Assembly: GCA_964530595.1 (NCBI GenBank)
Contig: CAZGZL010000001.1
Location: 1 to 60,593 of the forward strand
Length of the DNA: 60,593 bases
DNA from: an uncultured Prevotellaceae bacterium
GTDB lineage: Bacteria > Bacteroidota > Bacteroidia > Bacteroidales > UBA3663
Reading direction: 5' to 3'
The notes under the pieces: model-generated
Databases searched by the model: none
What the model was told of the DNA's origin: nothing
Seen by the model: the letters and a program-made list of their open reading frames with translations, nothing else
Shown: positions 1-60,593 of the stretch, piece by piece
Layout: every line of letters starts with the position of its first letter
Numbering within the stretch: the stretch's first letter is position 1
Translations under genes and position numbers: made by a program

Positions 1-188
1 GTTCTGCCCGTCTCTTAGGGGTGAGTCTTTACGGAGGCGATTGCATTGTCGCTCCGGATGGCACTTGCCGCATCATCGACTTCAACGACTGGCCCAGTTA
101 CGCCCCCTGTCGTGCTGCGGCTGCCGATGCCATTGCCCACTTGGTGCAATATGGCGAAGCCGCAGCAGAGACGTCCGCTACTGATTGA
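1..188 (+). CDS. 3' end of an ATP-grasp-like enzyme gene (5' part lies outside the window)
   Basis: Frame 3 is open from the window edge to TGA at 186-188. It reads ...ARLLGVSLYGGDCIVAPDGTCRIIDFNDWPSYAPCRAAAADAIAHLVQYGEAAAETSATD. The RIIDFNDWPS block resembles the C-terminal metal/ATP strand of ATP-grasp ligases or kinases. It is absent from the ORF track because it has no start codon in the window. Confidence 0.45.
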   Translation, partial: SARLLGVSLYGGDCIVAPDGTCRIIDFNDWPSYAPCRAAAADAIAHLVQYGEAAAETSATD

Positions 189-221
189 TCAACAACTCTT
201 CACATACAAATACAGATACAC

Positions 222-1142
222 GTGCTTACACCCGATAATCGCGCCCGTTATGAGGCGACCCTCAAACATCCCGACACCGAAGAGACGATAGACCTCTGGT
301 TTTATCGTCCTTTGGGTTTTCGCTTTGCGTGCTTGGCAGAGCGTTGGGGTATTACTCCCAACGCCATCTCCGTGCTCTCTATCTTTCTTGGTGTCGGAGC
401 CGGATTGCTGTTTTATCCCACCCACCTCGCTTACAACCTCGTCGGTATTCTTCTGCTCATCATGGCGGACATTTGTGATAGCGCCGACGGGCAGTTGGCG
501 CGTATGACCCACCGCTTCTCCCGCTTGGGACGCATCTTGGACGGCGCTTGCGGTGACCTGTGGTTTATCAGCATTTACGTCGCTATCTGTTGCCGTCTTA
601 CCCCCCAATGGGGCGTTTACATTTGGATCCTTGCCATCGTCACAGGGGGGTGTCACTCTCTCCAAGCGGCAATGGCGGACTATTATCGCAACTTCCACCT
701 CTTCTTTGTCAAAGGCAAAAGTGGCAGCGAACTCGAAGATGCTCGTCAGGTAGATGCCGACTACCGGGCGGTACGCTTCGCTCGCGAACCTCTCTATAAG
801 GTGTTTATGTTCTTCTACCGCAACTACACTCGCGAACAGGAATTTTTCACTCCACGGATGCAACGCTTCCGCGCCTTGCTCCGCACCAAGTATGGCGACC
901 GTCCCATGCCCGCCACACTCATTGCCTCCTTTCGCGCCCAATCGTTGCCACTGATGAAGTACACCAACATCCTCTCTTTTAATTGTCGCGCCATCCTCCT
1001 TTCATGCTCGCTGATCGTTGGCTTGCCGTGGATCTACTTTGTCGGAGAGTTGACGTTGTTCAACGTTTTGCTGCTCTACATGATCGTTCAACATGAAAAA
1101 ATGTGTTGCAACTTTACCCGCCTTGAAGCGGCTGAGGCCTAA
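222..1142 (+). CDS. CDP-alcohol phosphatidyltransferase family membrane protein
   Basis: 306-aa polytopic ORF with a GTG start. The motif D86-SA-DG-QL-AR-x8-G-x3-D-x4-D112 approximates the CDP-alcohol phosphatidyltransferase signature D-x2-DG-x2-AR-x8-G-x3-D-x3-D; the last spacing is 4 instead of 3. Confidence 0.85.
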   Translation: MLTPDNRARYEATLKHPDTEETIDLWFYRPLGFRFACLAERWGITPNAISVLSIFLGVGAGLLFYPTHLAYNLVGILLLIMADICDSADGQLARMTHRFSRLGRILDGACGDLWFISIYVAICCRLTPQWGVYIWILAIVTGGCHSLQAAMADYYRNFHLFFVKGKSGSELEDARQVDADYRAVRFAREPLYKVFMFFYRNYTREQEFFTPRMQRFRALLRTKYGDRPMPATLIASFRAQSLPLMKYTNILSFNCRAILLSCSLIVGLPWIYFVGELTLFNVLLLYMIVQHEKMCCNFTRLEAAEA

Positions 1143-2139
1143 CACGCGCACCCTCTGCCTCATCGTCGGTCTGGCACTGTTGGCGCTCATGGTGTGGGCG
1201 GCAGATCCCGCCACCCTCTGGCAGTACGCCCTGCGGATGCGCTGGTGTCTCCCCGCTGTCGTCGCGGTGTGGGGCGTGGGCTATTACCTCAATGCATGGT
1301 CGTGGCGTACGGTGATTGGCACCAATCCGATGTTGCAGCCGTTGCCCTTTGCCCGCCTCTATCGCTTCACCGTCACCGGTTTTGCCATCAACTATATCAC
1401 CCCCTTCGGGTTGTTGGGAGGTGAACCCTATCGCATCGTTGAGCTACGCCCTTATCTCGGCTTGGAACGGGCGTCGGGCAGCGTCATTCTCTATATGATG
1501 ATGCACGTCACCTCGCACCTCATCCTCTGGCTGACCGGCTGCCTGCTGGTGGCTATCACCCTGCCCGGTCTCTCAGCCACAAGTATTGTCGGGCTTTGGG
1601 TCGTCGTGGGAGTATGCTTGACCGTTTTGGCGCTGTTCCTGCGGGGTTATCGCCGGGGGCTCATCTTGCGCGTGGTGCGCGCTTTGAGTCACTTGCCGCT
1701 GATCGGTAGACGCCTGCGCCGCCTTACCTCTGAGAATGTGGCGCGTCTACGCTCGGTAGATGACAACATCACCGACCTTTTGAGCCACCATCCACGAGCC
1801 TTTGCTCGCTCCTTGTCGTTGGAGTACGCTTCGCGCATCGTCAACTGCGCAGAGTATTTTTTGCTCCTCAACTACATGGGCTGCCCTGTCAGTTACGCCG
1901 GCGCCGTTATTCTCGTGGCGGGCTCCTCACTTTTGGCAAATCTGCTCTTCTTCTCGCCGTTGCAACTCGGAACTCGCGAGGGGGGTATATTGCTCGCCAT
2001 GCAACTGCTCTATCCGGCGCAGAGCCTTACGGAGCTGATGCCGTTGGCAGTAGCGGTCTCGCTGATGACGCGCGTCAGAGAGTTCATTTGGATCGCCATC
2101 GGACTACTCTTTTTGCGTAGACAAAATAAAACGGCATGA
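1093..2139 (+). CDS. flippase-like / lysylphosphatidylglycerol-synthase transmembrane-domain protein (stand-alone, no synthase domain)
   Basis: 348-aa polytopic protein. The block FTVTGFAINYITPFGLLGGEPYRIVEL is typical of the MprF-type TM (LPG_synthase_TM/UPF0104) family. Its ATG at 1093 overlaps the upstream gene by 50 nt. Confidence 0.8.
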   Translation: MKKCVATLPALKRLRPNTRTLCLIVGLALLALMVWAADPATLWQYALRMRWCLPAVVAVWGVGYYLNAWSWRTVIGTNPMLQPLPFARLYRFTVTGFAINYITPFGLLGGEPYRIVELRPYLGLERASGSVILYMMMHVTSHLILWLTGCLLVAITLPGLSATSIVGLWVVVGVCLTVLALFLRGYRRGLILRVVRALSHLPLIGRRLRRLTSENVARLRSVDDNITDLLSHHPRAFARSLSLEYASRIVNCAEYFLLLNYMGCPVSYAGAVILVAGSSLLANLLFFSPLQLGTREGGILLAMQLLYPAQSLTELMPLAVAVSLMTRVREFIWIAIGLLFLRRQNKTA

Positions 2140-2267
2140 TTTACGTTATACGATCAAGGACGGTGTGACGTCATGACCGCTGAGGCTTGCCTAACGGGGT
2201 GCGACTCACCGAAATAGAACAGAGATATTATCAAGAAACCAGATATACAAATATAGATTTATTAGAA

Positions 2268-3032
2268 ATGAAAGGTATTATTTTAGACTACGGAGCGACT
2301 ATCGACAGCAACGGGAAACATTGGTCGGAAGTGCTATGGGAAAGCTACTGCCGCGTTTCGCTCCCGGTTACCAAAGAGCAATTCAGAGACGCCTATATAT
2401 ATGCCGAACGCTATGTCGGCTTGAATCCGGAAGCTATCGCTCCGGAATACAACTTCTTCGAACTGATGCAGGTGCGCGTCGGCATTCAGATGGACTACTT
2501 GGTGCAGCACGGCGCTCTCAGCGAGGAGATTCTGCACACCACTTTGGCGCTGATCTCGGAAGGCGAGATGCCGATCTTGGAAAATATGCATGACCTGACG
2601 GGACACTTTGTGGACGTCATCTCCGGCTTCTGCTACGACTACGCGCGTCGTTGCACCAACGATGCGATCCCGTTGTTGGAACACTTCTTCGGGAAGTATG
2701 AGTTCGCCTTGGTCTCTAACTTCTACGGCAATCTGCGCGCCGTGCTTCAAGACTTCGGCTTGACACGCTACTTCGCGCACGTTATCGACTCGACCGAAGT
2801 AGGCATTCGCAAACCCGATCCCGCCATCTTCCGCCTTGCCATCGAGCGCATGGGCTTGCAGCCCGAAGAGGTTACGGTGGTAGGCGATTCCTATCGCAAG
2901 GACATCGAGCCCGCACTGAGCTTGGGGTGCAAAGCCATTTGGGTCAAAGGCAGCGGCTGGGAAGACTCCGAAGAGGCGGTACAGTTCGAGCCGTCGATCA
3001 CCTCGCTCATTCAGCTGTACGATTTGCTGTAA
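2268..3032 (+). CDS. HAD-superfamily hydrolase
   Basis: Motif I-like GIILDYGATID right after the ATG at 2268, IRKPD (motif III Lys) and VVGDSYRKDI (motif IV). The track ORF begins at a TTG at 2187; the ATG at 2268 places motif I at the N-terminus as usual. Confidence 0.8.
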   Translation: MKGIILDYGATIDSNGKHWSEVLWESYCRVSLPVTKEQFRDAYIYAERYVGLNPEAIAPEYNFFELMQVRVGIQMDYLVQHGALSEEILHTTLALISEGEMPILENMHDLTGHFVDVISGFCYDYARRCTNDAIPLLEHFFGKYEFALVSNFYGNLRAVLQDFGLTRYFAHVIDSTEVGIRKPDPAIFRLAIERMGLQPEEVTVVGDSYRKDIEPALSLGCKAIWVKGSGWEDSEEAVQFEPSITSLIQLYDLL

Positions 3033-3047
3033 CAAAAGCATAACGCA

Positions 3048-3117
3048 GGGACGCCCCTCGTCGTTTCCGCTTTGCGCACTCGATCAGTGCGTCGGCGGTA
3101 GCGACGAGGGGCGTCCC
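3048..3117. terminator. long GC-rich hairpin between convergent genes (bidirectional terminator)
   Basis: The perfect 16-bp arms GGGACGCCCCTCGTCG (3048-3063) and CGACGAGGGGCGTCCC (3102-3117) enclose a smaller CGCACT/AGTGCG hairpin. They are followed by GTTTATTTTA. The element lies between the HAD stop (3032) and the permease stop (3141). Confidence 0.6.
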
Positions 3118-3140
3118 CGTTTATTTTAGGCTTCTGAGCG

Positions 3141-4454
3141 TCAGATCTTCTGTTTGTAGGTCAAGGCACCGTAGATAGCGATGACCACGAAGCACAACAG
3201 CGGAATGTAGAACGAAACGTGTACGGCGGGCATTCCGCAGATTGTTCCGGCGTCAATCAGATGTGCTTGGATGGGGGGCAGAATCGAGCCACCAACGATC
3301 GACATGATCAGTCCGGCAGCACCGAATTTGCTGTCACGCTGTACCTGTTCGAGGGCGATGCCGTAGATGGTGGGGAACATCAGGGACATTCCGGCAGAAA
3401 CACCTACCAAGCAGTAGAGCCCCCAGATGTTTTGCAGATAGATCGTGCCGAGGGTGAAAAGCCCTGCCGCACACGACAGGAACATCAGAAGCGCCCCCGA
3501 ATTGAAGTATTTGAGCAAGAAGGTACAAACGAAGCGACTCACGAAGAAGACAATCATCGAATAGAGAAAGAATTGCATCGCTTGATGTTCAGCGGCATCT
3601 TCCAATAATCCTTGCGTCATGAAATAGTGGGTGCCGTAGTGGGTGATGAATGTCCAACACATAGTTTGTACGCCCACATAGAAGAATTGGGCAAGTACGC
3701 CCAAAGAGTAACGTTTGTTGTGCAGCAAACGGCTGATGGAGGTGCGCGCCGTGTCTGCCGTCTCCTCTTCGACCTGCTCCTCGCGCGTCGGAATGCGCAT
3801 GAAGAGCAACAGCACGAACATCACTACGATCACCAAGGCAATGCCTAAGTAGGGCTGAATCAATACGTTGAGATCTGAAGACTTCACCGCCTCAAATTCT
3901 GCTTCCGAAAGTTGTGCACGTTGGTCGGCGGTCAGTGGATTGATGCCCGGCTGTATGTAATGTTGCGCCACGATGATGCCACAGAGCGCGCCGAGAGGAT
4001 TGAACGCTTGCGCCATGTTGAGGCGTCGCGTGGCGGTTTCGGGCGAGCCCATCGCCAAGATGAACGGATTGGCAGAGGTTTCCAAAAACGAGAGACCGCA
4101 CGTCAAGATGAAGTAGGCAATGAGGAAGGGATAGAAGGCGCCAATCTGTCCGGCAGGGAAGAAGAGGAGCGCGCCGATGGCGTAAAGCGCCAAGCCCAAC
4201 AGGATGCCCGCCTTGTAGCTATAACGGCGAATGAAGAGGGCGGCAGGAACCGCCATGGCAAAGTATCCACAATAGAACGCGACTTGAACCAAAGTGCCCT
4301 CGGTGACACTCATGCGGAAGATGCGTGAAAAAAGTTTGACCATAGGTTGTGTGATGTCGTTGGCAAAGCCCCATAGAGCAAAGCACGCCGTCACTAAGCA
4401 GAAGGGCAACAGATAATTAACGCCACGATACTTAAATAGGTTATTAGATTGCAT
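3141..4454 (-). CDS. fucP: MFS sugar permease, L-fucose:H+ symporter (FucP) / glucose-galactose transporter family
   Basis: 437-aa 12-TM protein. The N-terminal region LWGFANDITQPMV...VAFYCGYFAMAVPAALFIRRYSYKAGILLGLALYAIGALLF...LETSANPF is colinear with my memory of E. coli FucP (LWAVANNLNDILLPQF...SAFYFGYFIIPIPAGILMKKLSYKAGII...LETAANPF). Confidence 0.85.
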   Translation of the reverse strand: MQSNNLFKYRGVNYLLPFCLVTACFALWGFANDITQPMVKLFSRIFRMSVTEGTLVQVAFYCGYFAMAVPAALFIRRYSYKAGILLGLALYAIGALLFFPAGQIGAFYPFLIAYFILTCGLSFLETSANPFILAMGSPETATRRLNMAQAFNPLGALCGIIVAQHYIQPGINPLTADQRAQLSEAEFEAVKSSDLNVLIQPYLGIALVIVVMFVLLLFMRIPTREEQVEEETADTARTSISRLLHNKRYSLGVLAQFFYVGVQTMCWTFITHYGTHYFMTQGLLEDAAEHQAMQFFLYSMIVFFVSRFVCTFLLKYFNSGALLMFLSCAAGLFTLGTIYLQNIWGLYCLVGVSAGMSLMFPTIYGIALEQVQRDSKFGAAGLIMSIVGGSILPPIQAHLIDAGTICGMPAVHVSFYIPLLCFVVIAIYGALTYKQKI

Positions 4455-4532
4455 ACAAACAAATAAATAATGATGTAGAGATAAAAAATATATACTCGTT
4501 GGTTGAATATACTGAATCGGTGTGGAGAGCGA

Positions 4533-6533
4533 TCATTCGATGCCCCAAGTGGTGCTGAGTACCTGAAACTCTGTGCGGCGGTTGATCTGATCCGCCACCA
4601 CTTGTTCGTCGGTGGGCAGAGAGTTGACGAAAGTCTCGTCTAACGTCTGTCCCTCCGGTAGAAAGAGGTAATGGGCATGCAGTTTTTCGTCTACCACTTT
4701 GGGGTGCTCTTTGCCGTAGCCTTTCGGCACCAAGCGACCGGGGTCGATGCCTTGAGCCACCAAGTAGTCGCAGACCGTTTGTGCACGGCGTTGCGCCAAG
4801 TCTAAATTGAAATTTTGCGAGCCTACGCGGTCTGTATGCGCCGAAAGCTCGATAGAGACGTAGGGGTTGTCGTTGAGCAACGACACCAGATCGTCCAACG
4901 CCGGACGCGAGGTTTCTTGCAGTGTCGCTTTGTTGAAGTCGTAGAACACATTATCTACCAGTACCGGCTCGCTGATGGAGGGTAGATAGAAATCTACTTC
5001 GTAGTCGGCGTCTTCCTCCTCCGGATCGGACGTGAACTGTGCTTTGCGATTTAAATAGCCTTTTTTGCCACTCATCATCACATATTCCGTGCTGCGGTCG
5101 ATGCTGCACTGATAAGTGCCGTCCGGCTTGGTGACAGACTTAAAATTCATCCCGTTGCGACCAACGACGCGCACAATAGCTTCGCCGACGGGTTCCTCGT
5201 CCATGTCGTAGACGGTGCCGCTGATCGTGATCTTGATCGAGGGCAGGCGGAAGCTGTAAATGTTGTCATAGCCCTTGCCGCTGTTGCGGTTGCTACTGAA
5301 GTAGCCTTCAGCTTGCTCTTTGGTCGATCGGCGAAACGTCATTCCGAAGTCATCCGCAGCGCTGTTCATTGGGCTGCCCAAATGCTCTACGTGCCATGTG
5401 CCCCAATCGTCCAAGCGGGCGCTAAACAGATCTAATCCTCCCATGCCGGGGTGTCCGTCGGACGAAAAGTATAGTACGCCGTTCGGATCGAAGGTGGGAA
5501 ACTCCTCGTTGCCGGCGGTATTTACAGCCGCACCAAGATTTTCTACAGGTCCCACTTCTGTGCCTTTCAGCGGGGCGCGCCACAGATCCATTCCCCCGAA
5601 ACCGTCCGGCATATCGCTCACAAAGTAGAGCCACGCTCCGTCCGGCGAGACTGCGGGGTGGGCGAACGTCGAGAGGGTATCTCCGCCGAATTTCACCAAT
5701 TCCCCTTTGCCCCAGTTCGCGTCCGAACGAGTCGAGGCGTAGATGGCGGGGGCGGTGCCGTGTCCGGCAGCTCCCGAAGATAAGGTATAGAACATTGTAT
5801 TGCCGTCGGGCGAGAAGCAGGGGGTACCTTCGTCCGCCTCGGTATTGATTCCGCCGCCGGCACCTTCGGGTTTTGTCCAGTTGCCTTTTTCGTCCTTGCG
5901 GATCACCCAAATATCGCTGTATTTGGTGCCGGTGATGTCGCTTTTGGTGTCTCCAACGGCTTTATCGTTGCTGGTCGTATAATACAAGGCTTCATCTTCC
6001 GTCCCCCAAAGCGCGGGTGAGAAATCCGCACGGCGGGAGTTGATCCAGTTAAATCTCTTGATTTCGTAACGGCTACCGTCGGCTTTCCATTGTGCTGCAT
6101 TCTGTGCACCGAAAAGACCTTGCTCAGCCCGTGCATCTTCCGGATTGTCCTCTAAATATTGTTCGTAAAGCTTGATCGCCTCGGCGTAGCGCCCCTCTTC
6201 GTGGCGCATAGCGGCGTAATGCAATAGTAACTCCGGTTCCTCATAGCCGTAGCGCACAGCGTTCTGATAACTCGCCGCTGCTTGTGCCGGGATCATCAGG
6301 CGTTCATAGCATTGCCCCATATAGTAAGCAACCTCGCCGCGTTTCTCGCGTTCTTGACGCGCGTCTGTCTGGCGATACACTTGTTTCAGTGTTTGCGTAG
6401 CCTTGTAATACTCTCCGCGCTCTATTTCTTCGAGGGCAGTACTCAATTTGGCGGTATGACAAGCGGTCAATGCGCCCGACAGAATGCACAGAAGCAGGGA
6501 GGAGAGACGGTGATTAGGGGTGATAATGCTCAT
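4533..6533 (-). CDS. OmpA-family outer-membrane lipoprotein with TPR, TolB-like PD40 beta-propeller and CarboxypepD_reg-like regions
   Basis: Lipobox LTAC is followed by TPR-like helices. PD40-type repeats are present (FSPDGNTMFY, VSPDGAWLYFVSD, PTFDPNGVLYFSSD). The C-terminal OmpA/MotB peptidoglycan-binding domain reads NKATL...LSAHTDRVGSQNFNLDLAQRRAQTV. Confidence 0.85.
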   Translation of the reverse strand: MSIITPNHRLSSLLLCILSGALTACHTAKLSTALEEIERGEYYKATQTLKQVYRQTDARQEREKRGEVAYYMGQCYERLMIPAQAAASYQNAVRYGYEEPELLLHYAAMRHEEGRYAEAIKLYEQYLEDNPEDARAEQGLFGAQNAAQWKADGSRYEIKRFNWINSRRADFSPALWGTEDEALYYTTSNDKAVGDTKSDITGTKYSDIWVIRKDEKGNWTKPEGAGGGINTEADEGTPCFSPDGNTMFYTLSSGAAGHGTAPAIYASTRSDANWGKGELVKFGGDTLSTFAHPAVSPDGAWLYFVSDMPDGFGGMDLWRAPLKGTEVGPVENLGAAVNTAGNEEFPTFDPNGVLYFSSDGHPGMGGLDLFSARLDDWGTWHVEHLGSPMNSAADDFGMTFRRSTKEQAEGYFSSNRNSGKGYDNIYSFRLPSIKITISGTVYDMDEEPVGEAIVRVVGRNGMNFKSVTKPDGTYQCSIDRSTEYVMMSGKKGYLNRKAQFTSDPEEEDADYEVDFYLPSISEPVLVDNVFYDFNKATLQETSRPALDDLVSLLNDNPYVSIELSAHTDRVGSQNFNLDLAQRRAQTVCDYLVAQGIDPGRLVPKGYGKEHPKVVDEKLHAHYLFLPEGQTLDETFVNSLPTDEQVVADQINRRTEFQVLSTTWGIE

Positions 6534-6551
6534 GGTCTTTGCGTGAAGATA

Positions 6552-7901
6552 TTACTTTGCGTCGCCTTGTTCCTTGCGTTTCCGGCTACGGCTACGCTTG
6601 CGCTGCTCGCGGCGGCGCACGTTGCGGCGATGCTTCTCCGGCGTGGTACGCGAGGTTTCGCCGTCGATGTCAGCGTTTTCGCGACCGTTGGGACGGCGCA
6701 CCGGGGCTGCTTGTGGCGTCGGGGCACTACCTCCTTTGCGCGTAGTGTAGAAGGCATCGTAAGGCAAGATATATTCATCACGTGCTCCGACATTTGAGGC
6801 GCGCAAGAGCTGGCGAAAGGCATCCACCGAGCGCCCCAACCCTTTCACAAAGTGGGGGAGGGCTCGCGGACGTGCCACATACGCGCCGCCTTGGTAGAAG
6901 GTGCGATAGCGAAACAGCATATCCAAAAGGTGAATGACGCTACTGGTGCGCTCTTTCCCGATCTGGCTGTTCAAGAGAAACTGCGTGGCAGCCTTTTTGC
7001 TACCCATTTCAGCCAAATGCAACGTCAATACCGCTAAACGGGTCGTCGTGTCAGAGTGCGGGTAATAATTGGTCAGATCGCGAAGCATTTGGCGTGTATG
7101 TTGCCAAATCGTGCAATCGGCATCTTTAAGGTACGGCACACAACGATCCGACTCGATGAACTCCACCAAGTCGGGCATGATGTAGGGCAACAAGCCGCAT
7201 GTATAGAGATCTTCGAAGGCTTCGCCCAACGTCTTAGTTTTGATAATCTTGTTGAGTTCGTCGCGCACTCGCTTAGGTGCGGCGTCTTTCATCTCCTCGT
7301 GATGCTTCACGATGGCGTCCCACGTCTCCGGCAGGAAATGGAAGCCCTTCTGATGCTTAAAGCGGATGCCGCGGAGCATACGTACCGGGTCTTGTCTGAA
7401 AATCAGCTCCGGGTCGCCCGGAGTGCGCAGCAAGCCCTCTTTAAGGTCTTGTCGTCCGCTTCCTGTCGGATCTAACACCTCGCCGGTGTGTAAATTCTTA
7501 TAGAGGGCGTTGCACGTATAGTCGCGGCGGCATGCATCCTCTTCGAGTGAGCAAAAATGGGTGTCGAGCAGCGTCACGCCATCTTCGGCGTAAAGCTCTA
7601 CGTGGGGTTCTACGCATTCGACCAACGTGAGACTTCCGTCGATGATTACATCCATAGCCGTTGTGCCGTAGCGTTGATAGTAGAAAGGACCATGACACGT
7701 CTCCGGATAGGTGGCACACATATATTCCACCCATTCGCGTTGTCCGTTGGGCAAATTGATCAGCAAATCAAGATCCTTATAACGCTCTCCGAGCAGTTCA
7801 TCGCGAACACACCCTCCGACCAAATAGATCTGTCCGTAATAAGGGGAACCGGGCTGAATTTGGCGGCTGATGAATTGGAGCGTCTTTTCGAATTTATTCA
7901 T
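6552..7901 (-). CDS. tRNA nucleotidyltransferase (CCA-adding) / poly(A) polymerase family protein with basic C-terminal tail
   Basis: N-terminal nucleotidyltransferase motif IYLVGGCVRDELLG-x6-DLDLLIN and RRDYTCNALY (class II CCA/PAP family). The last ~70 aa are a Lys/Arg-rich low-complexity tail. Confidence 0.85.
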   Translation of the reverse strand: MNKFEKTLQFISRQIQPGSPYYGQIYLVGGCVRDELLGERYKDLDLLINLPNGQREWVEYMCATYPETCHGPFYYQRYGTTAMDVIIDGSLTLVECVEPHVELYAEDGVTLLDTHFCSLEEDACRRDYTCNALYKNLHTGEVLDPTGSGRQDLKEGLLRTPGDPELIFRQDPVRMLRGIRFKHQKGFHFLPETWDAIVKHHEEMKDAAPKRVRDELNKIIKTKTLGEAFEDLYTCGLLPYIMPDLVEFIESDRCVPYLKDADCTIWQHTRQMLRDLTNYYPHSDTTTRLAVLTLHLAEMGSKKAATQFLLNSQIGKERTSSVIHLLDMLFRYRTFYQGGAYVARPRALPHFVKGLGRSVDAFRQLLRASNVGARDEYILPYDAFYTTRKGGSAPTPQAAPVRRPNGRENADIDGETSRTTPEKHRRNVRRREQRKRSRSRKRKEQGDAK

Positions 7902-7987
7902 TTAGAATGGTTAGCTAACTTTGTTCCTGTCTTGAGATCTCCTCGTTTAGGTCGGTCGACGGAACGGGAGACTCAGACACTACGTTG

Positions 7988-7995
7988 CAAAGATA
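7988..7995 (-). promoter_or_regulatory. candidate Bacteroidota -7 box (TATCTTTG on minus strand)
   Basis: CAAAGATA on the plus strand equals TAnnTTTG on the minus strand. It lies 87 nt upstream of the ATG at 7901. Confidence 0.35.
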
Positions 7996-8129
7996 GCATA
8001 AAGTGTTGGCATCAACAAATTTATTGACTTTTTTCAAGAATTTCCTCGCTGCGGCTTCTCTCGTCGTCATGCTCTCTCTTGCGCCGTGTGCAGAGCCACT
8101 CCGAAAACCATATGCTCAGCAAGTGAGAT

Positions 8130-9443
8130 TCAGCGGTTCTGCTCAGAGGAATGTTCACAGAGCGTGCGCAGGGAGAAGCTGAGGCGCGTAGCCGAGGAAA
8201 GCTGCACAAGGATCAGCAGCGCAAAAGGAACAGAGGGGAGAAAAAGCCGCCCATATTCGCCGTAAGAACCGATGGTCATCACTGCAATGTTGCCACAGCA
8301 GGCGAGGAGCAACGTCCAGTTAAGCCAGTCGATGGAATGCTTCATTAAGCCTATGTAGAGCAGCAAAAGGGCGTAAACGAACAGGACAAAGTAGATGACA
8401 TACAGTTTAATCGGAATATACCCCACGTAGAAAATGAGCGAGGGCAGTTCCGCCGAATTCTCCAGCATATTGCATTTGGCAGAGCTCAACACCCGTCGGC
8501 AGGCGTACAGATACCAGCGCATACCTAACTGCGCCTTTGCTTCGGAGATGTAGTTGTATTGATCCAAAGGTGGTAGGTGGAGGAAATATTCCAAATAGGC
8601 TTCTTGATCCTCCTTGAGCCGATCGGAAGTCTCTAATATCTTTTGCGACGTCGGACTTTCGCCATGAATTTGGTCAAAAAGATCCTCTATCCGGAGGTTA
8701 TTGGCATCATTGAGCATCGAGACGGTAGAGATGAGGCGCACCCCTGTCTCCTTTCGGATGGCTTGTGTGTAGCCGAACAAAGCGAGCAAGACCGCCACAA
8801 GTGAGATGCTCAACAGGTGGAGCGGCTTTTTCTTGTGCTGAAACTGCCAGAGGATGCAAACGAGCAACACTACAACAAATAGATATAAGAACGCCGGGCG
8901 TAGAAAGGTCAATAGGAGTAACCAAAAGGTAACGCCGAACAGATAGCGTTTGCGTGCAGTGGCATACAGTCGGACGAGTGCGGAGAGCAGGAAGACGACG
9001 CCGCTCGTCGCCAAACTCTCGGTCAGCAGGCACAGCGCGTAGGCTGCAATGCCGGGCTCAAGGGAGTAGAACGCGGTTGCGAGCCAGACGATCCAACGCC
9101 GTTTCGAGAGGTGGGACGCCAAAAAATGAAAGCTCGGAATCGAGGCGACGAAGATTAGAATCTGAAAGAACGCGGCAGCTTCGTCTGCGTACGTCCCGAA
9201 GAGTCGTCCCATCATCCCCAAGAAGAAGGGGTAGATCGGCGTTCTGAAGATGTCCCAATGCCCGGTTTGTAGGGTGTGCCAAGCCTCTTTGTAGCTCTCT
9301 GTGTCTACGCAAGTGGTTGCCCCGAAGCATAGCAATTCACCTACCAAGATAAGAAACGATAGGGCGAGAAGATACGCCATAGGGCGCTTCTGGATGCCTC
9401 GAAATAGGATGCTGAGTGCTGTTCGGATTTTGGATTGCAGCAT
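8130..9443 (-). CDS. polytopic membrane protein of unknown function (possibly GT-C-like glycosyltransferase or polymerase)
   Basis: 437-aa ORF with about 7 predicted TM helices, a ~110-aa soluble insert and about 3 more TM helices. An acidic first-loop motif CVDTESY is present. The function is inferred only from topology and neighbourhood. Confidence 0.55.
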   Translation of the reverse strand: MLQSKIRTALSILFRGIQKRPMAYLLALSFLILVGELLCFGATTCVDTESYKEAWHTLQTGHWDIFRTPIYPFFLGMMGRLFGTYADEAAAFFQILIFVASIPSFHFLASHLSKRRWIVWLATAFYSLEPGIAAYALCLLTESLATSGVVFLLSALVRLYATARKRYLFGVTFWLLLLTFLRPAFLYLFVVVLLVCILWQFQHKKKPLHLLSISLVAVLLALFGYTQAIRKETGVRLISTVSMLNDANNLRIEDLFDQIHGESPTSQKILETSDRLKEDQEAYLEYFLHLPPLDQYNYISEAKAQLGMRWYLYACRRVLSSAKCNMLENSAELPSLIFYVGYIPIKLYVIYFVLFVYALLLLYIGLMKHSIDWLNWTLLLACCGNIAVMTIGSYGEYGRLFLPSVPFALLILVQLSSATRLSFSLRTLCEHSSEQNR

Positions 9444-9497
9444 GAAGATTTTGTACCGTGAATGATGTAAATATCAAGTCGTCAAAGGGTGGCGCGC

Positions 9498-11849
9498 TCA
9501 CCGCACCACCAAGAACTTAGAGACAACGCCCGATTTGCCGTTAGCGTCCACGCCATACACCAAATAGACGCCGGAGCGCACCCGTTTGCCGTCGCGGTTT
9601 TGCAGGTTCCATGTGATGGCGCCTCCTGACGAGGTGGCTGCATAGAGCACATTATTATTGATGTCGGTGATGCGGACTTGCGAGCCGTCCATCAAGCCGG
9701 AGACACACAGGTCGCCGGTATATTCCGGGCGAACCGGATTGGGATAGCAATAGACTTCGGAGAAATCGTTGCGCCCGGTGACGGCATCGGAGCGATAAAT
9801 AAAGATGCCGCCGTCCACCGAGATGAATAATCGCCCAGTGGCTTCGTCCATCGTCAGCGAGAGAATGTCGTCCGAGAGGAGCGGACTGTTCTCTGTCGTG
9901 AAATGTTCGATAGTGGTGAGTCCGTCTGCACTAATCAGATAGAGACCGCTGCCGTAAGTGCCGATCCATTTGCGGTTGGCTGCGTCTACGACCATACAGC
10001 GTGTATCTACGTCGGCTAACAAATAATCGGCGAGATTCGTGCCGTCGTTACGTGGAATTTTGATGCGGCGCACCACTCCCTTGTTGCGGAACGTCTCGAT
10101 CGGGCTGTCAGAGACAAAGGGACCGATTTCGGTCAAGATCCAGACGGCGCCGTTTTTATCTTCCACCAAACCGTATAGCGAAGGAGTGTTCGAGTTTCCA
10201 TCCTGATCGATTAGGGCGTCAAAGTGTGCTGCGTCGTCATCGTTCAAGTTTTCGAGGGTTCCCCCGGTGTAGTACATCGCCCATTCACCGGGGGTCTTTG
10301 TCAACCAAATAAACTTATAGGGATCGTATTGGCTGACGAGCAAACTACTCACCACTGAGGCATCGTCGAAGCCTGCAATGGGATAAGACATCCATTGTCC
10401 GTTTGCTAACAGCGCCTTGAGCGTTGCAGAGCTCTCGTTGTAGTTGCCCATCCAGAGATTTCCGTCGGCATCGTACTTCAGACCGGAGACGCGAGCACGC
10501 CAATAGACGTCCAGCGGGCTGTTGTTCTCGTCGTAGTGTTCCACGATGCTATCACCTTCGATGATATAGAGACCATTGAGCGTAGAACCTACGGCATAAC
10601 GTCCCGGTGTCCGCGGGTCGGCTGCCAAGGAGGTGAGGTCTTGGAAGTTGTATTTCACGTCCGGTGCTCCTTTGAGCTTAGAGATGGGGAGGTGCGTCCA
10701 ACCCTCCTCTTCGTCGAACGTCACGAGCATACCGTTGAGGCGATTTACCTCATTCCAAAGCAGCTTCTGAGGGGCGGCAACCAACGAACCCAACACTCCG
10801 TCTGTATAGGTGAGGCATTGCAGCGCCGAATACATCGGCGCCTGAATGTTTACAGGTTCTTGCTCCTCCTCGAACGAAAACGAGTAGCCGGCTTTGTAAT
10901 CGCTCAAGTGTAGCTGCAATACACCGTCTGTAGGGTGCAAAGCGTAGCACATAGTGTCGTTGATGGCAAGATAGTCCACACAAGCGGCGTAATAAGCGGT
11001 ACAGCACCATGCCACCTCGTTTGTCGACGGAACGCCGATATTGACGCAGCCGCTACTCGTTAAGAGCTTGTCGCCCATCCATGCAGCGTTGACCAAATAG
11101 GCCTGCGTCAATCTTTGCTGAAAACTGCCGTCGGGCTGTAGGTAGGCATTGAAGGCGTCCAAAAAACCGACATAGCATTGCGGCTCTCCGTTGTCTTCGT
11201 AAATCAGCATATTGGTGATACGCTTGTCGTATAGTTGTTGCCACGAATCGCTGCGCGAAGCATCCAATTCTGCCGGACAGCGGTAGAAACCGGATTCCGT
11301 ACCGCGGTAAAGAGCGCCGCCAAAAGAGAAAGCGAACCGGCAAGGCTCATCCATCATGTAAGAATCCTCAAAATAGCCATTCACCAAGTTGACAATCGTG
11401 AATCCGAAGTCGGCAGAGATGTATAACTTGTCGTTACAGATTTGTGCGTTCCGAATCGTCTTGCTCGGCAGAGATTTGTTTTTCAGATCGGGCAAATTCA
11501 ACTGGCTACCGTCTTCGTAGAGCAAATCTATATCTCCGTCTGTATAGACAACCGCGAGAATGGAGTGGGTCTCATTGGCAACGATTTTAGCCACGGAGCT
11601 GCCGCTCAATCCATCCAAACGGGTCAATGTTTGGGTCGAATTTTCTGTTGGGTTGTAGCAAAACAATCCGCCGTCTTGAGACGTGATGTATATCCGATCG
11701 CCAAGCCGATCCATCTGTGCATATTGCGACACGGCGGGGTAAACTGTCCATTCGGAAGCGGCGCACGGAAGCGCGGCGGTCATACCACCCAAGAGGAGAA
11801 GCAAACCGCCCCATAAATTACGTTGTGTATCAAGGAAACTTTTCATCAT
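9498..11849 (-). CDS. porZ: PorZ-like T9SS protein (two beta-propeller regions of two-component-regulator propeller repeats plus T9SS C-terminal domain)
   Basis: 783 aa with a signal peptide. It has Reg_prop-like repeats (GLYIIEGDSIVEHYDENNSPL; GSGLYLISADGLTTIEHFTTENSPLLSDDILSL) and a C-terminal sorting domain (...VRITDINNNVLY...GVYLVYGVDANGKSGVVSKFLVVR). Size and architecture match what I recall of P. gingivalis PorZ (~776 aa). The symbol is tentative. Confidence 0.7.
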   Translation of the reverse strand: MMKSFLDTQRNLWGGLLLLLGGMTAALPCAASEWTVYPAVSQYAQMDRLGDRIYITSQDGGLFCYNPTENSTQTLTRLDGLSGSSVAKIVANETHSILAVVYTDGDIDLLYEDGSQLNLPDLKNKSLPSKTIRNAQICNDKLYISADFGFTIVNLVNGYFEDSYMMDEPCRFAFSFGGALYRGTESGFYRCPAELDASRSDSWQQLYDKRITNMLIYEDNGEPQCYVGFLDAFNAYLQPDGSFQQRLTQAYLVNAAWMGDKLLTSSGCVNIGVPSTNEVAWCCTAYYAACVDYLAINDTMCYALHPTDGVLQLHLSDYKAGYSFSFEEEQEPVNIQAPMYSALQCLTYTDGVLGSLVAAPQKLLWNEVNRLNGMLVTFDEEEGWTHLPISKLKGAPDVKYNFQDLTSLAADPRTPGRYAVGSTLNGLYIIEGDSIVEHYDENNSPLDVYWRARVSGLKYDADGNLWMGNYNESSATLKALLANGQWMSYPIAGFDDASVVSSLLVSQYDPYKFIWLTKTPGEWAMYYTGGTLENLNDDDAAHFDALIDQDGNSNTPSLYGLVEDKNGAVWILTEIGPFVSDSPIETFRNKGVVRRIKIPRNDGTNLADYLLADVDTRCMVVDAANRKWIGTYGSGLYLISADGLTTIEHFTTENSPLLSDDILSLTMDEATGRLFISVDGGIFIYRSDAVTGRNDFSEVYCYPNPVRPEYTGDLCVSGLMDGSQVRITDINNNVLYAATSSGGAITWNLQNRDGKRVRSGVYLVYGVDANGKSGVVSKFLVVR

Positions 11850-11929
11850 GGAATGAATAACTTTGGAGAACTTTTTAATGTTCCCGAACTATTTTATAAA
11901 CGGCAGAAAGTCTGTTTTATTGTCAATCC

Positions 11930-13267
11930 TCAGCGGATCGTCCAGCGGAAACGGTAACGCAAGCGGCAGAATGCGTAGTTGAAGAACAGCTCCACCGCGT
12001 GGAACAGTAGCAGTGCGATGCCCAAGCCCTCCAAACCACCTAAGTGCCAGCCGGCGACGAGGATTCCGCTCATCAAAATGCCTAACGAAATCTCGACAAA
12101 CATATAGTCGCGCCATTTGCCCAACGCCAACGGCATGTATGCCAACGGCAAAGACAATGCTTTGAACGGAAGATACCAGCACGCCCATTCCGCCATCGGG
12201 AGCATGTCGTCGAACTTGTGGGAGAAAAGCAATGGGATTAAGTAGGGCATCAGCGCCGCAAAGAGGAGGGTGAGCGGCAGGACGATGGCAAAAGTCACAG
12301 CCATCTGTCGGCTGACCATCCGATTGCGGAGTAGCGCCACTTGATTCACTCCAGAAAGGCGGGGATAGAAGTCATTCCCTATGGCGGTGAAGATCGAGCA
12401 AGGGTAAATGATGCTGAGCTGATAGCCGGCGCGATAAAGTCCCACGACAGTCATCGTCGCTGTGGCGGCAATAACCGTCTGTACCAAGAGCTCCACACCG
12501 GAGGCAAGCACCCCCGAAACGATGGTGGAAAGCCCCATCAACAGCACCGGACGCATTTTGAGCCACAGTGTGCGTAGCCCGATGCGTAGCCGCGGATCGG
12601 GCGAGTAGAAGGCTTGAAACAACGCGCGGTCGAAAGGCACTGTACGATGGCTGTAGAAACAGATCAGCAGCAGTTCTGCTGTGGCGCTGAATGCTAAGGC
12701 GGGGAGCACGCCGGCGACACCCCACCAATAATAGCAAGGGACAACGAGTACCACCGAACAAACCGAAATGATGATCGAAGCGGTGGTTAGTGCGCTAATC
12801 TTGCGATAGGCTTTCAGAATCGCCATCTCGCAGCTGTAAGAATGTCTGAGACAAATGATCAACAAGATCACTAAAATACTTTGTACCGTCAGCTCTTCCA
12901 ACGGGTGCACGAAGCGGATAAAGAGCAGGGTAAGTAGGATTGCAATGCCGGCAACGCACCAAGTCCAGAGACAAGTGATGCGCAGGTAGCGACTTTCGGC
13001 GGCGGCGCTTGCTGTATCGCCTTGCTCGATGGCGACCGAGATATTGCGCACGCCGCTTGTCCCTAAGCCGAAACCGGTCAGAGCTACGTAGAAATTGACG
13101 ATCGTATTGTATAGCCCCGATAAGCCCAATCCCACGGGACCGATCAGCAGGGCGGCTGCCTTAGAGCGAATCAGCGCCGCGAGGATGCCGAATGCTTGCG
13201 ATCCGCCGAAGATACTTATGTTGCGGGCGATGTTTCGAAACGAAGAGTCGGAATTTGTAGGTGTCAT
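11930..13267 (-). CDS. Wzx-type oligosaccharide/O-antigen flippase (MOP superfamily)
   Basis: 445-aa protein with about 12 TM helices. The N-terminus FRNIARNISIFGGSQAFGILAALIRSKAAALLIGPVGLGLSGLY is typical of polysaccharide biosynthesis (Wzx) proteins. Its ATG overlaps the upstream stop (ATGA, 13264-13267). Confidence 0.85.
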   Translation of the reverse strand: MTPTNSDSSFRNIARNISIFGGSQAFGILAALIRSKAAALLIGPVGLGLSGLYNTIVNFYVALTGFGLGTSGVRNISVAIEQGDTASAAAESRYLRITCLWTWCVAGIAILLTLLFIRFVHPLEELTVQSILVILLIICLRHSYSCEMAILKAYRKISALTTASIIISVCSVVLVVPCYYWWGVAGVLPALAFSATAELLLICFYSHRTVPFDRALFQAFYSPDPRLRIGLRTLWLKMRPVLLMGLSTIVSGVLASGVELLVQTVIAATATMTVVGLYRAGYQLSIIYPCSIFTAIGNDFYPRLSGVNQVALLRNRMVSRQMAVTFAIVLPLTLLFAALMPYLIPLLFSHKFDDMLPMAEWACWYLPFKALSLPLAYMPLALGKWRDYMFVEISLGILMSGILVAGWHLGGLEGLGIALLLFHAVELFFNYAFCRLRYRFRWTIR

Positions 13268-14271
13268 AACGTCATAGAGTTACCTTGTGACAAGTCGAGG
13301 CGATAGCAACGATAAGCTACGCCGCGTCCGCCGAAACCCTCTTTTTGAGCGACGAGTGTGGCGTTGAGGTACCTTCCGGCTTGCTCGTTTGAGGTTCCGA
13401 AGTCGAAGTATCGGATGTCGGGTTGCGCGCGGTAGTGTTCGATCAGAGAGAGATAGAGCAAGTCCATCACCCCGTCGGCTTTGCCCAATGCAGAGGCGTG
13501 AGGATACTGAATGTGCACCACTTGCGCCGTCTCGAAATAGAGGATTCCACCGGTCAATATGCGCCCTTGCTCTGTGGACTTATAGGCGCACGTGCAACGG
13601 ATCTGTTGCGGGAAGCGATCGCGCAGTAACTGTATTTCTGCCAACGAGTGTACCGGACAGGCGCTGTAACGCTGTTGCAGATTCTCTGTGACAATTTGCC
13701 AGAACTCTGTCAGCTCCGACACCTCCTCCAATACATAGCCGGCTTGCGACGCCCGTTTGAAGCCGCGTCGCCGCCGCGCCTCCACTTTGGGGGCGCAACA
13801 TTCCGGTGCACGTAAATCAAGTGTCGTTGCGATGTTGCAGACCTCGATTGTCGCGCCGAGCCGCCACAGTGCGTACTCATCCTCTTGCGCCGGGATGCGC
13901 TGATAGATGGTTGGAATAGGTTTATAATAAAGAACTTGAAATCCTGTTTGCCGCAAATACTCCACCAAGCGTTGCATCAGCTCCATCACCTCCACAATGC
14001 CACTGCGAGGCTGCAACAGCCAGCCTCCGTAGGTCAGTCCGCGGTGAGAATAGTAGACCTTCCCCTCTGACGCCTCCACCGCCTCGCATCCGGGCAAGAG
14101 CGCCGTGAGCGCACCTTGTTCGTCGAACGCCATTAGAGAATGATCTGCAAAACGGTCGGCGTGATAGTCCATGTAGGGACGCTGAAGCAGGAAGGTCGCG
14201 TTGACGGCGGTAGCGACAAAGGCGTCCCAAGTGGGAGCGTCCGCCGCTGTATATCGGCGCAGGGAGAGCAT
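13264..14271 (-). CDS. GNAT / FemAB-like acyltransferase
   Basis: 335-aa soluble protein with a two-lobed GNAT-like layout and no TM segment. It sits between sugar-nucleotide isomerase and flippase genes. The family call is from overall resemblance, not a sharp motif. Confidence 0.65.
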   Translation of the reverse strand: MLSLRRYTAADAPTWDAFVATAVNATFLLQRPYMDYHADRFADHSLMAFDEQGALTALLPGCEAVEASEGKVYYSHRGLTYGGWLLQPRSGIVEVMELMQRLVEYLRQTGFQVLYYKPIPTIYQRIPAQEDEYALWRLGATIEVCNIATTLDLRAPECCAPKVEARRRRGFKRASQAGYVLEEVSELTEFWQIVTENLQQRYSACPVHSLAEIQLLRDRFPQQIRCTCAYKSTEQGRILTGGILYFETAQVVHIQYPHASALGKADGVMDLLYLSLIEHYRAQPDIRYFDFGTSNEQAGRYLNATLVAQKEGFGGRGVAYRCYRLDLSQGNSMTL

Positions 14272-14295
14272 ACGGCAGTGTTTTAGCGTAAAAGG

Positions 14296-15252
14296 TTATT
14301 GTTGTGGGGCGGATAGCGAGTTGCGGAATTCGGCTAATTGCTGATAGTCGCAAATATAATCTTTCGGATCATAACTTTCGGAGGTCAAGACAAGCGCCAC
14401 CGCTGCCGACGAGAAATCGTGCAGACGACACCAGATGCCCGGCGGAATCAGTAACCCCATGAAGGGGCGGTCTAAACGCACTGAGCGGTGTTCGTGCAGA
14501 TCGTCCAACTCGACCGTGAAGCTACTGCTGGCTGCCACTATAAATTGCCACGCCTGTTTGTGGGCGTGCTGTCCGCGATCGGTATCTGAGGGGATATCGT
14601 AGAGATAGAATACGCGGCGCAGAGCGAACGGTAGTATTTCGGGCGTGCCCTCTTCGATCGCCGTCAGATAGCCGCGACGCCGCTCTGTGAAGGCGGGTAG
14701 ACGGAACATGCGACAATCTGCCAACGTATAGGCTCCGGAGTGCTTTGGGAGCACTACTTCGGGCGCTGACGGAACCACTTCGTGGAATATCTGACACGGA
14801 TCGGCGGCGTTTTGTGCCACCTCTGCGCAGAATGTCTCGAAGTCCCAGAGATAATCCCCCTCGTCGTAGTGGGTAGATGAGAGCACTAAACCCAACGAAT
14901 TGGTCGAGAAGTTATCCAACGTGCGCCACGTCATTGGCGGCACATAGACGCCCTTATACGAGCGGCACAGATGAATCCTTCGCTCCTCCTTGCCGTCGTG
15001 TAACACCACATCAAAACTGCCGCTCAGTGCGACGATAAACTCCTCTTGGTGGCGAAAGGCGTGACTGCCGCGTAGCTCGCCGCCGGGGACGTCGTAAATC
15101 CAATAGGCGCGACGGATGCGGAAGGGAATATGATTCTCTCCCTCAATGAACGACAGATTCCCTCGTTCGTCCTCCACCTTCGGAAGGTTGATGAGGCGGA
15201 TCTCCCGTTCAGATTTTGGGGCAGATAGCTCAGATTGATTCATGGATGTCAT
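14296..15252 (-). CDS. tandem (two-domain) FdtA/WxcM-like sugar 3,4-ketoisomerase cupin protein
   Basis: There are two ~140-aa copies of the WxcM/FdtA cupin. Copy 1 reads LPKVEDERGNLSFIE...RGSHAFRHQEEFIVALSGSF. Copy 2 reads LPAFTERRRGYLTAIE...RGQHAHKQAWQFIVAASSSF. The canonical HAH is present only in copy 2. Confidence 0.85.
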   Translation of the reverse strand: MTSMNQSELSAPKSEREIRLINLPKVEDERGNLSFIEGENHIPFRIRRAYWIYDVPGGELRGSHAFRHQEEFIVALSGSFDVVLHDGKEERRIHLCRSYKGVYVPPMTWRTLDNFSTNSLGLVLSSTHYDEGDYLWDFETFCAEVAQNAADPCQIFHEVVPSAPEVVLPKHSGAYTLADCRMFRLPAFTERRRGYLTAIEEGTPEILPFALRRVFYLYDIPSDTDRGQHAHKQAWQFIVAASSSFTVELDDLHEHRSVRLDRPFMGLLIPPGIWCRLHDFSSAAVALVLTSESYDPKDYICDYQQLAEFRNSLSAPQQ

Positions 15253-15309
15253 CAGTTGGATTCAATACTTATATATAATGTGTCGCGAGGGATGCCGCGG
15301 GGACGAAAC

Positions 15310-16650
15310 TCAGCGTGCCAACCAGCGTTCGGGATCTTCCTTGTGGTTGCTGTTCCAGATCTGGAAATCCATACGAGTCTGGTTGCCGTTCTCCGGATCG
15401 GAATAGATCAAGCCGATGCGATCGCGCATTTTGACGTGTTGCCCTTGCTTCACATAGACTTTCGACAGATTATTGTAGACTGAGAAGTAAGTTCCGTGGC
15501 GCACGATCACCGAGATGTTGTAGCCGGGCAACTGCATAATTGTGTTGACTTCGCCGTCGAAGATGGCGCAAGCCTCTGCACCCGCCTTGGTTTGCAGGAT
15601 AATGCCGTTATTTACCGTCTGGACGAACTGTGAATGCTGTTGCGTACCGAAGTGTCCCACTACTGCATAGCTACTATTCACCGGATAGGGCAATCGTCCT
15701 CGGTTTTGGGCGAACGATCCGGTCAAGCGTGTCGAGGCGTCGTCCGTCGGTGTTACCACCTTGGCGGCTGTTGTGGTCGTTCCCGTGCCCCCTTTGGCGC
15801 CTTGTTTAGCTCCGTTCTTTTGTCCGGACTGTTTGGCGGCTTTTTGCGCGGCGAGTTCCGCCTTGCGGCGAGCCTCCTCCGCGGCGCGGCGTGTTTCCTC
15901 CTCGATCTTCTGTTGGATCATCCGATCCAACGCTTGAGCCTGCTTTCGCTGCTTATCCAAATCGCTTTGCAGCTGTTTCTTCTGCTTATCCAGCTCTGCC
16001 ACGAGTTGCTTTTGCTGTTGTCTTTTGGCTTGCAGCGTAGCTTGTTCCTTGCGCTGTTCCTCCAACAACTGTTGCCGTTCCTCTTGGCGGCGAGCCAATT
16101 CCTCGCGCGCCTGTATTGTGCGTGCTTTCTCTCGGCTCAGCTCCTCTGCCTGCTTCTTGCGCCACTCACTGTATTGATGCAAGTAGCGCATACGGCGCAT
16201 ACATTCCGACAGATCTTGTGCCGAGAAGACAAAGATTACCTCGTCATTCCCTTTGCGCCAGCGGTACAAGTGCCGCATCGCGGCGGCATAACGTTCCTGC
16301 TTGTCGCGAATGTTGCTTTGCAGTGTCGCAATGGTCTGTTTCAGCACCGCTTGCTCACGGTTCATCTCCTCCAACTCGCGGTTCATTACTGCCAACAGTC
16401 CTTGCCGAGTCTTGATCTCGGAGTTCAGCAATTCCAGTTCATTCAGCTGTTGCTTGGCGCTCTTGGTGGTCTTTTTGAGCATTGCCGACGTTTCGTCGAT
16501 CTGCTTCAACGCCGCCTTACGCTGACTCTCCAACTGCGCACGACTCTTGGACTTCTGACCATAGCCGGCTGTCGGGGCGCATAGGAGTATGCAGCAGCAC
16601 ATGAGCAGAAGGCATCGTATTTTCGTGGTAAATTTGTGCAAATCGTTCAT
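15310..16650 (-). CDS. M23-family peptidoglycan DD-metalloendopeptidase / EnvC-like murein hydrolase activator with long coiled coil
   Basis: A signal peptide is followed by a ~250-aa Q/K/E/A/R-rich coiled coil and a C-terminal LytM/M23 fold (GIILQTKAGAEACAIFDGEV...VIVRHGTYFSVYNNL...GQHVKMRDRIGLI). Confidence 0.85.
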   Translation of the reverse strand: MNDLHKFTTKIRCLLLMCCCILLCAPTAGYGQKSKSRAQLESQRKAALKQIDETSAMLKKTTKSAKQQLNELELLNSEIKTRQGLLAVMNRELEEMNREQAVLKQTIATLQSNIRDKQERYAAAMRHLYRWRKGNDEVIFVFSAQDLSECMRRMRYLHQYSEWRKKQAEELSREKARTIQAREELARRQEERQQLLEEQRKEQATLQAKRQQQKQLVAELDKQKKQLQSDLDKQRKQAQALDRMIQQKIEEETRRAAEEARRKAELAAQKAAKQSGQKNGAKQGAKGGTGTTTTAAKVVTPTDDASTRLTGSFAQNRGRLPYPVNSSYAVVGHFGTQQHSQFVQTVNNGIILQTKAGAEACAIFDGEVNTIMQLPGYNISVIVRHGTYFSVYNNLSKVYVKQGQHVKMRDRIGLIYSDPENGNQTRMDFQIWNSNHKEDPERWLAR

Positions 16651-16656
16651 TCCCTC

Positions 16657-17505
16657 TTATTCTTTGAGCTTCTTGATCGTCTCTATCAGCTGTGGCATTG
16701 TCACCGTCTGATAGTTGCGCGACGGTGTGAAATCCGTCCACGGAGCGGCGGGTACCGTGGGAGTGCCCAAGGTCAACGAGCCTTGAAAGCTCTTTCCGCC
16801 GGTCTGTACGTTCAATAACTCGCGTCCGGGATAGAGCGCGTCGTTCAAGCTCTGATGATCCTCGTAACTCCAACGCACCACCACACTACTGTCTGCCGTC
16901 ACCACTTCGGTGGCAGCCAAACAGTTCTCGGCGTTCAGCGTGTAAGAGAGTGTATATCGTCCGGCGGAAGTATATTGCCCCACTAATTGCTCACCCTCCT
17001 CATGCCATGCAAAGCGTTTGAAGTCCGATCGCCCTGCAGCGCCTCTGCCGGGCACATACATTCTGCCGGTGAAGAGACACTGTACCGCTTCGAGGTCCAC
17101 TTCGCCGCCGATGCGGTCGCTCAGCTCTTGCATTGAGTAGGAGACGTAGCATTTGTCGAACTTGTCTACGATGCGGAGCGAATCACTGTTTGCCTCAACG
17201 CGAGCCACCTCGATGCCCACCAACGGTGCGTTCACCGAGAGCAGTAGCCGTTTCTTGTTGGTCATCTTCAGCGCGCCCTTCAAGCTCTTGTTGCCCATAC
17301 CCATCGTGATCTTGGATTGGAAACTTTCGGGGGCAAAGGCATGGCTGATTGCAGCCTCGTAACGTTCCGATTCAGCTTTGAGCACGACGCGTGAGCCGGT
17401 GGCTTGACGTGTCGTGTGGCAACTCGTCAGCATCATGCCACAGCACAACACGCCGCCGAGCGTCTTTAGATTCAATGCTTTCATATTGATTTTGCTTATA
17501 TACAT
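16657..17505 (-). CDS. DUF4292-like outer-membrane lipoprotein (LolB-like fold family)
   Basis: Lipobox MLTSC. The block KSLKGALKMTNKKRLLLSVNAPLVGIEVARVEANSDSLRIVDKFDKCY resembles DUF4292 proteins, and the conserved Bacteroidota neighbourhood TPR-DUF4292-M23 is present. An alternative ATG at 17484 is equally possible. Confidence 0.65.
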   Translation of the reverse strand: MYISKINMKALNLKTLGGVLCCGMMLTSCHTTRQATGSRVVLKAESERYEAAISHAFAPESFQSKITMGMGNKSLKGALKMTNKKRLLLSVNAPLVGIEVARVEANSDSLRIVDKFDKCYVSYSMQELSDRIGGEVDLEAVQCLFTGRMYVPGRGAAGRSDFKRFAWHEEGEQLVGQYTSAGRYTLSYTLNAENCLAATEVVTADSSVVVRWSYEDHQSLNDALYPGRELLNVQTGGKSFQGSLTLGTPTVPAAPWTDFTPSRNYQTVTMPQLIETIKKLKE

Positions 17506-17520
17506 ATTAAATAGTTTGGA

Positions 17521-19398
17521 TTATTTAGCCCACGGCAGAGGCTCCTCGATATACTTTCCGGTGCGAATCTTCTCTGGCAGTGTTTTAGAGTCACAGTCGG
17601 GCAATGCCGCTGCCCGCTTCCAATATTCCATAGCCTCCTCTGTCTCGCCGCTGCCATACAGAATGTCCCCGTAGTGTTCCAACAGCGTCGCCGAGGGTTG
17701 CTCACCCTCGCACGTCAGGGCGCGCTTCTGATAGAACTTAGCCAACGAGAAATTGCCCAAGCGGAAATAGACCCAAGCGTAAGTATCTAAATAGGTAGCG
17801 ACGTCCGGCTGCTTGCGTATCACGATGCTCATCATGCGTTCGGCTTGATCCAAACGTATGCCTTCGAGCGCCAAGAAGTAGCTGTAATTGTTCAGTACAT
17901 TGATGTTCTCGCCGTTGTATTTCAACGCCAAGTCGTAGGCGGCGTAAGCGCTATCCATCTGTCCGACGTTCTGGTAGATATCACCCATATACCCGTACAC
18001 CTGCGAGCGGAGTAAAATCTGTTCTGCAGGCAATACATTCAATGCCTGCCGATAGCTCTCTAATGCCTCGTCGTTGCGTTGCTCCTCCGCGAACGCAGAG
18101 GCGCGAACCAGATACGCTGTGACGAAGTTCGGAATATAAGTCAACGCCTGTGCCGTGGTCGTAAGCACCGCTTCGCTGCCTCGCTTTTGATAGGTCAAGT
18201 AGATGTAGGGAACCCAATAATCCTCTTCTGCCGGGCGTAGATCTACCGCGTCTGCGTAACGTGCCAACGCTAAACTGTCCTGACCGATGGCCTCCAAATA
18301 TTTGGCTTGTAGCACATAAGGCTCCGGTTCGGTGGGATGGGTATTGATCACCGTTGCAAAAAGATCGTCCACGAGGGGCGTGGATTGCAGTATGCTGTCT
18401 TGAGCTCGTTGTTGCAAGTAATTGCGCAGATAGTCGGTCAGGATCTCCAACTTTTCATTCAACTCCAAGTTGGGATGTGCCAGGGCGTTACGCATGGTCG
18501 TCTCGGCGGCTATCGTGTCGCCCGTCACCGTGTAGTAGTGGGTCATCGAGACCCACAGACGAGGGTGATCGGCGTCGAGCGAACGAGCTGCATCGTAATT
18601 GCTCAGCGCCTCTTCCGTGCGTCCCGCCTTCAGCAGCATATCGCCGTTGATGATGCGGTAGATGGCGTTGTAAGGGTATCGTGCAATCAGCTTAGAGAGT
18701 GACGCAAAAGCGCTGTCCGGCTCCTGTAGGTGCTGATAGAGGTAAAACTTCTGCATCGAGAGCTTGGGATCCACCCCTTCGATCTCCTCGATGTGTTCCA
18801 TCATGCGCACACAGTCGCGCACGCTGTCTATCGAGAGGTAGAGCTCGCACAACTCTTCGCAGATCTCCGTGTTGTCCGGATGATGCTTCAGCAATCGTTC
18901 GTAGCTACGGATCGCCTCTGTGGGACGCTTCAACTGTTGTAGCAATGATGCCTCCATCAGTCCGTACCACAACTCTGTGGAGTCGTGCCGTACGGCACCT
19001 TGTGCCCAGTAGAGCGCCGGTTCGAGTTGCCCCGACTCGGCGTATTGCTCTGCCATGAAGTAGCGAGCGGGAGCAAACGTGCTGTCTATCTCTAACACGT
19101 GAAACATCAAGTCGAATGTGCGGTGTGGTGAGCCATCGGCGAGTTGATTCTCCAATGCAGCAAAGTAGAAGTAGTCGCGTCGAGCCTCCTCGCGCTTCTG
19201 CTCGTAGCGTAACGAGTCGGAGAGCTCCGTCGTCGCAAGGCTCTTTTTGTGTCCCTTCTTGCCCCAAGCTGTCGTAGGCAATAACACCCCTAAGAGCAGT
19301 GCTACGACGAATAGTTTGCTATGTCTCAGATCTGAAAAAGTCACGATGAATAGAATTAAGAGAAAATATACGCACTCATTGGCGACCGCTATGTCCAT
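17521..19398 (-). CDS. tetratricopeptide-repeat protein (secreted or periplasmic)
   Basis: Many TPR units throughout (e.g. [49 protein letters not shown]). The start is uncertain: the track ORF starts at 19425 and an ATG lies at 19398, and both overlap dut. A GTG at 19344 would give a clean signal peptide ([28 protein letters not shown]) and no overlap. Confidence 0.8.
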
Positions 19399-19813
19399 AA
19401 CCACCTGTGCCGCGTTCCGTCTCACTCAGCTCTTCTACGGGCTGCCACTCCACTTGCTCGCAACGTGCCACCACCATCTGCGCGATGCGTTCGCCCGGCT
19501 CGATTGTCGTGGGGGTGTCGGAAAGGTTGATCAGCAACACGGAGAGCTCGCCGCGGTAGTCTGCGTCGATTGTGCCCGGCGAATTGAGCACCGTCAAGCC
19601 TCGTTTCAGCGCCAAACCGCTGCGTGGACGAATCTGTGCCTCGAAGCCTGCCGGAAGTTCAATGAACAGACCGGTAGGGATCAACTTGCGTTGCAAGGGC
19701 AGCAATTCGACGGGTTGAGACAAGAAAGCTCGTAAATCCAGACCGGCAGACAGCGGGGTGGCATAGGTAGGCAACGGATTGCCTGAACGATTGATGATCT
19801 TGATAGATAACAT
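19376..19813 (-). CDS. dut: dUTP diphosphatase
   Basis: 145 aa with classic dUTPase motifs: [31 protein letters not shown] and a C-terminal [10 protein letters not shown]. Confidence 0.95.
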
Positions 19814-19834
19814 ATCAGTGCGCTAAGTGTCAGG

Positions 19835-19842
19835 CAAAGGTA
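19835..19842 (-). promoter_or_regulatory. candidate -7 box for dut operon (TACCTTTG on minus strand)
   Basis: CAAAGGTA on the plus strand lies 22 nt upstream of the dut ATG (19813). It is the same octamer as the divergent hflX promoter. Confidence 0.4.
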
Positions 19843-19926
19843 AACCAAAGCGCTTGGATAAACAAAAAAATAGCTTCTTTTTGCGGTTTTTGAGTGGCTT
19901 GTCCGCAGCATACCGGAGAAATGCGC

Positions 19927-19934
19927 TACCTTTG
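19927..19934 (+). promoter_or_regulatory. candidate -7 box for hflX (TACCTTTG)
   Basis: TAnnTTTG match 39 nt upstream of the ATG at 19973. Confidence 0.4.
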
Positions 19935-19972
19935 TCCCCTCAAATAGAAACATTTTCACACCGGATATCACA

Positions 19973-21298
19973 ATGAAAGAATTTATACTGACCGAGAAGA
20001 AGAGCGAGAACGCTGTCCTTGTCGGCCTCATTACCTCCCGTCAGAACGAACAGAAGACGCAGGAATACTTGGACGAATTGGCATTCCTTGCCGAGACCGC
20101 CGGAGCTGTTCCCGTGCGCCGTTTCGTTCAGCGATTAGATGCACCTAACTCCGTGACCTACGTCGGTCCCGGAAAGCTGCAGGAGATCAAAACCTATTGC
20201 GAGGAGCATGAGGTCGGTATGGTGATCTTCGATGACGACTTGGGCCCCAAGCAACTGCAATGTATCGAGAAGGAACTGTGTCGCAAGATCTTGGATCGCA
20301 CCTCGCTGATCTTGGATATCTTCGCGAGCAGAGCACAGACCGCCACCGCTAAGACGCAAGTCGAGTTGGCGCAATATCAATACCTTTTGCCCCGTCTGAC
20401 CGGACTGTGGACGCACTTGGAGCGACAGAAAGGTGGTATCGGTATGCGTGGACCGGGCGAGACGCAGATCGAGACCGACCGTCGTATCGTCTTGGATCGC
20501 ATCTCCCTCTTGAAGCAGGAATTGGAACGCATCGACCGTCAAAAGTCTACGCAACGTAAGAACCGCGGTAAGTTGGTGCGCGTCGCCTTGGTGGGGTATA
20601 CCAACGTCGGTAAGTCCACTCTGATGAACCTCTTGAGCAAGAGCGATGTCTTTGCCGAAAACAAGCTCTTTGCAACCCTCGATACCACGGTGCGTAAGGT
20701 GATCATCGACAACCTTCCCTTCTTGATGAGCGACACGGTCGGCTTCATCCGCAAGCTTCCGACCCACTTGGTTGAGTCCTTCAAATCTACCCTCGACGAG
20801 GTGCGCGAAGCCGACATCTTGGTGCACGTGGTGGACATCTCACATCCGACGTTCGAAGATCAGATTCGTGTCGTAGAGCAGACGTTGAACGAGGTTTGCT
20901 CGGTCGAGAAACCACTGATAGACGGCGAGCGGAAACCGCGTAAGAAAAAGCGCGATACGGAGTCTGTTCACGACAAACCGGTGCTCTTGGTCTTCAATAA
21001 GGTGGATGCCTACCATTTCGTGCCTAAGGCGGAAGATGACCTTTCGCCGCGCAGTCGCGAAAATATCTCGTTAGAGGAAATGAAGTCTACATGGATGGCG
21101 CGCATGAACGAACATTGCCTCTTTATCTCCGCCCGCACAGGCGCCGGCGTTGACGAGTTGAAGCAGAAACTCTACAAAATGGTTGAGGAAATCCACACGC
21201 GCCGATTCCCCTACAACGATTACCTCTTCCAGAAGTACGATGATCTCGCCACAGAGGGGGAGACGGAATCGGACAACGACGACGCCTCGGAGTCTTGA
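19973..21298 (+). CDS. hflX: GTPase HflX
   Basis: HflX N-terminal domain (LVGLITSRQ...EYLDELAFLAETAG). The G domain carries GYTNVGKSTLMNLL (G1), DTVGF (G3) and NKVD (G4). The C-terminal tail is acidic. Confidence 0.95.
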   Translation: MKEFILTEKKSENAVLVGLITSRQNEQKTQEYLDELAFLAETAGAVPVRRFVQRLDAPNSVTYVGPGKLQEIKTYCEEHEVGMVIFDDDLGPKQLQCIEKELCRKILDRTSLILDIFASRAQTATAKTQVELAQYQYLLPRLTGLWTHLERQKGGIGMRGPGETQIETDRRIVLDRISLLKQELERIDRQKSTQRKNRGKLVRVALVGYTNVGKSTLMNLLSKSDVFAENKLFATLDTTVRKVIIDNLPFLMSDTVGFIRKLPTHLVESFKSTLDEVREADILVHVVDISHPTFEDQIRVVEQTLNEVCSVEKPLIDGERKPRKKKRDTESVHDKPVLLVFNKVDAYHFVPKAEDDLSPRSRENISLEEMKSTWMARMNEHCLFISARTGAGVDELKQKLYKMVEEIHTRRFPYNDYLFQKYDDLATEGETESDNDDASES

Positions 21299-21371
21299 TT
21301 TCGGACTGCAAAACCTTTGGGCGTAAGCAACACAGCGCAAATGTACCCTCGTGGAGGGCAAAAATAGCTAT

Positions 21372-21421
21372 CGACAGAGCGGGCTGACTTTCCAAGTATA
21401 GGAAGTCAGCCCGCTCTGTCG
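21372..21421. terminator. perfect 19-bp hairpin between convergent genes
   Basis: CGACAGAGCGGGCTGACTT (21372-21390) pairs with AAGTCAGCCCGCTCTGTCG (21403-21421). The T-run (ATTTTTGC) lies on the minus-strand side, so it best fits termination of the minus-strand oxidoreductase operon. It also lies 74 nt after the hflX stop. Confidence 0.6.
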
Positions 21422-21544
21422 GTAGGGTCATCCTATCGCTTTCTCTCAGTAATGCACTGCGTAGGAGGTGTAGCTATTCCGGCGAATCTGCGCCGCGGTG
21501 CAGGAGCACCGGACAACGTGTGAGCATGATGATCTCGCGGTTGT

Positions 21545-23119
21545 TCACTTGCTCTCATGATATGCCTCCTCAGTATTGACGTTCCAGATAGCAGACTTGT
21601 CTTTACTGCCCGATCGGATGGCATCGACGGTATTCATCGCCGTGAGCATGGAGTGATCCATGTTGTTGTAACGGTGTTGTCCGTTACGTCCGATGCAATA
21701 GAGGTTTTCGATCTTGTCGAGGAAGGTGCGCACTTTGTCCAACTCGTAGTAGGCGCCGAAGTAGGCGGGATAGGCTTTGCGGATCTTGATGCGTACCGCG
21801 TCTTTGACCGCTCCCGGTGCGATGATACCGATGTGTTCAAGCTCTCCCGTCGCCATACGGATAAAGTCGGCGTCATTCATCTCCCAAAGGGTGTCTCCCT
21901 CGTTGCAGAAGTATTCCAAACCGATCCATTCGGTGTGCTCATAGTCTTGTACCATATAGGGCGACCAGTTGTTGAAGATCTGCAAGCGCCCGATCTTCAC
22001 GTCGCGCTCCTGTATGTAGATCCATGTGTCGGGGACACGTCCCTGATAGGTGGGGATCTTGGTACTGTTGCGGATCGCTAACTTGTCGACGAGCAGACCT
22101 ACGGTGATGAAATCTCGATAGGGAAGCTCTCTCGCCACCCGCTGTACCTCCTCCGGCACCTCAATGCCGCGGAGCGCGGCGATCAGGTCGCACAGAGGCA
22201 TCGAAGAGAGAAAATAGTCGCAGAGTACGTCGTGCTCCTTGCCGTCAGCATCTCGCACCGTCACGGCAGTCACTTTGCCCTCCGAAACGTGGATTGCGCA
22301 GACAGAGTGCTGCAACCGCACTTCGCCGCCCCCTTGGCGGATGTCGCCGGCGACATTCTCCCACAGTTGACCGGGACCTAACTTGGGGTAGACAAAGGAT
22401 TCAATCAGGGAGGTTTCTACCTTGGCGTTGTCCCCTTTGCCGGACGAGAATTTCTTGGTGATCATGTCTTTCAAGATCGTCGCGATTGACAGCCCTTTGA
22501 CGCGCTGAGAGCCCCAGTCTGCCCCCAACTTAGAGGGGTGTAGCCCCCAGACCTTCTCCGTATAATCTTCGAAAAACATTCCATAAAGTGGCTTGCCGAA
22601 ACGATTGATGTAGAAGTTTTCCAACGAGTTTTCGGGGCGTTTGTGTACCTGCGAGAATAGGTAGCCGCACCCCGCCTTGAGGGTACGCCACAGTCCCATG
22701 TTGGCAAAGGTCTGCCATTTTAATGAGATCGGGTAGTCGAAGAACTTGCGCAGGTAGAAAATGCGCGACACACGATTGCGGGTCAGCATCACACGGTCGC
22801 TCAGCTGCGGATCGGGACCTGAAGGGGCAAGCGGGAGGTCACGGTGCAATAGCAGGTCGTCGGACGAGGGCGCCCCCTGAAGTGGCATCTCCTCGAACCA
22901 CCAGTTCATCACTCGCTGATTCTTGCTGAAGAAGCGGTGTCCGCCGATATCGATGCGGTTGCCGTGGTATTGCACGGTCTTGCTGATGCCGCCCACCTCA
23001 GATGACTGTTCGCAGACTATGGGGTGAATGTTCGTGTTCTTGAGAAACTCAAGTGCAGCGGTCAGACCCGCCGGCCCCGCTCCGGCAATGAGTGCCGTTT
23101 TCTTTATTTCGGATGGCAT
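21545..23119 (-). CDS. NAD(P)/FAD-dependent oxidoreductase (amine-oxidase / UDP-galactopyranose-mutase-like fold)
   Basis: Rossmann dinucleotide motif [20 protein letters not shown] follows immediately after the ATG at 23119 (the track ORF starts 48 nt further upstream). Length is 524 aa. Confidence 0.8.
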
Positions 23120-23550
23120 AAGTGAATGATGTTTGAAAGTATAAAGCGTCGTCCTAAAAAGTTCCAAAGAAAGACGATGATGGTAGAAATTATCTTAGAC
23201 AAAAGGTAATAAATGCCCAACAACTCGGTGCAGAGATAGATGATGAGTGCATTGAGCAAGAGACCGATGACGCCGATCACGGCGAACATCAAGAAGTCGG
23301 CGACTTGGTTACGTCCCTCAGGTTCTGCGTGGAAGACCCACCGAATGCTGAGCAGGTAGTTCACCCCCAAGCCGGCAATAAAACTGAGTGCTGCGGAGCA
23401 TTGGTAGTGCAAGCCTCCGTAATCGGTCAGCAAGAAGAGCAATCCGAAGTCTACAACGAATGCAATGCCTCCGACGAAGGTGTAGCGGAACAGCTGTATC
23501 AATAGATTGTCTGTCTTTTCGGAAATCAGATTTTGGATAATAGATGGCAT
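23104..23550 (-). CDS. GtrA-family membrane protein
   Basis: About 148 aa with 4 TM helices. The hallmark N-terminus is [28 protein letters not shown]...[18 protein letters not shown] use the ATG at 23550. The gene overlaps the downstream oxidoreductase start by 16 nt. Confidence 0.85.
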
Positions 23551-23613
23551 AGTTTTGTGTTTATCCGACCTGTTTGACGGGAATCGGAAAGGTGGCGAAT
23601 GTGCCATTCGCGG

Positions 23614-23621
23614 CAAAGATA
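23614..23621 (-). promoter_or_regulatory. candidate -7 box for gtrA-oxidoreductase operon (TATCTTTG on minus strand)
   Basis: CAAAGATA on the plus strand lies 64 nt upstream of the ATG at 23550. Confidence 0.35.
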
Positions 23622-23677
23622 TCAAATTTAGGCATTTAATAAACAAAAAACGAGAGAAAAATGAAACTCAAATAAAA

Positions 23678-23723
23678 TGCGCGGGCAAAACGGAAATTTT
23701 GTTCATTTCCTTTGCCACGCGCA
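23678..23723 (-). terminator. terminator of the PmbA/TldE gene
   Basis: An imperfect stem of about 18 bp (TGCGCGGGCAAAACGGAAAT / ATTTCCTTTGCCACGCGCA) lies 15 nt after the stop. On the minus strand it is followed by a T-rich run (TTTTATTTGAGTTTCATTTTTC). Confidence 0.6.
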
Positions 23724-23737
23724 TTCGTAGGTATGGT

Positions 23738-25093
23738 TTAGCCGATCTTCACCCCTTCGAACATCAGCGATGGGATGAATCCGGTGGCTGTCTGTCGTTG
23801 CTCACTGCCCACCTCGACGAGATGCTTCCATAGGTCGATGAGGTGTCCCGTCATGTTCATTTCGCTGACGGCAGCCACCGCTTCGCCCTGTTCGTAGAGT
23901 TGCCCCTCGATACCAAAGGAATAGTCGCCCGTCACCTCGTTGTAGTTGCCTCCGTTGAAGCCGGTGAGGAGCAATACGCGCGGTTGGCTGCGTAGCATCT
24001 CCTGCATAGAGCGGGCACCGGGAGTCATGCAGAGTACGGTGGGACCGCTGAAAGTGGGCGTCGTCTGGAGCTTGTGCGCGTAATAAGTATCGAAAAAATA
24101 GGTGCAGAGCACTCCGTCGCGGAAGATGTCGCGCGTCGCCGTGGCAACCCCTTCGAAGTCGAAGAGGCAGGCTCCCTGTGCACCGTAACGCTGTGGCTCG
24201 TCGGTCAGGGTGAGTAATGGCGAGGCGACCACCTCGCCCAAGCGGTCGGCAAGGAATGAACGCTTCTGATAGAGGGCGGCACCGAAAAGTACGTCGATCA
24301 GCGGATCGAGGAGCTTACCCACGACGCGCGGCTCAATGACGATGGTGTAATGTCCTGCCTCGATGCGATGTTGCCCTACTTTGCGCTCTGCACGCCGATA
24401 AGCACTGTCCGCCAAGCTCTGCGGCAGTTCCTCCATCAGCTGATGTAGCTCGCCGTAGCCCACCGCGGTGCGGTGCTCGTAGTCCGACGGACGGCAATCG
24501 CCCTCGCCCTGTAGGTTGACCGAGGCAACCAACGAACAGATGCCGGCGCGGCTTTCGCCGTGAAAGCCTTGGCTGTCCGAGAGGTATTGCCAACCGATGC
24601 GGTCTTGGAGCGCCGTGTCGAGGGTGATGATGCGCGGATCGTTCACGGTGAGCGCTTGGGCAGTCTGCAACGCCAAATCGCGCTTGGCATCTGCCGTGGT
24701 GCTGAGGATAGAGGTGTCGTAGTTGCCCAAGTCGGGAACACTATCCGCTGTTGTGTTGCGATAGTAACGTGCAGGATCCGGCAAGGTGCGACACAGGTCG
24801 GGCGACAAGCAACGGGTGATCGAGACCCCCTGACGGATCAGCTGTTCTATTTCCAAGGCGTCTAAGCGGTTGGTGGAGTAGGTGCCGTAGCGTCCATCGA
24901 CAAAGAGACGCAACGTCATGCCGACGCCGGTGCTCTGTTGCAAGGTGTCGACGTGCCGATTGTGGGTGTCGATGTTAAAGTGCTCTATGTAGTTCATCTC
25001 GGCGCGTGCGGCTGTGCAGCCTTGACGGAGTGCATACTCCACAACGTGGTCGGTCAGCGTGATGTATCGGGAGGCTTGTTCGGGTGTCAACAT
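23738..25093 (-). CDS. TldD/PmbA-family protein, PmbA/TldE type (no HExxxH)
   Basis: 451 aa from the ATG at 25093, with family-typical blocks (GMTLRLFVDGRYGTYSTN; FDFEGVAT; GGNYNEVTGDYSFGIEGQLYEQGE). I found no HExxxH zinc motif anywhere in the translation. The promoter box at 25126-25133 rules out the longer track ORF. Confidence 0.8.
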   Translation of the reverse strand: MLTPEQASRYITLTDHVVEYALRQGCTAARAEMNYIEHFNIDTHNRHVDTLQQSTGVGMTLRLFVDGRYGTYSTNRLDALEIEQLIRQGVSITRCLSPDLCRTLPDPARYYRNTTADSVPDLGNYDTSILSTTADAKRDLALQTAQALTVNDPRIITLDTALQDRIGWQYLSDSQGFHGESRAGICSLVASVNLQGEGDCRPSDYEHRTAVGYGELHQLMEELPQSLADSAYRRAERKVGQHRIEAGHYTIVIEPRVVGKLLDPLIDVLFGAALYQKRSFLADRLGEVVASPLLTLTDEPQRYGAQGACLFDFEGVATATRDIFRDGVLCTYFFDTYYAHKLQTTPTFSGPTVLCMTPGARSMQEMLRSQPRVLLLTGFNGGNYNEVTGDYSFGIEGQLYEQGEAVAAVSEMNMTGHLIDLWKHLVEVGSEQRQTATGFIPSLMFEGVKIG

Positions 25094-25125
25094 ATATAAT
25101 AATGTGTAGTTTTCCGTTGATGCCG

Positions 25126-25133
25126 CAAAGATA
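25126..25133 (-). promoter_or_regulatory. candidate -7 box for PmbA/TldE gene (TATCTTTG on minus strand)
   Basis: CAAAGATA on the plus strand lies 33 nt upstream of the ATG at 25093. Confidence 0.4.
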
Positions 25134-25393
25134 GTACATTCCTGCGATTCCGTTCCCTTTTGCAGCGGGAAACAGCCGGATGGAGGGGATAAGTTGTCGC
25201 GTTCCGCACGTCGCTCAAAGAAAAAGATCTTGGACTTGGATTCATTGACTGAAATGGTTATATTAAAAATCAAAAGTCAACGAATCTTGAATATTTGATT
25301 GCAATTAGCTTGAATTTATGCAAAAATGCAAACATTTTGATTTTTCGCGATAGATTTTTAGGGCAAAATAGTACGTCGTTTTAGGTTCTTTTA

Positions 25394-25401
25394 TATATTT
25401 G
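25394..25401 (+). promoter_or_regulatory. candidate -7 box for the SusC/SusD operon (TATATTTG)
   Basis: TAnnTTTG match in a 467-bp AT-rich divergent intergenic region. It predicts a 5' leader of about 150 nt before the susC ATG at 25561. Confidence 0.4.
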
Positions 25402-25560
25402 CAACGTGTAATTAAGAAAAACAGCTCGATTAAGTACAAAATGAAAGCAATCCCAGCCGAAACTGAGCTCTTTAGAGCGTCAAATCGTCATCCGTAGATT
25501 GCTTTCGGATTTCAGAACAAAAACAGCTTGAATGTCCCGAATAATATTATTATTTATAAT

Positions 25561-28500
25561 ATGAGAAGAAGAATCTACTTGTTATTTCTGTCGTTGTGTG
25601 CCTTCACGGTAATGGTGGCACAGAATACGATCAATGTATCCGGCGTGGTACGCGACGATCAGGGCGAAGGCATCATCGGTGCCACCGTCAGCGTCGTAGC
25701 GCAGGGAGTAAGTAAAGGCGCTATCACGGACGGCTCCGGGCAGTTCTTGTTGATGGATGTCCAACCCGCCGCACTGCTGCGCGTCTCTTATGTGGGCATG
25801 GAAAGTGTGGAAGTGAAAGCTAAACCGCGTTTGGAGATCGTCCTGAAGTCAAATGACGAACTTTTGGACGAAGTGATCGTCACCGCCTTCGGTACCGCTA
25901 AGAAATCTTCGTTTACCGGTTCCGCCGCCGTTGTGGGTAGCGCTAAGATCGAGCAGAAACAGCTGACAAACGTCATGCAGAGCTTGGTCGGCGAGGTTCC
26001 CGGTCTGCAGATCAATCCTTCGACGGCACCCGGTTCTACGCAGTCTATGACGATCCGAGGAACGGGAAGTATCTTCGCTGACTCCGACCCGTTGATTATT
26101 TTGGACGGTATGCCTTACGATGGTGGCTGGAATAACATCAATCCTCAGGATGTAGAATCAATTACTGTGTTGAAAGATGCAGCTTCGAACGCCCTCTATG
26201 GTGCGCGTGGCGCCAATGGTGTGATCATCATCACCACCAAGAAAGGCGACGCTGGTCGCGCTGTGGTGACGGTGGACGCCAAGTGGGGCGTGAACCAACG
26301 CTCTGTGCCGGACTACGACCGCGTTACCAATGTGGGCGAATACTACGAAATGTACTACAAGGCGCTTTATAATTATTATACGAGTAACGGAAACTCCGCT
26401 TCGACAGCGCACCGCCGCGCAAACGAGACTATGTTCGCTTCCAGCTCGGAAGGCGGCTTGGGCTACAATGTTTATAGCGTCCCGGACAATGAATACTTGA
26501 TCGGTACTAATGGAAAGTTGAATCCCAATGCAACGCTCGGTCGCCGTGTCTATCGCGATGGCAAGACCTATCTTTTGACGCCGGATGATTGGAGTGACGA
26601 GACCTATCGCACCGGTTCGCGTGAGGAATACAATGTAAATATCTCCGGCGGCAATAGTCAGTCTACCGTATATGGCTCGTTCGGCTATTTGAACGACGAA
26701 GGTATCGTGGCAGCCTCTTCGTATGAGCGTTACAGCGCTCGCTTGCGTGCTTCTTATCAAGTGAAGAAGTGGCTCCAGTTTGGCGGCAATATGAGCTATA
26801 TTCGTTCGAATACCAATCAGGTAGCTGCTGACGGTAGCTCTGATAGCGACGGTCAAACGATCGACAGCAATGTCTTCTCGTTCGCTGCGAACATGGCGCC
26901 GATTTATCCCCTTTATGTGCGCGATGGCAACGGAAACATCGTTACCGATAGCAACGGCAAGGTATATGATTGGGGTAACGGCAAATACAACGATTTGGAT
27001 GCTTCCGGACAGATGCTTGCACGTCCTTATGGCGCAAACACCAACTTGATTAACTCTCTCTACATCGAATCGAATAAACATATCGACAACTCATTGAATG
27101 CCGATGGTTATGTGGATGTCTCATTCCTTAAAGACTTCAAATTCACCTTCAAGGCCGGTACTTCGGTGTGGGAAAGTAAGTACACATATCAGAACAACCC
27201 TTACTACGGCTATTACAGCGACGGCGGCGGTGTTTTGACCAAACAGCAGAACCGGACAACGACTCTGAACATGCAGGAGTTGTTAAACTGGAGCCATAGT
27301 TACGGCAAGAACAATCTGACGGCGTTGATCGGTCATGAGAATTATACTTATCGTTACGAGACGCTGCAAGCTTCCAAGCGCGGAGCAACAGACTACTTCG
27401 GTAATCAAGAACTGAACGGTTATTTGACCTATCCCGATGCTCCCTCTTCTTACGCAACCGACTACAATACGGAGGGCTACTTTTTCCGCGCAACTTACGA
27501 TTATGACACCCGCTACTTTGCGCAGGCTTCATTCCGTCGCGATGCTTCCTCTCGCTTCCATCCGGACAACCGTTGGGGTAATTTCTGGTCGCTCGGCGGT
27601 GCTTGGCTGTTGAGCAAGGAAGATTGGTTCAATATTGCCAACGTGAACTCCTTGAAGTTGAAGGCCTCTTACGGAGAGCAGGGAAATGATAAAATCGGTA
27701 ACTACCGTTACATGGATCTCTACAAAATCAGTAACGTGGACGGACAGCTCTCTCTGACCCTCTATCAGAAAGGCAACAAAGACATCACTTGGGAGACCGG
27801 TCGCAACTTCAACGTCGGCGTCGAGTGGGAGATGTACCGCGGTCGCTTGAGTGGTGGCGTAGACTACTATAACCGCACCACCAATGATATGCTCTTGTGG
27901 TTTAGCACGCCGAGCTCTTTGGGTTACGATGGCTATTACAAGAACGTCGGCGATATGCGAAACCGTGGTGTCGAAGTCACATTGGCGGGGACACCCATCC
28001 GCACACGTCATATCGACTGGAGTTTGAATTTTAACTTGACTTACAACAATCAGTCCGTTACTTATTTGCCCGACGAGAACAAAACCACAATGGTGGACGG
28101 TTATAAGGGCTTCATCAATGGTACCTATTATTATGTAGGTGAAGATTTGCCGCTCAATAGCTGGTACATTGCTAAGTATGCCGGCGTTTCTGCTGATGGA
28201 CGTTCGCAGTGGTATTACACCGACAGCGAGGGCAAACAGCAGGTAACGACCAATTATGAAAACGCCACTAAATATATCATCAAAGCCGAGCAGCCTGTCT
28301 ACGGTGGATTCGGTTCGGCGTTGAATCTCTATGGCGTGGACATCAACGTTCAATTTACCTACCAGTTGGGCGGAAAAGGTCTTGACACAGAGTATGCGCG
28401 CTTGATGACCAATCCCGTGGTCAGCCAGACCGGTTATGCCATCCACAAAGATATGTTGAACGCTTGGTCAGCCGAAAATACAGACTCAAATATTCCTCGT

Positions 28501-28770
28501 TGGCAATTCGGGGACGAGAATGCCGGTGCTATCTCAGATCGCTTCTTGATCAAGAATAGTTATTTAGCTTTGCAGAATGTACAGGTCGGCTATACGTTGC
28601 CGCAACGCCTTTATAGCGCAATCGGCATCAGCAAGCTGCGTCTTTACGCCAGCGGCGACAATATTTATTTGTGGTCGAAGCGCAAAGGCTACGACCCGCG
28701 TATCTCAGCCGGCTATGGCGTTTACTCGCCGATGCGTACCATTTCGGGCGGTATCAACATTCAGTTCTAA
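25561..28770 (+). CDS. SusC/RagA-family TonB-dependent outer-membrane transporter
   Basis: A signal peptide is followed by a CarboxypepD_reg-like domain (INVSGVVRDDQGEGIIGATVSV), a TonB box/plug (DEVIVTAFGTAKKSSFTGS, ITVLKDAASNALYGARGANGVIIITTK) and a ~800-aa barrel ending in ...GGINIQF. There is no N-terminal STN/anti-sigma signalling domain. Confidence 0.95.
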   Translation: MRRRIYLLFLSLCAFTVMVAQNTINVSGVVRDDQGEGIIGATVSVVAQGVSKGAITDGSGQFLLMDVQPAALLRVSYVGMESVEVKAKPRLEIVLKSNDELLDEVIVTAFGTAKKSSFTGSAAVVGSAKIEQKQLTNVMQSLVGEVPGLQINPSTAPGSTQSMTIRGTGSIFADSDPLIILDGMPYDGGWNNINPQDVESITVLKDAASNALYGARGANGVIIITTKKGDAGRAVVTVDAKWGVNQRSVPDYDRVTNVGEYYEMYYKALYNYYTSNGNSASTAHRRANETMFASSSEGGLGYNVYSVPDNEYLIGTNGKLNPNATLGRRVYRDGKTYLLTPDDWSDETYRTGSREEYNVNISGGNSQSTVYGSFGYLNDEGIVAASSYERYSARLRASYQVKKWLQFGGNMSYIRSNTNQVAADGSSDSDGQTIDSNVFSFAANMAPIYPLYVRDGNGNIVTDSNGKVYDWGNGKYNDLDASGQMLARPYGANTNLINSLYIESNKHIDNSLNADGYVDVSFLKDFKFTFKAGTSVWESKYTYQNNPYYGYYSDGGGVLTKQQNRTTTLNMQELLNWSHSYGKNNLTALIGHENYTYRYETLQASKRGATDYFGNQELNGYLTYPDAPSSYATDYNTEGYFFRATYDYDTRYFAQASFRRDASSRFHPDNRWGNFWSLGGAWLLSKEDWFNIANVNSLKLKASYGEQGNDKIGNYRYMDLYKISNVDGQLSLTLYQKGNKDITWETGRNFNVGVEWEMYRGRLSGGVDYYNRTTNDMLLWFSTPSSLGYDGYYKNVGDMRNRGVEVTLAGTPIRTRHIDWSLNFNLTYNNQSVTYLPDENKTTMVDGYKGFINGTYYYVGEDLPLNSWYIAKYAGVSADGRSQWYYTDSEGKQQVTTNYENATKYIIKAEQPVYGGFGSALNLYGVDINVQFTYQLGGKGLDTEYARLMTNPVVSQTGYAIHKDMLNAWSAENTDSNIPRWQFGDENAGAISDRFLIKNSYLALQNVQVGYTLPQRLYSAIGISKLRLYASGDNIYLWSKRKGYDPRISAGYGVYSPMRTISGGINIQF

Positions 28771-28787
28771 CAATCATATAGGAAACA

Positions 28788-30539
28788 ATGAAAAAGCAAT
28801 TATATAAGACATTCGCATTTGTTCTGATGACTACTGGCTCGTTGACTGCTTGTATCGACGAGACGTTGCCGGAATCAGGCTATTTGGCTTACGAACAGAT
28901 TGAAGGTTTGACGTCTACGCAAGCCGGCTACGCTCGCGCCATTGCCGGTTATCTCGGACAGCCAGAATCTTGCTACGACACAGAATATGACATCGGCTAT
29001 CCCGGTCTCGGTCTGATTCGTGACCTTTATTGCGAAGACTTGAGCACTAATTCTCTTGGCTACGAGTATTTCTACTATTGGGCTGCCAATAGCTACCTCG
29101 GCTCTGATTATCCGACCGCATTCCTACCGTGGAAGTATTATTATAAGTGGATCGCCAACACGTCGAATATTTTGCGCGGAACGGAGAACGATGACAACAA
29201 AGCATACTTTGGTATCGCACATTTCTACCGTGCATGGGCTTATTTCGATTTAGCACGTCTGTATGAGTATCGTAACACCGGCATTGCTTCTCTCGATCAG
29301 GCAGCCGCTGCCAACGGTATCTATGGGTTGACGGTGCCGATTCTTTCGGATGAACCGACCGACGCGGAGGCTTTCAATACCCCGCGTGTGAAATATTACA
29401 CGATGTATCGCTTCCTACTCGACGAATTAGAGGCAGCGGAGCGGGAATTGGCTGACTACACTCGTTCAGCTAAAAATATGCCGAACATTGCCGTAGTCTA
29501 TGGTTTGAAGGCGCGTGTCTATTTGGAAATGGCAACTCGCTACGAATTTGCTCCTGAAGACTTGACCGAGACGCTTCAGTCCGGCGTCGATTTGGGTTTC
29601 ACTACCCAAGAGGAGGCGTATGCTTTGGCAGCCGAATATGCACGCAAAGCCATCAACGAGAGCGGTGCTACGCCGCTCAGCGAGTCTGAATGGTATGGTG
29701 GCAGCAATTACACCGATGGCTTCAACAACGTCAACACCAACGCTTGGATGTTGGGTATCATCATCAACAAGGAGCTCTTGAGTGCCTCCTCATGGCGTAA
29801 CTTTATCGGGTACATTTCTCCCGAACAATGCTTTGGTGTAGCGGGCATTTCCTACAACGAAGACGCTAAAAAATACGTCAACACGTACGGAGCGCAGCGT
29901 TTGATCAGCACCCGACTCTATGACAAGATCAGTGACAAAGACTGGCGTAAACAGACGTGGATCGCTCCTGAAGACGCGGGTTTGGCGCCCGGCACGAAAT
30001 ATAAGACGATTGCCGACGATGATCACTTTGTCCAGATTCCTGCCTACAGCGGATTGAAATTCCGCCCCAAGGAGGGCAATAAGACCGACTTCAGTGTCGG
30101 CGCAGCAGCAGACTATCCGTTGATGCGTGTCGAGGAGATGTACTTCATCGAAGCCGAAGCTAAGGCGGGCAGTGAAGGCGTCGAGGCGGGTATGGCTGTC
30201 CTTTCGAGCTTCTTGAACACGTATCGTTATCGTGACAACGGCTACACGACTACCGCTTCGAATATCGAGCAATTCCGTGAGGAGTTGATGGTTCAGAAAC
30301 GTATCGAGTTCTGGGGCGAGGGTTTGATATTCTGGGACTACAAGCGTCTCTTGATGAACGTGACGCGCGGCTATAGTGGTACTAATTTCCCCACATACTA
30401 CCGTTTGAACTCGGTTGTTGGATATTATGTAGCGCCGTGGTTCAATGCCTTCATCCCGCAAAGCGAGTATGAGAAAAACTCTGCGATGTTGCCCAATCCC
30501 GATCCGTCGGCTACCATTTCTGCATGGGAAGAGAATTGA
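28788..30539 (+). CDS. SusD/RagB-family nutrient-binding outer-membrane lipoprotein
   Basis: Lipobox LTAC followed by IDETL. It has TPR-like helical SusD hallmarks (AHFYRAWAYFDLARLY; GLKARVYLEM; RVEEMYFIEAEA; QKRIEFWGEGLIFWDYKR) and starts 17 nt after susC. Confidence 0.95.
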   Translation: MKKQLYKTFAFVLMTTGSLTACIDETLPESGYLAYEQIEGLTSTQAGYARAIAGYLGQPESCYDTEYDIGYPGLGLIRDLYCEDLSTNSLGYEYFYYWAANSYLGSDYPTAFLPWKYYYKWIANTSNILRGTENDDNKAYFGIAHFYRAWAYFDLARLYEYRNTGIASLDQAAAANGIYGLTVPILSDEPTDAEAFNTPRVKYYTMYRFLLDELEAAERELADYTRSAKNMPNIAVVYGLKARVYLEMATRYEFAPEDLTETLQSGVDLGFTTQEEAYALAAEYARKAINESGATPLSESEWYGGSNYTDGFNNVNTNAWMLGIIINKELLSASSWRNFIGYISPEQCFGVAGISYNEDAKKYVNTYGAQRLISTRLYDKISDKDWRKQTWIAPEDAGLAPGTKYKTIADDDHFVQIPAYSGLKFRPKEGNKTDFSVGAAADYPLMRVEEMYFIEAEAKAGSEGVEAGMAVLSSFLNTYRYRDNGYTTTASNIEQFREELMVQKRIEFWGEGLIFWDYKRLLMNVTRGYSGTNFPTYYRLNSVVGYYVAPWFNAFIPQSEYEKNSAMLPNPDPSATISAWEEN

Positions 30540-30588
30540 TCACATCGTCTTCGTTCAAACACATTATTATAATACATAAAAGAAAGTT

Positions 30589-31503
30589 ATGAAAACAAGA
30601 GATATGATTTGGGGGCTTGGCGGCGTGTTGGGCGCGTGCTTGCTCTGCACCGCCTGCGATGATGACGACAACGCATGGCAACCCGGCCCGGTGGTCGGTG
30701 ACGGTCATCAGAACATCGTCTATTTCGTGGGTTCTGCCCCTTCGACCACTGAATTGAGAACAGATGTTACGACAGACTATGCCATCACAGTGGCTCGTAT
30801 GGATTCCACAGAGGCGATCTCTGTGCCTCTCGTCGCACAAGGTAGCGATGCTTTCGAAGTCCCGGAGACCATCGAATTTCCCGCAGGCGTAGGGACGACA
30901 CAGTTCAACGTCCACTTCAAAGGAGCCCCCAAAAGTGGTACCTTCAGCTTGGCGTTGAGCATCGAAGACATTCGTTATAACAATCCCTACACTTCCCTCA
31001 CGACACAGCTCGAATTTTCGCAGGATGTAGCCAAATGGGTGCTTGTCGCCTCTAACGTACGCTTCTCGGAATACTATGGACAGATGGCCTCTTTCGAATG
31101 CGATCTCTATCAGCGCGAGGGAGAAAACATCTATCGTTTTGTTGACTTCGGTGAGGGTTATGATCTCACATTCGTGGCAGATTCGATTCCAGCTACCGAC
31201 GAGAATGCATATTTCGGTAATTACATTCATCCGACGGGTGGTTACACCGGATCTTTCTATGGAAGCGATGCATGGTACTTTGCCTCAGAACCGGACGCTG
31301 CGTATAATATAAAGTTGCGCAATGCCGAAGGTCGCTCCATTGACTATTCTGTTTTGTATCTGAATACCTCGTACACAACCATTAGTTTCGATACTAAATC
31401 CGGTTGGATCAATGGCTATTTCTATCAGTACGATGCAGATTATGTTTTCGAGACCTCTTATTATGCTTTCCTTTATTTCGAATGGGATGACCCTGCAGAG
31501 TAA
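30589..31503 (+). CDS. surface lipoprotein of unknown function (N-terminal Ig-like region plus aromatic-rich C-terminal domain, copy A)
   Basis: Signal peptide with LCTAC followed by DDDDN (acidic surface-export-like signal). The C-terminal ~155 aa is paralogous to ORF 33749-34354. I recognise no named family. Confidence 0.75.
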   Translation: MKTRDMIWGLGGVLGACLLCTACDDDDNAWQPGPVVGDGHQNIVYFVGSAPSTTELRTDVTTDYAITVARMDSTEAISVPLVAQGSDAFEVPETIEFPAGVGTTQFNVHFKGAPKSGTFSLALSIEDIRYNNPYTSLTTQLEFSQDVAKWVLVASNVRFSEYYGQMASFECDLYQREGENIYRFVDFGEGYDLTFVADSIPATDENAYFGNYIHPTGGYTGSFYGSDAWYFASEPDAAYNIKLRNAEGRSIDYSVLYLNTSYTTISFDTKSGWINGYFYQYDADYVFETSYYAFLYFEWDDPAE

Positions 31504-31528
31504 TAGCAAATCATGAATTAAAGTAACT

Positions 31529-33061
31529 ATGGAAAGAATATCAAACATTCGCACCTACGCTGCCGTCGGATTCATGGCGGTCTCAGCGTTGACACTCTGC
31601 ACGGCGTGTGACAATGACGATGATGTTGTCAAGGAGCAATTAGCCTCGCCGGAGATCACATTGGTCGATTCCACCGCCACAAGTCTGACTTTCTCGTGGA
31701 GCTCGGTAGATCTGGCATACCAATACGAATATGAACTTCGTGATAGTCGCGAGGTGCTGGTCGAAGGCAATTTGACTGACAAAAACAGCGTAACGATCGA
31801 GGGATTGAACCCTGAAACCGAATATACACTCAGTGTGGTAGCTTACGCACAAGATGTTCGTTACTACTTAGCTTCGGAGGCTGCTACCCTCAGTGCCAAG
31901 ACCGATGTCGCACCGATTGTCGCTTCCGAACTCTGGCGTGCCGAAGGAACCTTCACGAGTACCGATCTCGGTGACTCTTGGACGGCTACCCTCGTGGCAT
32001 ACGACGACAATCACTACGAATTGCTCTCTTGGTACGGCGTAGAAGGTTACAACTTACAATTCTACGTGACGGCAGACGGTGGGCTCGATTTGTCGAATTA
32101 CGAGAGCTCTTACGGCTACTATTACGTTCCCACGGGACGTAGCGATTACGAGCAAGCCGCACTCTACGTCGCTGACGGCTACTCCGGCTTTAGCGGTGAC
32201 GAGACGAAGGGAAATATCTATGTTTGGGATTACCTCGCAGCCGGTGGTTATGATCAGTTTACGTGGGGCACCACCAACGAACCTGAAACGCCCGGTGATA
32301 CCGATCGTACAGCCCTCTGGAGTGCTGATGGAACGTACACTTGTGCCGTTTTAGCCACGTCTTGGAAGGCTACACTCACTGCTTACAGCGACGGCAGCTA
32401 CACCCTCGCATCGTGGTTCGGCGTAGAAGGTTATGACTTCACTTTCTCCCTGACTGCCGATTCTGTATTGACCGCCAACTATTCGTTGGACGAGTTCCAA
32501 TATTATTGTGTGCCAACCGGTCGTACCGATTATCCGACAGCTTATCTCTACTTCGAGAACCAGTGCTCACGTTTTACAGGCGATGCAACGCAGGGCGTGT
32601 TCTTCCTCTATGACTATCTGACACAAGGAGGCTACGACACGTTTACTTGGAGTGCTTCGGCATCCTCGAACACCTCTTCATTGACTTTAGCCTCCCTTGT
32701 AGGTAGCTATTCAGAGCATACCACCGGCTATTGGAACGCCACATGCGACTATACGTGCGACGTAACCCTCGCCATCGAAGACGAAGCTACGCAGAGCGTT
32801 AGCCTCAACGGATTCTCCGGTTCAGCCACACCGTTGGTTGGTACAGTCGATTTGGAGGCACGCACCATCACCTTCGCGCCGAATCAGGATTTTGCCTCTT
32901 ACTATCTCTTCTCAGCTGAAGCAGATCAGTACACCTCTGTTATCGCCACGATTGCAGATGACGGCACCATCACGCTCAAAGATTGGGGCGCTTGGTATCC
33001 TTGGCAGGGCGTTTACTACACGTATGCCTATGGCATGGTTTCTGTCTTGACAAAACAATGA
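31529..33061 (+). CDS. surface lipoprotein of unknown function (FN3-like domain plus two tandem aromatic-rich repeats plus a third related domain)
   Basis: LCTAC followed by DNDDD. The FN3-like segment is PEITLVDSTATSLTFSWSSV...YEYEL...GLNPETEYTLSVVAY (aa ~40-125). Tandem ~113-aa repeats occupy aa 134-247 and 262-374. Confidence 0.75.
   Translation: MERISNIRTYAAVGFMAVSALTLCTACDNDDDVVKEQLASPEITLVDSTATSLTFSWSSVDLAYQYEYELRDSREVLVEGNLTDKNSVTIEGLNPETEYTLSVVAYAQDVRYYLASEAATLSAKTDVAPIVASELWRAEGTFTSTDLGDSWTATLVAYDDNHYELLSWYGVEGYNLQFYVTADGGLDLSNYESSYGYYYVPTGRSDYEQAALYVADGYSGFSGDETKGNIYVWDYLAAGGYDQFTWGTTNEPETPGDTDRTALWSADGTYTCAVLATSWKATLTAYSDGSYTLASWFGVEGYDFTFSLTADSVLTANYSLDEFQYYCVPTGRTDYPTAYLYFENQCSRFTGDATQGVFFLYDYLTQGGYDTFTWSASASSNTSSLTLASLVGSYSEHTTGYWNATCDYTCDVTLAIEDEATQSVSLNGFSGSATPLVGTVDLEARTITFAPNQDFASYYLFSAEADQYTSVIATIADDGTITLKDWGAWYPWQGVYYTYAYGMVSVLTKQ
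31928..32650 (+). repeat. intragenic tandem duplication encoding two ~113-aa domain copies
   Basis: Copy 1 (31928-32269) reads ELWRAEGTFTSTDLGDSWTATLVAYDDNHYELLSWYGVEGYNLQFYVTADG...YYYVPTGRSDYEQAALY...FSGDETKGNIYVWDYLAAGGYDQFTWG. Copy 2 (32312-32650) reads ALWSADGTYTCAVLATSWKATLTAYSDGSYTLASWFGVEGYDFTFSLTAD...YYCVPTGRTDYPTAYLY...FTGDATQGVFFLYDYLTQGGYDTFTW. Confidence 0.85.
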
Positions 33062-33068
33062 GAAAAAT

Positions 33069-33102
33069 TGAGTGAATGGTCTCCGATGAGATCATTCACT
33101 CA
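33069..33102 (+). terminator. rho-independent terminator ending the susC-susD-lipoprotein operon
   Basis: A 15-bp stem (TGAGTGAATGGTCTC / GAGATCATTCACTCA, one G-T pair) with loop CGAT is followed by TCCCTTTT. It begins 8 nt after the stop at 33061. Confidence 0.75.
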
Positions 33103-33257
33103 TCCCTTTTCGCCATAAAACACCCCTTTTCGCCTAACTATTATAACCACACCTTATAGAACTATTGAGATCCTAACTCTTGACTGAAAAAAGAAACATT
33201 TGTTGCTTCTGATTCGATCATTCTATATAAGTTTAACTCCTTAATATTACAGTAAAA

Positions 33258-33752
33258 ATGAGCAAGAAAATTCCGATTTTTTTGACCGCTCTACTCTTGT
33301 TGCTGTCGCCTGCACATCGGGCAGTTGCCGACACGGTAGAGAATCAGGTCTTGGTCGAATTTGCTTCGGGTGAAGTCATTACCTTCGCCATCGAACAAGC
33401 GCCCAAGATCACCTACACGGAACAAGACGTTACCGTGACGTATGCTGGGGACACCCTCACGTATGCGATGTCCGCCATCAAAAAACTCACCTTAGGTGAT
33501 GCTTCCGCCTCCGGTATCGAAGGCATTGTCTCGTCCCGTCCTTTGGGTACGATCACGTGTACCGATGGTGCCTTCCACTTCGCCGGATTCCCGCAAGGCA
33601 GTCTGGTGCGCCTTTTCAACCTGAACGGGCAGCTCGTACAGAGCTACACGCTCAACGGCGAGGAAACCAACGACGCCTCCATTTCGGCATTGTCTGCCGG
33701 CACTTATGTTTTAACAGTCAAGGGTATTACTTATAAATTCAACAAACGATGA
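33258..33752 (+). CDS. small secreted protein with T9SS type-A C-terminal sorting domain
   Basis: 164 aa: signal peptide, a ~75-aa N-terminal module and a CTD-like tail (GAFHFAGFPQGSLVRLFNLNGQLVQSYTLNGEE...LSAGTYVLTVKGITYKFNKR). Its stop overlaps the next start (ATGA at 33749-33752). Confidence 0.75.
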   Translation: MSKKIPIFLTALLLLLSPAHRAVADTVENQVLVEFASGEVITFAIEQAPKITYTEQDVTVTYAGDTLTYAMSAIKKLTLGDASASGIEGIVSSRPLGTITCTDGAFHFAGFPQGSLVRLFNLNGQLVQSYTLNGEETNDASISALSAGTYVLTVKGITYKFNKR

Positions 33753-34354
33753 AAAAAATATTTTCTGTATTGGCAGCTTGCCTGCTGACCATTGCCGCCT
33801 CCGCTCAAACCATGAACGTACACCTCAAAGACGGTAGCACAGTCTCTTATACCTCCACAGACGTTGATTACGTCGACTTCACTGCTGCCGATCCTACGGC
33901 ATTGGGTGCAGAGTGGAAATTGATCGCTTCCGATGTGCAGTTCACCGAGTATTATAATAGCCTTCCGGGCTTTACAGCCGACCTCTATTGTAACGCCGAT
34001 AGCACAGAATATTGCTTCCGTAACTTCGCTACGGGCTACAACCTCTACTTCACCGTGACTCCCGTCGAGGGCACTAACAGCTATTTAGGAAATTATATCT
34101 ATCCCGTAGGTGGCTCAACTTATGGAGACTATTCCTATTTCGGTCCAGATACGTGGAATAGTAGCTTCCCGCTGTATTGGCAGAATTGGGAGGGGCATTA
34201 TGCAGACGGTTCTGCTGTCTATACCAACACCACTTATACGACCATCAATTTCGATGATAAGTACGGTTGGTTGTGTCTCTATATACAATCTTATACAGAT
34301 GCCGGCGAATACGAGAAAGAGATTTGGGCTTATCTGCAATTTAGCTGGAAATAA
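33749..34354 (+). CDS. secreted protein of unknown function (aromatic-rich domain, copy B; paralog of the C-terminus of 30589-31503)
   Basis: 201 aa with a signal peptide (cleavage likely after ASA). Residues ~45-201 align along their whole length with copy A. Examples: EWKLIASDVQFTEYY vs KWVLVASNVRFSEYY; GNYIYPVGG vs GNYIHPTGG; YTNTTYTTINFDDKYGW vs YLNTSYTTISFDTKSGW. Confidence 0.75.
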   Translation: MKKIFSVLAACLLTIAASAQTMNVHLKDGSTVSYTSTDVDYVDFTAADPTALGAEWKLIASDVQFTEYYNSLPGFTADLYCNADSTEYCFRNFATGYNLYFTVTPVEGTNSYLGNYIYPVGGSTYGDYSYFGPDTWNSSFPLYWQNWEGHYADGSAVYTNTTYTTINFDDKYGWLCLYIQSYTDAGEYEKEIWAYLQFSWK

Positions 34355-34377
34355 TTGCGATTATCGCTTAAATAACA

Positions 34378-34418
34378 ATCACGGCTCGACTGCGAAACGT
34401 TTGCAGTCGAGCCGTGAT
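34378..34418. terminator. bidirectional terminator between convergent genes
   Basis: A perfect 16-bp stem (ATCACGGCTCGACTGC / GCAGTCGAGCCGTGAT) is followed by CTTTTTGTG on the plus strand and a T-rich stretch on the minus strand. It lies between the stops at 34354 and 34444. Confidence 0.75.
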
Positions 34419-34443
34419 CTTTTTGTGTCGATAGCGAAGCCTT

Positions 34444-36891
34444 TTATTGCACCACCACTTTGCGGCGATCAATGATGTAAATGCCGCGTGGCAACTGATA
34501 GCCTACGGGGGTATTCTGACGCTGCTGAACGCCGATCAGTCGTCCGGTCAGATCGTAGATTTCTACCTGATCCGAAGCATGGTCGATGCGAACATCCTCG
34601 ATGCCGGTAGCGGCAAGCACATTGACAGCTACTCGGTTTTGTACGCCTGCATTTATCGACGGCATTGCGTAGTTACCGCTCTTCAGATAAGAGACCTTGC
34701 CGTAGTATGTGGTCTGTGCATTCAGATTCTGCAATGTACCGGAGATGTAGATCGTATCGGTCGCTCCGGCAGCCACCTCGCATTCCTGTTCGAAGGTCAA
34801 CAACGCTGTTTGTGCCGTCGTCGTGCGGAAGAACTGAACACGGAATGTGCCGACATATCTGTCGCCGGTATTCTTCACCACGGCGGCAATGGTCAATTCC
34901 GTACCCAATTCGCGTGTAGATTCAGAAGTGATCCACGGCGTGCTCAAAAGCGTGAATGCAGCATTGGTGGTCAGATCTTCCTGCACCTCGAAGGTGGTGC
35001 GGCTGGTAGCGATCGTTACCATTGATGTGCTGACGTTCTGATGAGCATATTGCAAACTTGCGCCCCATGTTCCCGACATACTCAATGTGCAGTCGAAGGA
35101 GAGCTGCTTGGTCTCGCCCGCCTTCAGCGTTGTGGGAAGGCTCTGCGTGATCTTCTCGCTCACCTCGTCCGGATTGGTCAGTGCGAGGGCAAAGCTACCT
35201 ACCACCGTTTCTGTGCCGGTGTTGGTTACATCCACGGTGATTGTCGTGGCGGTATTAGCGCTCACTGTATTGTTCTCGAAGCTCCAGTTGGCTGCTGTCA
35301 GCGGCTGATCGGTGCTCTTGCTGATGGTAACGCTTGTGCCGCTCACCGTCATATCCAAATAGCTATGTGCCGAAGCCGTATAACGCAACGTCGCAATGCT
35401 GTCGTTGTCCGATGGGTGATAATAAGTATAAATACGATAGGAGCCTTCTGCCAAATCGGAGGGCAGGGTGATCTGCCCACTGATGTTCGAGCCAATGATG
35501 CTTGTTCCCGATGCAGCAATGGTCAGCGTACCCAACGGACACAATATGCGGTTGGCGTCGTCGGCTGGGTTCTGAGTCTCGGAATCGGTTGGCACAATCA
35601 TAGCGCCTACAGCACCGTTCACGGCGAACGGAGAGTAATTAAACAAGCTCTTCAATACCAAATTGACGCGACCGCCTAAAGTGGTCTTCTTGGTCGAGCT
35701 GGTGATGCTCTCGCCGGCAATGGGGGCGAAGTAGCGACCGTAATGCTGTTGCGGCGTTAGCTGCAACACGGCAGACTGTTCCGAACTGTAGCCGTTGGAT
35801 GCTGTCGCACCTGTGCCAACTCCCAACGGATTGAGAATGCAGACATCATAGTAGCCATTATATTGTCCCGACCAGCCCCAGTTGACGTGATAATAGCCTT
35901 CACTGCTATAGCCGTCCAAAATGAAAGCGTGTCCACCTGTCGAGGCAAGACCGGAGTAGAGGATCGGGCGATTCTCTTGGAGCTCGTTATAGAGCAGCGC
36001 GTTCCACTCATCGTAGCTATAGTAGCTGCGATACTGGAGCGTTGTCAGCTCATTGTAGCCGAAGTAGTCGATCAGCGCCTTCAGATAATAAGGAGCCGTC
36101 GAACCACTCTGATCAGCCGCATACGACATATTTAGTGCCACGCCGCAATGAAAACTCAGCTTAGCTACCTCATCGCGTTGTGCTTGGGTCTCGGAGCCGG
36201 TATATTGTTCCAACATCAGATCCCAATCGTAGGTCTGGTCGGCGAAGTTGACGCTGACGGTATTTCCGGCGGTGGTATAAGAATTGATGCCTTGACCGTG
36301 TTCCGGGTACTTGTGGTGGCGCATCACCTGTGCCAATGCTGTTGCCATGCAGCCCGTAGGATATTGATTGGGGCAACGGTTGCTGTACGGATCATTTTGA
36401 TCCCACTGAATATTATTCAGCGGCGCGATGGGGGCGTAGGAGGGCGCTTCAGCCGACAGTGCCGCTTCGGGGTGTGCCTCCACGTAGGTCACAGATTCAG
36501 CCAAGTGGGTCAGCCAGCTTTCCAAGTTGTCCGGTAGTGCCTCGTCCGAGAAAGTCTGGTCGTCGGAATAACCCAAGATCGGGCGCATCAAATCTGTGCC
36601 TGAGACGATGACGAAACCGCCCTCCTCACGATTGAAGATATAATACGGAGCGTCCGCCGTCGCGCGGGTTTCGCCCATCAGCCGACTGAGACGAACACTG
36701 TGAAATGGGGTGAGGCGGAATGCAGCGGCGCGTTGCTCCTTGCGTGACAAGAAGTTTTGTGCCAAGGTCTCAGCCTCGGAGGCACTGCGGGGCAGCGCTT
36801 CGGCGGTAGTGGCCATGCTGCCACCCACCAAGAGGAGTCCCAAGAGGTGCGTGCGGTGTTCCCGTAGAAATGTGTAGACGTTGTTTAGCAT
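34444..36891 (-). CDS. C10-family (streptopain/PrtT-like) cysteine peptidase with propeptide, Ig-like repeats and T9SS C-terminal domain
   Basis: Propeptide/inhibitor-like N-terminus (SEAETLAQNFLSRK...PYYIFNREEGGFVIVSGTDLMRPILGYSD). The catalytic Cys is in the context QYPTGCMATALAQVMRHHKYP and the catalytic His in STGGHAFILDGY, followed by NWGWSGQYNGYY. The C-terminal sorting domain reads VEIYDLTGRLIGVQ...LPRGIYIIDRRKVVVQ. I prefer the ATG at 36891 because the track start at 36918 (TTG) lies inside the promoter box. Confidence 0.88.
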   Translation of the reverse strand: MLNNVYTFLREHRTHLLGLLLVGGSMATTAEALPRSASEAETLAQNFLSRKEQRAAAFRLTPFHSVRLSRLMGETRATADAPYYIFNREEGGFVIVSGTDLMRPILGYSDDQTFSDEALPDNLESWLTHLAESVTYVEAHPEAALSAEAPSYAPIAPLNNIQWDQNDPYSNRCPNQYPTGCMATALAQVMRHHKYPEHGQGINSYTTAGNTVSVNFADQTYDWDLMLEQYTGSETQAQRDEVAKLSFHCGVALNMSYAADQSGSTAPYYLKALIDYFGYNELTTLQYRSYYSYDEWNALLYNELQENRPILYSGLASTGGHAFILDGYSSEGYYHVNWGWSGQYNGYYDVCILNPLGVGTGATASNGYSSEQSAVLQLTPQQHYGRYFAPIAGESITSSTKKTTLGGRVNLVLKSLFNYSPFAVNGAVGAMIVPTDSETQNPADDANRILCPLGTLTIAASGTSIIGSNISGQITLPSDLAEGSYRIYTYYHPSDNDSIATLRYTASAHSYLDMTVSGTSVTISKSTDQPLTAANWSFENNTVSANTATTITVDVTNTGTETVVGSFALALTNPDEVSEKITQSLPTTLKAGETKQLSFDCTLSMSGTWGASLQYAHQNVSTSMVTIATSRTTFEVQEDLTTNAAFTLLSTPWITSESTRELGTELTIAAVVKNTGDRYVGTFRVQFFRTTTAQTALLTFEQECEVAAGATDTIYISGTLQNLNAQTTYYGKVSYLKSGNYAMPSINAGVQNRVAVNVLAATGIEDVRIDHASDQVEIYDLTGRLIGVQQRQNTPVGYQLPRGIYIIDRRKVVVQ

Positions 36892-36915
36892 ATACAAATT
36901 TGTAGATAGTTTGCG

Positions 36916-36923
36916 CAAATATA
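36916..36923 (-). promoter_or_regulatory. candidate -7 box for the C10 peptidase gene (TATATTTG on minus strand)
   Basis: CAAATATA on the plus strand lies 25 nt upstream of the ATG at 36891. The extended match TATATTTGCGC is shared with the promoters at 39621 and 39726. Confidence 0.4.
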
Positions 36924-37202
36924 CTCACTTTACACCAATTATTATGCACCTCAAGTCGTTTTGCCGAAACTTTGCATCGGGATAGGGCTAAATAGTGCAT
37001 AGAGAAGGAGTTCCGCGTAGAAATTTGTCAGCCGAATCGTTTTTCATCTTCTCCCTTTTGTGTGGCGCATTGCTCACGCTCATGATGATATCTATTCCTC
37101 GCAAACCTCACTCTCGTTGTCTCTTTACGCTCATTCCGCGGCGAAATGCGAACTTCGTGCGCTCCGTGTGGCTCTACTTCGTTGCAACGCTAAGGGAAAT
37201 AA

Positions 37203-37248
37203 AAACAGCAAGGCAAACTGCTCGAATAGCTCGTTTGCCTTGCTGTTT
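37203..37248 (-). terminator. rho-independent terminator of pnp
   Basis: A perfect 16-bp stem (AAACAGCAAGGCAAAC / GTTTGCCTTGCTGTTT) lies 70 nt after the pnp stop. On the minus strand it is followed by TTTTTATTT. Confidence 0.8.
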
Positions 37249-37317
37249 ATTTGAGTGCGAGGATTGAGTTGGATCAATCCTCACACATTATATTTATTGC
37301 GTAGTGCAATGCCGTTA

Positions 37318-39588
37318 TTAGAATCTGCGACGATCGCCACGCTCACCGCGATCTCCACGGTTGCCCATAGGACGCTCGCCACGCTCACCGCGGTCGCGGA
37401 AAGGACGTTCGGGACGCTCGCCACGCGGAGCACGTTCGGGGCGTTCCTCGTAACCTTCCGGCTTCGGCTTCAACGCCTTCATAGAGAGACGGTACTTGCC
37501 GGTCTTCTTGTCGATCTCGACGAGCTTCACGGTCAGGATGTCGCCCTCCTTGATACCGGTCTCTTCCATCGTTTCGAAACGACGCCAGTCGATCTCAGAG
37601 ATGTGGAGCAAACCGTCCTTGCCGGGCATGAATTCAACGAATGCACCGAACGACTGGATATTCTTAACCGGACCGGTGTAGATTTCGCCCTCTTCGGGGA
37701 TTGCGACGATGGCGCGAATCTTGGCAACAGCTGCGTCGATCGAAGGACGATCGACAGCCGAAACAGCCACGTGACCCTTGCCGTCCGACTCTTCGATCGT
37801 AACGGTAGCGCCGGTCTCCTCTTGGATGCCCTGAATGATCTTACCGCCGGGGCCAATGACAGCACCGATGAACTCCTTGTCAATGTCGAAGGCGGTCATG
37901 CGCGGAGCGTGATCCTTGAGGTCTGCACGATACTCGGGCTGTGCTTCGAGCATCTTGCCCAGGATGTGTGCGCGGCCTTCCTTGGCCTGGAGCAGGGCCT
38001 TCTCGAGAATCTCGTAAGAGAGGCCGTTGCACTTGATATCCATCTGCGTGGCGGTGATACCCTTCTCGGTACCCGTCACCTTGAAGTCCATATCGCCGAG
38101 GTGGTCCTCGTCGCCGAGGATGTCGGAGAGGACTGCGTACTTGTCAGAGTCTTCGTCCTTGATCAGACCCATGGCGATACCCGAAACGGGACGCGTCATC
38201 GGGATACCGGCGTCGCGCATAGCCAAGGTGCTACCGCAGACGGTGGCCATAGAAGAGGAGCCGTTAGACTCGAGGATGTCCGATACGACACGCACCGTGT
38301 AGGGGAAGTCGGCCGGAATCATGCCCTTGACGGCACGCCAAGCCAAGTGGCCGTGGCCAATCTCACGACGGCCTACGCCGCGCTGAGCCTTGGCTTCGCC
38401 CGTCGAGAAGGGGGGAAAGTTGTAGTGGAGGAGGAAGCGGTCGTAACCCTGACGGAGCGCGTCATCGACCATCTTCTCGTCGAGTTTCGTGCCGAGCGTA
38501 CAGGTGACGAGGGCCTGAGTTTCACCGCGTGTGAAGACGGCTGAACCGTGAGGACCCGGAACGTAGTCCGGCTCAATCCAGATGGGGCGGACGTCGGTCG
38601 TCTTACGGCCGTCGAGGCGCTTGCCTTCGTCGAGGATGCAGCGGCGCATGGCTTCGCGTTCTACGTCGTGGTAGTAGCGCTTAATCATGCCTACGTACTC
38701 CTCGTCTTCCTTTTTCTCGTCGTCGAGGGCGTCGATGTAGCCCTGGCATACAGCCTCGAAGGCCTCTTCGCGCTCGTGCTTATTCTTATTGCCGCTCTGT
38801 GCGATGGCGTAAGCAGCGTCGTAGCACTTAGCCTTGACGTCGGCGCGCAGCTCTTCGTCGTTCACCTCGTGGCAGTATTCCATGATCGGTTTGCCGACGG
38901 CTTCCATCAACTCCTTCTGCACGCGGCAGTGGTCCTTAATGGCGTCGTGAGCAGCCTTGAGGGCGCCGAGGAGGTCGTATTCAGAGACCTCGTTCATCTC
39001 GCCTTCGACCATCATGATGTTCTCTTCGGTGGCACCGACCATGAGGTCCATGTCGGCCTGCTTCATCTGCTCGAACGTCGGGTCGATGACGAACTCGCCG
39101 TTGATGCGGACTACGCGAACCTCCGAGATGGGGCCTTCAAACGGGATGCCGGAAACGGCCATGGCTGCCGAAGCGGCCAGACCGGCCAAGGCGTCGGGCT
39201 GGTTTTCCTTGTCGGAGGAATATAAGGTGACGTTGACAAACGTCTCAGCGTGATAGTTCGAGGGGAACAGGGGACGCAAGGCACGGTCAATCAAGCGTGA
39301 GGTCAGGATTTCATAGTCGGAAGATTTGCCTTCGCGTTTGGTGAAACCGCCGGGGAAACGGCCGGCAGAAGCGTATTTCTCTTTGTACTCGACTGTGAGG
39401 GGCATAAAGTCTGTGCCCGGGGTTACATCGCGTGATGTACATACTGTGGCGAGCAACATCGTGCCGCCCATTCTCAATTCAACGGCTCCGTCGGCTTGCT
39501 TCGCCACTTTGCCGGTCTCCAAAGTAATCGTGCGCCCATCGCTCAGGGTGATCGTTTTCTTGATTGGATTGATCAATGAATTTACCAT
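37318..39588 (-). CDS. pnp: polyribonucleotide nucleotidyltransferase (PNPase) with Arg/Gly/Glu-rich C-terminal extension
   Basis: 756 aa with two RNase PH domains, a KH domain ([20 protein letters not shown]) and an S1 domain ([20 protein letters not shown]...GLLHISEI). A ~50-aa tail follows: [42 protein letters not shown]. Confidence 0.97.
37334..37392 (-). repeat. exact 17-nt in-frame direct repeat inside the pnp tail
   Basis: TCGCCACGCTCACCGCG occurs at 37334-37350 and again at 37376-37392, 42 nt (14 codons) apart. Each copy encodes RGERG(D/E). Confidence 0.85.
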
Positions 39589-39620
39589 GTTTATTATATT
39601 ATTTCACTCTTAAAATCGCG

Positions 39621-39628
39621 CAAATATA
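39621..39628 (-). promoter_or_regulatory. candidate -7 box for pnp (TATATTTG on minus strand)
   Basis: CAAATATA on the plus strand lies 33 nt upstream of the ATG at 39588. Confidence 0.4.
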
Positions 39629-39725
39629 CAAATATTATTTCAGCGCGTCCGAAGCGCCCACTCTCTTTTTGCCAAAAAACACTTAATTTTTACACGATTA
39701 CGCGGTGAAATGTGATATTTATGGC

Positions 39726-39733
39726 TATATTTG
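39726..39733 (+). promoter_or_regulatory. candidate -7 box for the TlpA-like lipoprotein gene (TATATTTG)
   Basis: It lies 18 nt upstream of the ATG at 39751 and inside the longer track ORF, which argues for the 39751 start. Confidence 0.4.
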
Positions 39734-39750
39734 CGCTCAATTATTGCACT

Positions 39751-40950
39751 ATGAAAGATAACAATCTGATATACATATCGTCCGCAGTGTTGGCTCTACT
39801 CTGTAGCTGCCAATCGGATCGGTCACGTCAAGTGACCATCTCCGGCGTCGTGAATGATGCTGAAGGTACGGAGTTGATTTTGGAACACTTGGGTAGCGGT
39901 CGTCCTACGGCGCTCGATACGGTGAAGTTGGCGGCTGACGGCAAATTCTCGTTTACCGCCACACGCGAAGCCGGACCGGACTTCTTCAATCTCCGTTTAG
40001 GCGATCAGATGATTTCTTTGGTCACAGACACCTTGGGAACTCCGCTGCATATCACGACCAACGGCGCCCGCTTTGCTACGGACTACGTTGTGGAGGGTTC
40101 GGATCAAAATATGCGCCTGAAGGAGGCTGCACAGGAGGTAAGTCGCCTGCGCCGTCAGATAGCGGACGTTGCCGCCGCCTACAATCGTCAAGATGTGGAT
40201 GCCGAGACATTCCGTGATTCGGTTTACAACGTGGTGGATCGTTACAAGAAGCAAGCACTCACTACATATATATATGTGAATCCCACGGATCCGGTGGCGT
40301 ATTATTTGCTCTTCCAAACAGTGGGTGGTGTTGCGCTTTTTGATCCCTATAACACGGACGACAATCGCGCCTATGGAGCGATTGCCACCGGGTGGAAATA
40401 CAACTACAGCGCTTCGCCCCGTTGTACCCATCTCGAAAAGTTGACGATGGAGGGACGTGCCGCACGTCTCCAAGCCGCGCGTCAGGCGCAGGTGGCAGAC
40501 AGTCTGGTGCAGAGCAAGGTTTCGGAACGTAACTATTTCGACCTCACGTTGCCCAACAACCTCGATCAGCAGATCAGCTTGTCGTCGCTCGTGGATGCCG
40601 GCAAAGTGGTTGTGTTGGACTTCACCGCCTACAGTTTGCCCGCTTCGGTGGGGCACAACATGAAGTTGGCAGAATTGTATCGTCAGTATGGCAGCGACGG
40701 CTTGGCGATCTATCAGATTTGTTTGGATCAGGACGTTAATTTCTGGAAGACGAGCGCCGACAATGTTTCTTGGACGGTAGTACGTGATCCGGAAGTGCGC
40801 TTTAACAACGGACAGGTGTATTCTTATCCGGCGTCACTCTACAACGTGCAGCAGTTGCCGATGTCGTACATCTTCAACCGCGCCGGCGAGATCGCTTCGC
40901 GTGCCGATGATGATGCCGCGTTGGAGAGTGCCGTGCGTAAACAGTTCTGA
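39751..40950 (+). CDS. lipoprotein with DUF4369-like N-terminal domain and thioredoxin/TlpA-like C-terminal fold lacking the CxxC active site
   Basis: Lipobox LLCSC. The N-terminal beta-domain reads VTISGVVNDAEGTELILEHLG...GKFSF. The C-terminal region KVVVLDFTAYSLPASVGHNMKLAELYRQYGSDGLAIYQICLDQD is colinear with the TlpA/ResA block (vvlDFWAsWCgPCr). SLPAS stands where WCxxC is expected (40621-40647). Confidence 0.7.
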   Translation: MKDNNLIYISSAVLALLCSCQSDRSRQVTISGVVNDAEGTELILEHLGSGRPTALDTVKLAADGKFSFTATREAGPDFFNLRLGDQMISLVTDTLGTPLHITTNGARFATDYVVEGSDQNMRLKEAAQEVSRLRRQIADVAAAYNRQDVDAETFRDSVYNVVDRYKKQALTTYIYVNPTDPVAYYLLFQTVGGVALFDPYNTDDNRAYGAIATGWKYNYSASPRCTHLEKLTMEGRAARLQAARQAQVADSLVQSKVSERNYFDLTLPNNLDQQISLSSLVDAGKVVVLDFTAYSLPASVGHNMKLAELYRQYGSDGLAIYQICLDQDVNFWKTSADNVSWTVVRDPEVRFNNGQVYSYPASLYNVQQLPMSYIFNRAGEIASRADDDAALESAVRKQF

Positions 40951-41003
40951 CAAAAAGCGTACGAACGATACAACAAAAATAAAATTCAAACGTTAATATA
41001 GAA

Positions 41004-41036
41004 ACGTCCCGCAGCACTCCTAATGCTGCGGGGCGT
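41004..41036 (+). terminator. hairpin terminator after the TlpA-like gene
   Basis: A 13-bp stem (ACGTCCCGCAGCA / TGCTGCGGGGCGT, one G-T pair) with a 7-nt loop lies 54 nt after the stop. There is no U-tract on the plus strand. Confidence 0.5.
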
Positions 41037-41274
41037 CCCTAAAATCGGGCAGCCAAGGCTTCCCCTCAGATGGAGGAAACCGAGAGCCTTGATAAACATT
41101 ATTTAGAGTTATACACTGAAAATATTCCGGACGAGATAATCCGGGATAGTTTTTTTCGTTTTGTAGCGGTCGCCTCGCAGGACGGTCGCCACAGAGCGCT
41201 CGACACGACGATTCCCGAACGCCGTGCACGGGGTATTGGTAATGAATAAACTATTTAATCTAAAAAATATCACT

Positions 41275-41745
41275 ATGGCAGTAAGTTACATGTCAGAGGA
41301 TGGATATAAGAAGATCCTCGAAGAAATCAACTATCTGGAAAGCGTAGAACGTCCGAAGGTGTCGGCACAAATCGCCGAAGCTCGCGACAAGGGAGATCTG
41401 TCGGAAAACGCCGAGTATGACGCCGCTAAGGAGGCGCAGGGAATGCTCGAAATGCGCATCGCCAAACTGAAAGATCAGGTGGCTAACGCACGAATCATTG
41501 ACGAATCTAAATTGCAGACAGACTCTATTCAGATCATGAGCAAGGTGCACCTCAAGAATACCAAGACACAGCAGGAGATGAATTACGTCATCGTCGCTGA
41601 GAGCGAAGCTAACTTGCGCGAGGGCAAAGTCTCGATCAAAACACCGATCGCTAAAGCTCTGTTGGGCAAGAAAGTGGGTGACGTGGTAGAAATCAAAGTG
41701 CCGGCAGGCTTGCTCTCTTTGGAGATCTTGAATATCTCGATTTGA
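41275..41745 (+). CDS. greA: transcription elongation factor GreA
   Basis: 156 aa from the ATG at 41275. The coiled-coil N-domain carries the acidic tip ARDKGDLSENAEYDAAKEAQ. The C-terminal FKBP-like domain reads ...PIAKALLGKKVGDVVEIKVPAG. Confidence 0.93.
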   Translation: MAVSYMSEDGYKKILEEINYLESVERPKVSAQIAEARDKGDLSENAEYDAAKEAQGMLEMRIAKLKDQVANARIIDESKLQTDSIQIMSKVHLKNTKTQQEMNYVIVAESEANLREGKVSIKTPIAKALLGKKVGDVVEIKVPAGLLSLEILNISI

Positions 41746-41793
41746 TAGGTACAACCGAATTGTATCAAACGTTTTACATATATTATATACGCT

Positions 41794-42192
41794 ATGGCAA
41801 GTATCTTTTCACGAATCGTAGCAGGTGAGATTCCGAGCTACAAGGTGGCTGAAGATGAGCGCTTCTACGCCTTCTTGGACATCAATCCCGTGGCAAAAGG
41901 TCACACGTTGGTCATCCCCAAACAGGAGATAGATTATCTGTTCGATGAGGCCGACGAACTGTTGGCAGCACATATGCTCTTCGCAAAGAAGGTCGCCGCA
42001 GCCCTCAAGAAGGCTGTCCCCTGTCTGCGCGTAGGCGTCTGCGTGATGGGTTTGGACGTGCCGCATGCACACATTCATCTGATCCCGATGTCATCCGAAG
42101 CCGACATGGATTTCAAGAAAGAACACCTCAAGCTTAGTGCCGAGGAAATGTCTCAGATCGCCGAAGCGGTGCGCAAGGAATTCGAAGCCTAA
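41794..42192 (+). CDS. HIT-family (histidine triad) nucleotide hydrolase
   Basis: 132 aa: IFSRIVAGEIPSYKV, NPVAKGHTLVIPK and the histidine triad HAHIHLIP. Confidence 0.9.
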   Translation: MASIFSRIVAGEIPSYKVAEDERFYAFLDINPVAKGHTLVIPKQEIDYLFDEADELLAAHMLFAKKVAAALKKAVPCLRVGVCVMGLDVPHAHIHLIPMSSEADMDFKKEHLKLSAEEMSQIAEAVRKEFEA

Positions 42193-42241
42193 CCGTTCGT
42201 GCGGACGGTCGACGCTACAAATAATTAAAACATACAACGCA

Positions 42242-42940
42242 ATGAATAACGACTTTTATAAATACGCGACGAAGCATTTGGGCATGAATGGTAATGCGTT
42301 AGATCAATATGCTTCCATTATCTCCAAATCGCAGATGGCCATGCGTGCCGATTACATCAACCCGACGATCATTGAGGAGCGTCCGTTGAATGTGGCTCAG
42401 ATGGACGTATTCAGCCGCTTAATGATGGATCGCATCATTTTCCTCGGAACAGAGATTAATGACTATTCCGCCAACGTTGTCCAAGCGCAGTTGCTCTATT
42501 TGGACAGCGCCGACCCCGGCAAAGATATCTCTATCTACATCAACTCGCCCGGCGGCGTCGTGTACGCCGGATTAGGCATCTACGACACGATGCAGTACAT
42601 CAAGAGCGATGTGAGCACCATTTGTACCGGTATGGCGGCATCTATGGCGTCGGTCCTCTTGGTGGCAGGCAAGGAGGGAAAGCGTTTCGCTTTGCCCCAC
42701 AGCCGCGTGATGATTCATCAGCCTATGGGCGGCGCCCAAGGTCAAGCCAGCGACATGGAGATCACGGTCAATGAGATCAAAAAGCTCAAATCGGAGCTCT
42801 ATACGATCATTTCTAACCACTCGCACCAACCTTTCGAGAAGATCGAGGCAGATTCGGATCGCGACTATTGGATGACGGCTGCCGAAGCCAAAGAGTACGG
42901 CATGATTGACAACGTTCTGGTGAGAAATGAATCCAAATAA
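42242..42940 (+). CDS. clpP: ATP-dependent Clp protease proteolytic subunit
   Basis: 232 aa from the ATG at 42242. Motifs: RIIFLGTEINDYSAN, INSPGGVVYAGLGIYDTM, active-site GMAASMASVLL and MIHQPMGG. Confidence 0.95.
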   Translation: MNNDFYKYATKHLGMNGNALDQYASIISKSQMAMRADYINPTIIEERPLNVAQMDVFSRLMMDRIIFLGTEINDYSANVVQAQLLYLDSADPGKDISIYINSPGGVVYAGLGIYDTMQYIKSDVSTICTGMAASMASVLLVAGKEGKRFALPHSRVMIHQPMGGAQGQASDMEITVNEIKKLKSELYTIISNHSHQPFEKIEADSDRDYWMTAAEAKEYGMIDNVLVRNESK

Positions 42941-42965
42941 ATTGCATAAATAAGATTATAGATAA

Positions 42966-44204
42966 ATGGCAAAAAATATTGATAGATGTTCTTTCTGCGG
43001 ACGTTCGCGTAAGGATGTCTCAATACTGATTTCGGGCATTGACGGCTTCATCTGCGAGAGTTGTGCGTCACAGGCAAATTCTATGGTTCAGGAGGCCATG
43101 CGCCAGATTCATGCAGACGAGCCCAAGTTCGAGCACGATTTGAAAGATCTGCCGAAGCCGGCTGAGATCAAGGCCTTCTTGGACGGCTACGTGATCGGTC
43201 AGGATGAGGCAAAGCGTAATCTCTCTGTAGCGGTCTACAATCATTACAAAAGATTGTTGCAGCCTGACAATAAAGATGATGTGGAGATCGAGAAGAGCAA
43301 CATCATTATGGTGGGGTCGACCGGAACCGGCAAGACGCTTTTGGCGCGCACCATCGCACGAATGTTGCATGTTCCGTTCGCGATTGTCGATGCTACCGTG
43401 CTGACCGAAGCCGGCTATGTCGGCGAGGACATCGAGAGCATTCTGACACGCCTTTTGGAGGCTGCTGACTTCAACGTCGAAGTGGCTGAGCGTGGCATCG
43501 TCTTCATCGACGAGATCGATAAGATTGCCCGCAAAAGCGACAATCCGAGCATCACACGCGACGTGAGCGGCGAGGGGGTACAGCAAGGTTTGCTGAAGCT
43601 CTTGGAGGGTTCGTTGGTCAATGTGCCACCTCATGGCGGACGCAAGCATCCCGAACAGAAGATGATTGAGGTAGATACCAAGAACATCCTCTTCATTTGC
43701 GGCGGTGCTTTTGACGGCATTGAGCGCAAGATCGGACAGCGCCTCAACACCCGTTCGGTCGGTTTCTCGACGAGCGAGGAGCAGAAGGAGGTGGATCGTT
43801 CCAATCTCTTGCAATACATTACACCGGCAGATCTCAAATCTTTCGGATTGATTCCGGAGATCATCGGTCGTTTGCCGATATTGACCTACTTGCAGCCGTT
43901 GGATGCTCAGGCGCTGCGCCGCATCTTGGTCGAGCCGAAGAATGCAATCATTAAGCAGTACGTTAAGTTGTTCGACATGGATGGCATCAAGCTTACCTTC
44001 GACGACGAGGTTTATCAATACATTGTAGACAAAGCCATCGAATACAAGCTCGGCGCCCGCGGTTTGCGTAGTATTGCCGAAAGCATTATGATGGAAGCCA
44101 TGTATGAGATGCCTTCGCAGAAAAAGAAGTCACTGCACGTCACCCTTGAATACGCCAAGGCAGAACTTGCCAAAGCAAACATGGATCGTCTGCGTATTGA
44201 ATAA
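42966..44204 (+). CDS. clpX: ATP-dependent Clp protease ATP-binding subunit ClpX
   Basis: Zinc-finger N-terminus CSFCGR...CESC, Walker [14 protein letters not shown], Walker [10 protein letters not shown] and sensor/IGF-loop regions. Confidence 0.96.
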
Positions 44205-44242
44205 AAATGCCGCAGGTGTGCGACGCATCATAAAAACACAAC

Positions 44243-45265
44243 ATGATCAAATTTCGCACTGAAATAGAAAAGGTACTATCGGAACATCCTTTGGATTGCT
44301 CCGATAGTATTTTGATTTTAGGCTCTTGCTTTGCGGATCATATCGGGCGTTGGCTTCGAAGCTATTATTTAGACGTCACGTGCAATCCTTTCGGTACCCT
44401 CTACAATCCAGAGAGCATTGCCCTGACGCTGCAAAACTTGCTGACCGGACGACGTTATGATCCGGAACGGGACTTGGCTGAAGGCACGTTGGCGTACAGT
44501 GAGACGGAAGGTCGCTATTTTAGCTTCGAGCACCACGGCTCTCTCTCCGCCGAGACTCCGGAGGCGTTGTGTGACCTACTGAACAGAACCACCGAAGAGG
44601 CGGGTGCTGCATTGGCGCGCAGTCGCCATCTGTGGCTCACGTGGGGCACCGCATGGGTCTACGAACGTTCCGAGAATCATCGTGTGGTAGCCAACTGTCA
44701 CAAATTCCCACCTGCATGCTTCGAACACCGTCGGCTGGCGGTAGGGGAGATCGTAGAACGGTGGAGTAAGTTACTCGCACGGTTGCCGCATCTGCACGTT
44801 GTTTGCACGGTGAGTCCCATCCGTTATGTCAAAGAGACACTGCACGGCAATCAGCTGAGTAAGTCCATCCTCCTCTTAGCTTCGGAGGAGCTTGCGCGTC
44901 GGTTCCCCGACCGCGTAGAATATCTACCCATCTACGAACTTTTGATGGACGATCTGCGGGACTATCGTTTTTACGCCGCGGATTTGGTGCATCCTTCCGA
45001 TGTTGCGGTCGAAGTGGTGCGGCAATACGTCGCCGAAACGCTGCTTTCGCCGCGTTGTCGTAATTACATCGCCGAAGTCACCCCGCTCATTAAAGCGCTC
45101 GAACATCGCCCCATTCATCCCGAAAGCGAAGCGTATCACCGTTTTATCGTCCAAAATTCGTTAAAAACTGAAACTCTTAGAGAGAAATACTCTATCTTTA
45201 CGCTCGGAGAATTATACCAGAAATTTCAAGAGCGACTTTCATCACAACATGGCATATCACTATAA
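44243..45265 (+). CDS. GSCFA-domain protein (SGNH-like, function unknown)
   Basis: The eponymous motif ILILGSCFADHIG lies near the N-terminus, with HPS near the C-terminal third (LVHPSDVAV). Confidence 0.75.
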   Translation: MIKFRTEIEKVLSEHPLDCSDSILILGSCFADHIGRWLRSYYLDVTCNPFGTLYNPESIALTLQNLLTGRRYDPERDLAEGTLAYSETEGRYFSFEHHGSLSAETPEALCDLLNRTTEEAGAALARSRHLWLTWGTAWVYERSENHRVVANCHKFPPACFEHRRLAVGEIVERWSKLLARLPHLHVVCTVSPIRYVKETLHGNQLSKSILLLASEELARRFPDRVEYLPIYELLMDDLRDYRFYAADLVHPSDVAVEVVRQYVAETLLSPRCRNYIAEVTPLIKALEHRPIHPESEAYHRFIVQNSLKTETLREKYSIFTLGELYQKFQERLSSQHGISL

Positions 45266-47753
45266 TCTCACGCAAATAGCGGAGATCTTGGACACACAGC
45301 TGCGCGGCGGCAGATTAGCCAACGCCGCGGCACAACCGGCGGTCACAACACTTCTCACGGATAGTAGATCGCTGACCTTTGCACAGAATACTCTATTCTT
45401 TGCCCTTGTAACTCCCAAGGGCGATGGTCATCAATACATCCATCAACTTTACGAGCAAGGGGTGCGAGCCTTCGTCATCAGCCATTCCGCCGAAGACTTT
45501 TTCAAGAGTTGTCCGGAGGCATGGTTCTTGGTCGTCAAGGACGCCTTGACCGCCTTGCAGCAACTTGCCGCCTATCACCGCTCGCGTTTTCAGACTCCTG
45601 TCGTCGGCATTACGGGCAGCAATGGCAAGACTACGGTCAAAGAATGGCTCTATCAACTCCTACAAGACCGTAGACGCATCGTGCGCTCTCCGCGTAGCTA
45701 CAACTCGCAGATTGGTGTCCCGTTGTCGGTCTGGCAGTTGGACGATAGCTGCGATTTAGCCCTCATCGAAGCCGGTATCAGCAAGGTGGGGGAGATGTAC
45801 CGTTTGGAGAAGATCATCTCGCCCACGATCGGTATATTGACCAACATCGGCGATGCACATCAAGAAAACTTCGATTCGCGGATTCAAAAACTGGTGGAGA
45901 AGCTCTCCCTGTTCAAGAATAGCGACATCATTATTTATAATGCGGACATTCCCGACATCTCCGAAGCTATGGAGCTGGCGGGGGTCGGCGCACGCTCCAT
46001 GGCGTGGACGCTCAAGCACGAGGACGCGCAAATCGAAGTGCTCTCTACGCAGGTGATAGGGCAGCAAATGCGCGTGCGTTATTTATTTATGGGGTTGGAC
46101 GGCGAATTCACCCTTCCGTTCTGCGACGAAGCCGGCTTAGAGAATGCTTTGAACTGTTTAGCGTTGATGCTTTACCTTGCCATTCCGCCGGAGGTAATTC
46201 ACGCCAAGCTCGCCCAGTTGGAACCTATAGCTATGCGCATGGAGGTGATGGAGGGAAAAAGAGGGTGTCTGCTGATCAACGATGCCTATAACTCCGATCT
46301 TACATCGCTCGAAATCGCGTTGGACTTCCAGAAGCGTCGCGGCTCGGAAGCGTTACGTAGCAGCGTCATTTTGACGGACATCGACGAGAGCGGTCTCGTA
46401 CCCGGCGTGTTGTGCCAGCGAGTGGCAGATCTGTGTCGTTTGTACGGCTTGTATCGCTTTGTCGGCGTCGGACCGAAGATGTCAACTTATCGAACCCTTT
46501 TCGAAGAGGTTGCTGAGAACGTTTCATTCTATGAGACTACCGAACAACTGATTCAGTCGTCCGAGTTGGCAGAGATGTCGCGCGAATTCATTTTGCTCAA
46601 AGGGGCGCGCCGCTTCCGGTTGGAGCAAGTAGGCTCCCTCTTGCAGCTGCGTCGACATGAAACGATCTTGGAGGTCAACCTTGATGCCATCGTCCACAAC
46701 TTGGAATGTTATCGAGCACAGCTCAAGCCTGAGACGAAAATTGTCTGCATGGTCAAGGCTTTCGGTTATGGCAACGGCTCGTATGAATTGGCAAAGACCT
46801 TGCAAGACTGTCACGTCGACTATTTGGCTGTCGCCGTCGCTGACGAGGGGGCTGAACTCCGTAGGCAAGGCATCCACCTTCCCATCATGGTTATGAATCC
46901 GGAAATGTCGGCGTTCCGCGTCCTCATCGAGAATAGATTGGAGCCAGAGATCTATAGCTTCCGTTTGCTCGAGGCATTTGCACGCGAAGTCGATCGTATG
47001 GGAATCACCCGCTATCCCATTCATATCAAGATCGACTCCGGCATGCATCGCTTGGGCTTCCAACCGCACGAGATGGCGACCCTGATCCCCGAGTTGCAGC
47101 AATGCAGCGCGGTGCAGGTGGCGAGTGTCTTCTCTCACTTAGCGGGGGCGGACAGCGTAGAATTCGATGCCTTCACAATGGAACAGATCAGCCGTTTCAA
47201 GAGCTGCGCGGATGCGATCTCTGCTGCATTTTCGCACAAGATCTTGCATCACATACTCAACTCTGCCGGCATGGAACGCTTCCCGCAATATCAATTTGAT
47301 ATGTGTCGTTTGGGCATTGGACTCTATGGTTTCGAAGCCTCGGACGAACGCTTGGGATTGGCGCCGGTTTCGACCCTCAAGAGCACCATCTTGCAGATCA
47401 AAGAGATTGATGCAACCGAGACGGTCGGTTATAGTCGGCGTGGAAAGTTGCAACGCACTTCGCGCATCGCTATGGTGCCTATCGGCTACGCGGACGGCTA
47501 CGATAGACGTTTAGGCAACGGTCATTCCACCGTGCTCATCGGTGGCAAGCGCTGCCCGACAGTTGGCAACGTCTGCATGGACGTCACTTTTGTAGACGTC
47601 ACGGATTGTCCCGAAGCATACGAGGGTGAGGAGGTGATCATTTGGGGCGCCGGTATTCCGATGACGGAACTCTCAGATACCTTGGGCACCATCGTTTACG
47701 AAGTGATGTCCACCCTTGGCACGCGCGTTAAGCGTGTCTATTATAAAGAGTGA
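45249..47753 (+). CDS. bifunctional UDP-N-acetylmuramoyl-tripeptide--D-alanyl-D-alanine ligase (MurF-like) / alanine racemase fusion
   Basis: The N-terminal half has the Mur ligase P-loop GITGSNGKTTVKEWL and DAYNSD. The C-terminal half has the alanine racemase PLP site MVKAFGYGNG, plus VFSHLAGAD and VGYSRRG...MVPIGYADGY. It overlaps the GSCFA gene by 17 nt. Confidence 0.88.
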   Translation: MAYHYNLTQIAEILDTQLRGGRLANAAAQPAVTTLLTDSRSLTFAQNTLFFALVTPKGDGHQYIHQLYEQGVRAFVISHSAEDFFKSCPEAWFLVVKDALTALQQLAAYHRSRFQTPVVGITGSNGKTTVKEWLYQLLQDRRRIVRSPRSYNSQIGVPLSVWQLDDSCDLALIEAGISKVGEMYRLEKIISPTIGILTNIGDAHQENFDSRIQKLVEKLSLFKNSDIIIYNADIPDISEAMELAGVGARSMAWTLKHEDAQIEVLSTQVIGQQMRVRYLFMGLDGEFTLPFCDEAGLENALNCLALMLYLAIPPEVIHAKLAQLEPIAMRMEVMEGKRGCLLINDAYNSDLTSLEIALDFQKRRGSEALRSSVILTDIDESGLVPGVLCQRVADLCRLYGLYRFVGVGPKMSTYRTLFEEVAENVSFYETTEQLIQSSELAEMSREFILLKGARRFRLEQVGSLLQLRRHETILEVNLDAIVHNLECYRAQLKPETKIVCMVKAFGYGNGSYELAKTLQDCHVDYLAVAVADEGAELRRQGIHLPIMVMNPEMSAFRVLIENRLEPEIYSFRLLEAFAREVDRMGITRYPIHIKIDSGMHRLGFQPHEMATLIPELQQCSAVQVASVFSHLAGADSVEFDAFTMEQISRFKSCADAISAAFSHKILHHILNSAGMERFPQYQFDMCRLGIGLYGFEASDERLGLAPVSTLKSTILQIKEIDATETVGYSRRGKLQRTSRIAMVPIGYADGYDRRLGNGHSTVLIGGKRCPTVGNVCMDVTFVDVTDCPEAYEGEEVIIWGAGIPMTELSDTLGTIVYEVMSTLGTRVKRVYYKE

Positions 47754-47810
47754 AAACTTTCAAACGAAACGGGGCGGCGAAACATCGCCTCGATCATAAA
47801 CATACGGAAC

Positions 47811-50789
47811 ATGAAACAACGACACACACAACGTACAACTCCCCGGCGTTGGATCGCGCTTGCCGCCTTCGCCGTTTGCATGGGCAGTGGATTGTATGCC
47901 CAACAGTCGGAAACGCTCTATTTGTCCGGTCGCGGCGTAGACGACACCCGCACGTGGAACTTTAAATGCTCAGCCGGACAGAATGCTGGACGATGGGGCA
48001 AGATTTCGGTGCCTTCGCAGTGGGAATTGCAAGGGTACGGAGATTACACCTACGGCAGATGGTATGTCAACAAAGAAACTCCTAATCCGAGCATGGAGGA
48101 GGGTGATTACGAATATTCCTTCAAAGTCCCCGCCTCGTGGAACGGTCAGCGCATCGTCCTTTGGTTTGACGGCGTGATGACAGATACGGACGTCCGCCTC
48201 AATGGTCAGTCTGCGGGCGAGCAACATCAAGGCGGATTCTACCGTTTCGGATACGACGTTACCAACCTTATTCAGCCCGGAAAGAAAAATAAATTAGAGG
48301 TGCATGTTGCGAAACACTCCTCTAACAAGAGCATCAATGCCGCCGAACGCAAAGCCGACTGGTGGCTTTTTGGTGGCATCTATCGTCCGGTGTGGTTGGA
48401 GGCAATGCCTACCACAGCCATCACGCACTTAGCCGTTGATGCGCGTGGCGACGGCACGTTGAATGTAGTGGTCGAGACGGTCGGGGAGACCTCCCGGTGC
48501 ACTCTTGTCGCGGAAGTCCTACCATTGGAGGGGGGCAACGCCTTGGGATCCGCCACCGCCGCCGTTGGCGATCGACAGGTGACACCTATTGGTCTCACCG
48601 CCCTTCAGGGACAGACCGCCCACACAAGCCGTCTCTCCTTTGCTTGTGGCTCCGTACTGCCATGGACGTGCGAGACTCCCAACCGGTACCTTTTGCGGGT
48701 GCGTTTGACTGATGCTAATGGTATCACCGTTCACGAACGTACCTCTCGCATCGGTTTTCGTACTATCGAGTTTCGCCCGCACGACGGATTGTACCTCAAC
48801 GACACTAAATTGATCCTCAAAGGGGTCAACCGCCATAGTTTCTGGCCGGAGGGAGGTCGTACGACCAGCGCCGCACTGAGTGTTGAAGACGTCAAGCTCA
48901 TCAAAGGCATGAACATGAACGCCGTGCGTTCACACTACCCGCCGGATGAGCACTTCTTGGATGCTTGCGACAGCTTGGGCTTGTTCTATTTGGACGAGTT
49001 GGCGGGTTGGCAAAACAATTATGATACACAGGTCGGCGCCCGCTTGCAGGAAGAGATGATTCGTCGCGACGTCAACCATCCTTGTATTTTCTTGTGGAGT
49101 AATGGCAACGAAGGGGGCTGGAACACAGAATTGGACGCTCGCTTTGCCGATTATGACCCGCAACACCGTCACGTCGTGCACCCGTGGGCTGACTTTGATG
49201 AGCTCGACACCCACCACTATCCGGCGTACTTGACCGGCGTAGGGCGATTCAACAACGGCGGCAATGTCTTTATGCCCACAGAATTTATGCACGCCTTGTA
49301 CGATCAAGGCGGAGGCGCCGGTCTTGCCGATTTCTGGAATCGTTGGCTCACGTCGCCTCTCTTTGCCGGAGGTTTTATTTGGGCTTTCTGCGACGAAGCG
49401 GTTGCCCGCAGTGATAAGGGTGGAATATTGGACAGCGACGGCAGCAACGCCCCCGACGGCATCGTCGGGCCGCACCGCGAGAAGGAGGGCAGTTATTACG
49501 CGATCCGCGAGGTATGGAGTCCGATCCAGATCAAGCCGGTGCGTATCACATCCTCTTACGATGGCTCGCTCTATGTCTCTAACGGCTACCTCTTCTCAGA
49601 CTTGAGCCGTTGCCGCTTGGCGTATCGTCTTCTCTCTTGTCCCTCGCCTATGGTTAGCTGTGATCAGATTCCGCAGTCGGAGGTGAGATACAGCGCTGAG
49701 TTGCCCCTGCCGGAGATCCAACCGGGTGAGACGCGTCGTGTGCAGCTCACTCTGCCTGATTTGGAAACAGCAGATGTCTTGGAGATCGCTGCCATCGACT
49801 ATAAGGGCGATACCGTCACGAATCTCTCCTTCCCCATACATACGCCGGAAGAATACTACAGCATTCAGCAAGCCTTTACCCCTTCGACTCTCCAAATGGA
49901 ACATCCGGAGGCACGCCGCAGTGATGGCGAGATTGTCCTAAGTAATAGTTCTGCCGAAGTGCGTTTCTCGGACGAAACGGGATATATCACCTTGATGCAG
50001 CGCGATGGACGTACTGTGCGCCTGAATAACGGTCCCAAAGCTGTGGGCATGTTGATGCAGTACCGTCCGGAGAAAAGCAGCGTTCGCACAGAGGGTGAGG
50101 AGGCGGTTTTTGTTGCCCGTTACCTCGGTGGCGTTGACAGCATTGTTTGGCGGTTGACGCACGACGGTGCATTGACTATGGACGCCGTACTACTCAATCG
50201 TGAAAACGGAGGCATTGGACGTGGCGCACAGGGCATCGAAGGCTTTGACGGTGCTTTTATGGATACGCAGGTCTACAACCTTGGTCTTACCTTCAGCTAT
50301 CCCGAAGAGGATTGCAGCGGTATCACTTGGTTAGGTCGAGGTCCTTACCGTGTTTGGAAGAATCGCATTCCGGGCACCAACTATGGTATTTGGAGCAAGG
50401 CAGCCAATAATACCATCACCGGTGAGAGCTCCGGACGACTCAATTACCCGGAGTTCAAAGGCTATCATGCTAACCTCTACTGGGCACGCTTAGAAGGGGT
50501 GACAACGCATAACAAGCAAGGCGATACTACTACCGCTCCGCTCACCATCTACACGCAAACGGAGAATCTCTATTTGCGCCTCTTCACTCCCGAAGAGCCT
50601 GAGGGTCGTGCCGGCGGCAAGAACACCATGCCGACCTTCCCCGAAGGGGATTTGAGCTTCCTTTTGGACATCCCGGCTATTCAATCATTCAAACCCATCG
50701 AACAGCAAGGCCCGCAGTCTCAGCCCGGCAACATTCGTATCAAGAAGGGGGACGACGGTCTGCGCATTCGCACGACATTCGTCTTCTGA
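47811..50789 (+). CDS. glycoside hydrolase family 2 (beta-galactosidase/beta-glucuronidase-like), secreted
   Basis: Signal peptide, a sugar-binding N-domain (FKVPASWNGQRIVLWFDGVMTDTDVRLNG), and a TIM-barrel region with NAVRSHYPPDEHFLDACDSLGLF and the acid/base block IFLWSNGNEGG. There is a long C-terminal extension. Confidence 0.85.
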   Translation: MKQRHTQRTTPRRWIALAAFAVCMGSGLYAQQSETLYLSGRGVDDTRTWNFKCSAGQNAGRWGKISVPSQWELQGYGDYTYGRWYVNKETPNPSMEEGDYEYSFKVPASWNGQRIVLWFDGVMTDTDVRLNGQSAGEQHQGGFYRFGYDVTNLIQPGKKNKLEVHVAKHSSNKSINAAERKADWWLFGGIYRPVWLEAMPTTAITHLAVDARGDGTLNVVVETVGETSRCTLVAEVLPLEGGNALGSATAAVGDRQVTPIGLTALQGQTAHTSRLSFACGSVLPWTCETPNRYLLRVRLTDANGITVHERTSRIGFRTIEFRPHDGLYLNDTKLILKGVNRHSFWPEGGRTTSAALSVEDVKLIKGMNMNAVRSHYPPDEHFLDACDSLGLFYLDELAGWQNNYDTQVGARLQEEMIRRDVNHPCIFLWSNGNEGGWNTELDARFADYDPQHRHVVHPWADFDELDTHHYPAYLTGVGRFNNGGNVFMPTEFMHALYDQGGGAGLADFWNRWLTSPLFAGGFIWAFCDEAVARSDKGGILDSDGSNAPDGIVGPHREKEGSYYAIREVWSPIQIKPVRITSSYDGSLYVSNGYLFSDLSRCRLAYRLLSCPSPMVSCDQIPQSEVRYSAELPLPEIQPGETRRVQLTLPDLETADVLEIAAIDYKGDTVTNLSFPIHTPEEYYSIQQAFTPSTLQMEHPEARRSDGEIVLSNSSAEVRFSDETGYITLMQRDGRTVRLNNGPKAVGMLMQYRPEKSSVRTEGEEAVFVARYLGGVDSIVWRLTHDGALTMDAVLLNRENGGIGRGAQGIEGFDGAFMDTQVYNLGLTFSYPEEDCSGITWLGRGPYRVWKNRIPGTNYGIWSKAANNTITGESSGRLNYPEFKGYHANLYWARLEGVTTHNKQGDTTTAPLTIYTQTENLYLRLFTPEEPEGRAGGKNTMPTFPEGDLSFLLDIPAIQSFKPIEQQGPQSQPGNIRIKKGDDGLRIRTTFVF

Positions 50790-50797
50790 CCAGAACA

Positions 50798-52096
50798 ATG
50801 AAGTTCAGCCGAATTTTATATCTCTGTTTGGCGCTTTTCGCTATAACTCCCGTTCTGTCTCCATTGAGGGGGCAGAACGGGAGCGTTGTAGCGGATAGTT
50901 TGCTGCATCGTGCCCTGTTGGACGAAGGTGTCTCCGGTCGGTACGATGGCGATGTAGCGATCTTTCCCCGTGGCGATTTGAAGTTCGACGATCTGTTTCA
51001 CGTCATCCGACAGGCGCGCCACCACGTACACATCGAATACTTCATCTTTGCCGATGACAGTATTGCGCATGCTCTGCTTGACCTCTTGCGCGCCAAAGCG
51101 GCAGAGGGGATCGAAGTACGGCTACTCATTGATGACTTTAAGTCCGTCAGCCGTCACTATGGATTTACAGCCAAGCGCCTCTCTGCGTTACGCGCCGAAG
51201 GGATAGACGTCCGGATGTTTGATCCCTTCAAATTCCCCTACGTCAACCATATTGCACGCGATCACCGCAAGATTGTTGTCGTAGATGGACGCATCGGCTA
51301 CATCGGAGGCTTAAACGTCTCGGACTACTACATCCATGGCGATCCGGAGGGTTACGGCGAGTGGCGTGACACCCATGCGCGCATTGTGGGGCCTGCGGTC
51401 GAAGTGTTACAACGCTACTTCCTTCAGAGCTTCACCACCGCCGGTGGAGCCTCTTTTGAGGGTGTCGAATACTATCCCTACACGCTCAGTCCAGCGGATG
51501 GAGATACCGTCCCCGTAGACTACTTTCAGTTGCCCCCATCGTTACCGACGCGCGGTATCACCTTCGTAGAACGTTCCAAGGAGCGCAAAGCGGAAATGCG
51601 GCGCTCCTTTGTGGCGGCGTTCAACAGCGCACAGCGCAAGATGCTCATCGTCTCGCCTTACTTCATGCCGACGGCGAGCGTTCGTCGTGCCTTGATTCGG
51701 GCATTAGATCGTGGGGTTGAGGTGCAAATCCTCCTCTCTGCCGCGTGCGACGAACCGTTGTTGCTCTATGGTAACTACAACTTTGCGCGGCGGTTGATCC
51801 ATCACGGCGCACAAGTCTACATCTATCAGGGAGGTTTTCATCACAGTAAGATCCTCATGGTCGATGATAGTTATTCTATGGTTGGTTCTGCCAACCTCAA
51901 CAGCCGCTCGTTGCGGTGGGATTACGAAGCCTCCTGCTTCATTTACAGTTCCGAAGTCACCCGCCGATTAACGGAGATCTTCGAAGACGACCTCACTCGC
52001 AGCGTGCCGATGACGGATTCGCTTTACCATTCCTTCTCCCGTCGCAAACGAATCTTGGGAGGCGTTGTCAATCACTTGCTGACGCCGATCCTCTGA
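50798..52096 (+). CDS. cls: cardiolipin synthase / phospholipase D-family phosphatidyltransferase
   Basis: Two HKD motifs are present: HRKIVVVDGRIGYIGGLNVSD and HHSKILMVDDSYSMVGSANLNSRS. An N-terminal hydrophobic anchor is present. The gene starts 8 nt after the GH2 stop. Confidence 0.88.
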   Translation: MKFSRILYLCLALFAITPVLSPLRGQNGSVVADSLLHRALLDEGVSGRYDGDVAIFPRGDLKFDDLFHVIRQARHHVHIEYFIFADDSIAHALLDLLRAKAAEGIEVRLLIDDFKSVSRHYGFTAKRLSALRAEGIDVRMFDPFKFPYVNHIARDHRKIVVVDGRIGYIGGLNVSDYYIHGDPEGYGEWRDTHARIVGPAVEVLQRYFLQSFTTAGGASFEGVEYYPYTLSPADGDTVPVDYFQLPPSLPTRGITFVERSKERKAEMRRSFVAAFNSAQRKMLIVSPYFMPTASVRRALIRALDRGVEVQILLSAACDEPLLLYGNYNFARRLIHHGAQVYIYQGGFHHSKILMVDDSYSMVGSANLNSRSLRWDYEASCFIYSSEVTRRLTEIFEDDLTRSVPMTDSLYHSFSRRKRILGGVVNHLLTPIL

Positions 52097-52150
52097 TGCC
52101 GTAGGAGGCTTTTTGTCGTAGGACTCTTTTGTAACTACGTCAAAATGACC

Positions 52151-52158
52151 TATCTTTG
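52151..52158 (+). promoter_or_regulatory. candidate -7 box (TATCTTTG) upstream of the GH3-family gene
   Basis: TAnnTTTG match 74 nt upstream of the ATG at 52232. It lies inside the longer track ORF, which favours the 52232 start. Confidence 0.3.
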
Positions 52159-52231
52159 CCGCATTCTGAGCAGAGATCTCTCTGCTACACATTTTCGGAA
52201 TATAATTATTAAATCATCACATATCTTTTCA

Positions 52232-53932
52232 ATGAAGAAAATAGAAACCAAGAATCTCTGGTTGGTCAACACCGCGTTGACGTGTGCCGGTGGATTGTTG
52301 TACCTCAAACTCAAGCAGGCCAGCAAGAACCCCCGCAAAACCAGCGAAAAGACCTTGCGCGATATTCTGAGCTTTGCTAAAGACTCTGTATATGGTCGCG
52401 AACATCACTTTGCCGACATCTTGAAGGCGCGTGACGACAAAGAGTTGTACGAACTCTATGAGAAATACGTGACGCCGAACGATTACGAAGATCTCCGTCC
52501 CTATGTGGAACGTCACAAGCACGGTGAGGCCAACGTCCTCTTCCCCGGCAAACCTGTGCTCTATGCCACAACGAGCGGCACCACCAGTCAACCCAAATGG
52601 ATTCCGATCACGCAGACCTATCTGAAGAATGTCTATGGCAAGATGACCAAGGTTTGGCTCTTCAATTTCATCAAAAATCGTCCTCACGTCTTCGAAGGTC
52701 CGATTGTCTCCATTGTTGGCAAGCGCATTGAAGGATACGCCCCGGACGGCACCATCTTTGGCTCTGTCTCAGGCGTCACACAGCAGGACGCGCCGCAATT
52801 CGTCAAAGACCTCTATACCGCCCCGGCTGAGGTATTCGCTATCGAGGACTATAAGGCTCGCTACTACGCCATCATGCGTATGGGTATTGAACGCAATGTG
52901 CACTTGGTGATCACTGCCAATCCCTCGACGATCGTTGAAATGCAGAACAACGTCAATCAATTCTATGACGATTATGTAGACGACATCGAACACGGCACCA
53001 TGAGCTCGAAGCTGGACATCAAGCCTGAGATCCGTCAGGCATTGGCTCCCTACCTCAAACCCAACCCCGAACGTGCTGCCGAGTTACGTGCGCTGAAGAA
53101 GCAGTATGGCACAGTGCTTCCCAAACACTATTGGCCCGATTTGCAGATTCTCACCACGTGGAAGTGTGGCAACACGCGCGTTTACTTGGATAAATTCAAG
53201 GACTCCTTCCCTGAGGGTATGTTGCATCAGGAATTTGCCTACTTCTCCAGCGAATGCCGCTTCGGTCTTGTCTTGGACGATACGCTGAATACCGTTCTCT
53301 TCCCTCACTACCACTTCTACGAATTTATCGCCGAAGAGGATTTGGGCAAAGAAAATCCCCATTTCTTGCGCCTCCACGAGCTTCAGTCGGGCAAACGCTA
53401 TTGTCCTTACGTCACGACGTATGCCGGCTTGTATCGTTACAATATGAACGACCTTGTTGAGGCAGGTCCGAGCTTCGAGGGCACTCCTACGGTACACATG
53501 ATCCAAAAAGTAAACGGTATTGTCACCATGACGGGCGAGAAGCTTCATGAGCGCCAATTTATCGATGCCGTACACGATGCAGAGGTAGAGACCGGCATTC
53601 GCACGAAGTTCTTTATCGGTTTTGCTGACCTCGCGACCTCCTCGTACCATTTCTATTACGAGTTTGCTGACGCTGAAATGACGCAGCAAAAGGCCGACGA
53701 ATTTACAGTCGTTGTGGATCGTTTATTGAAGGAGAAGAATATGGAATATGATGCCAAACGCAAGTCTTTCCGCGTCAAGGATCCTGTGGCGCACATTTTG
53801 GTGGCAGATTCCTATGAGAAGTTTAAGGCGCGTTGCATTTCCGAAGGTATGCGCGACGGACAATTCAAGCTCAACCTCCTGCTTCAGGATGAAGGACGTC
53901 ATGCCAAGTTCAAAGACTTGGTTCGTCCCTAA
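52232..53932 (+). CDS. GH3 (auxin-responsive-promoter/JAR1-like) family adenylate-forming protein
   Basis: 566 aa. The adenylation P-loop-like motif VLYATTSGTTSQPKWIP and overall GH3-family colinearity (YGSVSG, YRYNMNDLV) support the call. Confidence 0.8.
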   Translation: MKKIETKNLWLVNTALTCAGGLLYLKLKQASKNPRKTSEKTLRDILSFAKDSVYGREHHFADILKARDDKELYELYEKYVTPNDYEDLRPYVERHKHGEANVLFPGKPVLYATTSGTTSQPKWIPITQTYLKNVYGKMTKVWLFNFIKNRPHVFEGPIVSIVGKRIEGYAPDGTIFGSVSGVTQQDAPQFVKDLYTAPAEVFAIEDYKARYYAIMRMGIERNVHLVITANPSTIVEMQNNVNQFYDDYVDDIEHGTMSSKLDIKPEIRQALAPYLKPNPERAAELRALKKQYGTVLPKHYWPDLQILTTWKCGNTRVYLDKFKDSFPEGMLHQEFAYFSSECRFGLVLDDTLNTVLFPHYHFYEFIAEEDLGKENPHFLRLHELQSGKRYCPYVTTYAGLYRYNMNDLVEAGPSFEGTPTVHMIQKVNGIVTMTGEKLHERQFIDAVHDAEVETGIRTKFFIGFADLATSSYHFYYEFADAEMTQQKADEFTVVVDRLLKEKNMEYDAKRKSFRVKDPVAHILVADSYEKFKARCISEGMRDGQFKLNLLLQDEGRHAKFKDLVRP

Positions 53933-53949
53933 TGTAATACTTTTAGATT

Positions 53950-54630
53950 ATGGTTCAACCCATAGATTTTACCACCTTGCGTGCCGTCGTCTTTGATCTC
54001 GACGGCACGCTTTATGATTCTTGGCGTTTGCCTTTGCGCCTCGTTTGCTCTGATCTCGCCCATGCCTTCATGCTGCGTGCCGAACGCCGAGTTCGCAAGC
54101 AGTTGGCGGGGCAGTCCTTTACTGACGAGGAGCACTTATACGCCGCCCTTTTTCGAGGCATCGCAGAGCTACGCGGCTGTTCCGTGGAACGGGTGGCAGC
54201 ATGGTATCGTCAGGGATATATGCCGCAGATGGTGCGCACCCTGCAACGTCACTATCAGGCACGCCCCGATGCAGTAGCCTTGTTGCGTACCTTACAACAA
54301 CGGGGGCTGACGGTAGCCGTCTTTTCTGACTACGGCGCTGTCGCTGCCAAGCTCGAAGCCTTGCACATTCCCTCCGACCTTCCGAATCGCTTGTTCGAAG
54401 CTCCCGCATTAGGCGGTCTGAAGCCTTGTGCTCAGAGTTTCCGTGCTGTGGCGCAGCAGTTGGGTGTGTCGCCTCAAGAGATCTTGATGATCGGCGACCG
54501 CGACGATACCGATGGCGCAGGCGCACGATCTTGCGGCATGAAGTTTCTGCAATTAGCTAAAGCCGAGAGCTCCGCTCCCCAACAATGCACATGGGAGCAG
54601 TTGTGCCGCATGGTACTGCATGCCGAATGA
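53950..54630 (+). CDS. HAD-superfamily hydrolase
   Basis: Canonical motif I VVFDLDGTLYDS, motif II VFSDY and motif IV MIGDRDDTDGAGA. Confidence 0.85.
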   Translation: MVQPIDFTTLRAVVFDLDGTLYDSWRLPLRLVCSDLAHAFMLRAERRVRKQLAGQSFTDEEHLYAALFRGIAELRGCSVERVAAWYRQGYMPQMVRTLQRHYQARPDAVALLRTLQQRGLTVAVFSDYGAVAAKLEALHIPSDLPNRLFEAPALGGLKPCAQSFRAVAQQLGVSPQEILMIGDRDDTDGAGARSCGMKFLQLAKAESSAPQQCTWEQLCRMVLHAE

Positions 54631-54643
54631 AAGATAGATACCC

Positions 54644-55879
54644 ATGAATAACATACTGAAAAACACGAAGCGGCTCTTGATGCTCGGATTTTGGAGCGTT
54701 TGTGGCTCTCCGGTATATACCGTTGCAGAGTCTCGTCCTGTCGTGCTCGCACCGATGATGCAGTGGCGCGTCGCGGATGAGGAGGAGCAAAATGCAACCT
54801 CCCCCACGCTGCGCATTCTGTTTTGGAACGTTGAAAACCTCTTTGATACCCAAGATGATCCCCAGACCAACGATAGCGAGTTCTTGCCGCAGAGCGCGCG
54901 ACATTGGACCTCTAAACGCTATCGCACCAAATTGCAACACGTAGGCGAAGTGATCGTAGAGAGCGGCGGTTGGCGCGTCACATCGACGGCGCAATGGCAA
55001 CCGCCGGCGTGCATCGCTTGTGCTGAGGTGGAGAATGAAACGGTCTTGCGCGACCTCCTGCGCCGTACGCCGGTCGGACAGATGGGCTATGTCCCGTTGA
55101 TTACCCACTCTCCCGATCGCCGAGGCATCAACATTGCCTTCCTCTACCGCCCCATGGCTTTTAGACTGATCGGGTTTGAGTCGTGGCGTCTCGTATTGCC
55201 CGGTACGTCGCGTCCGACGCGCGACCTGCTGCACGTTTGGGGCTGTGTGGCGGGCGCCGCCCCTGATACATTAGATTTGATATTCTGCCATCTGCCCAGT
55301 CGTTATGGCGGTGCCACCGCTTCGCAGCCGGCGCGCAGTGCGGCACATCGTTGTATGCGGCAACACATAGACTCCCTTACCGCGGTGCGCCGCCAACTCT
55401 CTGTGCTCGTCCTTGGCGACATGAATGACTATCCCCACACACCGCAGTTGCAGCAGGAGCTGCGTCTCTTGCCCCCGCCGCTGAAGAAACCTAAATCTCC
55501 CGCATCCGGGCTCCCTCTGTTGCGCACCGAGCGGATTCAAGCCGACAGTCTCTACAATCTGATGCTCTTGTTGAACCGCAAAACCATACACTCCGACGTC
55601 GCTGTTCCGACTCTACCCACCGCCGGGATTGGGGATATACCGGCTACAGTGGAGGTCTACGGCAGTCACAAATATCAAGGCAAGTGGGGCTTCTTGGATC
55701 AATGCTTCGTCACCGGTAGCGTGTTGCGCCGTATTGTCGCTTACGGCGTCTTCTGCCGCCCCATGATGCTGACTGAAGACGCAACCCATTTGGGCGTTCG
55801 TCCGTTGCGTTCGTACTACGGCTATCGTTACGAAGGTGGATATAGCGATCACCTTCCCATTATTGTCGACTTACATTAA
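54644..55879 (+). CDS. endonuclease/exonuclease/phosphatase (EEP) family protein, secreted
   Basis: Signal peptide, LRILFWNVENLFD (N/E catalytic pair), VLGDMNDYP and a C-terminal YSDHLPI motif typical of the EEP fold. Confidence 0.8.
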   Translation: MNNILKNTKRLLMLGFWSVCGSPVYTVAESRPVVLAPMMQWRVADEEEQNATSPTLRILFWNVENLFDTQDDPQTNDSEFLPQSARHWTSKRYRTKLQHVGEVIVESGGWRVTSTAQWQPPACIACAEVENETVLRDLLRRTPVGQMGYVPLITHSPDRRGINIAFLYRPMAFRLIGFESWRLVLPGTSRPTRDLLHVWGCVAGAAPDTLDLIFCHLPSRYGGATASQPARSAAHRCMRQHIDSLTAVRRQLSVLVLGDMNDYPHTPQLQQELRLLPPPLKKPKSPASGLPLLRTERIQADSLYNLMLLLNRKTIHSDVAVPTLPTAGIGDIPATVEVYGSHKYQGKWGFLDQCFVTGSVLRRIVAYGVFCRPMMLTEDATHLGVRPLRSYYGYRYEGGYSDHLPIIVDLH

Positions 55880-55888
55880 AAAATAACT

Positions 55889-57508
55889 ATGAAAACATTT
55901 AGACTTTTCCTTTCGCTTCTTGCCGCAAGTGCGCTTTGTCCCCTCGGTGCATCCGCGGCTCCGAACGACGGGGCACTGGATGCTCCCTATCGCAATCCGA
56001 TTCTTTACGCCGATGTCCCTGATATGTCGGTGTGTCGTGTGGGATCATATTATTATATGGTCTCGACCACGATGCATCTGATGCCGGGTGCCCCGGTGAT
56101 GCGCTCTACCGATTTGCGTCATTGGGAGACGGTCAGCTATCTTTATCCCCGTTTAGAGGATGGCGAACGCTACGATCTCTTGGGTGCATCGACCGCTTAT
56201 GGGCAAGGGCAATGGGCATCGTCCATACGCTATCATGACGGACGCTTTTATGTGTGGTTTACTGCCAACGGCGCGCCGCATCGCGGATTCATTTTCACTG
56301 CCGAACGAGCCGAGGGAGCATGGACATTGCTCAGCCGTCCGCCACATTTTCACGACGGATCGCTCTTTTTCGATGACGATGGGCGCGTCTATCTTTTTCA
56401 CGGCACCGGTGCATTGACCGAGCTGAAACGAGATCTGAGCGACACCTTGCCGGGCGGTACGAACTGCCGCCTCTTTGAGCGTGATGCCGACGAACAGGGA
56501 TTACTGGAGGGCAGTTCGGTCGTAAAATATCAGGGGCGCTATTATCTCCTGATGATTTCGATGGATTGGAGCATTCCGGGACGTCTTCGCCGTGAGGTGT
56601 GCTACCGAGCTGACAGCATCACGGGGCCGTATGAGAAACGGGTGATCTTGGAAACTCCCTTTGAACGTTACGGCGGGGTTGGACAGGGTTGCATCGTCGA
56701 TGGCGTCAACGGCGCGTGGTATGCTCTGATTTTCCAAGATCGCGGTGGCATCGGACGTACCCCCTGCTTGATGCCCTGCACATGGAGCGCCGATGGATGG
56801 CCTATGTTGGGCGATGCGGCGGGTGGCATCCCCAACGACACAACGGCGCACTATGCCTCGCTGCGAGGTATCTGTGGCTCGGACGATTTCGAGGCGCCGC
56901 AGCTCTCCCTCTATTGGCAGTGGAACCACAATCCGATCGACACAGCATGGAGCCTAACGGAACGTCCCGGCGCGTTGCGTCTGCGTACGGCGCGCCTCGT
57001 CCCCAATCTCTTTTTAGCTCCCAACACCTTGACACAACGTATGAGCGGACCTACTTGTGTGGGCACTTTGTGTCTCGACTTTTCGGGAATGAAACCGGGC
57101 GATGTGGCGGGTTTGGCGGCGTTCAATGGCGACAGCGGACTACTTTCGGTGGTTCGATCCGTGCAGGGAACGTTTTTAGAGATGTCTCAACAGATCTCGG
57201 TGTTCAACGATCGGCATGGCATCGAGCGGGTGGATAGTACCCTCATGGAGCGTATCCCGTTGCGGGGCACGCAGGTCTATTTGCGTTGTGCTGCTGATTT
57301 TCGCGATGGGGCTGATCGGGCAGATTTCTATTACAGTCTCGACGGTGAGCTGTGGCAGCACATTGGTGGTACAGTGCCTTTGCGCTTCGACTACCGTCGC
57401 TTCTTCATGGGTACGCGTTTTGCACTCTACAACTACGCAACTCGGCGAACGGGCGGTTATGTAGACTTCCTAAACTTCACCTACGATTTTGATGCCGCTT
57501 GCGAATGA
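55889..57508 (+). CDS. glycoside hydrolase family 43 (beta-xylosidase/alpha-L-arabinofuranosidase-like) with C-terminal beta-sandwich domain
   Basis: Signal peptide, NPILYADVPDMSVCRVGSYYYMVSTT (catalytic Asp block), LLEGSSVVKYQGRYYL (Glu block) and a C-terminal concanavalin-like region. Confidence 0.88.
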   Translation: MKTFRLFLSLLAASALCPLGASAAPNDGALDAPYRNPILYADVPDMSVCRVGSYYYMVSTTMHLMPGAPVMRSTDLRHWETVSYLYPRLEDGERYDLLGASTAYGQGQWASSIRYHDGRFYVWFTANGAPHRGFIFTAERAEGAWTLLSRPPHFHDGSLFFDDDGRVYLFHGTGALTELKRDLSDTLPGGTNCRLFERDADEQGLLEGSSVVKYQGRYYLLMISMDWSIPGRLRREVCYRADSITGPYEKRVILETPFERYGGVGQGCIVDGVNGAWYALIFQDRGGIGRTPCLMPCTWSADGWPMLGDAAGGIPNDTTAHYASLRGICGSDDFEAPQLSLYWQWNHNPIDTAWSLTERPGALRLRTARLVPNLFLAPNTLTQRMSGPTCVGTLCLDFSGMKPGDVAGLAAFNGDSGLLSVVRSVQGTFLEMSQQISVFNDRHGIERVDSTLMERIPLRGTQVYLRCAADFRDGADRADFYYSLDGELWQHIGGTVPLRFDYRRFFMGTRFALYNYATRRTGGYVDFLNFTYDFDAACE

Positions 57509-57517
57509 GTTAAAGAG

Positions 57518-57557
57518 AAGCCGCCCCTCGGAGCTATGGAGCTACGAGGGGCGGCTT
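57518..57557. terminator. bidirectional GC-rich hairpin between convergent genes
   Basis: A 13-bp stem AAGCCGCCCCTCG / CGAGGGGCGGCTT with an inner AGCT/AGCT extension lies between the stops at 57508 (+) and 57581 (-). Confidence 0.6.
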
Positions 57558-57580
57558 GCGTTATAGGGGCGGCTTGCCGA

Positions 57581-57874
57581 TCAGAGCACTTGCTCTACCG
57601 GAAGCACGAAGGCGCGAAGTCCAAGCATCGGCTTGTCTAAGTCGAGCTCTTTGAGCGCTTTGAGGATCGGAGCTACGCGGTCGTCTTCGCACATCGCGAG
57701 GATAGAACCGTTCAAGCCCGGCCATGCATGGCTGCCGTAATGAGGGTCGCCTTTCTGTGAACCGCGACCTTGCGTCTGCTCCCACATGGTGAAACCGCGT
57801 TGCAGGTTGCGACCCAAGAGGTCGATCACCTTCTCCTGATGAGCTTGGTCGTATGAGATGAATATTGCTTTCAT
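57581..57874 (-). CDS. small PG0541-family-like transporter-associated protein (possibly PII-like fold)
   Basis: 97 aa from the ATG at 57874 (MKAIFISYDQAHQEKVIDLL...GSQKGDPHYGSHAWPGLNGSILAM...). It starts 14 nt downstream of the RND permease stop. The family name is from memory of NCBI annotation. Confidence 0.6.
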   Translation of the reverse strand: MKAIFISYDQAHQEKVIDLLGRNLQRGFTMWEQTQGRGSQKGDPHYGSHAWPGLNGSILAMCEDDRVAPILKALKELDLDKPMLGLRAFVLPVEQVL

Positions 57875-57888
57875 TTTAGTTTCTTTTT

Positions 57889-60593
57889 TTATTTGCGGCG
57901 ACGCAAGAAGCGACGCTTCTGTTTCTTCCACGACTGGTCGAGGTCGAGCTCACGAGCCCAAGCGCGACGTTCGCTGTTGATGGCGAAGCCTTGGAAAATA
58001 CAATAAACTGAGGGAACGACGACAAGGGTCATCACTGTTGCGATGGTCAGACCGCCAATGATGGAAATACCCAACGGACGCCACATTTCAGAACCCTGTC
58101 CTGTACCAATAGCCATCGGCACCATACCGAGGATGGTAGTCAATGTAGTCATCAACACCGGACGCAGACGGCTCTTCGCCGAGTTCACGACGGCTTGCAC
58201 GACGCTCTGTCCGCGTTCACGCAACATGTGGATGTAGTCGATCAGCACGATACCGTTCTTCACCACGATACCGATCAACATGATACCACCGAGCAGGGAC
58301 ATGATGTTGAGGTCGACGCCGGTCAGCCACAGTGCCAAGATGATACCGGTGAAGGTGAATGGGATAGATACCAACATGATGATCGTCGGGTCGGACCATG
58401 ATTCGAACTGAGCTGCCATCACGATGTAGACCAAGAGGATGATCAAGATCGCCAATGTACCGAGGTCGCGGAATGAATCCTGCTGATCCTCGTAAGAACC
58501 TGCGACGTCGATATTCACATCGCCACCAAGGAGACCCTCGTCGCGCATATCCTCGATGATTGCCAAACCGGAGTTTACGACGTCACCCAAACTGCTCACG
58601 TCCGAGTTGACAACACAGGTCACGGTGTTGATACGCTGACGGTCTTTACGCTCGATGGTCGGCGGGGCAAAGCGTTCTACTACGGTGCCGACGTCTTTGA
58701 TGCGGACGCGGCTACCATTGGTACCGTAGAGCATGATGTTCTCGATTGCCTCGATGCTCTCGCGATATTCAGGAGCGTAACGTACCACGATGTCATATTC
58801 TTCACCATCCTCACGATAATAAGAGGCTGTCGTACCGTTGAAGCGGTTGCGAAGATATCCACCTGCGGTGGTGAGGTTCAAACCATACTTAGCTAACTTC
58901 TCGCGATCGAAGTCCACCTGTACTTCCGGCTGATAATCCGGACGACTGATGCGGGCTTCCGATACGCCGGGCAGAGCGAGCATACGAGTCTTCAAAATCT
59001 GAGCCAGAGAGTCGGTCTGCGTCATATCGTAGCCGTAGATCTCGAAGTCTGCTGTGGTCTGACCACCCATACCTGTCTGACCACCTTCGGTCACTTGAGC
59101 CTTCACGAGTTCGGGATATTTGGCTAAGTCGGCACGCATTTCGTTACCCACGTCGTACATAGACTTCTTCACCTTACGTTCATTCACATTGTAGAGCGAA
59201 ATGTTAAAGTTAATGATGTACGAACCGTTATCGCTCATGGATGCAAATGTATTGTCAGTGTCCGCCTGTCCGGTAGTGTAGTTGCAAGCACGCATCACCT
59301 TCACATCGGGAGTACCGTAACGAGCCATCCAGATGTCGGTCAATTCAGCCGAAATCGCATCGGCACGATCCTGACGGGTACCGATCGGCAACTCCAACTT
59401 GACGGAGATACGACCGTTATCGGCAGCGGGGAAGAAGCCTGTACCGATCCAGCCCTTCACAACCGGGATGATCGAAACCACGAAGAAGACAATGATGATC
59501 AATACCAACTTCCAACGGTTGCGGACAGCCTTGTCGATCAACTTAGCGTAAGCCACATCGAGCGGATCCAAGAACTTGCGTACCACGAAGTGTGCATACC
59601 AGCGGCTGAACCAACTCTCTTTCTTCTTCAGCTTCAGCATCTGCGAGCAGAGCATCGGGGTGAACGAAAGGGCTGAGGTCGTAGACACGGTCATGATGAT
59701 ACACATCATCCAACCCAACTCACGGAACAAGACACCGGACATACCCGACACCATGGTCAAGGGGAAGAACACGGCGATCATGGTCAATGTAGAGGCGATA
59801 ACGGAGATGGCCACCTCATTGGTACCATGCACGGCAGCCTGCTTCGGCTCGGAACCACGCTCGATGTGGTTCGTGACGTTCTCCAAGACCACAATGGCAT
59901 CGTCGACGACGTTACCGATGGCGATACTCAAACAAGAGAGTGAAATCATGTTGAGCGACGAGTCGGTCGCCAACAGATAGATGAACGAAGCGATCAAGGA
60001 CAACGGGATGGTGATGACAATCACAAACACCGCACGCCAGCGACCCAGGAACAAGAACACCACGATGGCCACGAAGAGCATGGCGTACTGGATGGTCTCG
60101 CTCAGAGAGTTAATGGTCTGCTTAATGTTGTCCGAAGTGTTCACCACGACACCCAAGTGGACGTCGCTCGGCAGGTTCTTCTGCAGCTTCGGAATCATGG
60201 ACATCACCTTATCGGAAATCTCCACGGAGTTGGCGCCACTCTGCTTCTGCACAATGATGATGGCACCCTGCTCGCCCGAATAACCCTTCTCATTGTCCTC
60301 ATTGGTCGTATAAGTAAAGGTCTTTTGGGCACGTTCCTGAACGGTATCGACCACGCGAGCCACGTCGCGCAGGTAAACCGTCTTGTTGTTGGCCGTCGAA
60401 ACGACGATGTTCTCCATCTCCTTCGGGTCGTCGAACTCGCCTTCAACACGCAGTGAATAGGTGTTGTTACCGATATCGAAGTTACCGCCGGGGACGTTCT
60501 TATTCTCAGCACCAATAAGCGACGACAGGCTCTCGATAGTCAGGCCGTAAGCCTCCAACTTATCAGGGTCGCAGTAGACGTAAATCTCACGCT
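57889..60593 (-). CDS. efflux RND transporter permease subunit (AcrB/CzcA family), N-terminus outside the window
   Basis: Typical RND TM and porter domains are present. The frame stays open upstream of the track start, reading ...REIYVYCDPDKLEAYGLTIESL... to the window edge, so the gene is 5'-truncated here. Confidence 0.93.
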   Translation of the reverse strand, partial: REIYVYCDPDKLEAYGLTIESLSSLIGAENKNVPGGNFDIGNNTYSLRVEGEFDDPKEMENIVVSTANNKTVYLRDVARVVDTVQERAQKTFTYTTNEDNEKGYSGEQGAIIIVQKQSGANSVEISDKVMSMIPKLQKNLPSDVHLGVVVNTSDNIKQTINSLSETIQYAMLFVAIVVFLFLGRWRAVFVIVITIPLSLIASFIYLLATDSSLNMISLSCLSIAIGNVVDDAIVVLENVTNHIERGSEPKQAAVHGTNEVAISVIASTLTMIAVFFPLTMVSGMSGVLFRELGWMMCIIMTVSTTSALSFTPMLCSQMLKLKKKESWFSRWYAHFVVRKFLDPLDVAYAKLIDKAVRNRWKLVLIIIVFFVVSIIPVVKGWIGTGFFPAADNGRISVKLELPIGTRQDRADAISAELTDIWMARYGTPDVKVMRACNYTTGQADTDNTFASMSDNGSYIINFNISLYNVNERKVKKSMYDVGNEMRADLAKYPELVKAQVTEGGQTGMGGQTTADFEIYGYDMTQTDSLAQILKTRMLALPGVSEARISRPDYQPEVQVDFDREKLAKYGLNLTTAGGYLRNRFNGTTASYYREDGEEYDIVVRYAPEYRESIEAIENIMLYGTNGSRVRIKDVGTVVERFAPPTIERKDRQRINTVTCVVNSDVSSLGDVVNSGLAIIEDMRDEGLLGGDVNIDVAGSYEDQQDSFRDLGTLAILIILLVYIVMAAQFESWSDPTIIMLVSIPFTFTGIILALWLTGVDLNIMSLLGGIMLIGIVVKNGIVLIDYIHMLRERGQSVVQAVVNSAKSRLRPVLMTTLTTILGMVPMAIGTGQGSEMWRPLGISIIGGLTIATVMTLVVVPSVYCIFQGFAINSERRAWARELDLDQSWKKQKRRFLRRRK

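Follow-up and report, generated by a model that had tools for sequence, protein, structure and literature searches.

A porZ-linked nucleotide-sugar cassette of Bacteroidales as a candidate route to an N-aminoacyl-deoxyhexose linking sugar of the type IX secretion system

The cargo proteins of type IX secretion systems (T9SS), among which are major virulence proteases that oral pathogens make and many enzymes of gut and rumen bacteria, are fixed to the surface of the cell by a linking sugar. The 60,593-nt stretch of DNA analysed here (the window), from a gut-type Bacteroidales genome (G000), raises the question of whether a porZ-like gene that lies among nucleotide-sugar and flippase genes marks a route to such a sugar. 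The sequence-only reading of the window had proposed a dedicated module, in which a glycan containing an N-acylated 3-amino-3,6-dideoxyhexose is made, flipped and handed to the attachment machinery. As a whole, this interpretation was supported in part. The five co-directional open reading frames on the minus strand between positions 8130 and 15252 were confirmed as real, and the identities that had been proposed for them were correct (Table 1). Going from 15252 towards 8130, the genes are separated by a 24-nt gap, a 4-nt overlap, and gaps of 80 and 54 nt.

Table 1. Genes of the porZ locus in the window
Gene product	Position	Strand	Length	Basis and remarks
Tandem (fused) FdtA-type dTDP-4-keto-6-deoxyhexose 3,4-ketoisomerase	14296..15252	-	318 aa	PF05523, two domains
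Fem-like (double-GNAT) transferase	13264..14271	-	335 aa	PF13480, fold; predicted aminoacyl-tRNA-dependent N-aminoacyltransferase, predicted acceptor dTDP-3-amino-3,6-dideoxyhexose
Wzx/MOP-family flippase	11930..13267	-	445 aa	PF01943, PF13440; start overlaps Fem-like stop by 4 nt
PorZ, T9SS attachment-complex protein	9498..11849	-	783 aa	NF052228 equivalog
GT-C-fold polytopic membrane glycosyltransferase-like protein, rare family	8130..9443	-	437 aa	Foldseek

The 783-aa protein matched the equivalog model NF052228 over model positions 15–757 of 757 with a score of 505.4 bits (cutoff 260), and its N-terminal propeller was recognized by PF21544 (PorZ_N_b_propeller) at 85 bits. By sequence similarity, it also matched P. 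gingivalis PorZ of known structure (PDB 5M11, E = 2.9e-55) in two stretches, which were residues 70–160 and residues 372–783, the latter reaching the last residue. No other protein of the genome scored above the NF052228 cutoff. Judged by these sequence matches, the protein that had been called PorZ-like is the true and single PorZ of this genome, rather than a nonorthologous propeller protein with the true porZ elsewhere. PorZ of P. gingivalis is said, in work by Madej et al. from 2021, to bind LPS or the linker glycan and to deliver A-LPS to the PorU sortase, and the name of the NF052228 model reflects this anionic-LPS delivery role. By analogy, PorZ may have the same role here. A PorU sortase is encoded in the same genome on contig C63 (NF033707, 975 bits).

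The tandem FdtA protein scored 292 bits overall against PF05523, with 161 and 135 bits for its two domains, and matched the structures of FdtA (PDB 2PA7, E = 1.4e-26) and QdtA. Its C-terminal half contains the canonical H-A-H motif (RGQHAHK; compare the catalytic His49 and His51 of FdtA), and in its N-terminal half, which has H-A-F (RGSHAFR), the second histidine is gone, leaving one canonical His-x-His site per chain. The same pattern of the two halves was observed in the tandem FdtA proteins of two relatives, G001 and G015, and HAH was present in 41 of 48 single-domain FdtA relatives. RmlA and RmlB of the window genome are encoded elsewhere, on contig C5. The absence of an aminotransferase from the window, which had been pointed out before, was borne out. 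No DegT aminotransferase was found in the assembled 82% of the genome either, and none in G001 (75% complete). In G015, a DegT gene sits between the Fem-like gene and Wzx, where the window has the 4-nt overlap of these two genes.

The score of the Fem-like protein against PF13480 (Acetyltransf_6) was 25.6 bits (cutoff 22), while the curated Fem models (FemAB PF02388 of Pfam, and those of NCBIfam) did not accept it; TIGR03019, for example, gave 47 bits (cutoff 260). In terms of sequence, the protein is thus a member of the superfamily that falls outside every curated Fem family. Its AF2 model had a pLDDT of 95, and the top 11 Foldseek matches of this model were all aminoacyl-tRNA-dependent enzymes (TM 0.66–0.77), including Sba18/Sbb17, FemA, FemX and aminoacyl-PG synthases, some of them solved with an amino-sugar acceptor, while the acetyl-CoA tandem GNATs reached only TM 0.35–0.5. 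The Fem-like profile also matched PDB 9WQW (E = 1.4e-5), with which it has the motif K-x-G-F-G-G in common, and the C-terminal QKEGFGG of the Fem-like protein aligns with FKLGFGG of Sbb17. In an alignment of 40 sequences K310 was invariant, and the window protein retains all the family-invariant residues. The family contains more than 4,300 sequence clusters, which are annotated solely as 'GNAT N-acetyltransferase'. The PF13480 and fold matches agree with the earlier assignment as a GNAT/FemAB-like acyltransferase, and the modelled fold leads us to predict an aminoacyl-tRNA-dependent N-aminoacyltransferase acting on dTDP-3-amino-3,6-dideoxyhexose.

The recA-adjacent orthologues of VimA, the protein which sets whether Ser or Gly goes onto the linking sugar (PMC7468200), have the same Acetyltransf_6 architecture as the Fem-like protein. 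The possibility that the Fem-like protein is a VimA orthologue was rejected, as the VimA profile had no match in the window genome, the Fem-like profile found no VimA at E <= 1e-5, and the hhalign comparison of the Fem-like alignment with one VimA sequence was not significant (probability 0.2%). Because of this last result, we claim no more than that the two proteins belong to one Pfam family (PF13480) and agree in architecture. A VimA-like gene was missing in 18 of 23 Fem-like-positive genomes and in 44 of 178 Fem-like-negative ones (odds ratio 0.09), an anti-correlation that was computed without phylogeny correction and from the matches of a narrow VimA profile. In 30 of the 183 PorZ-positive genomes, VimA-like and Fem-like genes were both absent.

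Among 80 Fem-like loci compared in Prevotella-type Bacteroidales, 54 have FdtA directly upstream of the Fem-like gene and 34 have DegT directly downstream of it, while RmlB (dTDP-glucose 4,6-dehydratase) is upstream in 17 and Wzx follows in 19. The core unit is FdtA and then the Fem-like gene. In 11–13 of these loci, some of them in families without T9SS, the gene directly upstream of the Fem-like gene encodes an M23 (EnvC-like) peptidase.

A single-protein locus search with PorZ gave only one irrelevant match, and relatives of PorZ were gathered instead by searching with a family model and scanning with an alignment. The linkage of PorZ to the cassette recurs in relatives above chance expectation, yet it is restricted to a few lineages. 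Within the genus, the Fem-like gene is present in 38 of 39 genomes, but no more than four of the 39 have PorZ and the cassette together on one contig; outside the genus, PorZ adjacency was seen in three genomes. PorZ was within 10 kb in only two of the 80 Fem-centred loci, and the Fem-like gene was within that distance in only one of 80 PorZ-centred loci. The arrangements differ: FdtA2-Fem-Wzx-PorZ in G001, FdtA2-Fem-DegT-Wzx-LbH-GT4-PorZ-GT in G015, and PorZ-rSAM-GT4-FdtA-Fem-Wzx in G016, while in Paraprevotella (L085) PorZ is convergent with Fem-DegT, and in two Prevotella loci (L170 and L182) it lies on the margin of the same GT/Wzx locus. The window genome and G001 have the same layout without DegT, and their proteins of this locus are just 60–70% identical. 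In a further genus (g18), two genomes that are 99–100% complete (G043 and G184) contain the cassette, and neither PorZ nor PorU was found in them. The Fem-like gene was not enriched with PorZ (21 of 183 PorZ-positive and 2 of 18 PorZ-negative genomes), although this co-occurrence is uninformative because 183 of the 201 sampled genomes have PorZ. Hence, porZ synteny across Bacteroidales is consistent with the earlier proposal insofar as the linkage returns in several arrangements, but the module is not strictly dedicated.

The Wzx protein scored above the cutoffs of PF01943 (38 bits) and PF13440 (28 bits), and is one of at least four MOP flippases in the genome, with others on contigs C51, C32 and C5. 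The AF2 model of the 437-aa protein was of moderate confidence (pLDDT 72) and matched STT3, AglB, PglB, ArnT, PMT and DPY19 in Foldseek at probability 1.0 with a TM of about 0.5. Only seven homologues were found, one of them named ArnT-like by JGI, and the loop-1 motif D-[TS]-x-x-Y was present in 7/7 homologues covering that region. The modelled fold and this motif support the earlier description of the protein as a GT-C-like membrane protein with an acidic first loop. Its role as a conserved partner of PorZ was rejected, because the gene was absent from the neighbourhood of PorZ in all other relatives examined. In one locus (L268), a homologue comes after a pair of GtrA and FAD-oxidoreductase genes, and the GT-C gene probably belongs with this GtrA/FAD-oxidoreductase module, outside the PorZ/linking-sugar unit.

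The chemistry of a second T9SS linking sugar bears on the product of the cassette. P. intermedia has N-alanyl-dHex-HexNAc as its linking sugar, made by a route that a 2025 study calls unknown, and VimA, VimE, WbpB and WbpD are reported absent from the species (PMC11969387). T9SS mutants of P. intermedia have also been reported, and published LC-MS/MS of glycopeptides from cargo C-termini gave modifications of +419/+433. Of the relatives of this species that were available, the closest were P. pallens and P. aurantiaca, the sole matches of a 43-aa peptide tag from the 2025 paper. P. pallens contains an RmlB-FdtA-Fem-like-DegT operon with housekeeping genes on both sides and no M23 gene nearby, in which RmlB scored 440 bits against TIGR01181 (cutoff 365). 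The cassette is also carried by P. aurantiaca, a profile search found no VimA-like gene in either species, and the Fem-like gene is present in 76 of 91 genomes of their genus. Both the N-alanyl-dHex of P. intermedia and the operon of its close relatives, which have no detected VimA-like gene, lend independent support to the earlier proposal that the linker has an N-acylated 3-amino-3,6-dideoxyhexose as its basis and so departs from the chemistry of P. gingivalis. A 2026 paper on the P. gingivalis linker has nothing on flippases or on Prevotella biosynthesis, and our literature search returned no paper joining 'type IX secretion' with 'FdtA' or 'Prevotella' with 'WxcM'.

We lean, if only slightly, towards the explanation that the cassette makes dTDP-3-(N-aminoacyl)amino-3,6-dideoxyhexose, which serves as the T9SS linking sugar. 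In the window genome, porZ would be co-transcribed with the nucleotide-sugar and flippase cassette. RmlA and RmlB would supply dTDP-4-keto-6-deoxyglucose, which the tandem FdtA would convert to the 3-keto sugar, and an aminotransferase of the DegT/FdtB type, with its gene presumably kept in G015 and deleted in the window genome and G001, would form dTDP-3-amino-3,6-dideoxyhexose. The Fem-like enzyme would then transfer an amino acid from aminoacyl-tRNA to the 3-amino group, and the N-aminoacyl sugar would enter an undecaprenyl-linked glycan, which the adjacent Wzx would flip and which would be attached to LPS. PorZ could hand this glycolipid to PorU, which would couple the cargo's new C-terminus to the alpha-amine that is free on the aminoacyl group. 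This acceptor step would parallel the use of seryl/glycyl-SAGA by P. gingivalis and T. forsythia, and of N-alanyl-dHex by P. intermedia.

The same genes could also be read as an ordinary LPS, O-antigen or other surface-glycan cassette, which together with FdtB makes N-acylated Fuc3N or Qui3N, with porZ brought near by a lineage-specific rearrangement and the linking sugar made otherwise. The rarity of the PorZ linkage fits with this, as do the missing enrichment of the Fem-like gene in PorZ-positive genomes and the occurrence of the cassette in the genus lacking PorZ and PorU, where it has the same M23-adjacent position, which appears ancestral and is common across families. We nevertheless consider this explanation rather unlikely, because porZ is linked in at least three genera and at least five arrangements, the predicted product fits the linking-sugar chemistry of P. 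intermedia, whose closest relatives have the cassette, Fem-like and VimA-like genes are anti-correlated in their occurrence, and the P. pallens cassette is a stand-alone operon outside O-antigen loci. The surface-glycan and linking-sugar readings are also compatible, because the linking sugar of P. gingivalis itself belongs to LPS (PMC13086638).

Intact open reading frames of FdtA, the Fem-like protein and Wzx, together with the preserved invariant residues of the Fem-like protein, make it improbable that the locus is a decaying remnant, in which deletion of the aminotransferase gene from its place before Wzx has left the pathway dead and the gene order a relic. The failure to find DegT in the assembled G000 or G001, and the DegT gene of G015 at the site of the overlap in the window, would agree with such decay. 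However, the gene may sit in unassembled DNA, since both genomes are incomplete, and the DegT-less layout common to G000 and G001 at their level of protein identity argues for long maintenance under selection. The resemblance of the fold to FemA and FemX, and the M23 gene directly upstream in some loci, including families without T9SS, could instead suggest that the Fem-like enzyme acts on peptidoglycan precursors and is tied to the adjacent EnvC-like peptidase gene. This is very improbable given the far tighter and wider coupling to FdtA, DegT and RmlB, the position of the P. pallens gene inside a sugar operon away from any M23 gene, and the best fold and sequence matches, which are enzymes acylating amino sugars.

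Going one step further than the linking-sugar reading of this locus, RmlB, FdtA, the Fem-like protein and FdtB may constitute the missing route to an N-aminoacyl-deoxyhexose T9SS linking sugar, a second and non-homologous solution beside the Wbp/Vim pathway, with the Fem-like family performing tRNA-dependent aminoacylation of a nucleotide sugar. We put the chances of this proposal a little short of even. It names four candidate genes for the N-alanyl-deoxyhexose route with a predicted aminoacyl-tRNA donor and, if true, implies that the linking sugar of P. intermedia has its amino group at C3. It also offers a probable function for a very large Bacteroidales family with generic annotation only. 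To our knowledge, no tRNA-dependent aminoacylation of nucleotide sugars is on record for the glycans of cell surfaces, and confirmation would bring this kind of reaction into nucleotide-sugar metabolism.

The proposed route can be compared with three known systems. The streptothricin-type enzymes Orf11, Sba18 and Sbb17 (PDB 9WQW–9WQY) are the best structural matches of the Fem-like protein and its sole PDB sequence-profile matches, and the amine that they acylate sits on an amino sugar, as predicted for the Fem-like enzyme. On the other hand, they come from actinomycete antibiotic pathways, are only about 16% identical to it, and use a free pseudo-disaccharide, while the predicted acceptor here is a nucleotide sugar. 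The FdtA-FdtB-FdtC and QdtA-QdtB-QdtC pathways to dTDP-Fuc3NAc and dTDP-Qui3NAc, known from S-layer glycans of Aneurinibacillus and Thermoanaerobacterium and from O-antigens, resemble the cassette in the use of the RmlB product, in the histidine pair of FdtA (here in the C-terminal half) and in a DegT-family aminotransferase (here in relatives). They differ in that the cassette has the double-GNAT Fem-like enzyme in place of the left-handed beta-helix acetyltransferase FdtC/QdtC, in that FdtA is here a tandem fusion of which one half is degenerate, and in the linkage of the cassette to Wzx and porZ. The Wbp/Vim pathway of P. gingivalis and T. forsythia consists of WbpA/B/D/E(PorR)/S, VimE, VimA, VimF and the Wzx-like PorS, and leads to PorU-PorV-PorQ-PorZ. 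In that pathway, as proposed here, the amino sugar bears an N-linked amino acid that offers its free amine to the sortase. Both routes have an Acetyltransf_6/Fem-like protein, alike in size and architecture (VimA there), a DegT aminotransferase clustered with a Wzx-like gene (porR-porS there, in relatives here), and PorZ and PorU. The window genome differs in having no detected VimA-like gene, the Fem-like protein being too far from VimA for sequence profiles, and in the proposed backbone, which would be a dTDP-6-deoxyhexose made via RmlB and FdtA instead of UDP-2,3-diamino-glucuronic acid, while porZ itself is located within the operon.

The five co-directional minus-strand ORFs described in the sequence-only reading were all recovered at the same positions, and Pfam and NCBIfam agreed with its assignments of FdtA, acyltransferase, Wzx and PorZ. 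In gene order they are separated by 24 nt, a 4-nt overlap, 80 nt and 54 nt, and 57 nt separate the run from an upstream EnvC-like M23 gene. The 783-aa protein, previously called PorZ-like, is an equivalog-level PorZ, because it matched NF052228 with 505 bits (cutoff 260), and its match to the P. gingivalis PorZ structure 5M11 (E = 3e-55) extended over the N-terminal propeller as well as the C-terminus. It was the sole PorZ of the window genome (assembly 82% complete), which also encodes the PorU sortase.

Genes of the five-gene run in the window
Gene	Coordinates	Strand	Length	Assignment
Tandem FdtA	14296-15252	minus	318 aa	two PF05523 domains, 292 bits
Fem-like acyltransferase	13264-14271	minus	335 aa	Acetyltransf_6 / Fem-type
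Wzx	11930-13267	minus	445 aa	Polysacc_synt flippase
PorZ	9498-11849	minus	783 aa	NF052228 equivalog, full length
GT-C-fold membrane protein	8130-9443	minus	437 aa	predicted-structure matches

In many genomes of the window's genus, the main porZ is accompanied, at a distance of 2-5 kb, by another, divergent paralogue of 25-29% identity (loci L044, L047, L048, L050, L051, L075), and two full-length PorZ genes stand side by side in one compared genome (G025:C20:212649-217296). PorZ can also be shorter, at about 650-680 aa, through the lack of roughly model positions 160/215-300 (part of the first propeller). Such variants were observed in P. pallens (G042:C1:285474-287498), in P. aurantiaca and in many genomes of the window's genus, with G010, G018, G002, G013, G005, G017, G007 and G019 among the cases.

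The Fem-like family comprises more than 4,300 clusters at 90% identity, annotated only as "GNAT family N-acetyltransferase" or "hypothetical protein", and its loci in species-representative genomes number more than 587, mostly in Prevotella/Prevotellaceae and Muribaculaceae. Among the best 80 of these loci, FdtA lay immediately upstream of the Fem-like gene in 54 and a DegT aminotransferase immediately downstream on the same strand in 34, while an RmlB-type dehydratase was found upstream in 17 and Wzx downstream in 19. FdtA with the Fem-like gene behind it forms the conserved unit (hereafter the cassette). This neighbourhood pattern suggests that the Fem-like enzyme replaces the FdtC/QdtC left-handed-helix acetyltransferase in a 3-amino-3,6-dideoxyhexose pathway that is canonical in its other steps. 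The M23, DUF4292 and TPR genes of the window also occurred upstream in 11-13 of the best 80 loci. This TPR-DUF4292-M23 string (window 15310-19813) directly precedes the Fem-like gene, with or without FdtA, in several families of Bacteroidales, one T9SS-negative genus among them (L164, L168, L169, L171, L184, L197, L202, L208, L219, L233, L239, L276, L277), and the M23-adjacent site of the cassette seems to be ancestral. Bacteroidales-type cassettes were also seen on contigs labelled Faecalibacterium prausnitzii, Firmicutes CAG:103, Thermotogae, Senegalimassilia and Rhizobium (L179, L187, L196, L208, L234), in some cases next to OmpA or M23 genes of Bacteroidales-like type, and these contigs are probably mis-binned. 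A different Fem/Acetyltransf_6 protein (333 aa, PF02388 55 bits), whose gene is flanked by a GT4 gene and a DegT-like gene in Porphyromonadaceae sp. NP-X (L259, G231:C1:26144-29527), may represent a third type of aminoacyl-amino-sugar cassette.

The structure model of the Fem-like protein (pLDDT 95) had as its best matches only aminoacyl-tRNA-dependent transferases (TM 0.66-0.77), which were Sba18, Sbb17, FemA, FemX and aminoacyl-phosphatidylglycerol synthases, while acetyl-CoA tandem GNATs fitted less well (TM 0.35-0.5). Sba18 and Sbb17, whose structures were solved with the amino-sugar acceptor streptothrisamine, were also the only PDB sequences matched by the family profile (E = 1.4e-5). 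Hence, the modelled fold suggests that the protein is probably an aminoacyl-tRNA-dependent transferase. VimA orthologues were recognised by their site directly downstream of recA, the arrangement of P. gingivalis; they share size and Acetyltransf_6 architecture with the window protein, and orthology between the two was not detectable by sequence comparison. In all three tandem FdtA proteins, H-A-F in the N-terminal half is paired with H-A-H in the C-terminal half. H-A-H was present in 41 of 48 single-domain relatives, and the pattern points to a putative fused pseudo-dimer in which one active site is canonical.

The family of the 437-aa protein is rare, with only seven homologues found, one named ArnT-like by JGI, and the earlier description of this protein as GT-C-like is borne out by a predicted structure (pLDDT 72) matching STT3, AglB, PglB, ArnT and PMT. 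The GT-C gene stood beside porZ in none of the relatives, and its membership in a porZ/cassette unit was therefore rejected. In another organism, a GtrA gene and a gene for a 523-aa FAD amine-oxidase-like protein immediately precede a homologue (L268:1027-4325), which suggests a three-part module for polyprenyl-phosphate-sugar modification and transfer. The window genome has at least four MOP genes including the window Wzx, which fits a dedicated role for this flippase.

No DegT-type aminotransferase was found in the window, as previously noted, or in the rest of the assembly, nor in that of the related genome G001 (75% complete), either at the Fem-like/Wzx junction or elsewhere. In G015 this gene occupies exactly the junction of the Fem-like gene and Wzx, and in G163 it comes directly after the Fem-like gene. 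Such a gap could mean that the pathway has decayed in the window genome and G001, but the remaining genes are intact, the window protein retains every family-invariant residue, and the proteins of the two genomes have diverged to 60-70% identity; these sequence features argue for an aminotransferase that would be encoded elsewhere in the window genome. Contig C5 of this genome encodes RmlB, RmlD and a nucleotidyltransferase, which could supply the FdtA substrate. The ordinary polysaccharide locus of the genome (L275, G000:C5:21000-40999) contains RmlB, RmlD, Wzx, GT2 and GT4 genes, a YfhO-like protein and a GHMP kinase with nucleotidyltransferase.

The Fem-like gene was present in 38 of 39 genomes of the window's genus, and only 4 of those 38 had it on one contig with porZ, in three layouts: FdtA2-Fem-Wzx-PorZ (FdtA2 being the tandem FdtA) in the window and G001, FdtA2-Fem-DegT-Wzx-LbH acyltransferase-GT4-PorZ-putative GT in G015, and PorZ-radical SAM-GT4-FdtA-Fem-Wzx in G016. 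Three further cases were found outside the genus, namely a Paraprevotella MAG (L085), where porZ is convergent with Fem-DegT and the stop codons overlap, and two Prevotella MAGs (L170, L182), where the same locus of Wzx and glycosyltransferase genes has porZ at its edge. By chance, two single-copy genes are expected to lie no more than 10 kb apart in about 0.7% of 3-Mb genomes, and the recurrence of the linkage in several arrangements exceeds this level; porZ synteny thus holds beyond chance, but as a minority arrangement.

We consider it somewhat better than an even bet, and the most likely reading, that the operon couples porZ to Wzx and a dTDP-3-(N-aminoacyl)amino-3,6-dideoxyhexose pathway whose product is a Prevotella-type T9SS linking sugar, made by a route non-homologous to Wbp/Vim. 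Its main rival, a general surface-glycan cassette only incidentally adjacent to porZ, appears rather unlikely; the two overlap, because linking sugars belong to LPS. Among 201 genomes spread evenly across the order, VimA-like genes were present in 5 and absent in 18 of the 23 with a Fem-like gene, and present in 134 and absent in 44 of the 178 without (odds ratio 0.09, Fisher p = 8e-7, uncorrected for phylogeny). The 183 PorZ-positive genomes had VimA-like only (132), Fem-like only (16), both (5) or neither (30), and PorZ is too widespread for plain co-occurrence with it to be informative. The genus of G043 and G184 (99-100% complete), in which neither PorZ nor PorU was found, keeps the cassette at the same M23-adjacent position, and the sugar therefore cannot serve T9SS alone. 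The earlier interpretation is upheld in part and made more specific; the rarity of porZ linkage and this T9SS-negative genus count against a strictly dedicated module. Our literature search found no paper tying FdtA-type or Fem-like genes to T9SS.

The linking sugar is N-seryl in P. gingivalis and N-glycyl in T. forsythia, the choice of amino acid being set by VimA (Veith et al. 2020, PMC7468200). In P. intermedia, which is reported to lack WbpB, WbpD, VimA and VimE, it is N-alanyl-dHex-HexNAc, and the biosynthesis of the alanyl-dHex was given as unknown (Ye et al. 2025, PMC11969387). We made the comparison through the close relatives P. pallens ATCC 700821 and P. aurantiaca JCM 15754, in each of which FdtA immediately precedes a single full-length Fem-like gene; a VimA-like gene was found in neither. 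In P. pallens, a compact operon bordered by housekeeping genes encodes dTDP-glucose 4,6-dehydratase (TIGR01181 above cutoff), FdtA, the Fem-like protein and DegT, and the Fem-like gene was present in 76 of 91 sampled genomes of this genus. We calculated that the residues of HexNAc, alanine and an amino-dideoxyhexose together have a mass of 419.19 Da, in agreement with the reported delta mass of 419.195-419.198.

Follow-up and report, generated by a model that had tools for sequence, protein, structure and literature searches.

The locus described here is read, with moderate confidence, as a member of a widespread and uncharacterised Bacteroidales SusCD import family whose substrate is protein-derived (oligopeptides, possibly glycopeptides). 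It lies in a window of 60,593 nucleotides (the whole stretch of DNA that was analysed) from an uncultured Prevotellaceae bacterium. The locus probably serves to harvest proteins or peptides and not polysaccharides, because related loci repeatedly carry enzymes that cut proteins and not sugars. SusCD systems are treated nearly entirely as glycan importers, and only a few characterised exceptions have to do with protein (RagAB, ButCD and Bt2261-64, the last with unknown substrate). The concept itself has precedents in these three systems and in peptidase-linked SusD groups of Prevotella.

The genes reported by the initial annotation (susC, susD, two lipoproteins, T164, S201 and a convergent C10 gene) were all found at the coordinates it gave. 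The features of the locus are as follows.

25394-25401, plus strand: TATATTTG, a candidate -7 promoter box of Bacteroidota type, seen in the sequence itself 160 bp 5' of susC
25561-28770, plus strand: SusC/RagA-type TonB-dependent transporter
28788-30539, plus strand: SusD/RagB-type lid lipoprotein
30589-31503, plus strand: surface lipoprotein L304, with an Ig-like N-terminal domain and a new all-beta domain (domain X)
31529-33061, plus strand: surface lipoprotein L510, with an fn3 domain, two repeats of X type and a domain at the C-terminus
33069-33102, plus strand: terminator-like hairpin at the end of the susC-L510 unit, with a stem of 15 pairs and a T-rich tail after it
33258-33752, plus strand: T164, small and secreted, whose C-terminal sorting domain is of T9SS type A
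33749-34354, plus strand: S201, a secreted stand-alone copy of domain X
34378-34418, no strand assigned: hairpin of 19 pairs in the gap where S201 and the C10 gene converge
34444-36891, minus strand: C10 (streptopain/interpain-type) cysteine peptidase

The hairpin at the end of the susC-L510 unit agrees with the terminator that had been placed there. The promoter that had been placed at 25394 stands only in part; the -7 box is present, but a search upstream of susC for the bipartite Bacteroides promoter found no -33 TTTG at canonical spacing, and for this reason the call is weak. The hairpin between S201 and the C10 gene is likely a bidirectional terminator. No leader RNA was matched by Rfam across 25.0-37.4 kb. 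A PUL in the strict sense combines susCD with at least one CAZyme and with a regulator. The initial annotation had reported neither, and none was found: no GH, PL or CE enzyme is encoded within 25.3-36.9 kb, and HTCS, ECF sigma/anti-sigma and SusR-type regulators are likewise absent from the unit. The locus is flanked by a TldD/PmbA gene and a PNPase gene, and the closest glycoside hydrolases (GH2 and GH43) are more than 10 kb away, past housekeeping genes. The divergent TldD/PmbA peptidase gene was considered as a part of the system and rejected, because it is conserved solely in contigs of the same species.

SusC scores 733 bits over its full length against TIGR04056 (cutoff 368) and 62.5 bits against the TIGR04057 signature (cutoff 46.2). 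It has an N-terminal extension and the Pfam domains CarboxypepD_reg, Plug and the 22-strand barrel. The STN signalling domain is present only in the trans-envelope signalling subclass. As first annotated, SusC lacks it (PF07660 was not matched by Pfam, and the N-terminus consists of CarboxypepD_reg only), which places the protein in the non-signalling subclass, like RagA. Its nearest solved relatives are RagA (E = 3.7e-102) and the dextran SusC (E = 1.5e-99). The susD gene follows directly, after a gap of 17 bp, and its product contains both SusD/RagB domains (PF14322, 41.4 bits; PF07980, 38.9 bits) and a lipoprotein signal (lipobox TAC-IDE). The SusD family numbers 2398 matches at E <= 1e-20, and the closest SusD among species representatives, from an uncultured Prevotellaceae MAG, is 74% identical. 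No RagB chain was found by the SusD search at E <= 0.01.

In Bacteroidota an acidic run after the lipobox Cys signals export to the surface, and both lipoproteins encoded 3' of susD carry one (CDDDDN in L304, CDNDDD in L510). Cys23 of L304, which DDDD follows, is invariant in 42 homologues. The AF2 model of L304 has a pLDDT of 84.8, and with Foldseek it matches Ig/PapD-like folds alone, through the N-terminal domain. The fn3 domain of L510 is matched by Pfam, and by hhalign the core of its repeats is a homologue of the X domain in L304 (probability 97%, E = 2e-11, 45 aligned columns). The next two genes overlap, the stop codon of T164 and the start codon of S201 sharing ATGA. T164 had been called a T9SS cargo mini-protein, in agreement with its TIGR04183 score of 28.5 bits (cutoff 23) and a PF18962 match at E = 1.6e-5. 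S201 is, as had also been claimed, a secreted paralog of the lipoprotein domain; it has an SPI-type signal peptide and is 39% identical to residues 148-299, the C-terminal half, of L304 (E = 2e-24). Its AF2 model (pLDDT 78.5 overall, above 90 across domain X) has no PDB relative better than E = 0.11, and its weak lipocalin- and avidin-like fold matches are not significant. Fold searches with the L304 and S201 models gave no known carbohydrate-binding module and no structural relative of domain X that would tell its ligand. The idea that S201 inhibits the C10 peptidase was dropped because no staphostatin-like inhibitor match was found.

The convergent gene encodes a C10 catalytic domain (PF01640, 212.8 bits) with an I69 prodomain (PF13734, 82.2 bits), and alignment to streptopain shows that both catalytic residues, Cys (TGCMATA) and His (GGHAFILDG), are kept. 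Streptopain (SpeB, E = 7e-49) and interpain A (E = 2e-45) have the same prodomain, C10 domain and Cys-His dyad; the peptidase of the window differs from both in a long C-terminal CARDB/Ig-like region, of which CARDB is matched by Pfam, and a probable T9SS sorting domain. This last assignment, made in the initial annotation, is only partly upheld. The usual motifs of the C-terminal domain (IYDLTGR and GIYII..RKVVV) are visible by eye, but the TIGR04183 score of 17.9 bits lies below the cutoff of 23, and from its sequence the protein probably carries the domain. PorZ is encoded in the window at 9498-11849. Neither the C10 tail nor T164 was found to share a docking domain with the lipoproteins. 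No close relative of the C10 protein was found; the best matches are 42% identical and lie on truncated contigs.

Word-indexed searches gave too few L304 homologues for a census (2 from the single sequence, 12 from a profile of 42 sequences), and a SusD-centred genome scan was therefore used. It yielded the comparative set of 80 related genome loci. The module susC-susD-lipoprotein-lipoprotein recurs in Prevotellaceae, Muribaculaceae, Bacteroidaceae and Tannerellaceae, and the genomic contexts of the four-gene core are unrelated from genome to genome. The first gene 3' of susD encodes an X-family lipoprotein (L304 homologue) in 60 of 72 loci, and two X-family genes follow susD in 35 of 59. One subclade (L012, L020 and L023) lies near pectin-related genes and is without the lipoproteins. 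One member of the family rides on a conjugative transposon, and a TPR histidine kinase recurs in five loci. Among the ORFs surveyed in the 80 loci, 76 downstream and 132 flanking, no CAZyme or regulator recurred, and M64 was the sole recurrent enzyme family; the 76 same-strand downstream ORFs included one GH115 and one sulfatase. Toxin or immunity genes did not recur in the flanks of the related loci.

Peptidases are the only recurrent accessory genes of the module in the 80 loci. A C10, M64 (or M64-like) or M6 peptidase is encoded in 26 of them, and in 17 of the 38 with full flanks (C10 in 12 loci, M64 or M64-like in 10, M6 in 9); about two-thirds of the family loci have no peptidase in the flanks covered. 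For the 27 peptidase genes, drawn from 0.79 Mb of flanking sequence in total, the median distance to the module is 97 bp; 20 are no more than 500 bp away, and 25 share its strand. The active-site motifs are kept in the linked peptidases, save for five of the ten M64 matches, which are short lipoproteins without HEXXH. C10-linked loci occur at no fewer than five separate places in the SusD tree (at least five), in fused, in-operon, divergent and convergent arrangements. In four species (L048, L033, L059 and L087) the C10 domain is fused to the C-terminus of the second lipoprotein, the L510 homologue; that of S. copri HDD05 (L048) is a single 579-aa lipoprotein with fn3, X and C10 domains. The layout of the window is repeated in a Muribaculaceae locus (L049), in which an X-family lipoprotein gene is convergent with the gene of an 834-aa I69-C10-CARDB-CTD protein. 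The link of the module to peptidases is statistical and, in the fusions, physical.

The initial annotation had suggested asking whether susC, susD, the lipoproteins and the C10 gene co-occur across related genomes. At the level of the family the answer is positive, in the peptidase linkage, the four fusions and the convergent repeat. For the C10 gene of the window itself it is not; what is seen there is mere adjacency to a separate convergent unit, and the nearest of the relatives whose contigs are long (L008, L010, L018, L082 and L093-L098, with 52-60% SusD identity) have no adjacent C10 gene, L082 having an M64 gene in its place. The reverse association, from C10 to susCD, is not significant (susCD upstream in 5 of 80 C10-centred loci). 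Coupling of the susCD unit of the window to its own C10 gene is unproven.

RagAB of P. gingivalis (PDB 6SLI and related) imports gingipain-generated peptides and has an operon of ragA and ragB alone (10.1101/755678). Like the SusCD of the window, it is STN-less, has an N-terminal extension and has no CAZyme or regulator in the operon. Surface-anchored T9SS cysteine endopeptidases are the partners of RagAB and the proposed partners of the SusCD of the window. The two differ in that ragAB has two genes, whereas here susD is followed by two conserved accessory surface lipoproteins, and in that the partners of RagAB are gingipains (C25, encoded elsewhere), whereas those of the window family are C10, M6 and M64 peptidases, often in cis or fused. 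The analogy drawn in the initial annotation is sound as a functional likeness but does not extend to orthology, as RagA is not clearly closer to the SusC of the window than the dextran SusC is, and RagB has no detectable specific similarity to its SusD.

Bt2261-2264 of B. thetaiotaomicron (PDB 5FQ6-8) likewise has SusC, SusD, two extra lipoproteins and no glycosidase, and its structure showed an oligopeptide ligand (PMC7782687). Nine solved SusC proteins match at E <= 1e-10, and Bt2264 (E = 1.6e-49) is the furthest of them. Neither the L304 nor the L510 sequence matched a Bt2261 or Bt2262 chain at E <= 10, and no 5FQ entry is among the best 50 fold matches of the L304 model. The architecture of the two systems is analogous and the lipoproteins are not homologous. 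B. fragilis susCD loci that encode only peptidases have been proposed to be peptide transporters (PMC11467351). These loci, ButCD among them, resemble the window family in having peptidases and no CAZymes; ButC is more distant from the SusC of the window (E = 4e-53), and X-domain lipoproteins are missing from the ButCD locus, whose peptidase is of the ZnMc type. In the levan and dextran utilisomes, susC and susD are followed by the genes of a binding lipoprotein and then of an enzyme lipoprotein. The fourth gene of S. copri and its relatives likewise encodes a surface lipoprotein with a catalytic domain, a C10 cysteine peptidase where the utilisomes have a glycoside hydrolase. The locus of the window differs from the glycan utilisomes also in having no hybrid two-component or SusR-type regulator. 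Six peptidase-linked SusD groups in Prevotella are mentioned in papers that cite Accetto and Avgustin 2015 (PMC9866204, PMC5993710), and the module family may overlap them. In the literature we found neither the X-domain lipoproteins nor the C10 fusion nor the C10/M6/M64 trio described, and the family appears uncharacterised.

At the level of the family, these data support a SusCD system with peptidases in place of glycosidases. In the mechanism that we infer, from the assembly of the complex to the substrate, its transport and the part played by the C10 peptidase of the window, L304 and L510 (Ig/fn3 modules plus the family-specific domain X) would sit with the SusCD core, placed like the accessory surface proteins of glycan utilisomes, and capture or position the substrate. 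A cell-surface endopeptidase would cut proteins to oligopeptides. In the window this would be the neighbouring, putatively T9SS-anchored C10 peptidase. Other genomes would rely instead on an M6 or M64 metallopeptidase, or on a C10 that is encoded in the operon or joined to the L510 homologue. The SusD lid would then shut over the peptide, and SusC would import it by a pedal-bin mechanism with TonB energy. T164, the T9SS-anchored mini-protein, and S201, the free X domain, may be extra accessory components. Expression is presumably constitutive or globally controlled, with no dedicated regulator and no STN, as in ragAB. A further step, offered only tentatively, is a widespread "proteolytic utilisome" of gut and oral Bacteroidales, in which SusCD and the X-domain lipoproteins would dock a surface C10, M6 or M64 peptidase (fused, lipid-anchored or T9SS-anchored) and pass peptides straight to the transporter.

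The same genes could instead form an orphan glycan transporter, SusCD and the two lipoproteins importing an oligosaccharide, with the hydrolases encoded elsewhere and the C10 gene adjacent by chance. susCD pairs without linked CAZymes are common, the C10 gene of the window is a separate unit behind a strong hairpin and missing next to the module in the closest relatives, the dextran SusC nearly equals RagA in score, and the lipoprotein-less subclade does lie near pectin-related genes. We nevertheless regard such a transporter as rather unlikely, as the family's sole recurrent accessory genes are tightly abutting peptidases, with the C10 domain fused to the lipoprotein in four species, the downstream ORFs yielded just one GH115 and one sulfatase, and the Muribaculaceae locus repeats the convergent layout independently.

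A system for glycoproteins or glycopeptides, in which the peptidases would cut the backbone of mucin or secretory IgA and SusCD would recognise the glycan part, is also unlikely. Glycopeptide-directed PULs normally have glycosidases, sulfatases or other CAZymes, none of which recurs here, and domain X is unlike any known carbohydrate-binding module; these points are set against the glycans that are the usual ligands of SusD and the fn3/Ig-rich lipoproteins, which are laid out like surface glycan-binding proteins. C10, M64 and M6 do have characterised members that cleave host proteins, immunoglobulins included, and all three are listed as immune-related peptidases of Muribaculaceae (Ormerod et al., PMC4936053). 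Least probable, and in our view improbable, is a non-nutritional role in the import or processing of one specific protein, or in surface-protein maturation or immune evasion. The core order is kept in four families with varying peptidase types, which fits a generic class of substrate, and the flanks are without recurrent toxin or immunity genes. Such a role would find a precedent in the conserved ButCD locus, which has a ZnMc peptidase and is exploited by a bacteriocin-like ubiquitin; the cargo that it is known to carry is a protein toxin (PMC11467351). The member on a conjugative transposon recalls fitness or competition factors, which often travel in this way.

Import of protein-derived substrates remains the reading that we prefer. 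A broad, conserved family of this kind would make protein foraging by the abundant gut Prevotellaceae and Muribaculaceae directly testable. The locus of S. copri, where peptidase and accessory lipoprotein are a single protein, comes from the complete genome of a cultured strain and is a practical entry point. C10, M6 and M64 peptidases are usually read as immune-evasion factors, and the tentative utilisome could therefore let commensals feed on secreted host proteins such as immunoglobulin A. A broad family of import systems of this kind would also recast the C10, M6 and M64 peptidases of commensals as nutrient-acquisition enzymes and not as immune-evasion factors alone.

The region consists of three transcription units; the first lies on the forward strand and the third on the opposite strand. 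Its features, together with a T9SS component encoded elsewhere in the window, are as follows.

9498–11849, reverse strand: PorZ-like T9SS component, N-terminal beta-propeller domain
25561–28770, forward strand: SusC (TIGR04056, 733 bits; Pfam CarboxypepD_reg, Plug and barrel), unit 1
28788–30539, forward strand: SusD, unit 1
30589–31503, forward strand: L304, lipoprotein, unit 1
31529–33061, forward strand: L510, lipoprotein with an fn3 domain, unit 1
33069–33102: hairpin of 15 pairs, end of unit 1
33258–33752, forward strand: T164, small protein with a T9SS type A C-terminal domain (above the NCBIfam cutoff), unit 2
33749–34354, forward strand: S201, secreted protein that matches the C-terminal half of L304 at 39% identity (E = 2e-24), unit 2
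34378–34418: hairpin of 19 pairs, between S201 and unit 3
34444–36891, reverse strand: C10 peptidase with I69 prodomain, C10 catalytic domain and CARDB/Ig-like region, unit 3

The four genes of unit 1 encode SusC, SusD and two lipoproteins, both of which have a lipobox cysteine followed by an acidic run, the Bacteroidota surface-export signal. The Pfam search found no STN domain in SusC, and the locus holds no CAZyme or regulator; what the initial annotation had said of the region is thereby confirmed. Its terminator corresponds to the 15-pair hairpin, and the two genes of unit 2 are indeed a T9SS mini-protein and a paralogue of the L304 domain. The promoter box placed at 25394 is a weaker call than claimed, as the −7 box is the sole element present. 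The stop codon of T164 and the start codon of S201 overlap at 33749–33752 (ATGA), which suggests translational coupling of the mini-protein with a free copy of domain X, the all-beta domain common to S201, the C-terminal half of L304 and the repeat core of L510. T164 has no homologue in any fetched locus at E ≤ 1e-3. The convergent peptidase is streptopain-like as proposed (170 bits, Cys and His conserved), but its description as T9SS cargo is less firm, the C-terminus resembling a T9SS sorting domain at a sub-threshold score (17.9 bits vs 23). As PorZ is encoded in the window, the organism has a T9SS.

The locus is flanked by a TldD/PmbA gene and PNPase; GH2 and GH43 genes are more than 10 kb away, with housekeeping genes between. 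The TldD/PmbA-family metallopeptidase gene (23738–25273, reverse strand) is divergent from susC, a pairing seen only in same-species contigs (L005), and was left out of the system. At 52145–53932 (forward strand), with a PLD-like gene on one side and a HAD hydrolase gene on the other, a 595-residue protein is encoded whose family name GH3 stands for Gretchen Hagen 3: it is of the acyl-acid amido synthetase type, not a glycoside hydrolase.

In its AF2 model (pLDDT 84.8), L304 has two domains, Ig-like at the N-terminus and all-beta at the C-terminus; in a Foldseek search against the PDB, only the Ig-like part matched. The S201 model, with pLDDT above 90 over domain X, gave no PDB match better than E = 0.11. 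Domain X is therefore without an informative structural relative, and the fold search on these models lends no support to a carbohydrate-binding module or a protease-inhibitor fold. By profile comparison, the L510 repeat core and the C-terminal domain of L304 and S201 are homologous (97% probability, E = 2e-11, 45 aligned columns).

The window SusD belongs to a large family (2398 matches at E ≤ 1e-20); L304 is scarce in a word-indexed protein search (2 matches). A genome scan with a profile of 25 SusD sequences, one genome per species, yielded 80 loci, each taken with flanks of at most 10 kb; their hosts are Prevotellaceae (Segatella, Hoylesella, Hallella, Prevotella), Muribaculaceae, Bacteroidaceae, Tannerellaceae and Alistipes. 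Among the scanned species, an uncultured Prevotellaceae MAG has the closest SusD (74% identical), which makes Prevotellaceae the probable source of the window. As read from tblastn and ORF maps, susD is directly followed by an L304 homologue in 60 of the 72 loci with enough sequence, and a second gene of the same superfamily comes next in 35 of 59. This module of susC, susD and two X-family lipoprotein genes occupies unrelated genomic contexts. One copy (SusD 55% identical) is located within a conjugative transposon (L008 and L009, 1–21746, module 6797–13850), with TraM, DUF4138, DNA methylase, NikA-like and HTH proteins and two tyrosine integrases as neighbours, so horizontal transfer of the import module is possible. 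Further copies have housekeeping genes on both sides. A 714-residue TPR-HisKA-HATPase sensor kinase recurs near five loci (L019, L021, L031, L088, L091), in L031 at 12193–14337, directly 3' of the L510 homologue; it may act as a regulator in some family members. In Segatella copri HDD05 (L048), a reverse-transcriptase gene (5276–6538), group II intron type as judged from its sequence, is directly upstream of susC; RVT_1 was found in two ORFs of the flank census.

Of the 80 loci, 12 have a C10 catalytic domain in their flanks, and the arrangements are of four kinds. In L033, L048, L059 and L087, it forms the C-terminal part of an L510-type lipoprotein; in the complete genome of S. copri HDD05 (L048), a single 579-residue ORF comprises lipobox, fn3, X and Peptidase_C10 (E = 9e-50). 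In L046, L056, L064, L067, L072 and L078, C10 is the next same-strand gene in the operon, with a prodomain and a T9SS-like tail in most. In Hoylesella shahii (L070), a second module has C10 behind its L304 homologue. In a Muribaculaceae MAG (L049), an 834-residue I69-C10-CARDB-CTD protein is convergent with an X-family lipoprotein gene, matching the window in both arrangement and architecture. L072 (15670–16650) and L078 (11591–12580) also encode T9SS-tailed proteins of 326–329 residues with an SPI signal and the L510 C-terminal domain, each followed by a short C10 gene without prodomain; L510-type domains thus exist both lipid-anchored and T9SS-anchored.

Among 76 unlabelled ORFs downstream on the same strand, surveyed with Pfam, Peptidase_M64 is the sole family with more than two members, next to only one GH115 and one sulfatase. 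All-against-all clustering gave two recurrent clusters, M64 or M64-like (10 loci) and M6 of the immune inhibitor A type (9 loci), the latter mostly directly upstream of susC. M64, M6, module and C10 occur together in L046 and L056; L056 (1923–15582) reads M64 (1923–3164), M6 (4675–6309), susC, susD, two X-family lipoproteins and C10 (14137–15582). HEXXH is kept in all M6 proteins and five long M64 proteins. Five short M64-like lipoproteins (273–363 residues; L039, L061, L070, L076, L077) lack it, align with the Peptidase_M64 profile over its first two thirds only and occupy the L510 position, second after susD; they may be non-catalytic binding proteins of peptidase origin. A second census took in two genes upstream and one downstream of each locus, 132 in all, and found no recurrent regulator or CAZyme, only scattered housekeeping families.

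At least one of C10, M64 and M6 is present in 26 of the 80 loci, and in 17 of the 38 with full flanks. Across 0.79 Mb of non-module flank, 27 peptidase genes were counted, and their median distance to the module is 97 bp; 20 lie no more than 500 bp away and 25 are on its strand. If they were placed at random in flanks of about 5 kb, few would be so near. In a neighbour-joining SusD tree, the loci with a C10 link are scattered over at least five positions, with M6 and M64 loci at further ones, so the link arose or was rearranged repeatedly. The C10–lipoprotein fusions are the strongest single argument for it. The reverse test was negative: when 80 metagenome loci were taken around relatives of the window C10, susCD was upstream in only five. 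One of the five (L103) reads susC-susD-lipoprotein-C10-C10, and another (L107) has three C10 genes around its susCD pair. C10 peptidases are generally not tied to susCD; it is the transporter family that does the recruiting. The L107 pair (locus 132–14558) is more distant (SusD about 30% identical), its C10 genes are at 2877–4730, 9929–12469 and 12711–14558, and upstream are genes for an Omp28-family lipoprotein and DUF6029.

The arrangement around the window C10 is also seen in contigs of identical sequence (L006); those of L001 and L013 (SusD 74–76% identical) are too short to show whether C10 adjoins. No C10 adjoins the four-gene core of the 52–60% identical relatives (L093–L098, L008, L010, L018, L082); L082 has an M64 gene upstream. 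Some relatives carry extra X-domain paralogues downstream, as S201 in the window. The search for relatives of the window C10 found no close one (best 42% identical), and its C-terminal region has no domain in common with the lipoproteins. Coupling to the module is plausible but unproven; in its favour are the pattern across the family and the parallel in L049. Of the peptidase-linked capture and import system put forward initially, the family-level part stands on strong evidence as a peptidase-associated, CAZyme-free SusCD system, while the window's own C10 link is only suggestive.

RagAB, with an operon of ragA and ragB only, imports peptides made by gingipains (10.1101/755678), and in Bt2261-64 two further lipoproteins join the SusCD complex, which has an oligopeptide as ligand (PMC7782687). 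ButCD of B. fragilis and three other metallopeptidase-bearing susCD loci are proposed to act on polypeptides (PMC11467351), and six Prevotella SusD groups are cited as including peptidases (Accetto and Avgustin (2015), as cited in PMC9866204 and PMC5993710). The general idea is therefore already known. In Muribaculaceae, M6, M64 and C10 were described as immune-related peptidases, with no susCD link drawn (Ormerod et al., PMC4936053). The window SusC is about as close in sequence to RagA as to a dextran SusC, SusD has no specific likeness to RagB, and L304 and L510 are unrelated to Bt2261 and Bt2262. By analogy, we infer that the locus would work like these systems while being an orthologue of none. 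New are the family defined by X-domain lipoproteins, the C10–lipoprotein fusion, the joint use of C10, M6 and M64, and the breadth across bacterial families. The substrates of the family's SusCD are most likely protein-derived, each functional step being one we infer; as cultured carriers such as S. copri exist, the hypothesis of a peptidase-linked SusCD is open to direct test.

Follow-up and report, generated by a model that had tools for sequence, protein, structure and literature searches.

SGBPs of the SusE/SusF type, known from PULs of Bacteroidota, are modular all-beta lipoproteins with an export signal and variable repeats, encoded directly downstream of susD. RagAB of Porphyromonas gingivalis and BT2261-2264 of B. 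thetaiotaomicron belong to the SusC/SusD family and are thought to take up peptides from surface or secreted cysteine proteases. RagA is a peptide importer, and BT2261-64, a SusC-SusD pair with two small accessory lipoproteins, was reportedly crystallised with bound peptide by Glenwright et al. 2017. Peptide or protein import has also been proposed for SusCD loci that encode peptidases only (PMC11467351). In Neisseria and Pasteurellaceae, TbpB, LbpB and other Slam-dependent surface lipoproteins are N-terminally lipidated, surface-exposed, and built of tandem small beta-barrel lobes; the genes adjoin that of a TonB-dependent transporter, the functional partner, which for TbpB is TbpA. C10 peptidases of Bacteroides are accompanied by small inhibitors (Bfi/Bti), exported or lipidated, beta-rich, and predicted to be lipocalin-like and staphostatin-like (PMC2873492, PMC3462683).

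The window analyzed here, 60,593 nucleotides from an uncultured Prevotellaceae bacterium, contains a SusC-SusD pair followed by two lipoprotein genes, ORFs A and B, in the position of SusE/SusF-type genes. Unlike those SGBPs, A and B have no SusE/F, CBM or Ig-type Pfam match, and the locus has peptidases rather than CAZymes as partners. The cassette is, like RagAB and BT2261-2264, of the SusC/SusD family and may similarly import peptides from cysteine proteases; the RagAB locus, however, lacks lipoproteins of the A/B type, and neither A nor B has a sequence match to any PDB chain, those of 5fq6 included. The likeness to TbpB and LbpB, which for the barrel lobes is one of predicted structure, crosses phyla and comes with no sequence similarity; the partner here is a SusC/SusD pair, and export would depend on an LES rather than on Slam. 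We propose, at a probability of roughly 55%, that A and B are surface-exposed accessory lipoproteins of a SusCD-type cassette of gut Bacteroidales whose cargo is most likely protein, glycoprotein or peptide.

Organization of the locus

The first cassette gene (25528..28770, on the forward strand, as are all features below unless noted) encodes a 1080 aa SusC/RagA-type TonB-dependent transporter, recognized by TIGR04056 (E=5.7e-220) and by Pfam plug and barrel models. A SusD/RagB-type lipoprotein of 583 aa follows at 28788..30539 (Pfam SusD-like_3, E=2.4e-10; SusD_RagB, E=1.1e-9). ORF A (30589-31503 in the ORF listing, 304 aa) begins with a signal peptide and lipobox apparent in the sequence (30589..30657), with a predicted lipidated Cys23 and then the acidic run DDDDN. 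Its N-terminal domain, aa 24-139 (30658..31005), is placed by tblastn and alignment in all A-like proteins; in 14 loci tblastn matches to ORF A start near aa 30 and reach aa 195 or beyond, and searches of Pfam and the PDB gave the domain no match. The remainder, aa 140-304 (31006..31500), is the module we designate T1, delimited by its match to ORF D, by the T1 HMM, and by hhalign against T2.

ORF B (31529-33061 in the same listing, 510 aa) likewise starts with a signal peptide and lipobox (31529..31609, predicted lipidated Cys27), with DNDDD directly downstream. A fibronectin type III domain (fn3) occupies aa 33-128 (31625..31912), supported by PF00041 (E=6.9e-8, aa 43-109) and by PDB fibronectins. 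Two tandem copies of a second module, T2, come next, copy a at aa 129-250 (31913..32278) and copy b at aa 257-378 (32297..32662), both delimited by their mutual similarity and by AF2, and the C-terminal domain T3 spans aa 381-510 (32669..33058), delimited by AF2 and a match to homologue P0021. Directly 3' of ORF B, a consensus scan alone finds a terminator-like hairpin with a 15-bp stem and T-rich tail (33069..33102), the likely end of a SusC-SusD-A-B operon.

ORF C (33258..33752, 164 aa) has a signal peptide, then a short beta-rich segment, and ends in a T9SS type-A C-terminal sorting domain (TIGR04183, E=1.1e-6; PF18962, E=1.6e-5). Its stop overlaps by 4 nt the start of ORF D (33749-34354 in the ORF listing, 201 aa), in which a signal peptide with predicted cleavage at ASA|Q and a beta-hairpin at aa 21-44 (together 33749..33880) precede a T1 module at aa 45-201 (33881..34351; AF2 and match to ORF A). 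The hairpin is modeled at a pLDDT of ~76 and is kept in homologues P0021, P0054 and P0055. Between the convergent ORF D and C10 genes is a strong DNA hairpin (34378..34418, without strand; 19-bp stem, 10 G-C pairs), likely a bidirectional terminator. The C10 (streptopain-family) cysteine peptidase, 824 aa, is encoded on the reverse strand at 34444..36918, convergent with the cassette. It contains an I69 propeptide, the C10 domain, CARDB, and a weak T9SS C-terminal domain (PF01640, E=7e-63; PF13734, E=3.8e-23; CARDB, E=2.1e-6; Por_Secre_tail, E=0.045 and 0.002).

The near-identical lipoboxes of A and B (both ending LCTAC) and the acidic runs after them, noted in the sequence-only reading, are present, and the two signal regions are 60% identical over 15 aa. 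The C-S/D-D-D-D pattern of ORF A was found in A-like proteins of 18 loci, and a lipobox-like N-terminus in 157 of 198 homologues. An acidic lipoprotein export signal (LES) with an S(D/E)3-type motif has been described for Bacteroides (PMC6222051), and by this motif A and B, once lipidated, would be sent to the cell surface. The earlier description of three secreted or surface proteins downstream of SusD holds for A and B, whose place directly after susD is kept in more than 20 loci, but has to be amended for ORF D, which has an ordinary signal peptide with no lipobox and is not a lipoprotein. ORF D, behind a terminator-like hairpin, is assigned, on sequence features, to a transcription unit apart from SusC-SusD-A-B.

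A family of aromatic-rich modules

The C-terminal part of ORF A was previously said to align with ORF D, and does so: aa 148-299 and aa 54-200 share 39% identity and 55% positives (E=2e-24), and the motif blocks listed for the pair are present with small deviations, such as AFLYFEW in A for AYLQFSW in D. The tandem copies in ORF B, also recognized earlier, share 50% identity across 114 aa (E=3e-37). A relationship between T1 and T2, proposed from a shared motif core, is unsupported by BLASTP (E=0.18-0.5) but is borne out by profile-profile comparison, in which hhalign gave a probability of 88.6% (E=2.6e-6) with 4 T1 sequences, 94.2% (E=1.1e-7) with 11, and 95.2% (E=2.8e-8) over 118 columns, the full length, with 22 T1 and 260 T2 instances. 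The two are collinear in a MAFFT alignment, T1 corresponding to T2 with three insertions, and the T1 HMM cross-matches the T2 region of one B-like protein, L026_B (E=2e-5). The same HMM finds the A-like proteins of L003, L005, L006, L007 and L012 (E 1e-5 to 1e-8) and those of L026/L027 (E=2e-35 and 2e-25).

F, W and Y together account for 20-24% of residues in T1 and T2 and for ~9.5% in neighboring domains, and there is strong conservation of aromatic motifs, AYDDGSY and WYGVEGYDL among them, in sequences of ~25-50% identity. As the sequence-only reading had supposed, no family in Pfam (2025 copy), NCBIfam (2026) or PDB sequences covers the modules; one member has a weak match to Pfam Calycin_like (E=0.03). 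T1 and T2 together make up one genuine family of aromatic-rich all-beta domains that had no name before.

The fifth copy suggested at ORF B aa ~385-510 corresponds to T3, a genuine and confidently folded domain whose homology to the T2 repeats is unproven; hhalign against T2 (probability 34%, E=4e-4) leaves them possibly related. T3 shares 76% identity with the C-terminal end of P0021, in which it comes after T1, and was seen in 35 of the first homologues, later in ~110, and in 134 instances overall.

Predicted fold

AF2 modeled ORF B aa 125-510 at a pLDDT of 90.7. T2 copy a (mostly >90) has ~10 beta strands, T3 (>90) is all-beta with the same strand order, and ORF D reached a mean pLDDT of 88.8 and pTM of 0.77. 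In Foldseek searches with the ORF B model, the top group was TbpB (9pa8_B, 4o4x_B), LbpB (7jrd_A), PmSLP (9b3h_B) and fHbp; nitrobindin scored a probability of 0.93 with TM(target) 0.40. This group had a probability of 0.94-0.98 (E ~1e-4) at a TM of 0.15-0.22 and 8-10% identity. The novelty claimed for the modules is formally touched by TbpB, a characterized binder, at a probability above 0.9, but at a TM of ~0.2, and the single-domain T1 model of ORF D had nothing above a probability of 0.38 in the PDB (best E=0.14). TbpB/LbpB-group and lipocalin-type structures recur among the weak matches of T1. Calycin/lipocalin-like and nitrobindin barrels are, like the modeled modules, up-and-down antiparallel all-beta structures of ~8-10 strands, but these matches are weak and inconsistent in score, and the modules have neither lipocalin signature motifs nor membership in the Pfam families. 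From the models, the modules appear to share a fold class with the small beta-barrels of TbpB, LbpB, nitrobindin, lipocalins and other surface lipoproteins, a resemblance and not a membership.

Distribution and domain architectures

The family is small, comprising 224 clusters in a set of 1.84 billion protein representatives, and its source is gut Bacteroidales. Of 24 genome loci, drawn from Muribaculaceae, Bacteroides, Prevotella, Odoribacter and Cryptobacteroides MAGs, more than 20 keep the order SusC, SusD, A-like, B-like. The window SusC is 43-49% identical to that of most related loci (30-32% in L023 and L024), and the window SusD 36-42% (24-27% in the same two). The local amplification described in the sequence-only reading is supported: the number of T2 units ranges from 1 to 4 among orthologues, and ORF D represents an additional, lineage-specific copy of the T1 module.

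T2 always lies between fn3 and a C-terminal head, which in the fourth-gene protein is T3, T1 or a C10 cysteine peptidase according to lineage. P0052 reads fn3-T2-T1 and P0021 reads T1-T3, and one T-module is fused with a cyclophilin PPIase. The fixed position and variable copy number of T2 are what would be expected were the modules purely structural, rigid stalk or spacer units like fn3, leaving function to SusD and the terminal head (T3 or C10). For the modules as a whole we consider this rather improbable: T1 is itself terminal in the A protein of every cassette and in ORF D, and the conserved aromatic motifs exceed what a spacer usually needs, although they could be core residues; the T2 units taken alone may be simple spacers.

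Peptidase context and probable cargo

Fusions of the form fn3-T2-C10 make up 13 of the 52 first homologues and 11 of 198 classified proteins, and are cassette gene 4 in both loci whose context was read. In a cassette with such a fusion, SusC is 48% identical to the window SusC and the A-like protein matches T1 at E=2e-35. In ~10 loci the neighbors of the cassette include C10 or M6 peptidase genes. In the window, as in L002, L003, L005, L006 and L007, the C10 gene adjoins the cassette in convergent orientation; 4 loci have an M6 peptidase upstream of SusC, and 4 have, beside a C10 gene, T9SS cargo proteins with a pair of T-like modules. Under a limited annotation, about half of the related loci showed no peptidase within 10 kb, and the cassette is otherwise flanked by variable housekeeping genes. 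Across 26 loci the cassette has no conserved CAZyme neighbor, a single GH20 appearing in the flanks examined, and conserved HTCS or ECF regulators were likewise not seen. This recurrent fusion and adjacency of peptidases, together with the near absence of CAZymes, favors a protein or peptide cargo.

The context points away from glycans. Under a rival, glycan-binding explanation, the modules would be a new CBM-like carbohydrate-binding family in an ordinary glycan or glycoprotein-glycan locus, with A and B as SusE/SusF-type proteins. Gene position after susD, lipoproteins with an export signal, very high Tyr/Trp content (20-24%), and a GH20 hexosaminidase adjoining the cassette in one related locus all suit that explanation, but some 50 members yield no CBM, SusE/F or other glycan-binding Pfam match, the 26 loci lack a conserved neighboring CAZyme, conserved HTCS or ECF regulators were not seen, and the partners that recur are peptidases; we regard it as unlikely. 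High surface aromatic content is typical of carbohydrate-binding modules too, so the ligand could conceivably be a glycan or glycoprotein. The transporter sequence is uninformative on cargo type, because the nearest solved relatives of the window SusC, RagA (6sli_B, 346 bits, E=3.9e-102) and a glycan SusC homolog (8aa4_A, 338 bits), match almost equally; BT2264 (5fq6_B) is also among its PDB matches.

The same peptidase association could mean that T modules regulate the protease: they would inhibit C10 in the manner of a prodomain or staphostatin, or serve it as docking sites, so that it stays latent or tethered at the cell surface. In the fn3-T2-C10 fusions T2 ends ~10-20 residues before the catalytic domain, at the place of the I69 propeptide in canonical C10 zymogens; the modules resemble small beta-barrels, and additional T-module proteins adjoin a C10 gene. 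This role is nevertheless quite improbable for the family: a C10 domain is missing from most members, namely T2-T3, T2-T2-T3, and all A-like proteins, and at many loci the neighborhood is free of C10 genes. No similarity to staphostatins or I69 was found by sequence or in the top 50 Foldseek matches, and the window C10 has its own I69 propeptide and is convergent, not co-transcribed. The modules differ further from Bfi/Bti in being embedded in large multidomain SusCD-associated lipoproteins and in lying mostly away from C10 genes.

Proposed role in protein harvesting

Under the accessory-lipoprotein reading preferred here, fn3 and the T2 units would form a stalk whose length varies with copy number, presenting a C-terminal head of T3, T1 or C10, which interchange across lineages. 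From their position and architecture, we suggest that the heads and the T1 module of A capture cargo at the mouth of SusCD, a ligand-binding role that we infer for the modules. In loci with a fused or neighboring C10 or M6 peptidase, cargo would be cut at SusCD; it is most likely protein, glycoprotein or peptide rather than free polysaccharide. ORF D and the small T9SS cargo protein ORF C would constitute a lineage-specific extra transcription unit, adding one T1 module beside the T9SS-secreted C10 peptidase. The peptidase-linked cassette suggests a protein-harvesting system, not a sugar-harvesting one.

A domain family shared by three secreted proteins

In the window, a SusC gene (25528-28770, +; TIGR04056, E=5.7e-220) and a SusD gene (28788-30539, +) are followed by four ORFs, designated A (30589-31503, +; 304 aa), B (31529-33061, +; 510 aa), C (33258-33752, +; 164 aa) and D (33749-34354, +; 201 aa). 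One domain family is common to A, B, and D. It takes two forms, a module found in A and D (T1) and a tandem repeat in B (T2). The sequence-only reading had paired the module of A with that of D and had described tandem repeats in B, and both statements hold: A aa 148-299 and D aa 54-200 are 39% identical (E=2e-24), while the two repeats of B are 50% identical across 114 residues (E=3e-37). Phe, Trp, and Tyr together make up 20-24% of the residues in these modules vs. about 9.5% in adjacent domains, in keeping with their earlier description as aromatic-rich.

The same reading proposed a core common to the A/D pair and to B. Direct comparison of A or D to B by BLASTP does not recover it (E=0.18-0.5), and profile methods are therefore needed. 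By profile-profile comparison the relationship is found, with a probability of 88.6% (E=2.6e-6) from four T1 sequences, 94.2% (E=1.1e-7) from eleven, and 95.2% (E=2.8e-8, 118 aligned columns) from 22 T1 and 260 T2 instances. A MAFFT alignment shows the two types to be collinear, T1 being equivalent to T2 plus three insertions. The T1 HMM matches a T2 region at E=2e-5, and the retrieved homologue P0052, with the architecture fn3-T2-T1, is a natural intermediate.

The C-terminal part of B (aa 381-510), suggested earlier as a possible fifth copy, is a distinct and widespread domain, T3, and its sequence ties to T2 are no more than suggestive (probability 34%, E=4e-4). T3 of B shares 76% identity with the C-terminal end of P0021, in which a T1 module precedes it. 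AlphaFold gives T3 and T2 the same order of secondary structure: two long strands, a short strand, a 3-10 turn, and six or seven more strands.

Gene arrangement in the window

SusC, SusD, and ORFs A through D are all co-directional, with a gap of 196 nt between B and C. A terminator-like hairpin (33069-33102) lies 3' of ORF B. A second hairpin (34378-34418), with a 19-bp perfect stem that includes ten G-C pairs, separates ORF D from a convergent gene (34444-36918) and is probably a bidirectional terminator. Given these hairpins after B and after D, SusC-SusD-A-B looks like a single operon and C-D like a separate unit. The convergent gene encodes an 824-aa cysteine peptidase of the streptopain family (C10), in which an I69-family propeptide and the C10 domain are accompanied by CARDB and a weak type IX secretion system (T9SS) C-terminal domain.

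A and B have lipoboxes, at Cys23 and Cys27, and the acidic runs DDDDN and DNDDD come next. The LCTAC pattern with its acidic run had been read as a surface-export signal, and it does fit the lipoprotein export signal, S(D/E)3, known from Bacteroides surface lipoproteins (PMC6222051). In our view A and B are very likely surface lipoproteins that associate with SusCD and are built of modules from a new family. ORF D starts with a conventional signal peptide (ASA|Q). Its residues 21-44 (33809-33880, TMNVHLKDGSTVSYTSTDVDYVDFT) form a predicted beta-hairpin (pLDDT about 76) that is kept in the D-type homologues P0021, P0054, and P0055 and is missing from A and B; the P0054 gene lies at a contig end, which makes its context uninformative. 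ORF C, translationally coupled to D through a 4-nt ATGA overlap, is a T9SS cargo protein of very small size, in which a signal peptide and some 70 beta-rich residues precede a C-terminal sorting domain of type A (TIGR04183, E=1.1e-6).

An Rfam scan of the window gave no matches. On the other side of SusC, a divergent gene (23738-25273, -) encodes a PmbA/TldD-family metallopeptidase; it is not conserved beside the cassette in other loci and may be a coincidental housekeeping gene. Elsewhere in the window a single 834-aa ORF (45249-47753, +) joins a Mur ligase middle domain to a complete alanine racemase by Pfam.

Distribution and conservation of the SusC-SusD-A-B cassette

The family is small: in 1.84 billion representatives searched exhaustively by HMM, no more than 224 clusters reach E<=1e-3. 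Scanning one genome per species for a pattern gave 24 loci, all from Bacteroidales MAGs, assigned to Duncaniella, Muribaculum, Sangeribacter, other Muribaculaceae, Bacteroides, Prevotella, Odoribacter, and Cryptobacteroides. Whether homologs always follow SusC/SusD had been posed as a check, and the order SusC, SusD, A-like, B-like is kept in more than 20 of the 24. Identity to the window's proteins across loci is 43-49% for SusC and 36-42% for SusD, falling to about 30% and 25% in the two most distant loci (L023 and L024).

The A-like proteins proceed from lipobox to acidic run, N-terminal domain, and T1-type C-terminal domain. By tblastn and HMM searches of the related loci, every cassette carries T1 in its A-like gene. 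Word-indexed searches with T1 or ORF A had returned only three and two proteins, as though T1 were almost unique, a view these results refute; such searches miss T1 because it is too divergent. For ORFs C and D the 24 related loci offer no counterpart, and D-type proteins are confined to a few metagenome contigs; the C-D unit is therefore a lineage-specific addition.

Domain architectures and the connection to peptidases

Among 198 retrieved proteins, the most frequent architecture is T2-T3 (81), followed by T2 (38), T2-T2-T3 (26), T2-T2 (20), T2-C10 (11), T1 (6), T2-T2-T2 (4), and T2-T2-T2-T2 (3). T1-T3, T2-T1, T1-T2, T3-T2-T2, T2-T3-T3, and T2-T2-T3-T3 occur once each, and in three proteins no module was detected. 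The fourth protein of the cassette can end in T3, T1, or C10, its C-terminal head being interchangeable. Modules that occur in tandem, in up to four copies, might be pure spacers throughout; we regard this as improbable, and favor a reading in which fn3 and T2 units would form a stalk and T1 or T3 heads would capture cargo.

Peptidases recur by adjacency or by fusion. Peptidase_C10 lies directly behind T2 in 13 of the first 52 B homologues. Two T2-C10 fusions were traced to their contigs, and both proved to be the fourth gene of an orthologous cassette, with SusC 48% and SusD 36-39% identical to those of the window and A-like proteins that match T1 at E=2e-35 and E=2e-25. A stand-alone, convergent C10 gene is found beside the cassette in the window and in five related loci (L002, L003, L005, L006, and L007). 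In the last four, the gene after C10 specifies a protein in which two T-like modules are combined with a signal peptide and a T9SS C-terminal domain (L003 5001-6281, L005 5045-5959, L006 4840-6057, L007 4838-6049; T2 HMM E-values down to 2e-8), so that the module family extends from lipoproteins to T9SS cargo. These T9SS-secreted neighbors of convergent C10 genes belong to Sangeribacter and Muribaculaceae loci.

An M6 metallopeptidase gene lies ahead of SusC in L017, L018, L019, and L022. Its product is immune inhibitor A-like and carries fn3; the gene is directly upstream of SusC (441-2564 in L017, with equivalents in the other three) and is accompanied by an ORF for a 139-aa lipoprotein-like protein. 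This neighborhood recalls the ButCD locus (PMC11467351). L019 has a convergent GH20 hexosaminidase gene as well. Other cassette flanks consist of variable housekeeping genes, and this GH20 is the sole CAZyme seen beside a cassette. A further protein from the exhaustive search, P0157 (495 aa), joins a T-type module (aa 24-154) to a cyclophilin-type peptidyl-prolyl isomerase (PF00160, E=7.7e-28), another protein-directed enzyme found together with a T module.

Fusion and adjacency to C10 raise the alternative that the modules are protease regulators, prodomain-like or inhibitor-like. C10 peptidases of Bacteroides are lipoproteins with small companion inhibitors, predicted to be lipocalin-like (PMC2873492, PMC3462683). 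Those inhibitors (Bfi and Bti, staphostatin-like) are small single-domain proteins whose genes are contiguous and co-transcribed with the peptidase, whereas the window's C10 gene is convergent and stands behind a strong hairpin, and most related loci lack an adjacent C10. No staphostatin was found by sequence at E<=10 or among the top 50 Foldseek matches. Nor is T2 an I69 propeptide: the fn3-T2-C10 fusions give fn3 and Peptidase_C10 in Pfam, with no PF13734 match over T2, while the window's stand-alone C10 does carry I69. With membership in both families rejected, a regulatory role seems quite improbable, and we prefer to view the peptidases as acting on cargo that the modules would bind.

Novelty of the family and its predicted fold

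The modules had been described as fitting no named family, and this stands. Pfam (2025) and NCBIfam (2026) give nothing for A or D and only fn3 for B, a member-by-member Pfam scan of 33 B-like and 18 A-like proteins found no consistent family, and searches of PDB sequences, whether started from A, B, or D or from the T2 and A-like profiles, matched nothing but fibronectin, and that over the fn3 part. Where homologues carry a source name, it is always "hypothetical protein". The modules form a domain family that still lacks annotation, numbering about 224 clusters at 50% identity, and one that could be entered in Pfam or InterPro.

AlphaFold2, run with homologue alignments, models B aa 125-510 (mean pLDDT 90.7) as three all-beta domains of about ten strands each, joined by low-confidence linkers; mature D is modeled at mean pLDDT 88.8 and pTM 0.77. 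In Foldseek searches of the PDB, the B model matches TbpB, LbpB, and TbpA-TbpB complexes at E-values of 1.3e-4 to 3e-3. The sequence-only reading had singled out probabilities above 0.9 to a characterised binder as speaking against a new family; the TbpB/LbpB matches of the B model reach 0.94-0.98 (E 1.3e-4 to 7.7e-4) with TM scores of only 0.15-0.22, rmsd of 16-18 A, and 8-10% identity, while the T1 single-domain model does not exceed 0.38 (best E=0.14). Nitrobindin matches the B model with probability 0.93 and TM(target) 0.40. The weak matches of the T1 model include a DUF1842 8-stranded barrel, Pasteurella PmSLP, lipocalins, fHbp, and HphA; the first of these (8t1m, from Burkholderia) is the top match but is uninformative. 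Foldseek against viral structures gave nothing meaningful. Small antiparallel beta-barrels are common in surface lipoproteins and calycins, and we read the models as resembling this general class while falling in no characterised family.

Discussion

Like the SusE/SusF-type surface glycan-binding proteins, A and B combine a lipobox with an acidic export signal, and their genes follow immediately on susC-susD, an order seen both in the window and in over 20 loci. To our knowledge, nearly all characterised SusCD systems have glycan targets, and the modules could be a new carbohydrate-binding family within an otherwise ordinary glycan locus. We think this unlikely. SusE/SusF, CBM, and starch-binding Ig-like families are absent by Pfam and NCBIfam from A, B, D, and some 50 homologues, which show fn3 only. 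A polysaccharide utilization locus in the strict sense joins the susC/susD pair to CAZymes and a dedicated regulator; here SusC and SusD are present, but in the loci examined no CAZyme or regulator is conserved beside the cassette. SusCD loci with peptidases only are already regarded as candidate importers of peptides or proteins (PMC11467351).

The Slam-dependent lipoproteins TbpB and LbpB, whose lobes each consist of a handle domain and an 8-stranded beta-barrel, function with an adjacent TonB-dependent transporter to capture host protein. In the cassette a TonB-dependent SusC is adjacent; phmmer and hmmsearch against all PDB sequences found no TbpB or LbpB at E<=10. As for lipocalins and other calycins, no Pfam lipocalin family or lipocalin signature was found, Calycin_like appears in just one of 33 members (E=0.03), and Foldseek lipocalin matches of the T1 model have probabilities of at most 0.13. 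Every candidate family failed on at least one tested defining feature, and we therefore class A and B among the SusCD accessory surface lipoproteins, a known category; what is new is the unannotated domain family and its unusual, recurrent coupling to C10.

The closest functional analogies are TbpB/LbpB-type bipartite receptors, in which barrel-lobed surface lipoproteins feed a TonB-dependent transporter, SusE/F-type glycan-binding proteins, RagAB with gingipains, and BT2261-64, which Glenwright et al. (2017) are said to have described as a four-component complex. The window's SusC scores 346 bits to RagA vs. 338 bits to a glycan SusC, near-equal values by which transporter sequence does not tell cargo types apart. 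Close orthology to a solved ButC, from the ButCD importer of a ubiquitin homologue, seems unlikely, as solved SusC proteins other than RagA and 8aa4_A score no more than 268 bits, in a comparison where the ButC chain was not identified by name.

We propose that this SusCD has A and B as partners exposed at the surface, that fn3 and T2 units would serve as a stalk, that cargo would be captured by T1 or T3 heads and cleaved by C10 heads or by C10 neighbors, and that the cargo would be proteinaceous. We put the probability of this model as a whole at roughly 0.55. A bolder and distinctly tentative extension is that the cassette represents an unrecognised "proteolytic utilisome" of gut Bacteroidales, in which TbpB-like lobes (T1, T2, and T3) might seize a specific host or dietary protein or glycoprotein on the cell surface, C10, whether fused in the place of T3 or T9SS-secreted from next door, might cut it, and SusCD might import the peptides. 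If true, Bacteroidota would have arrived convergently, with a new domain family as building material, at an equivalent of the neisserial TbpAB-type bipartite receptors.

Nutrient capture in gut Bacteroidota depends mainly on SusCD systems, of which only a few, such as RagAB, BT2261-64, and ButCD, are known or suspected importers of peptides or proteins. The cassette offers a conserved, compact, and experimentally tractable candidate, four genes with either a binding-type head or a C10 protease in the product of the fourth, and so makes surface protein harvest by Muribaculaceae and their relatives directly testable.
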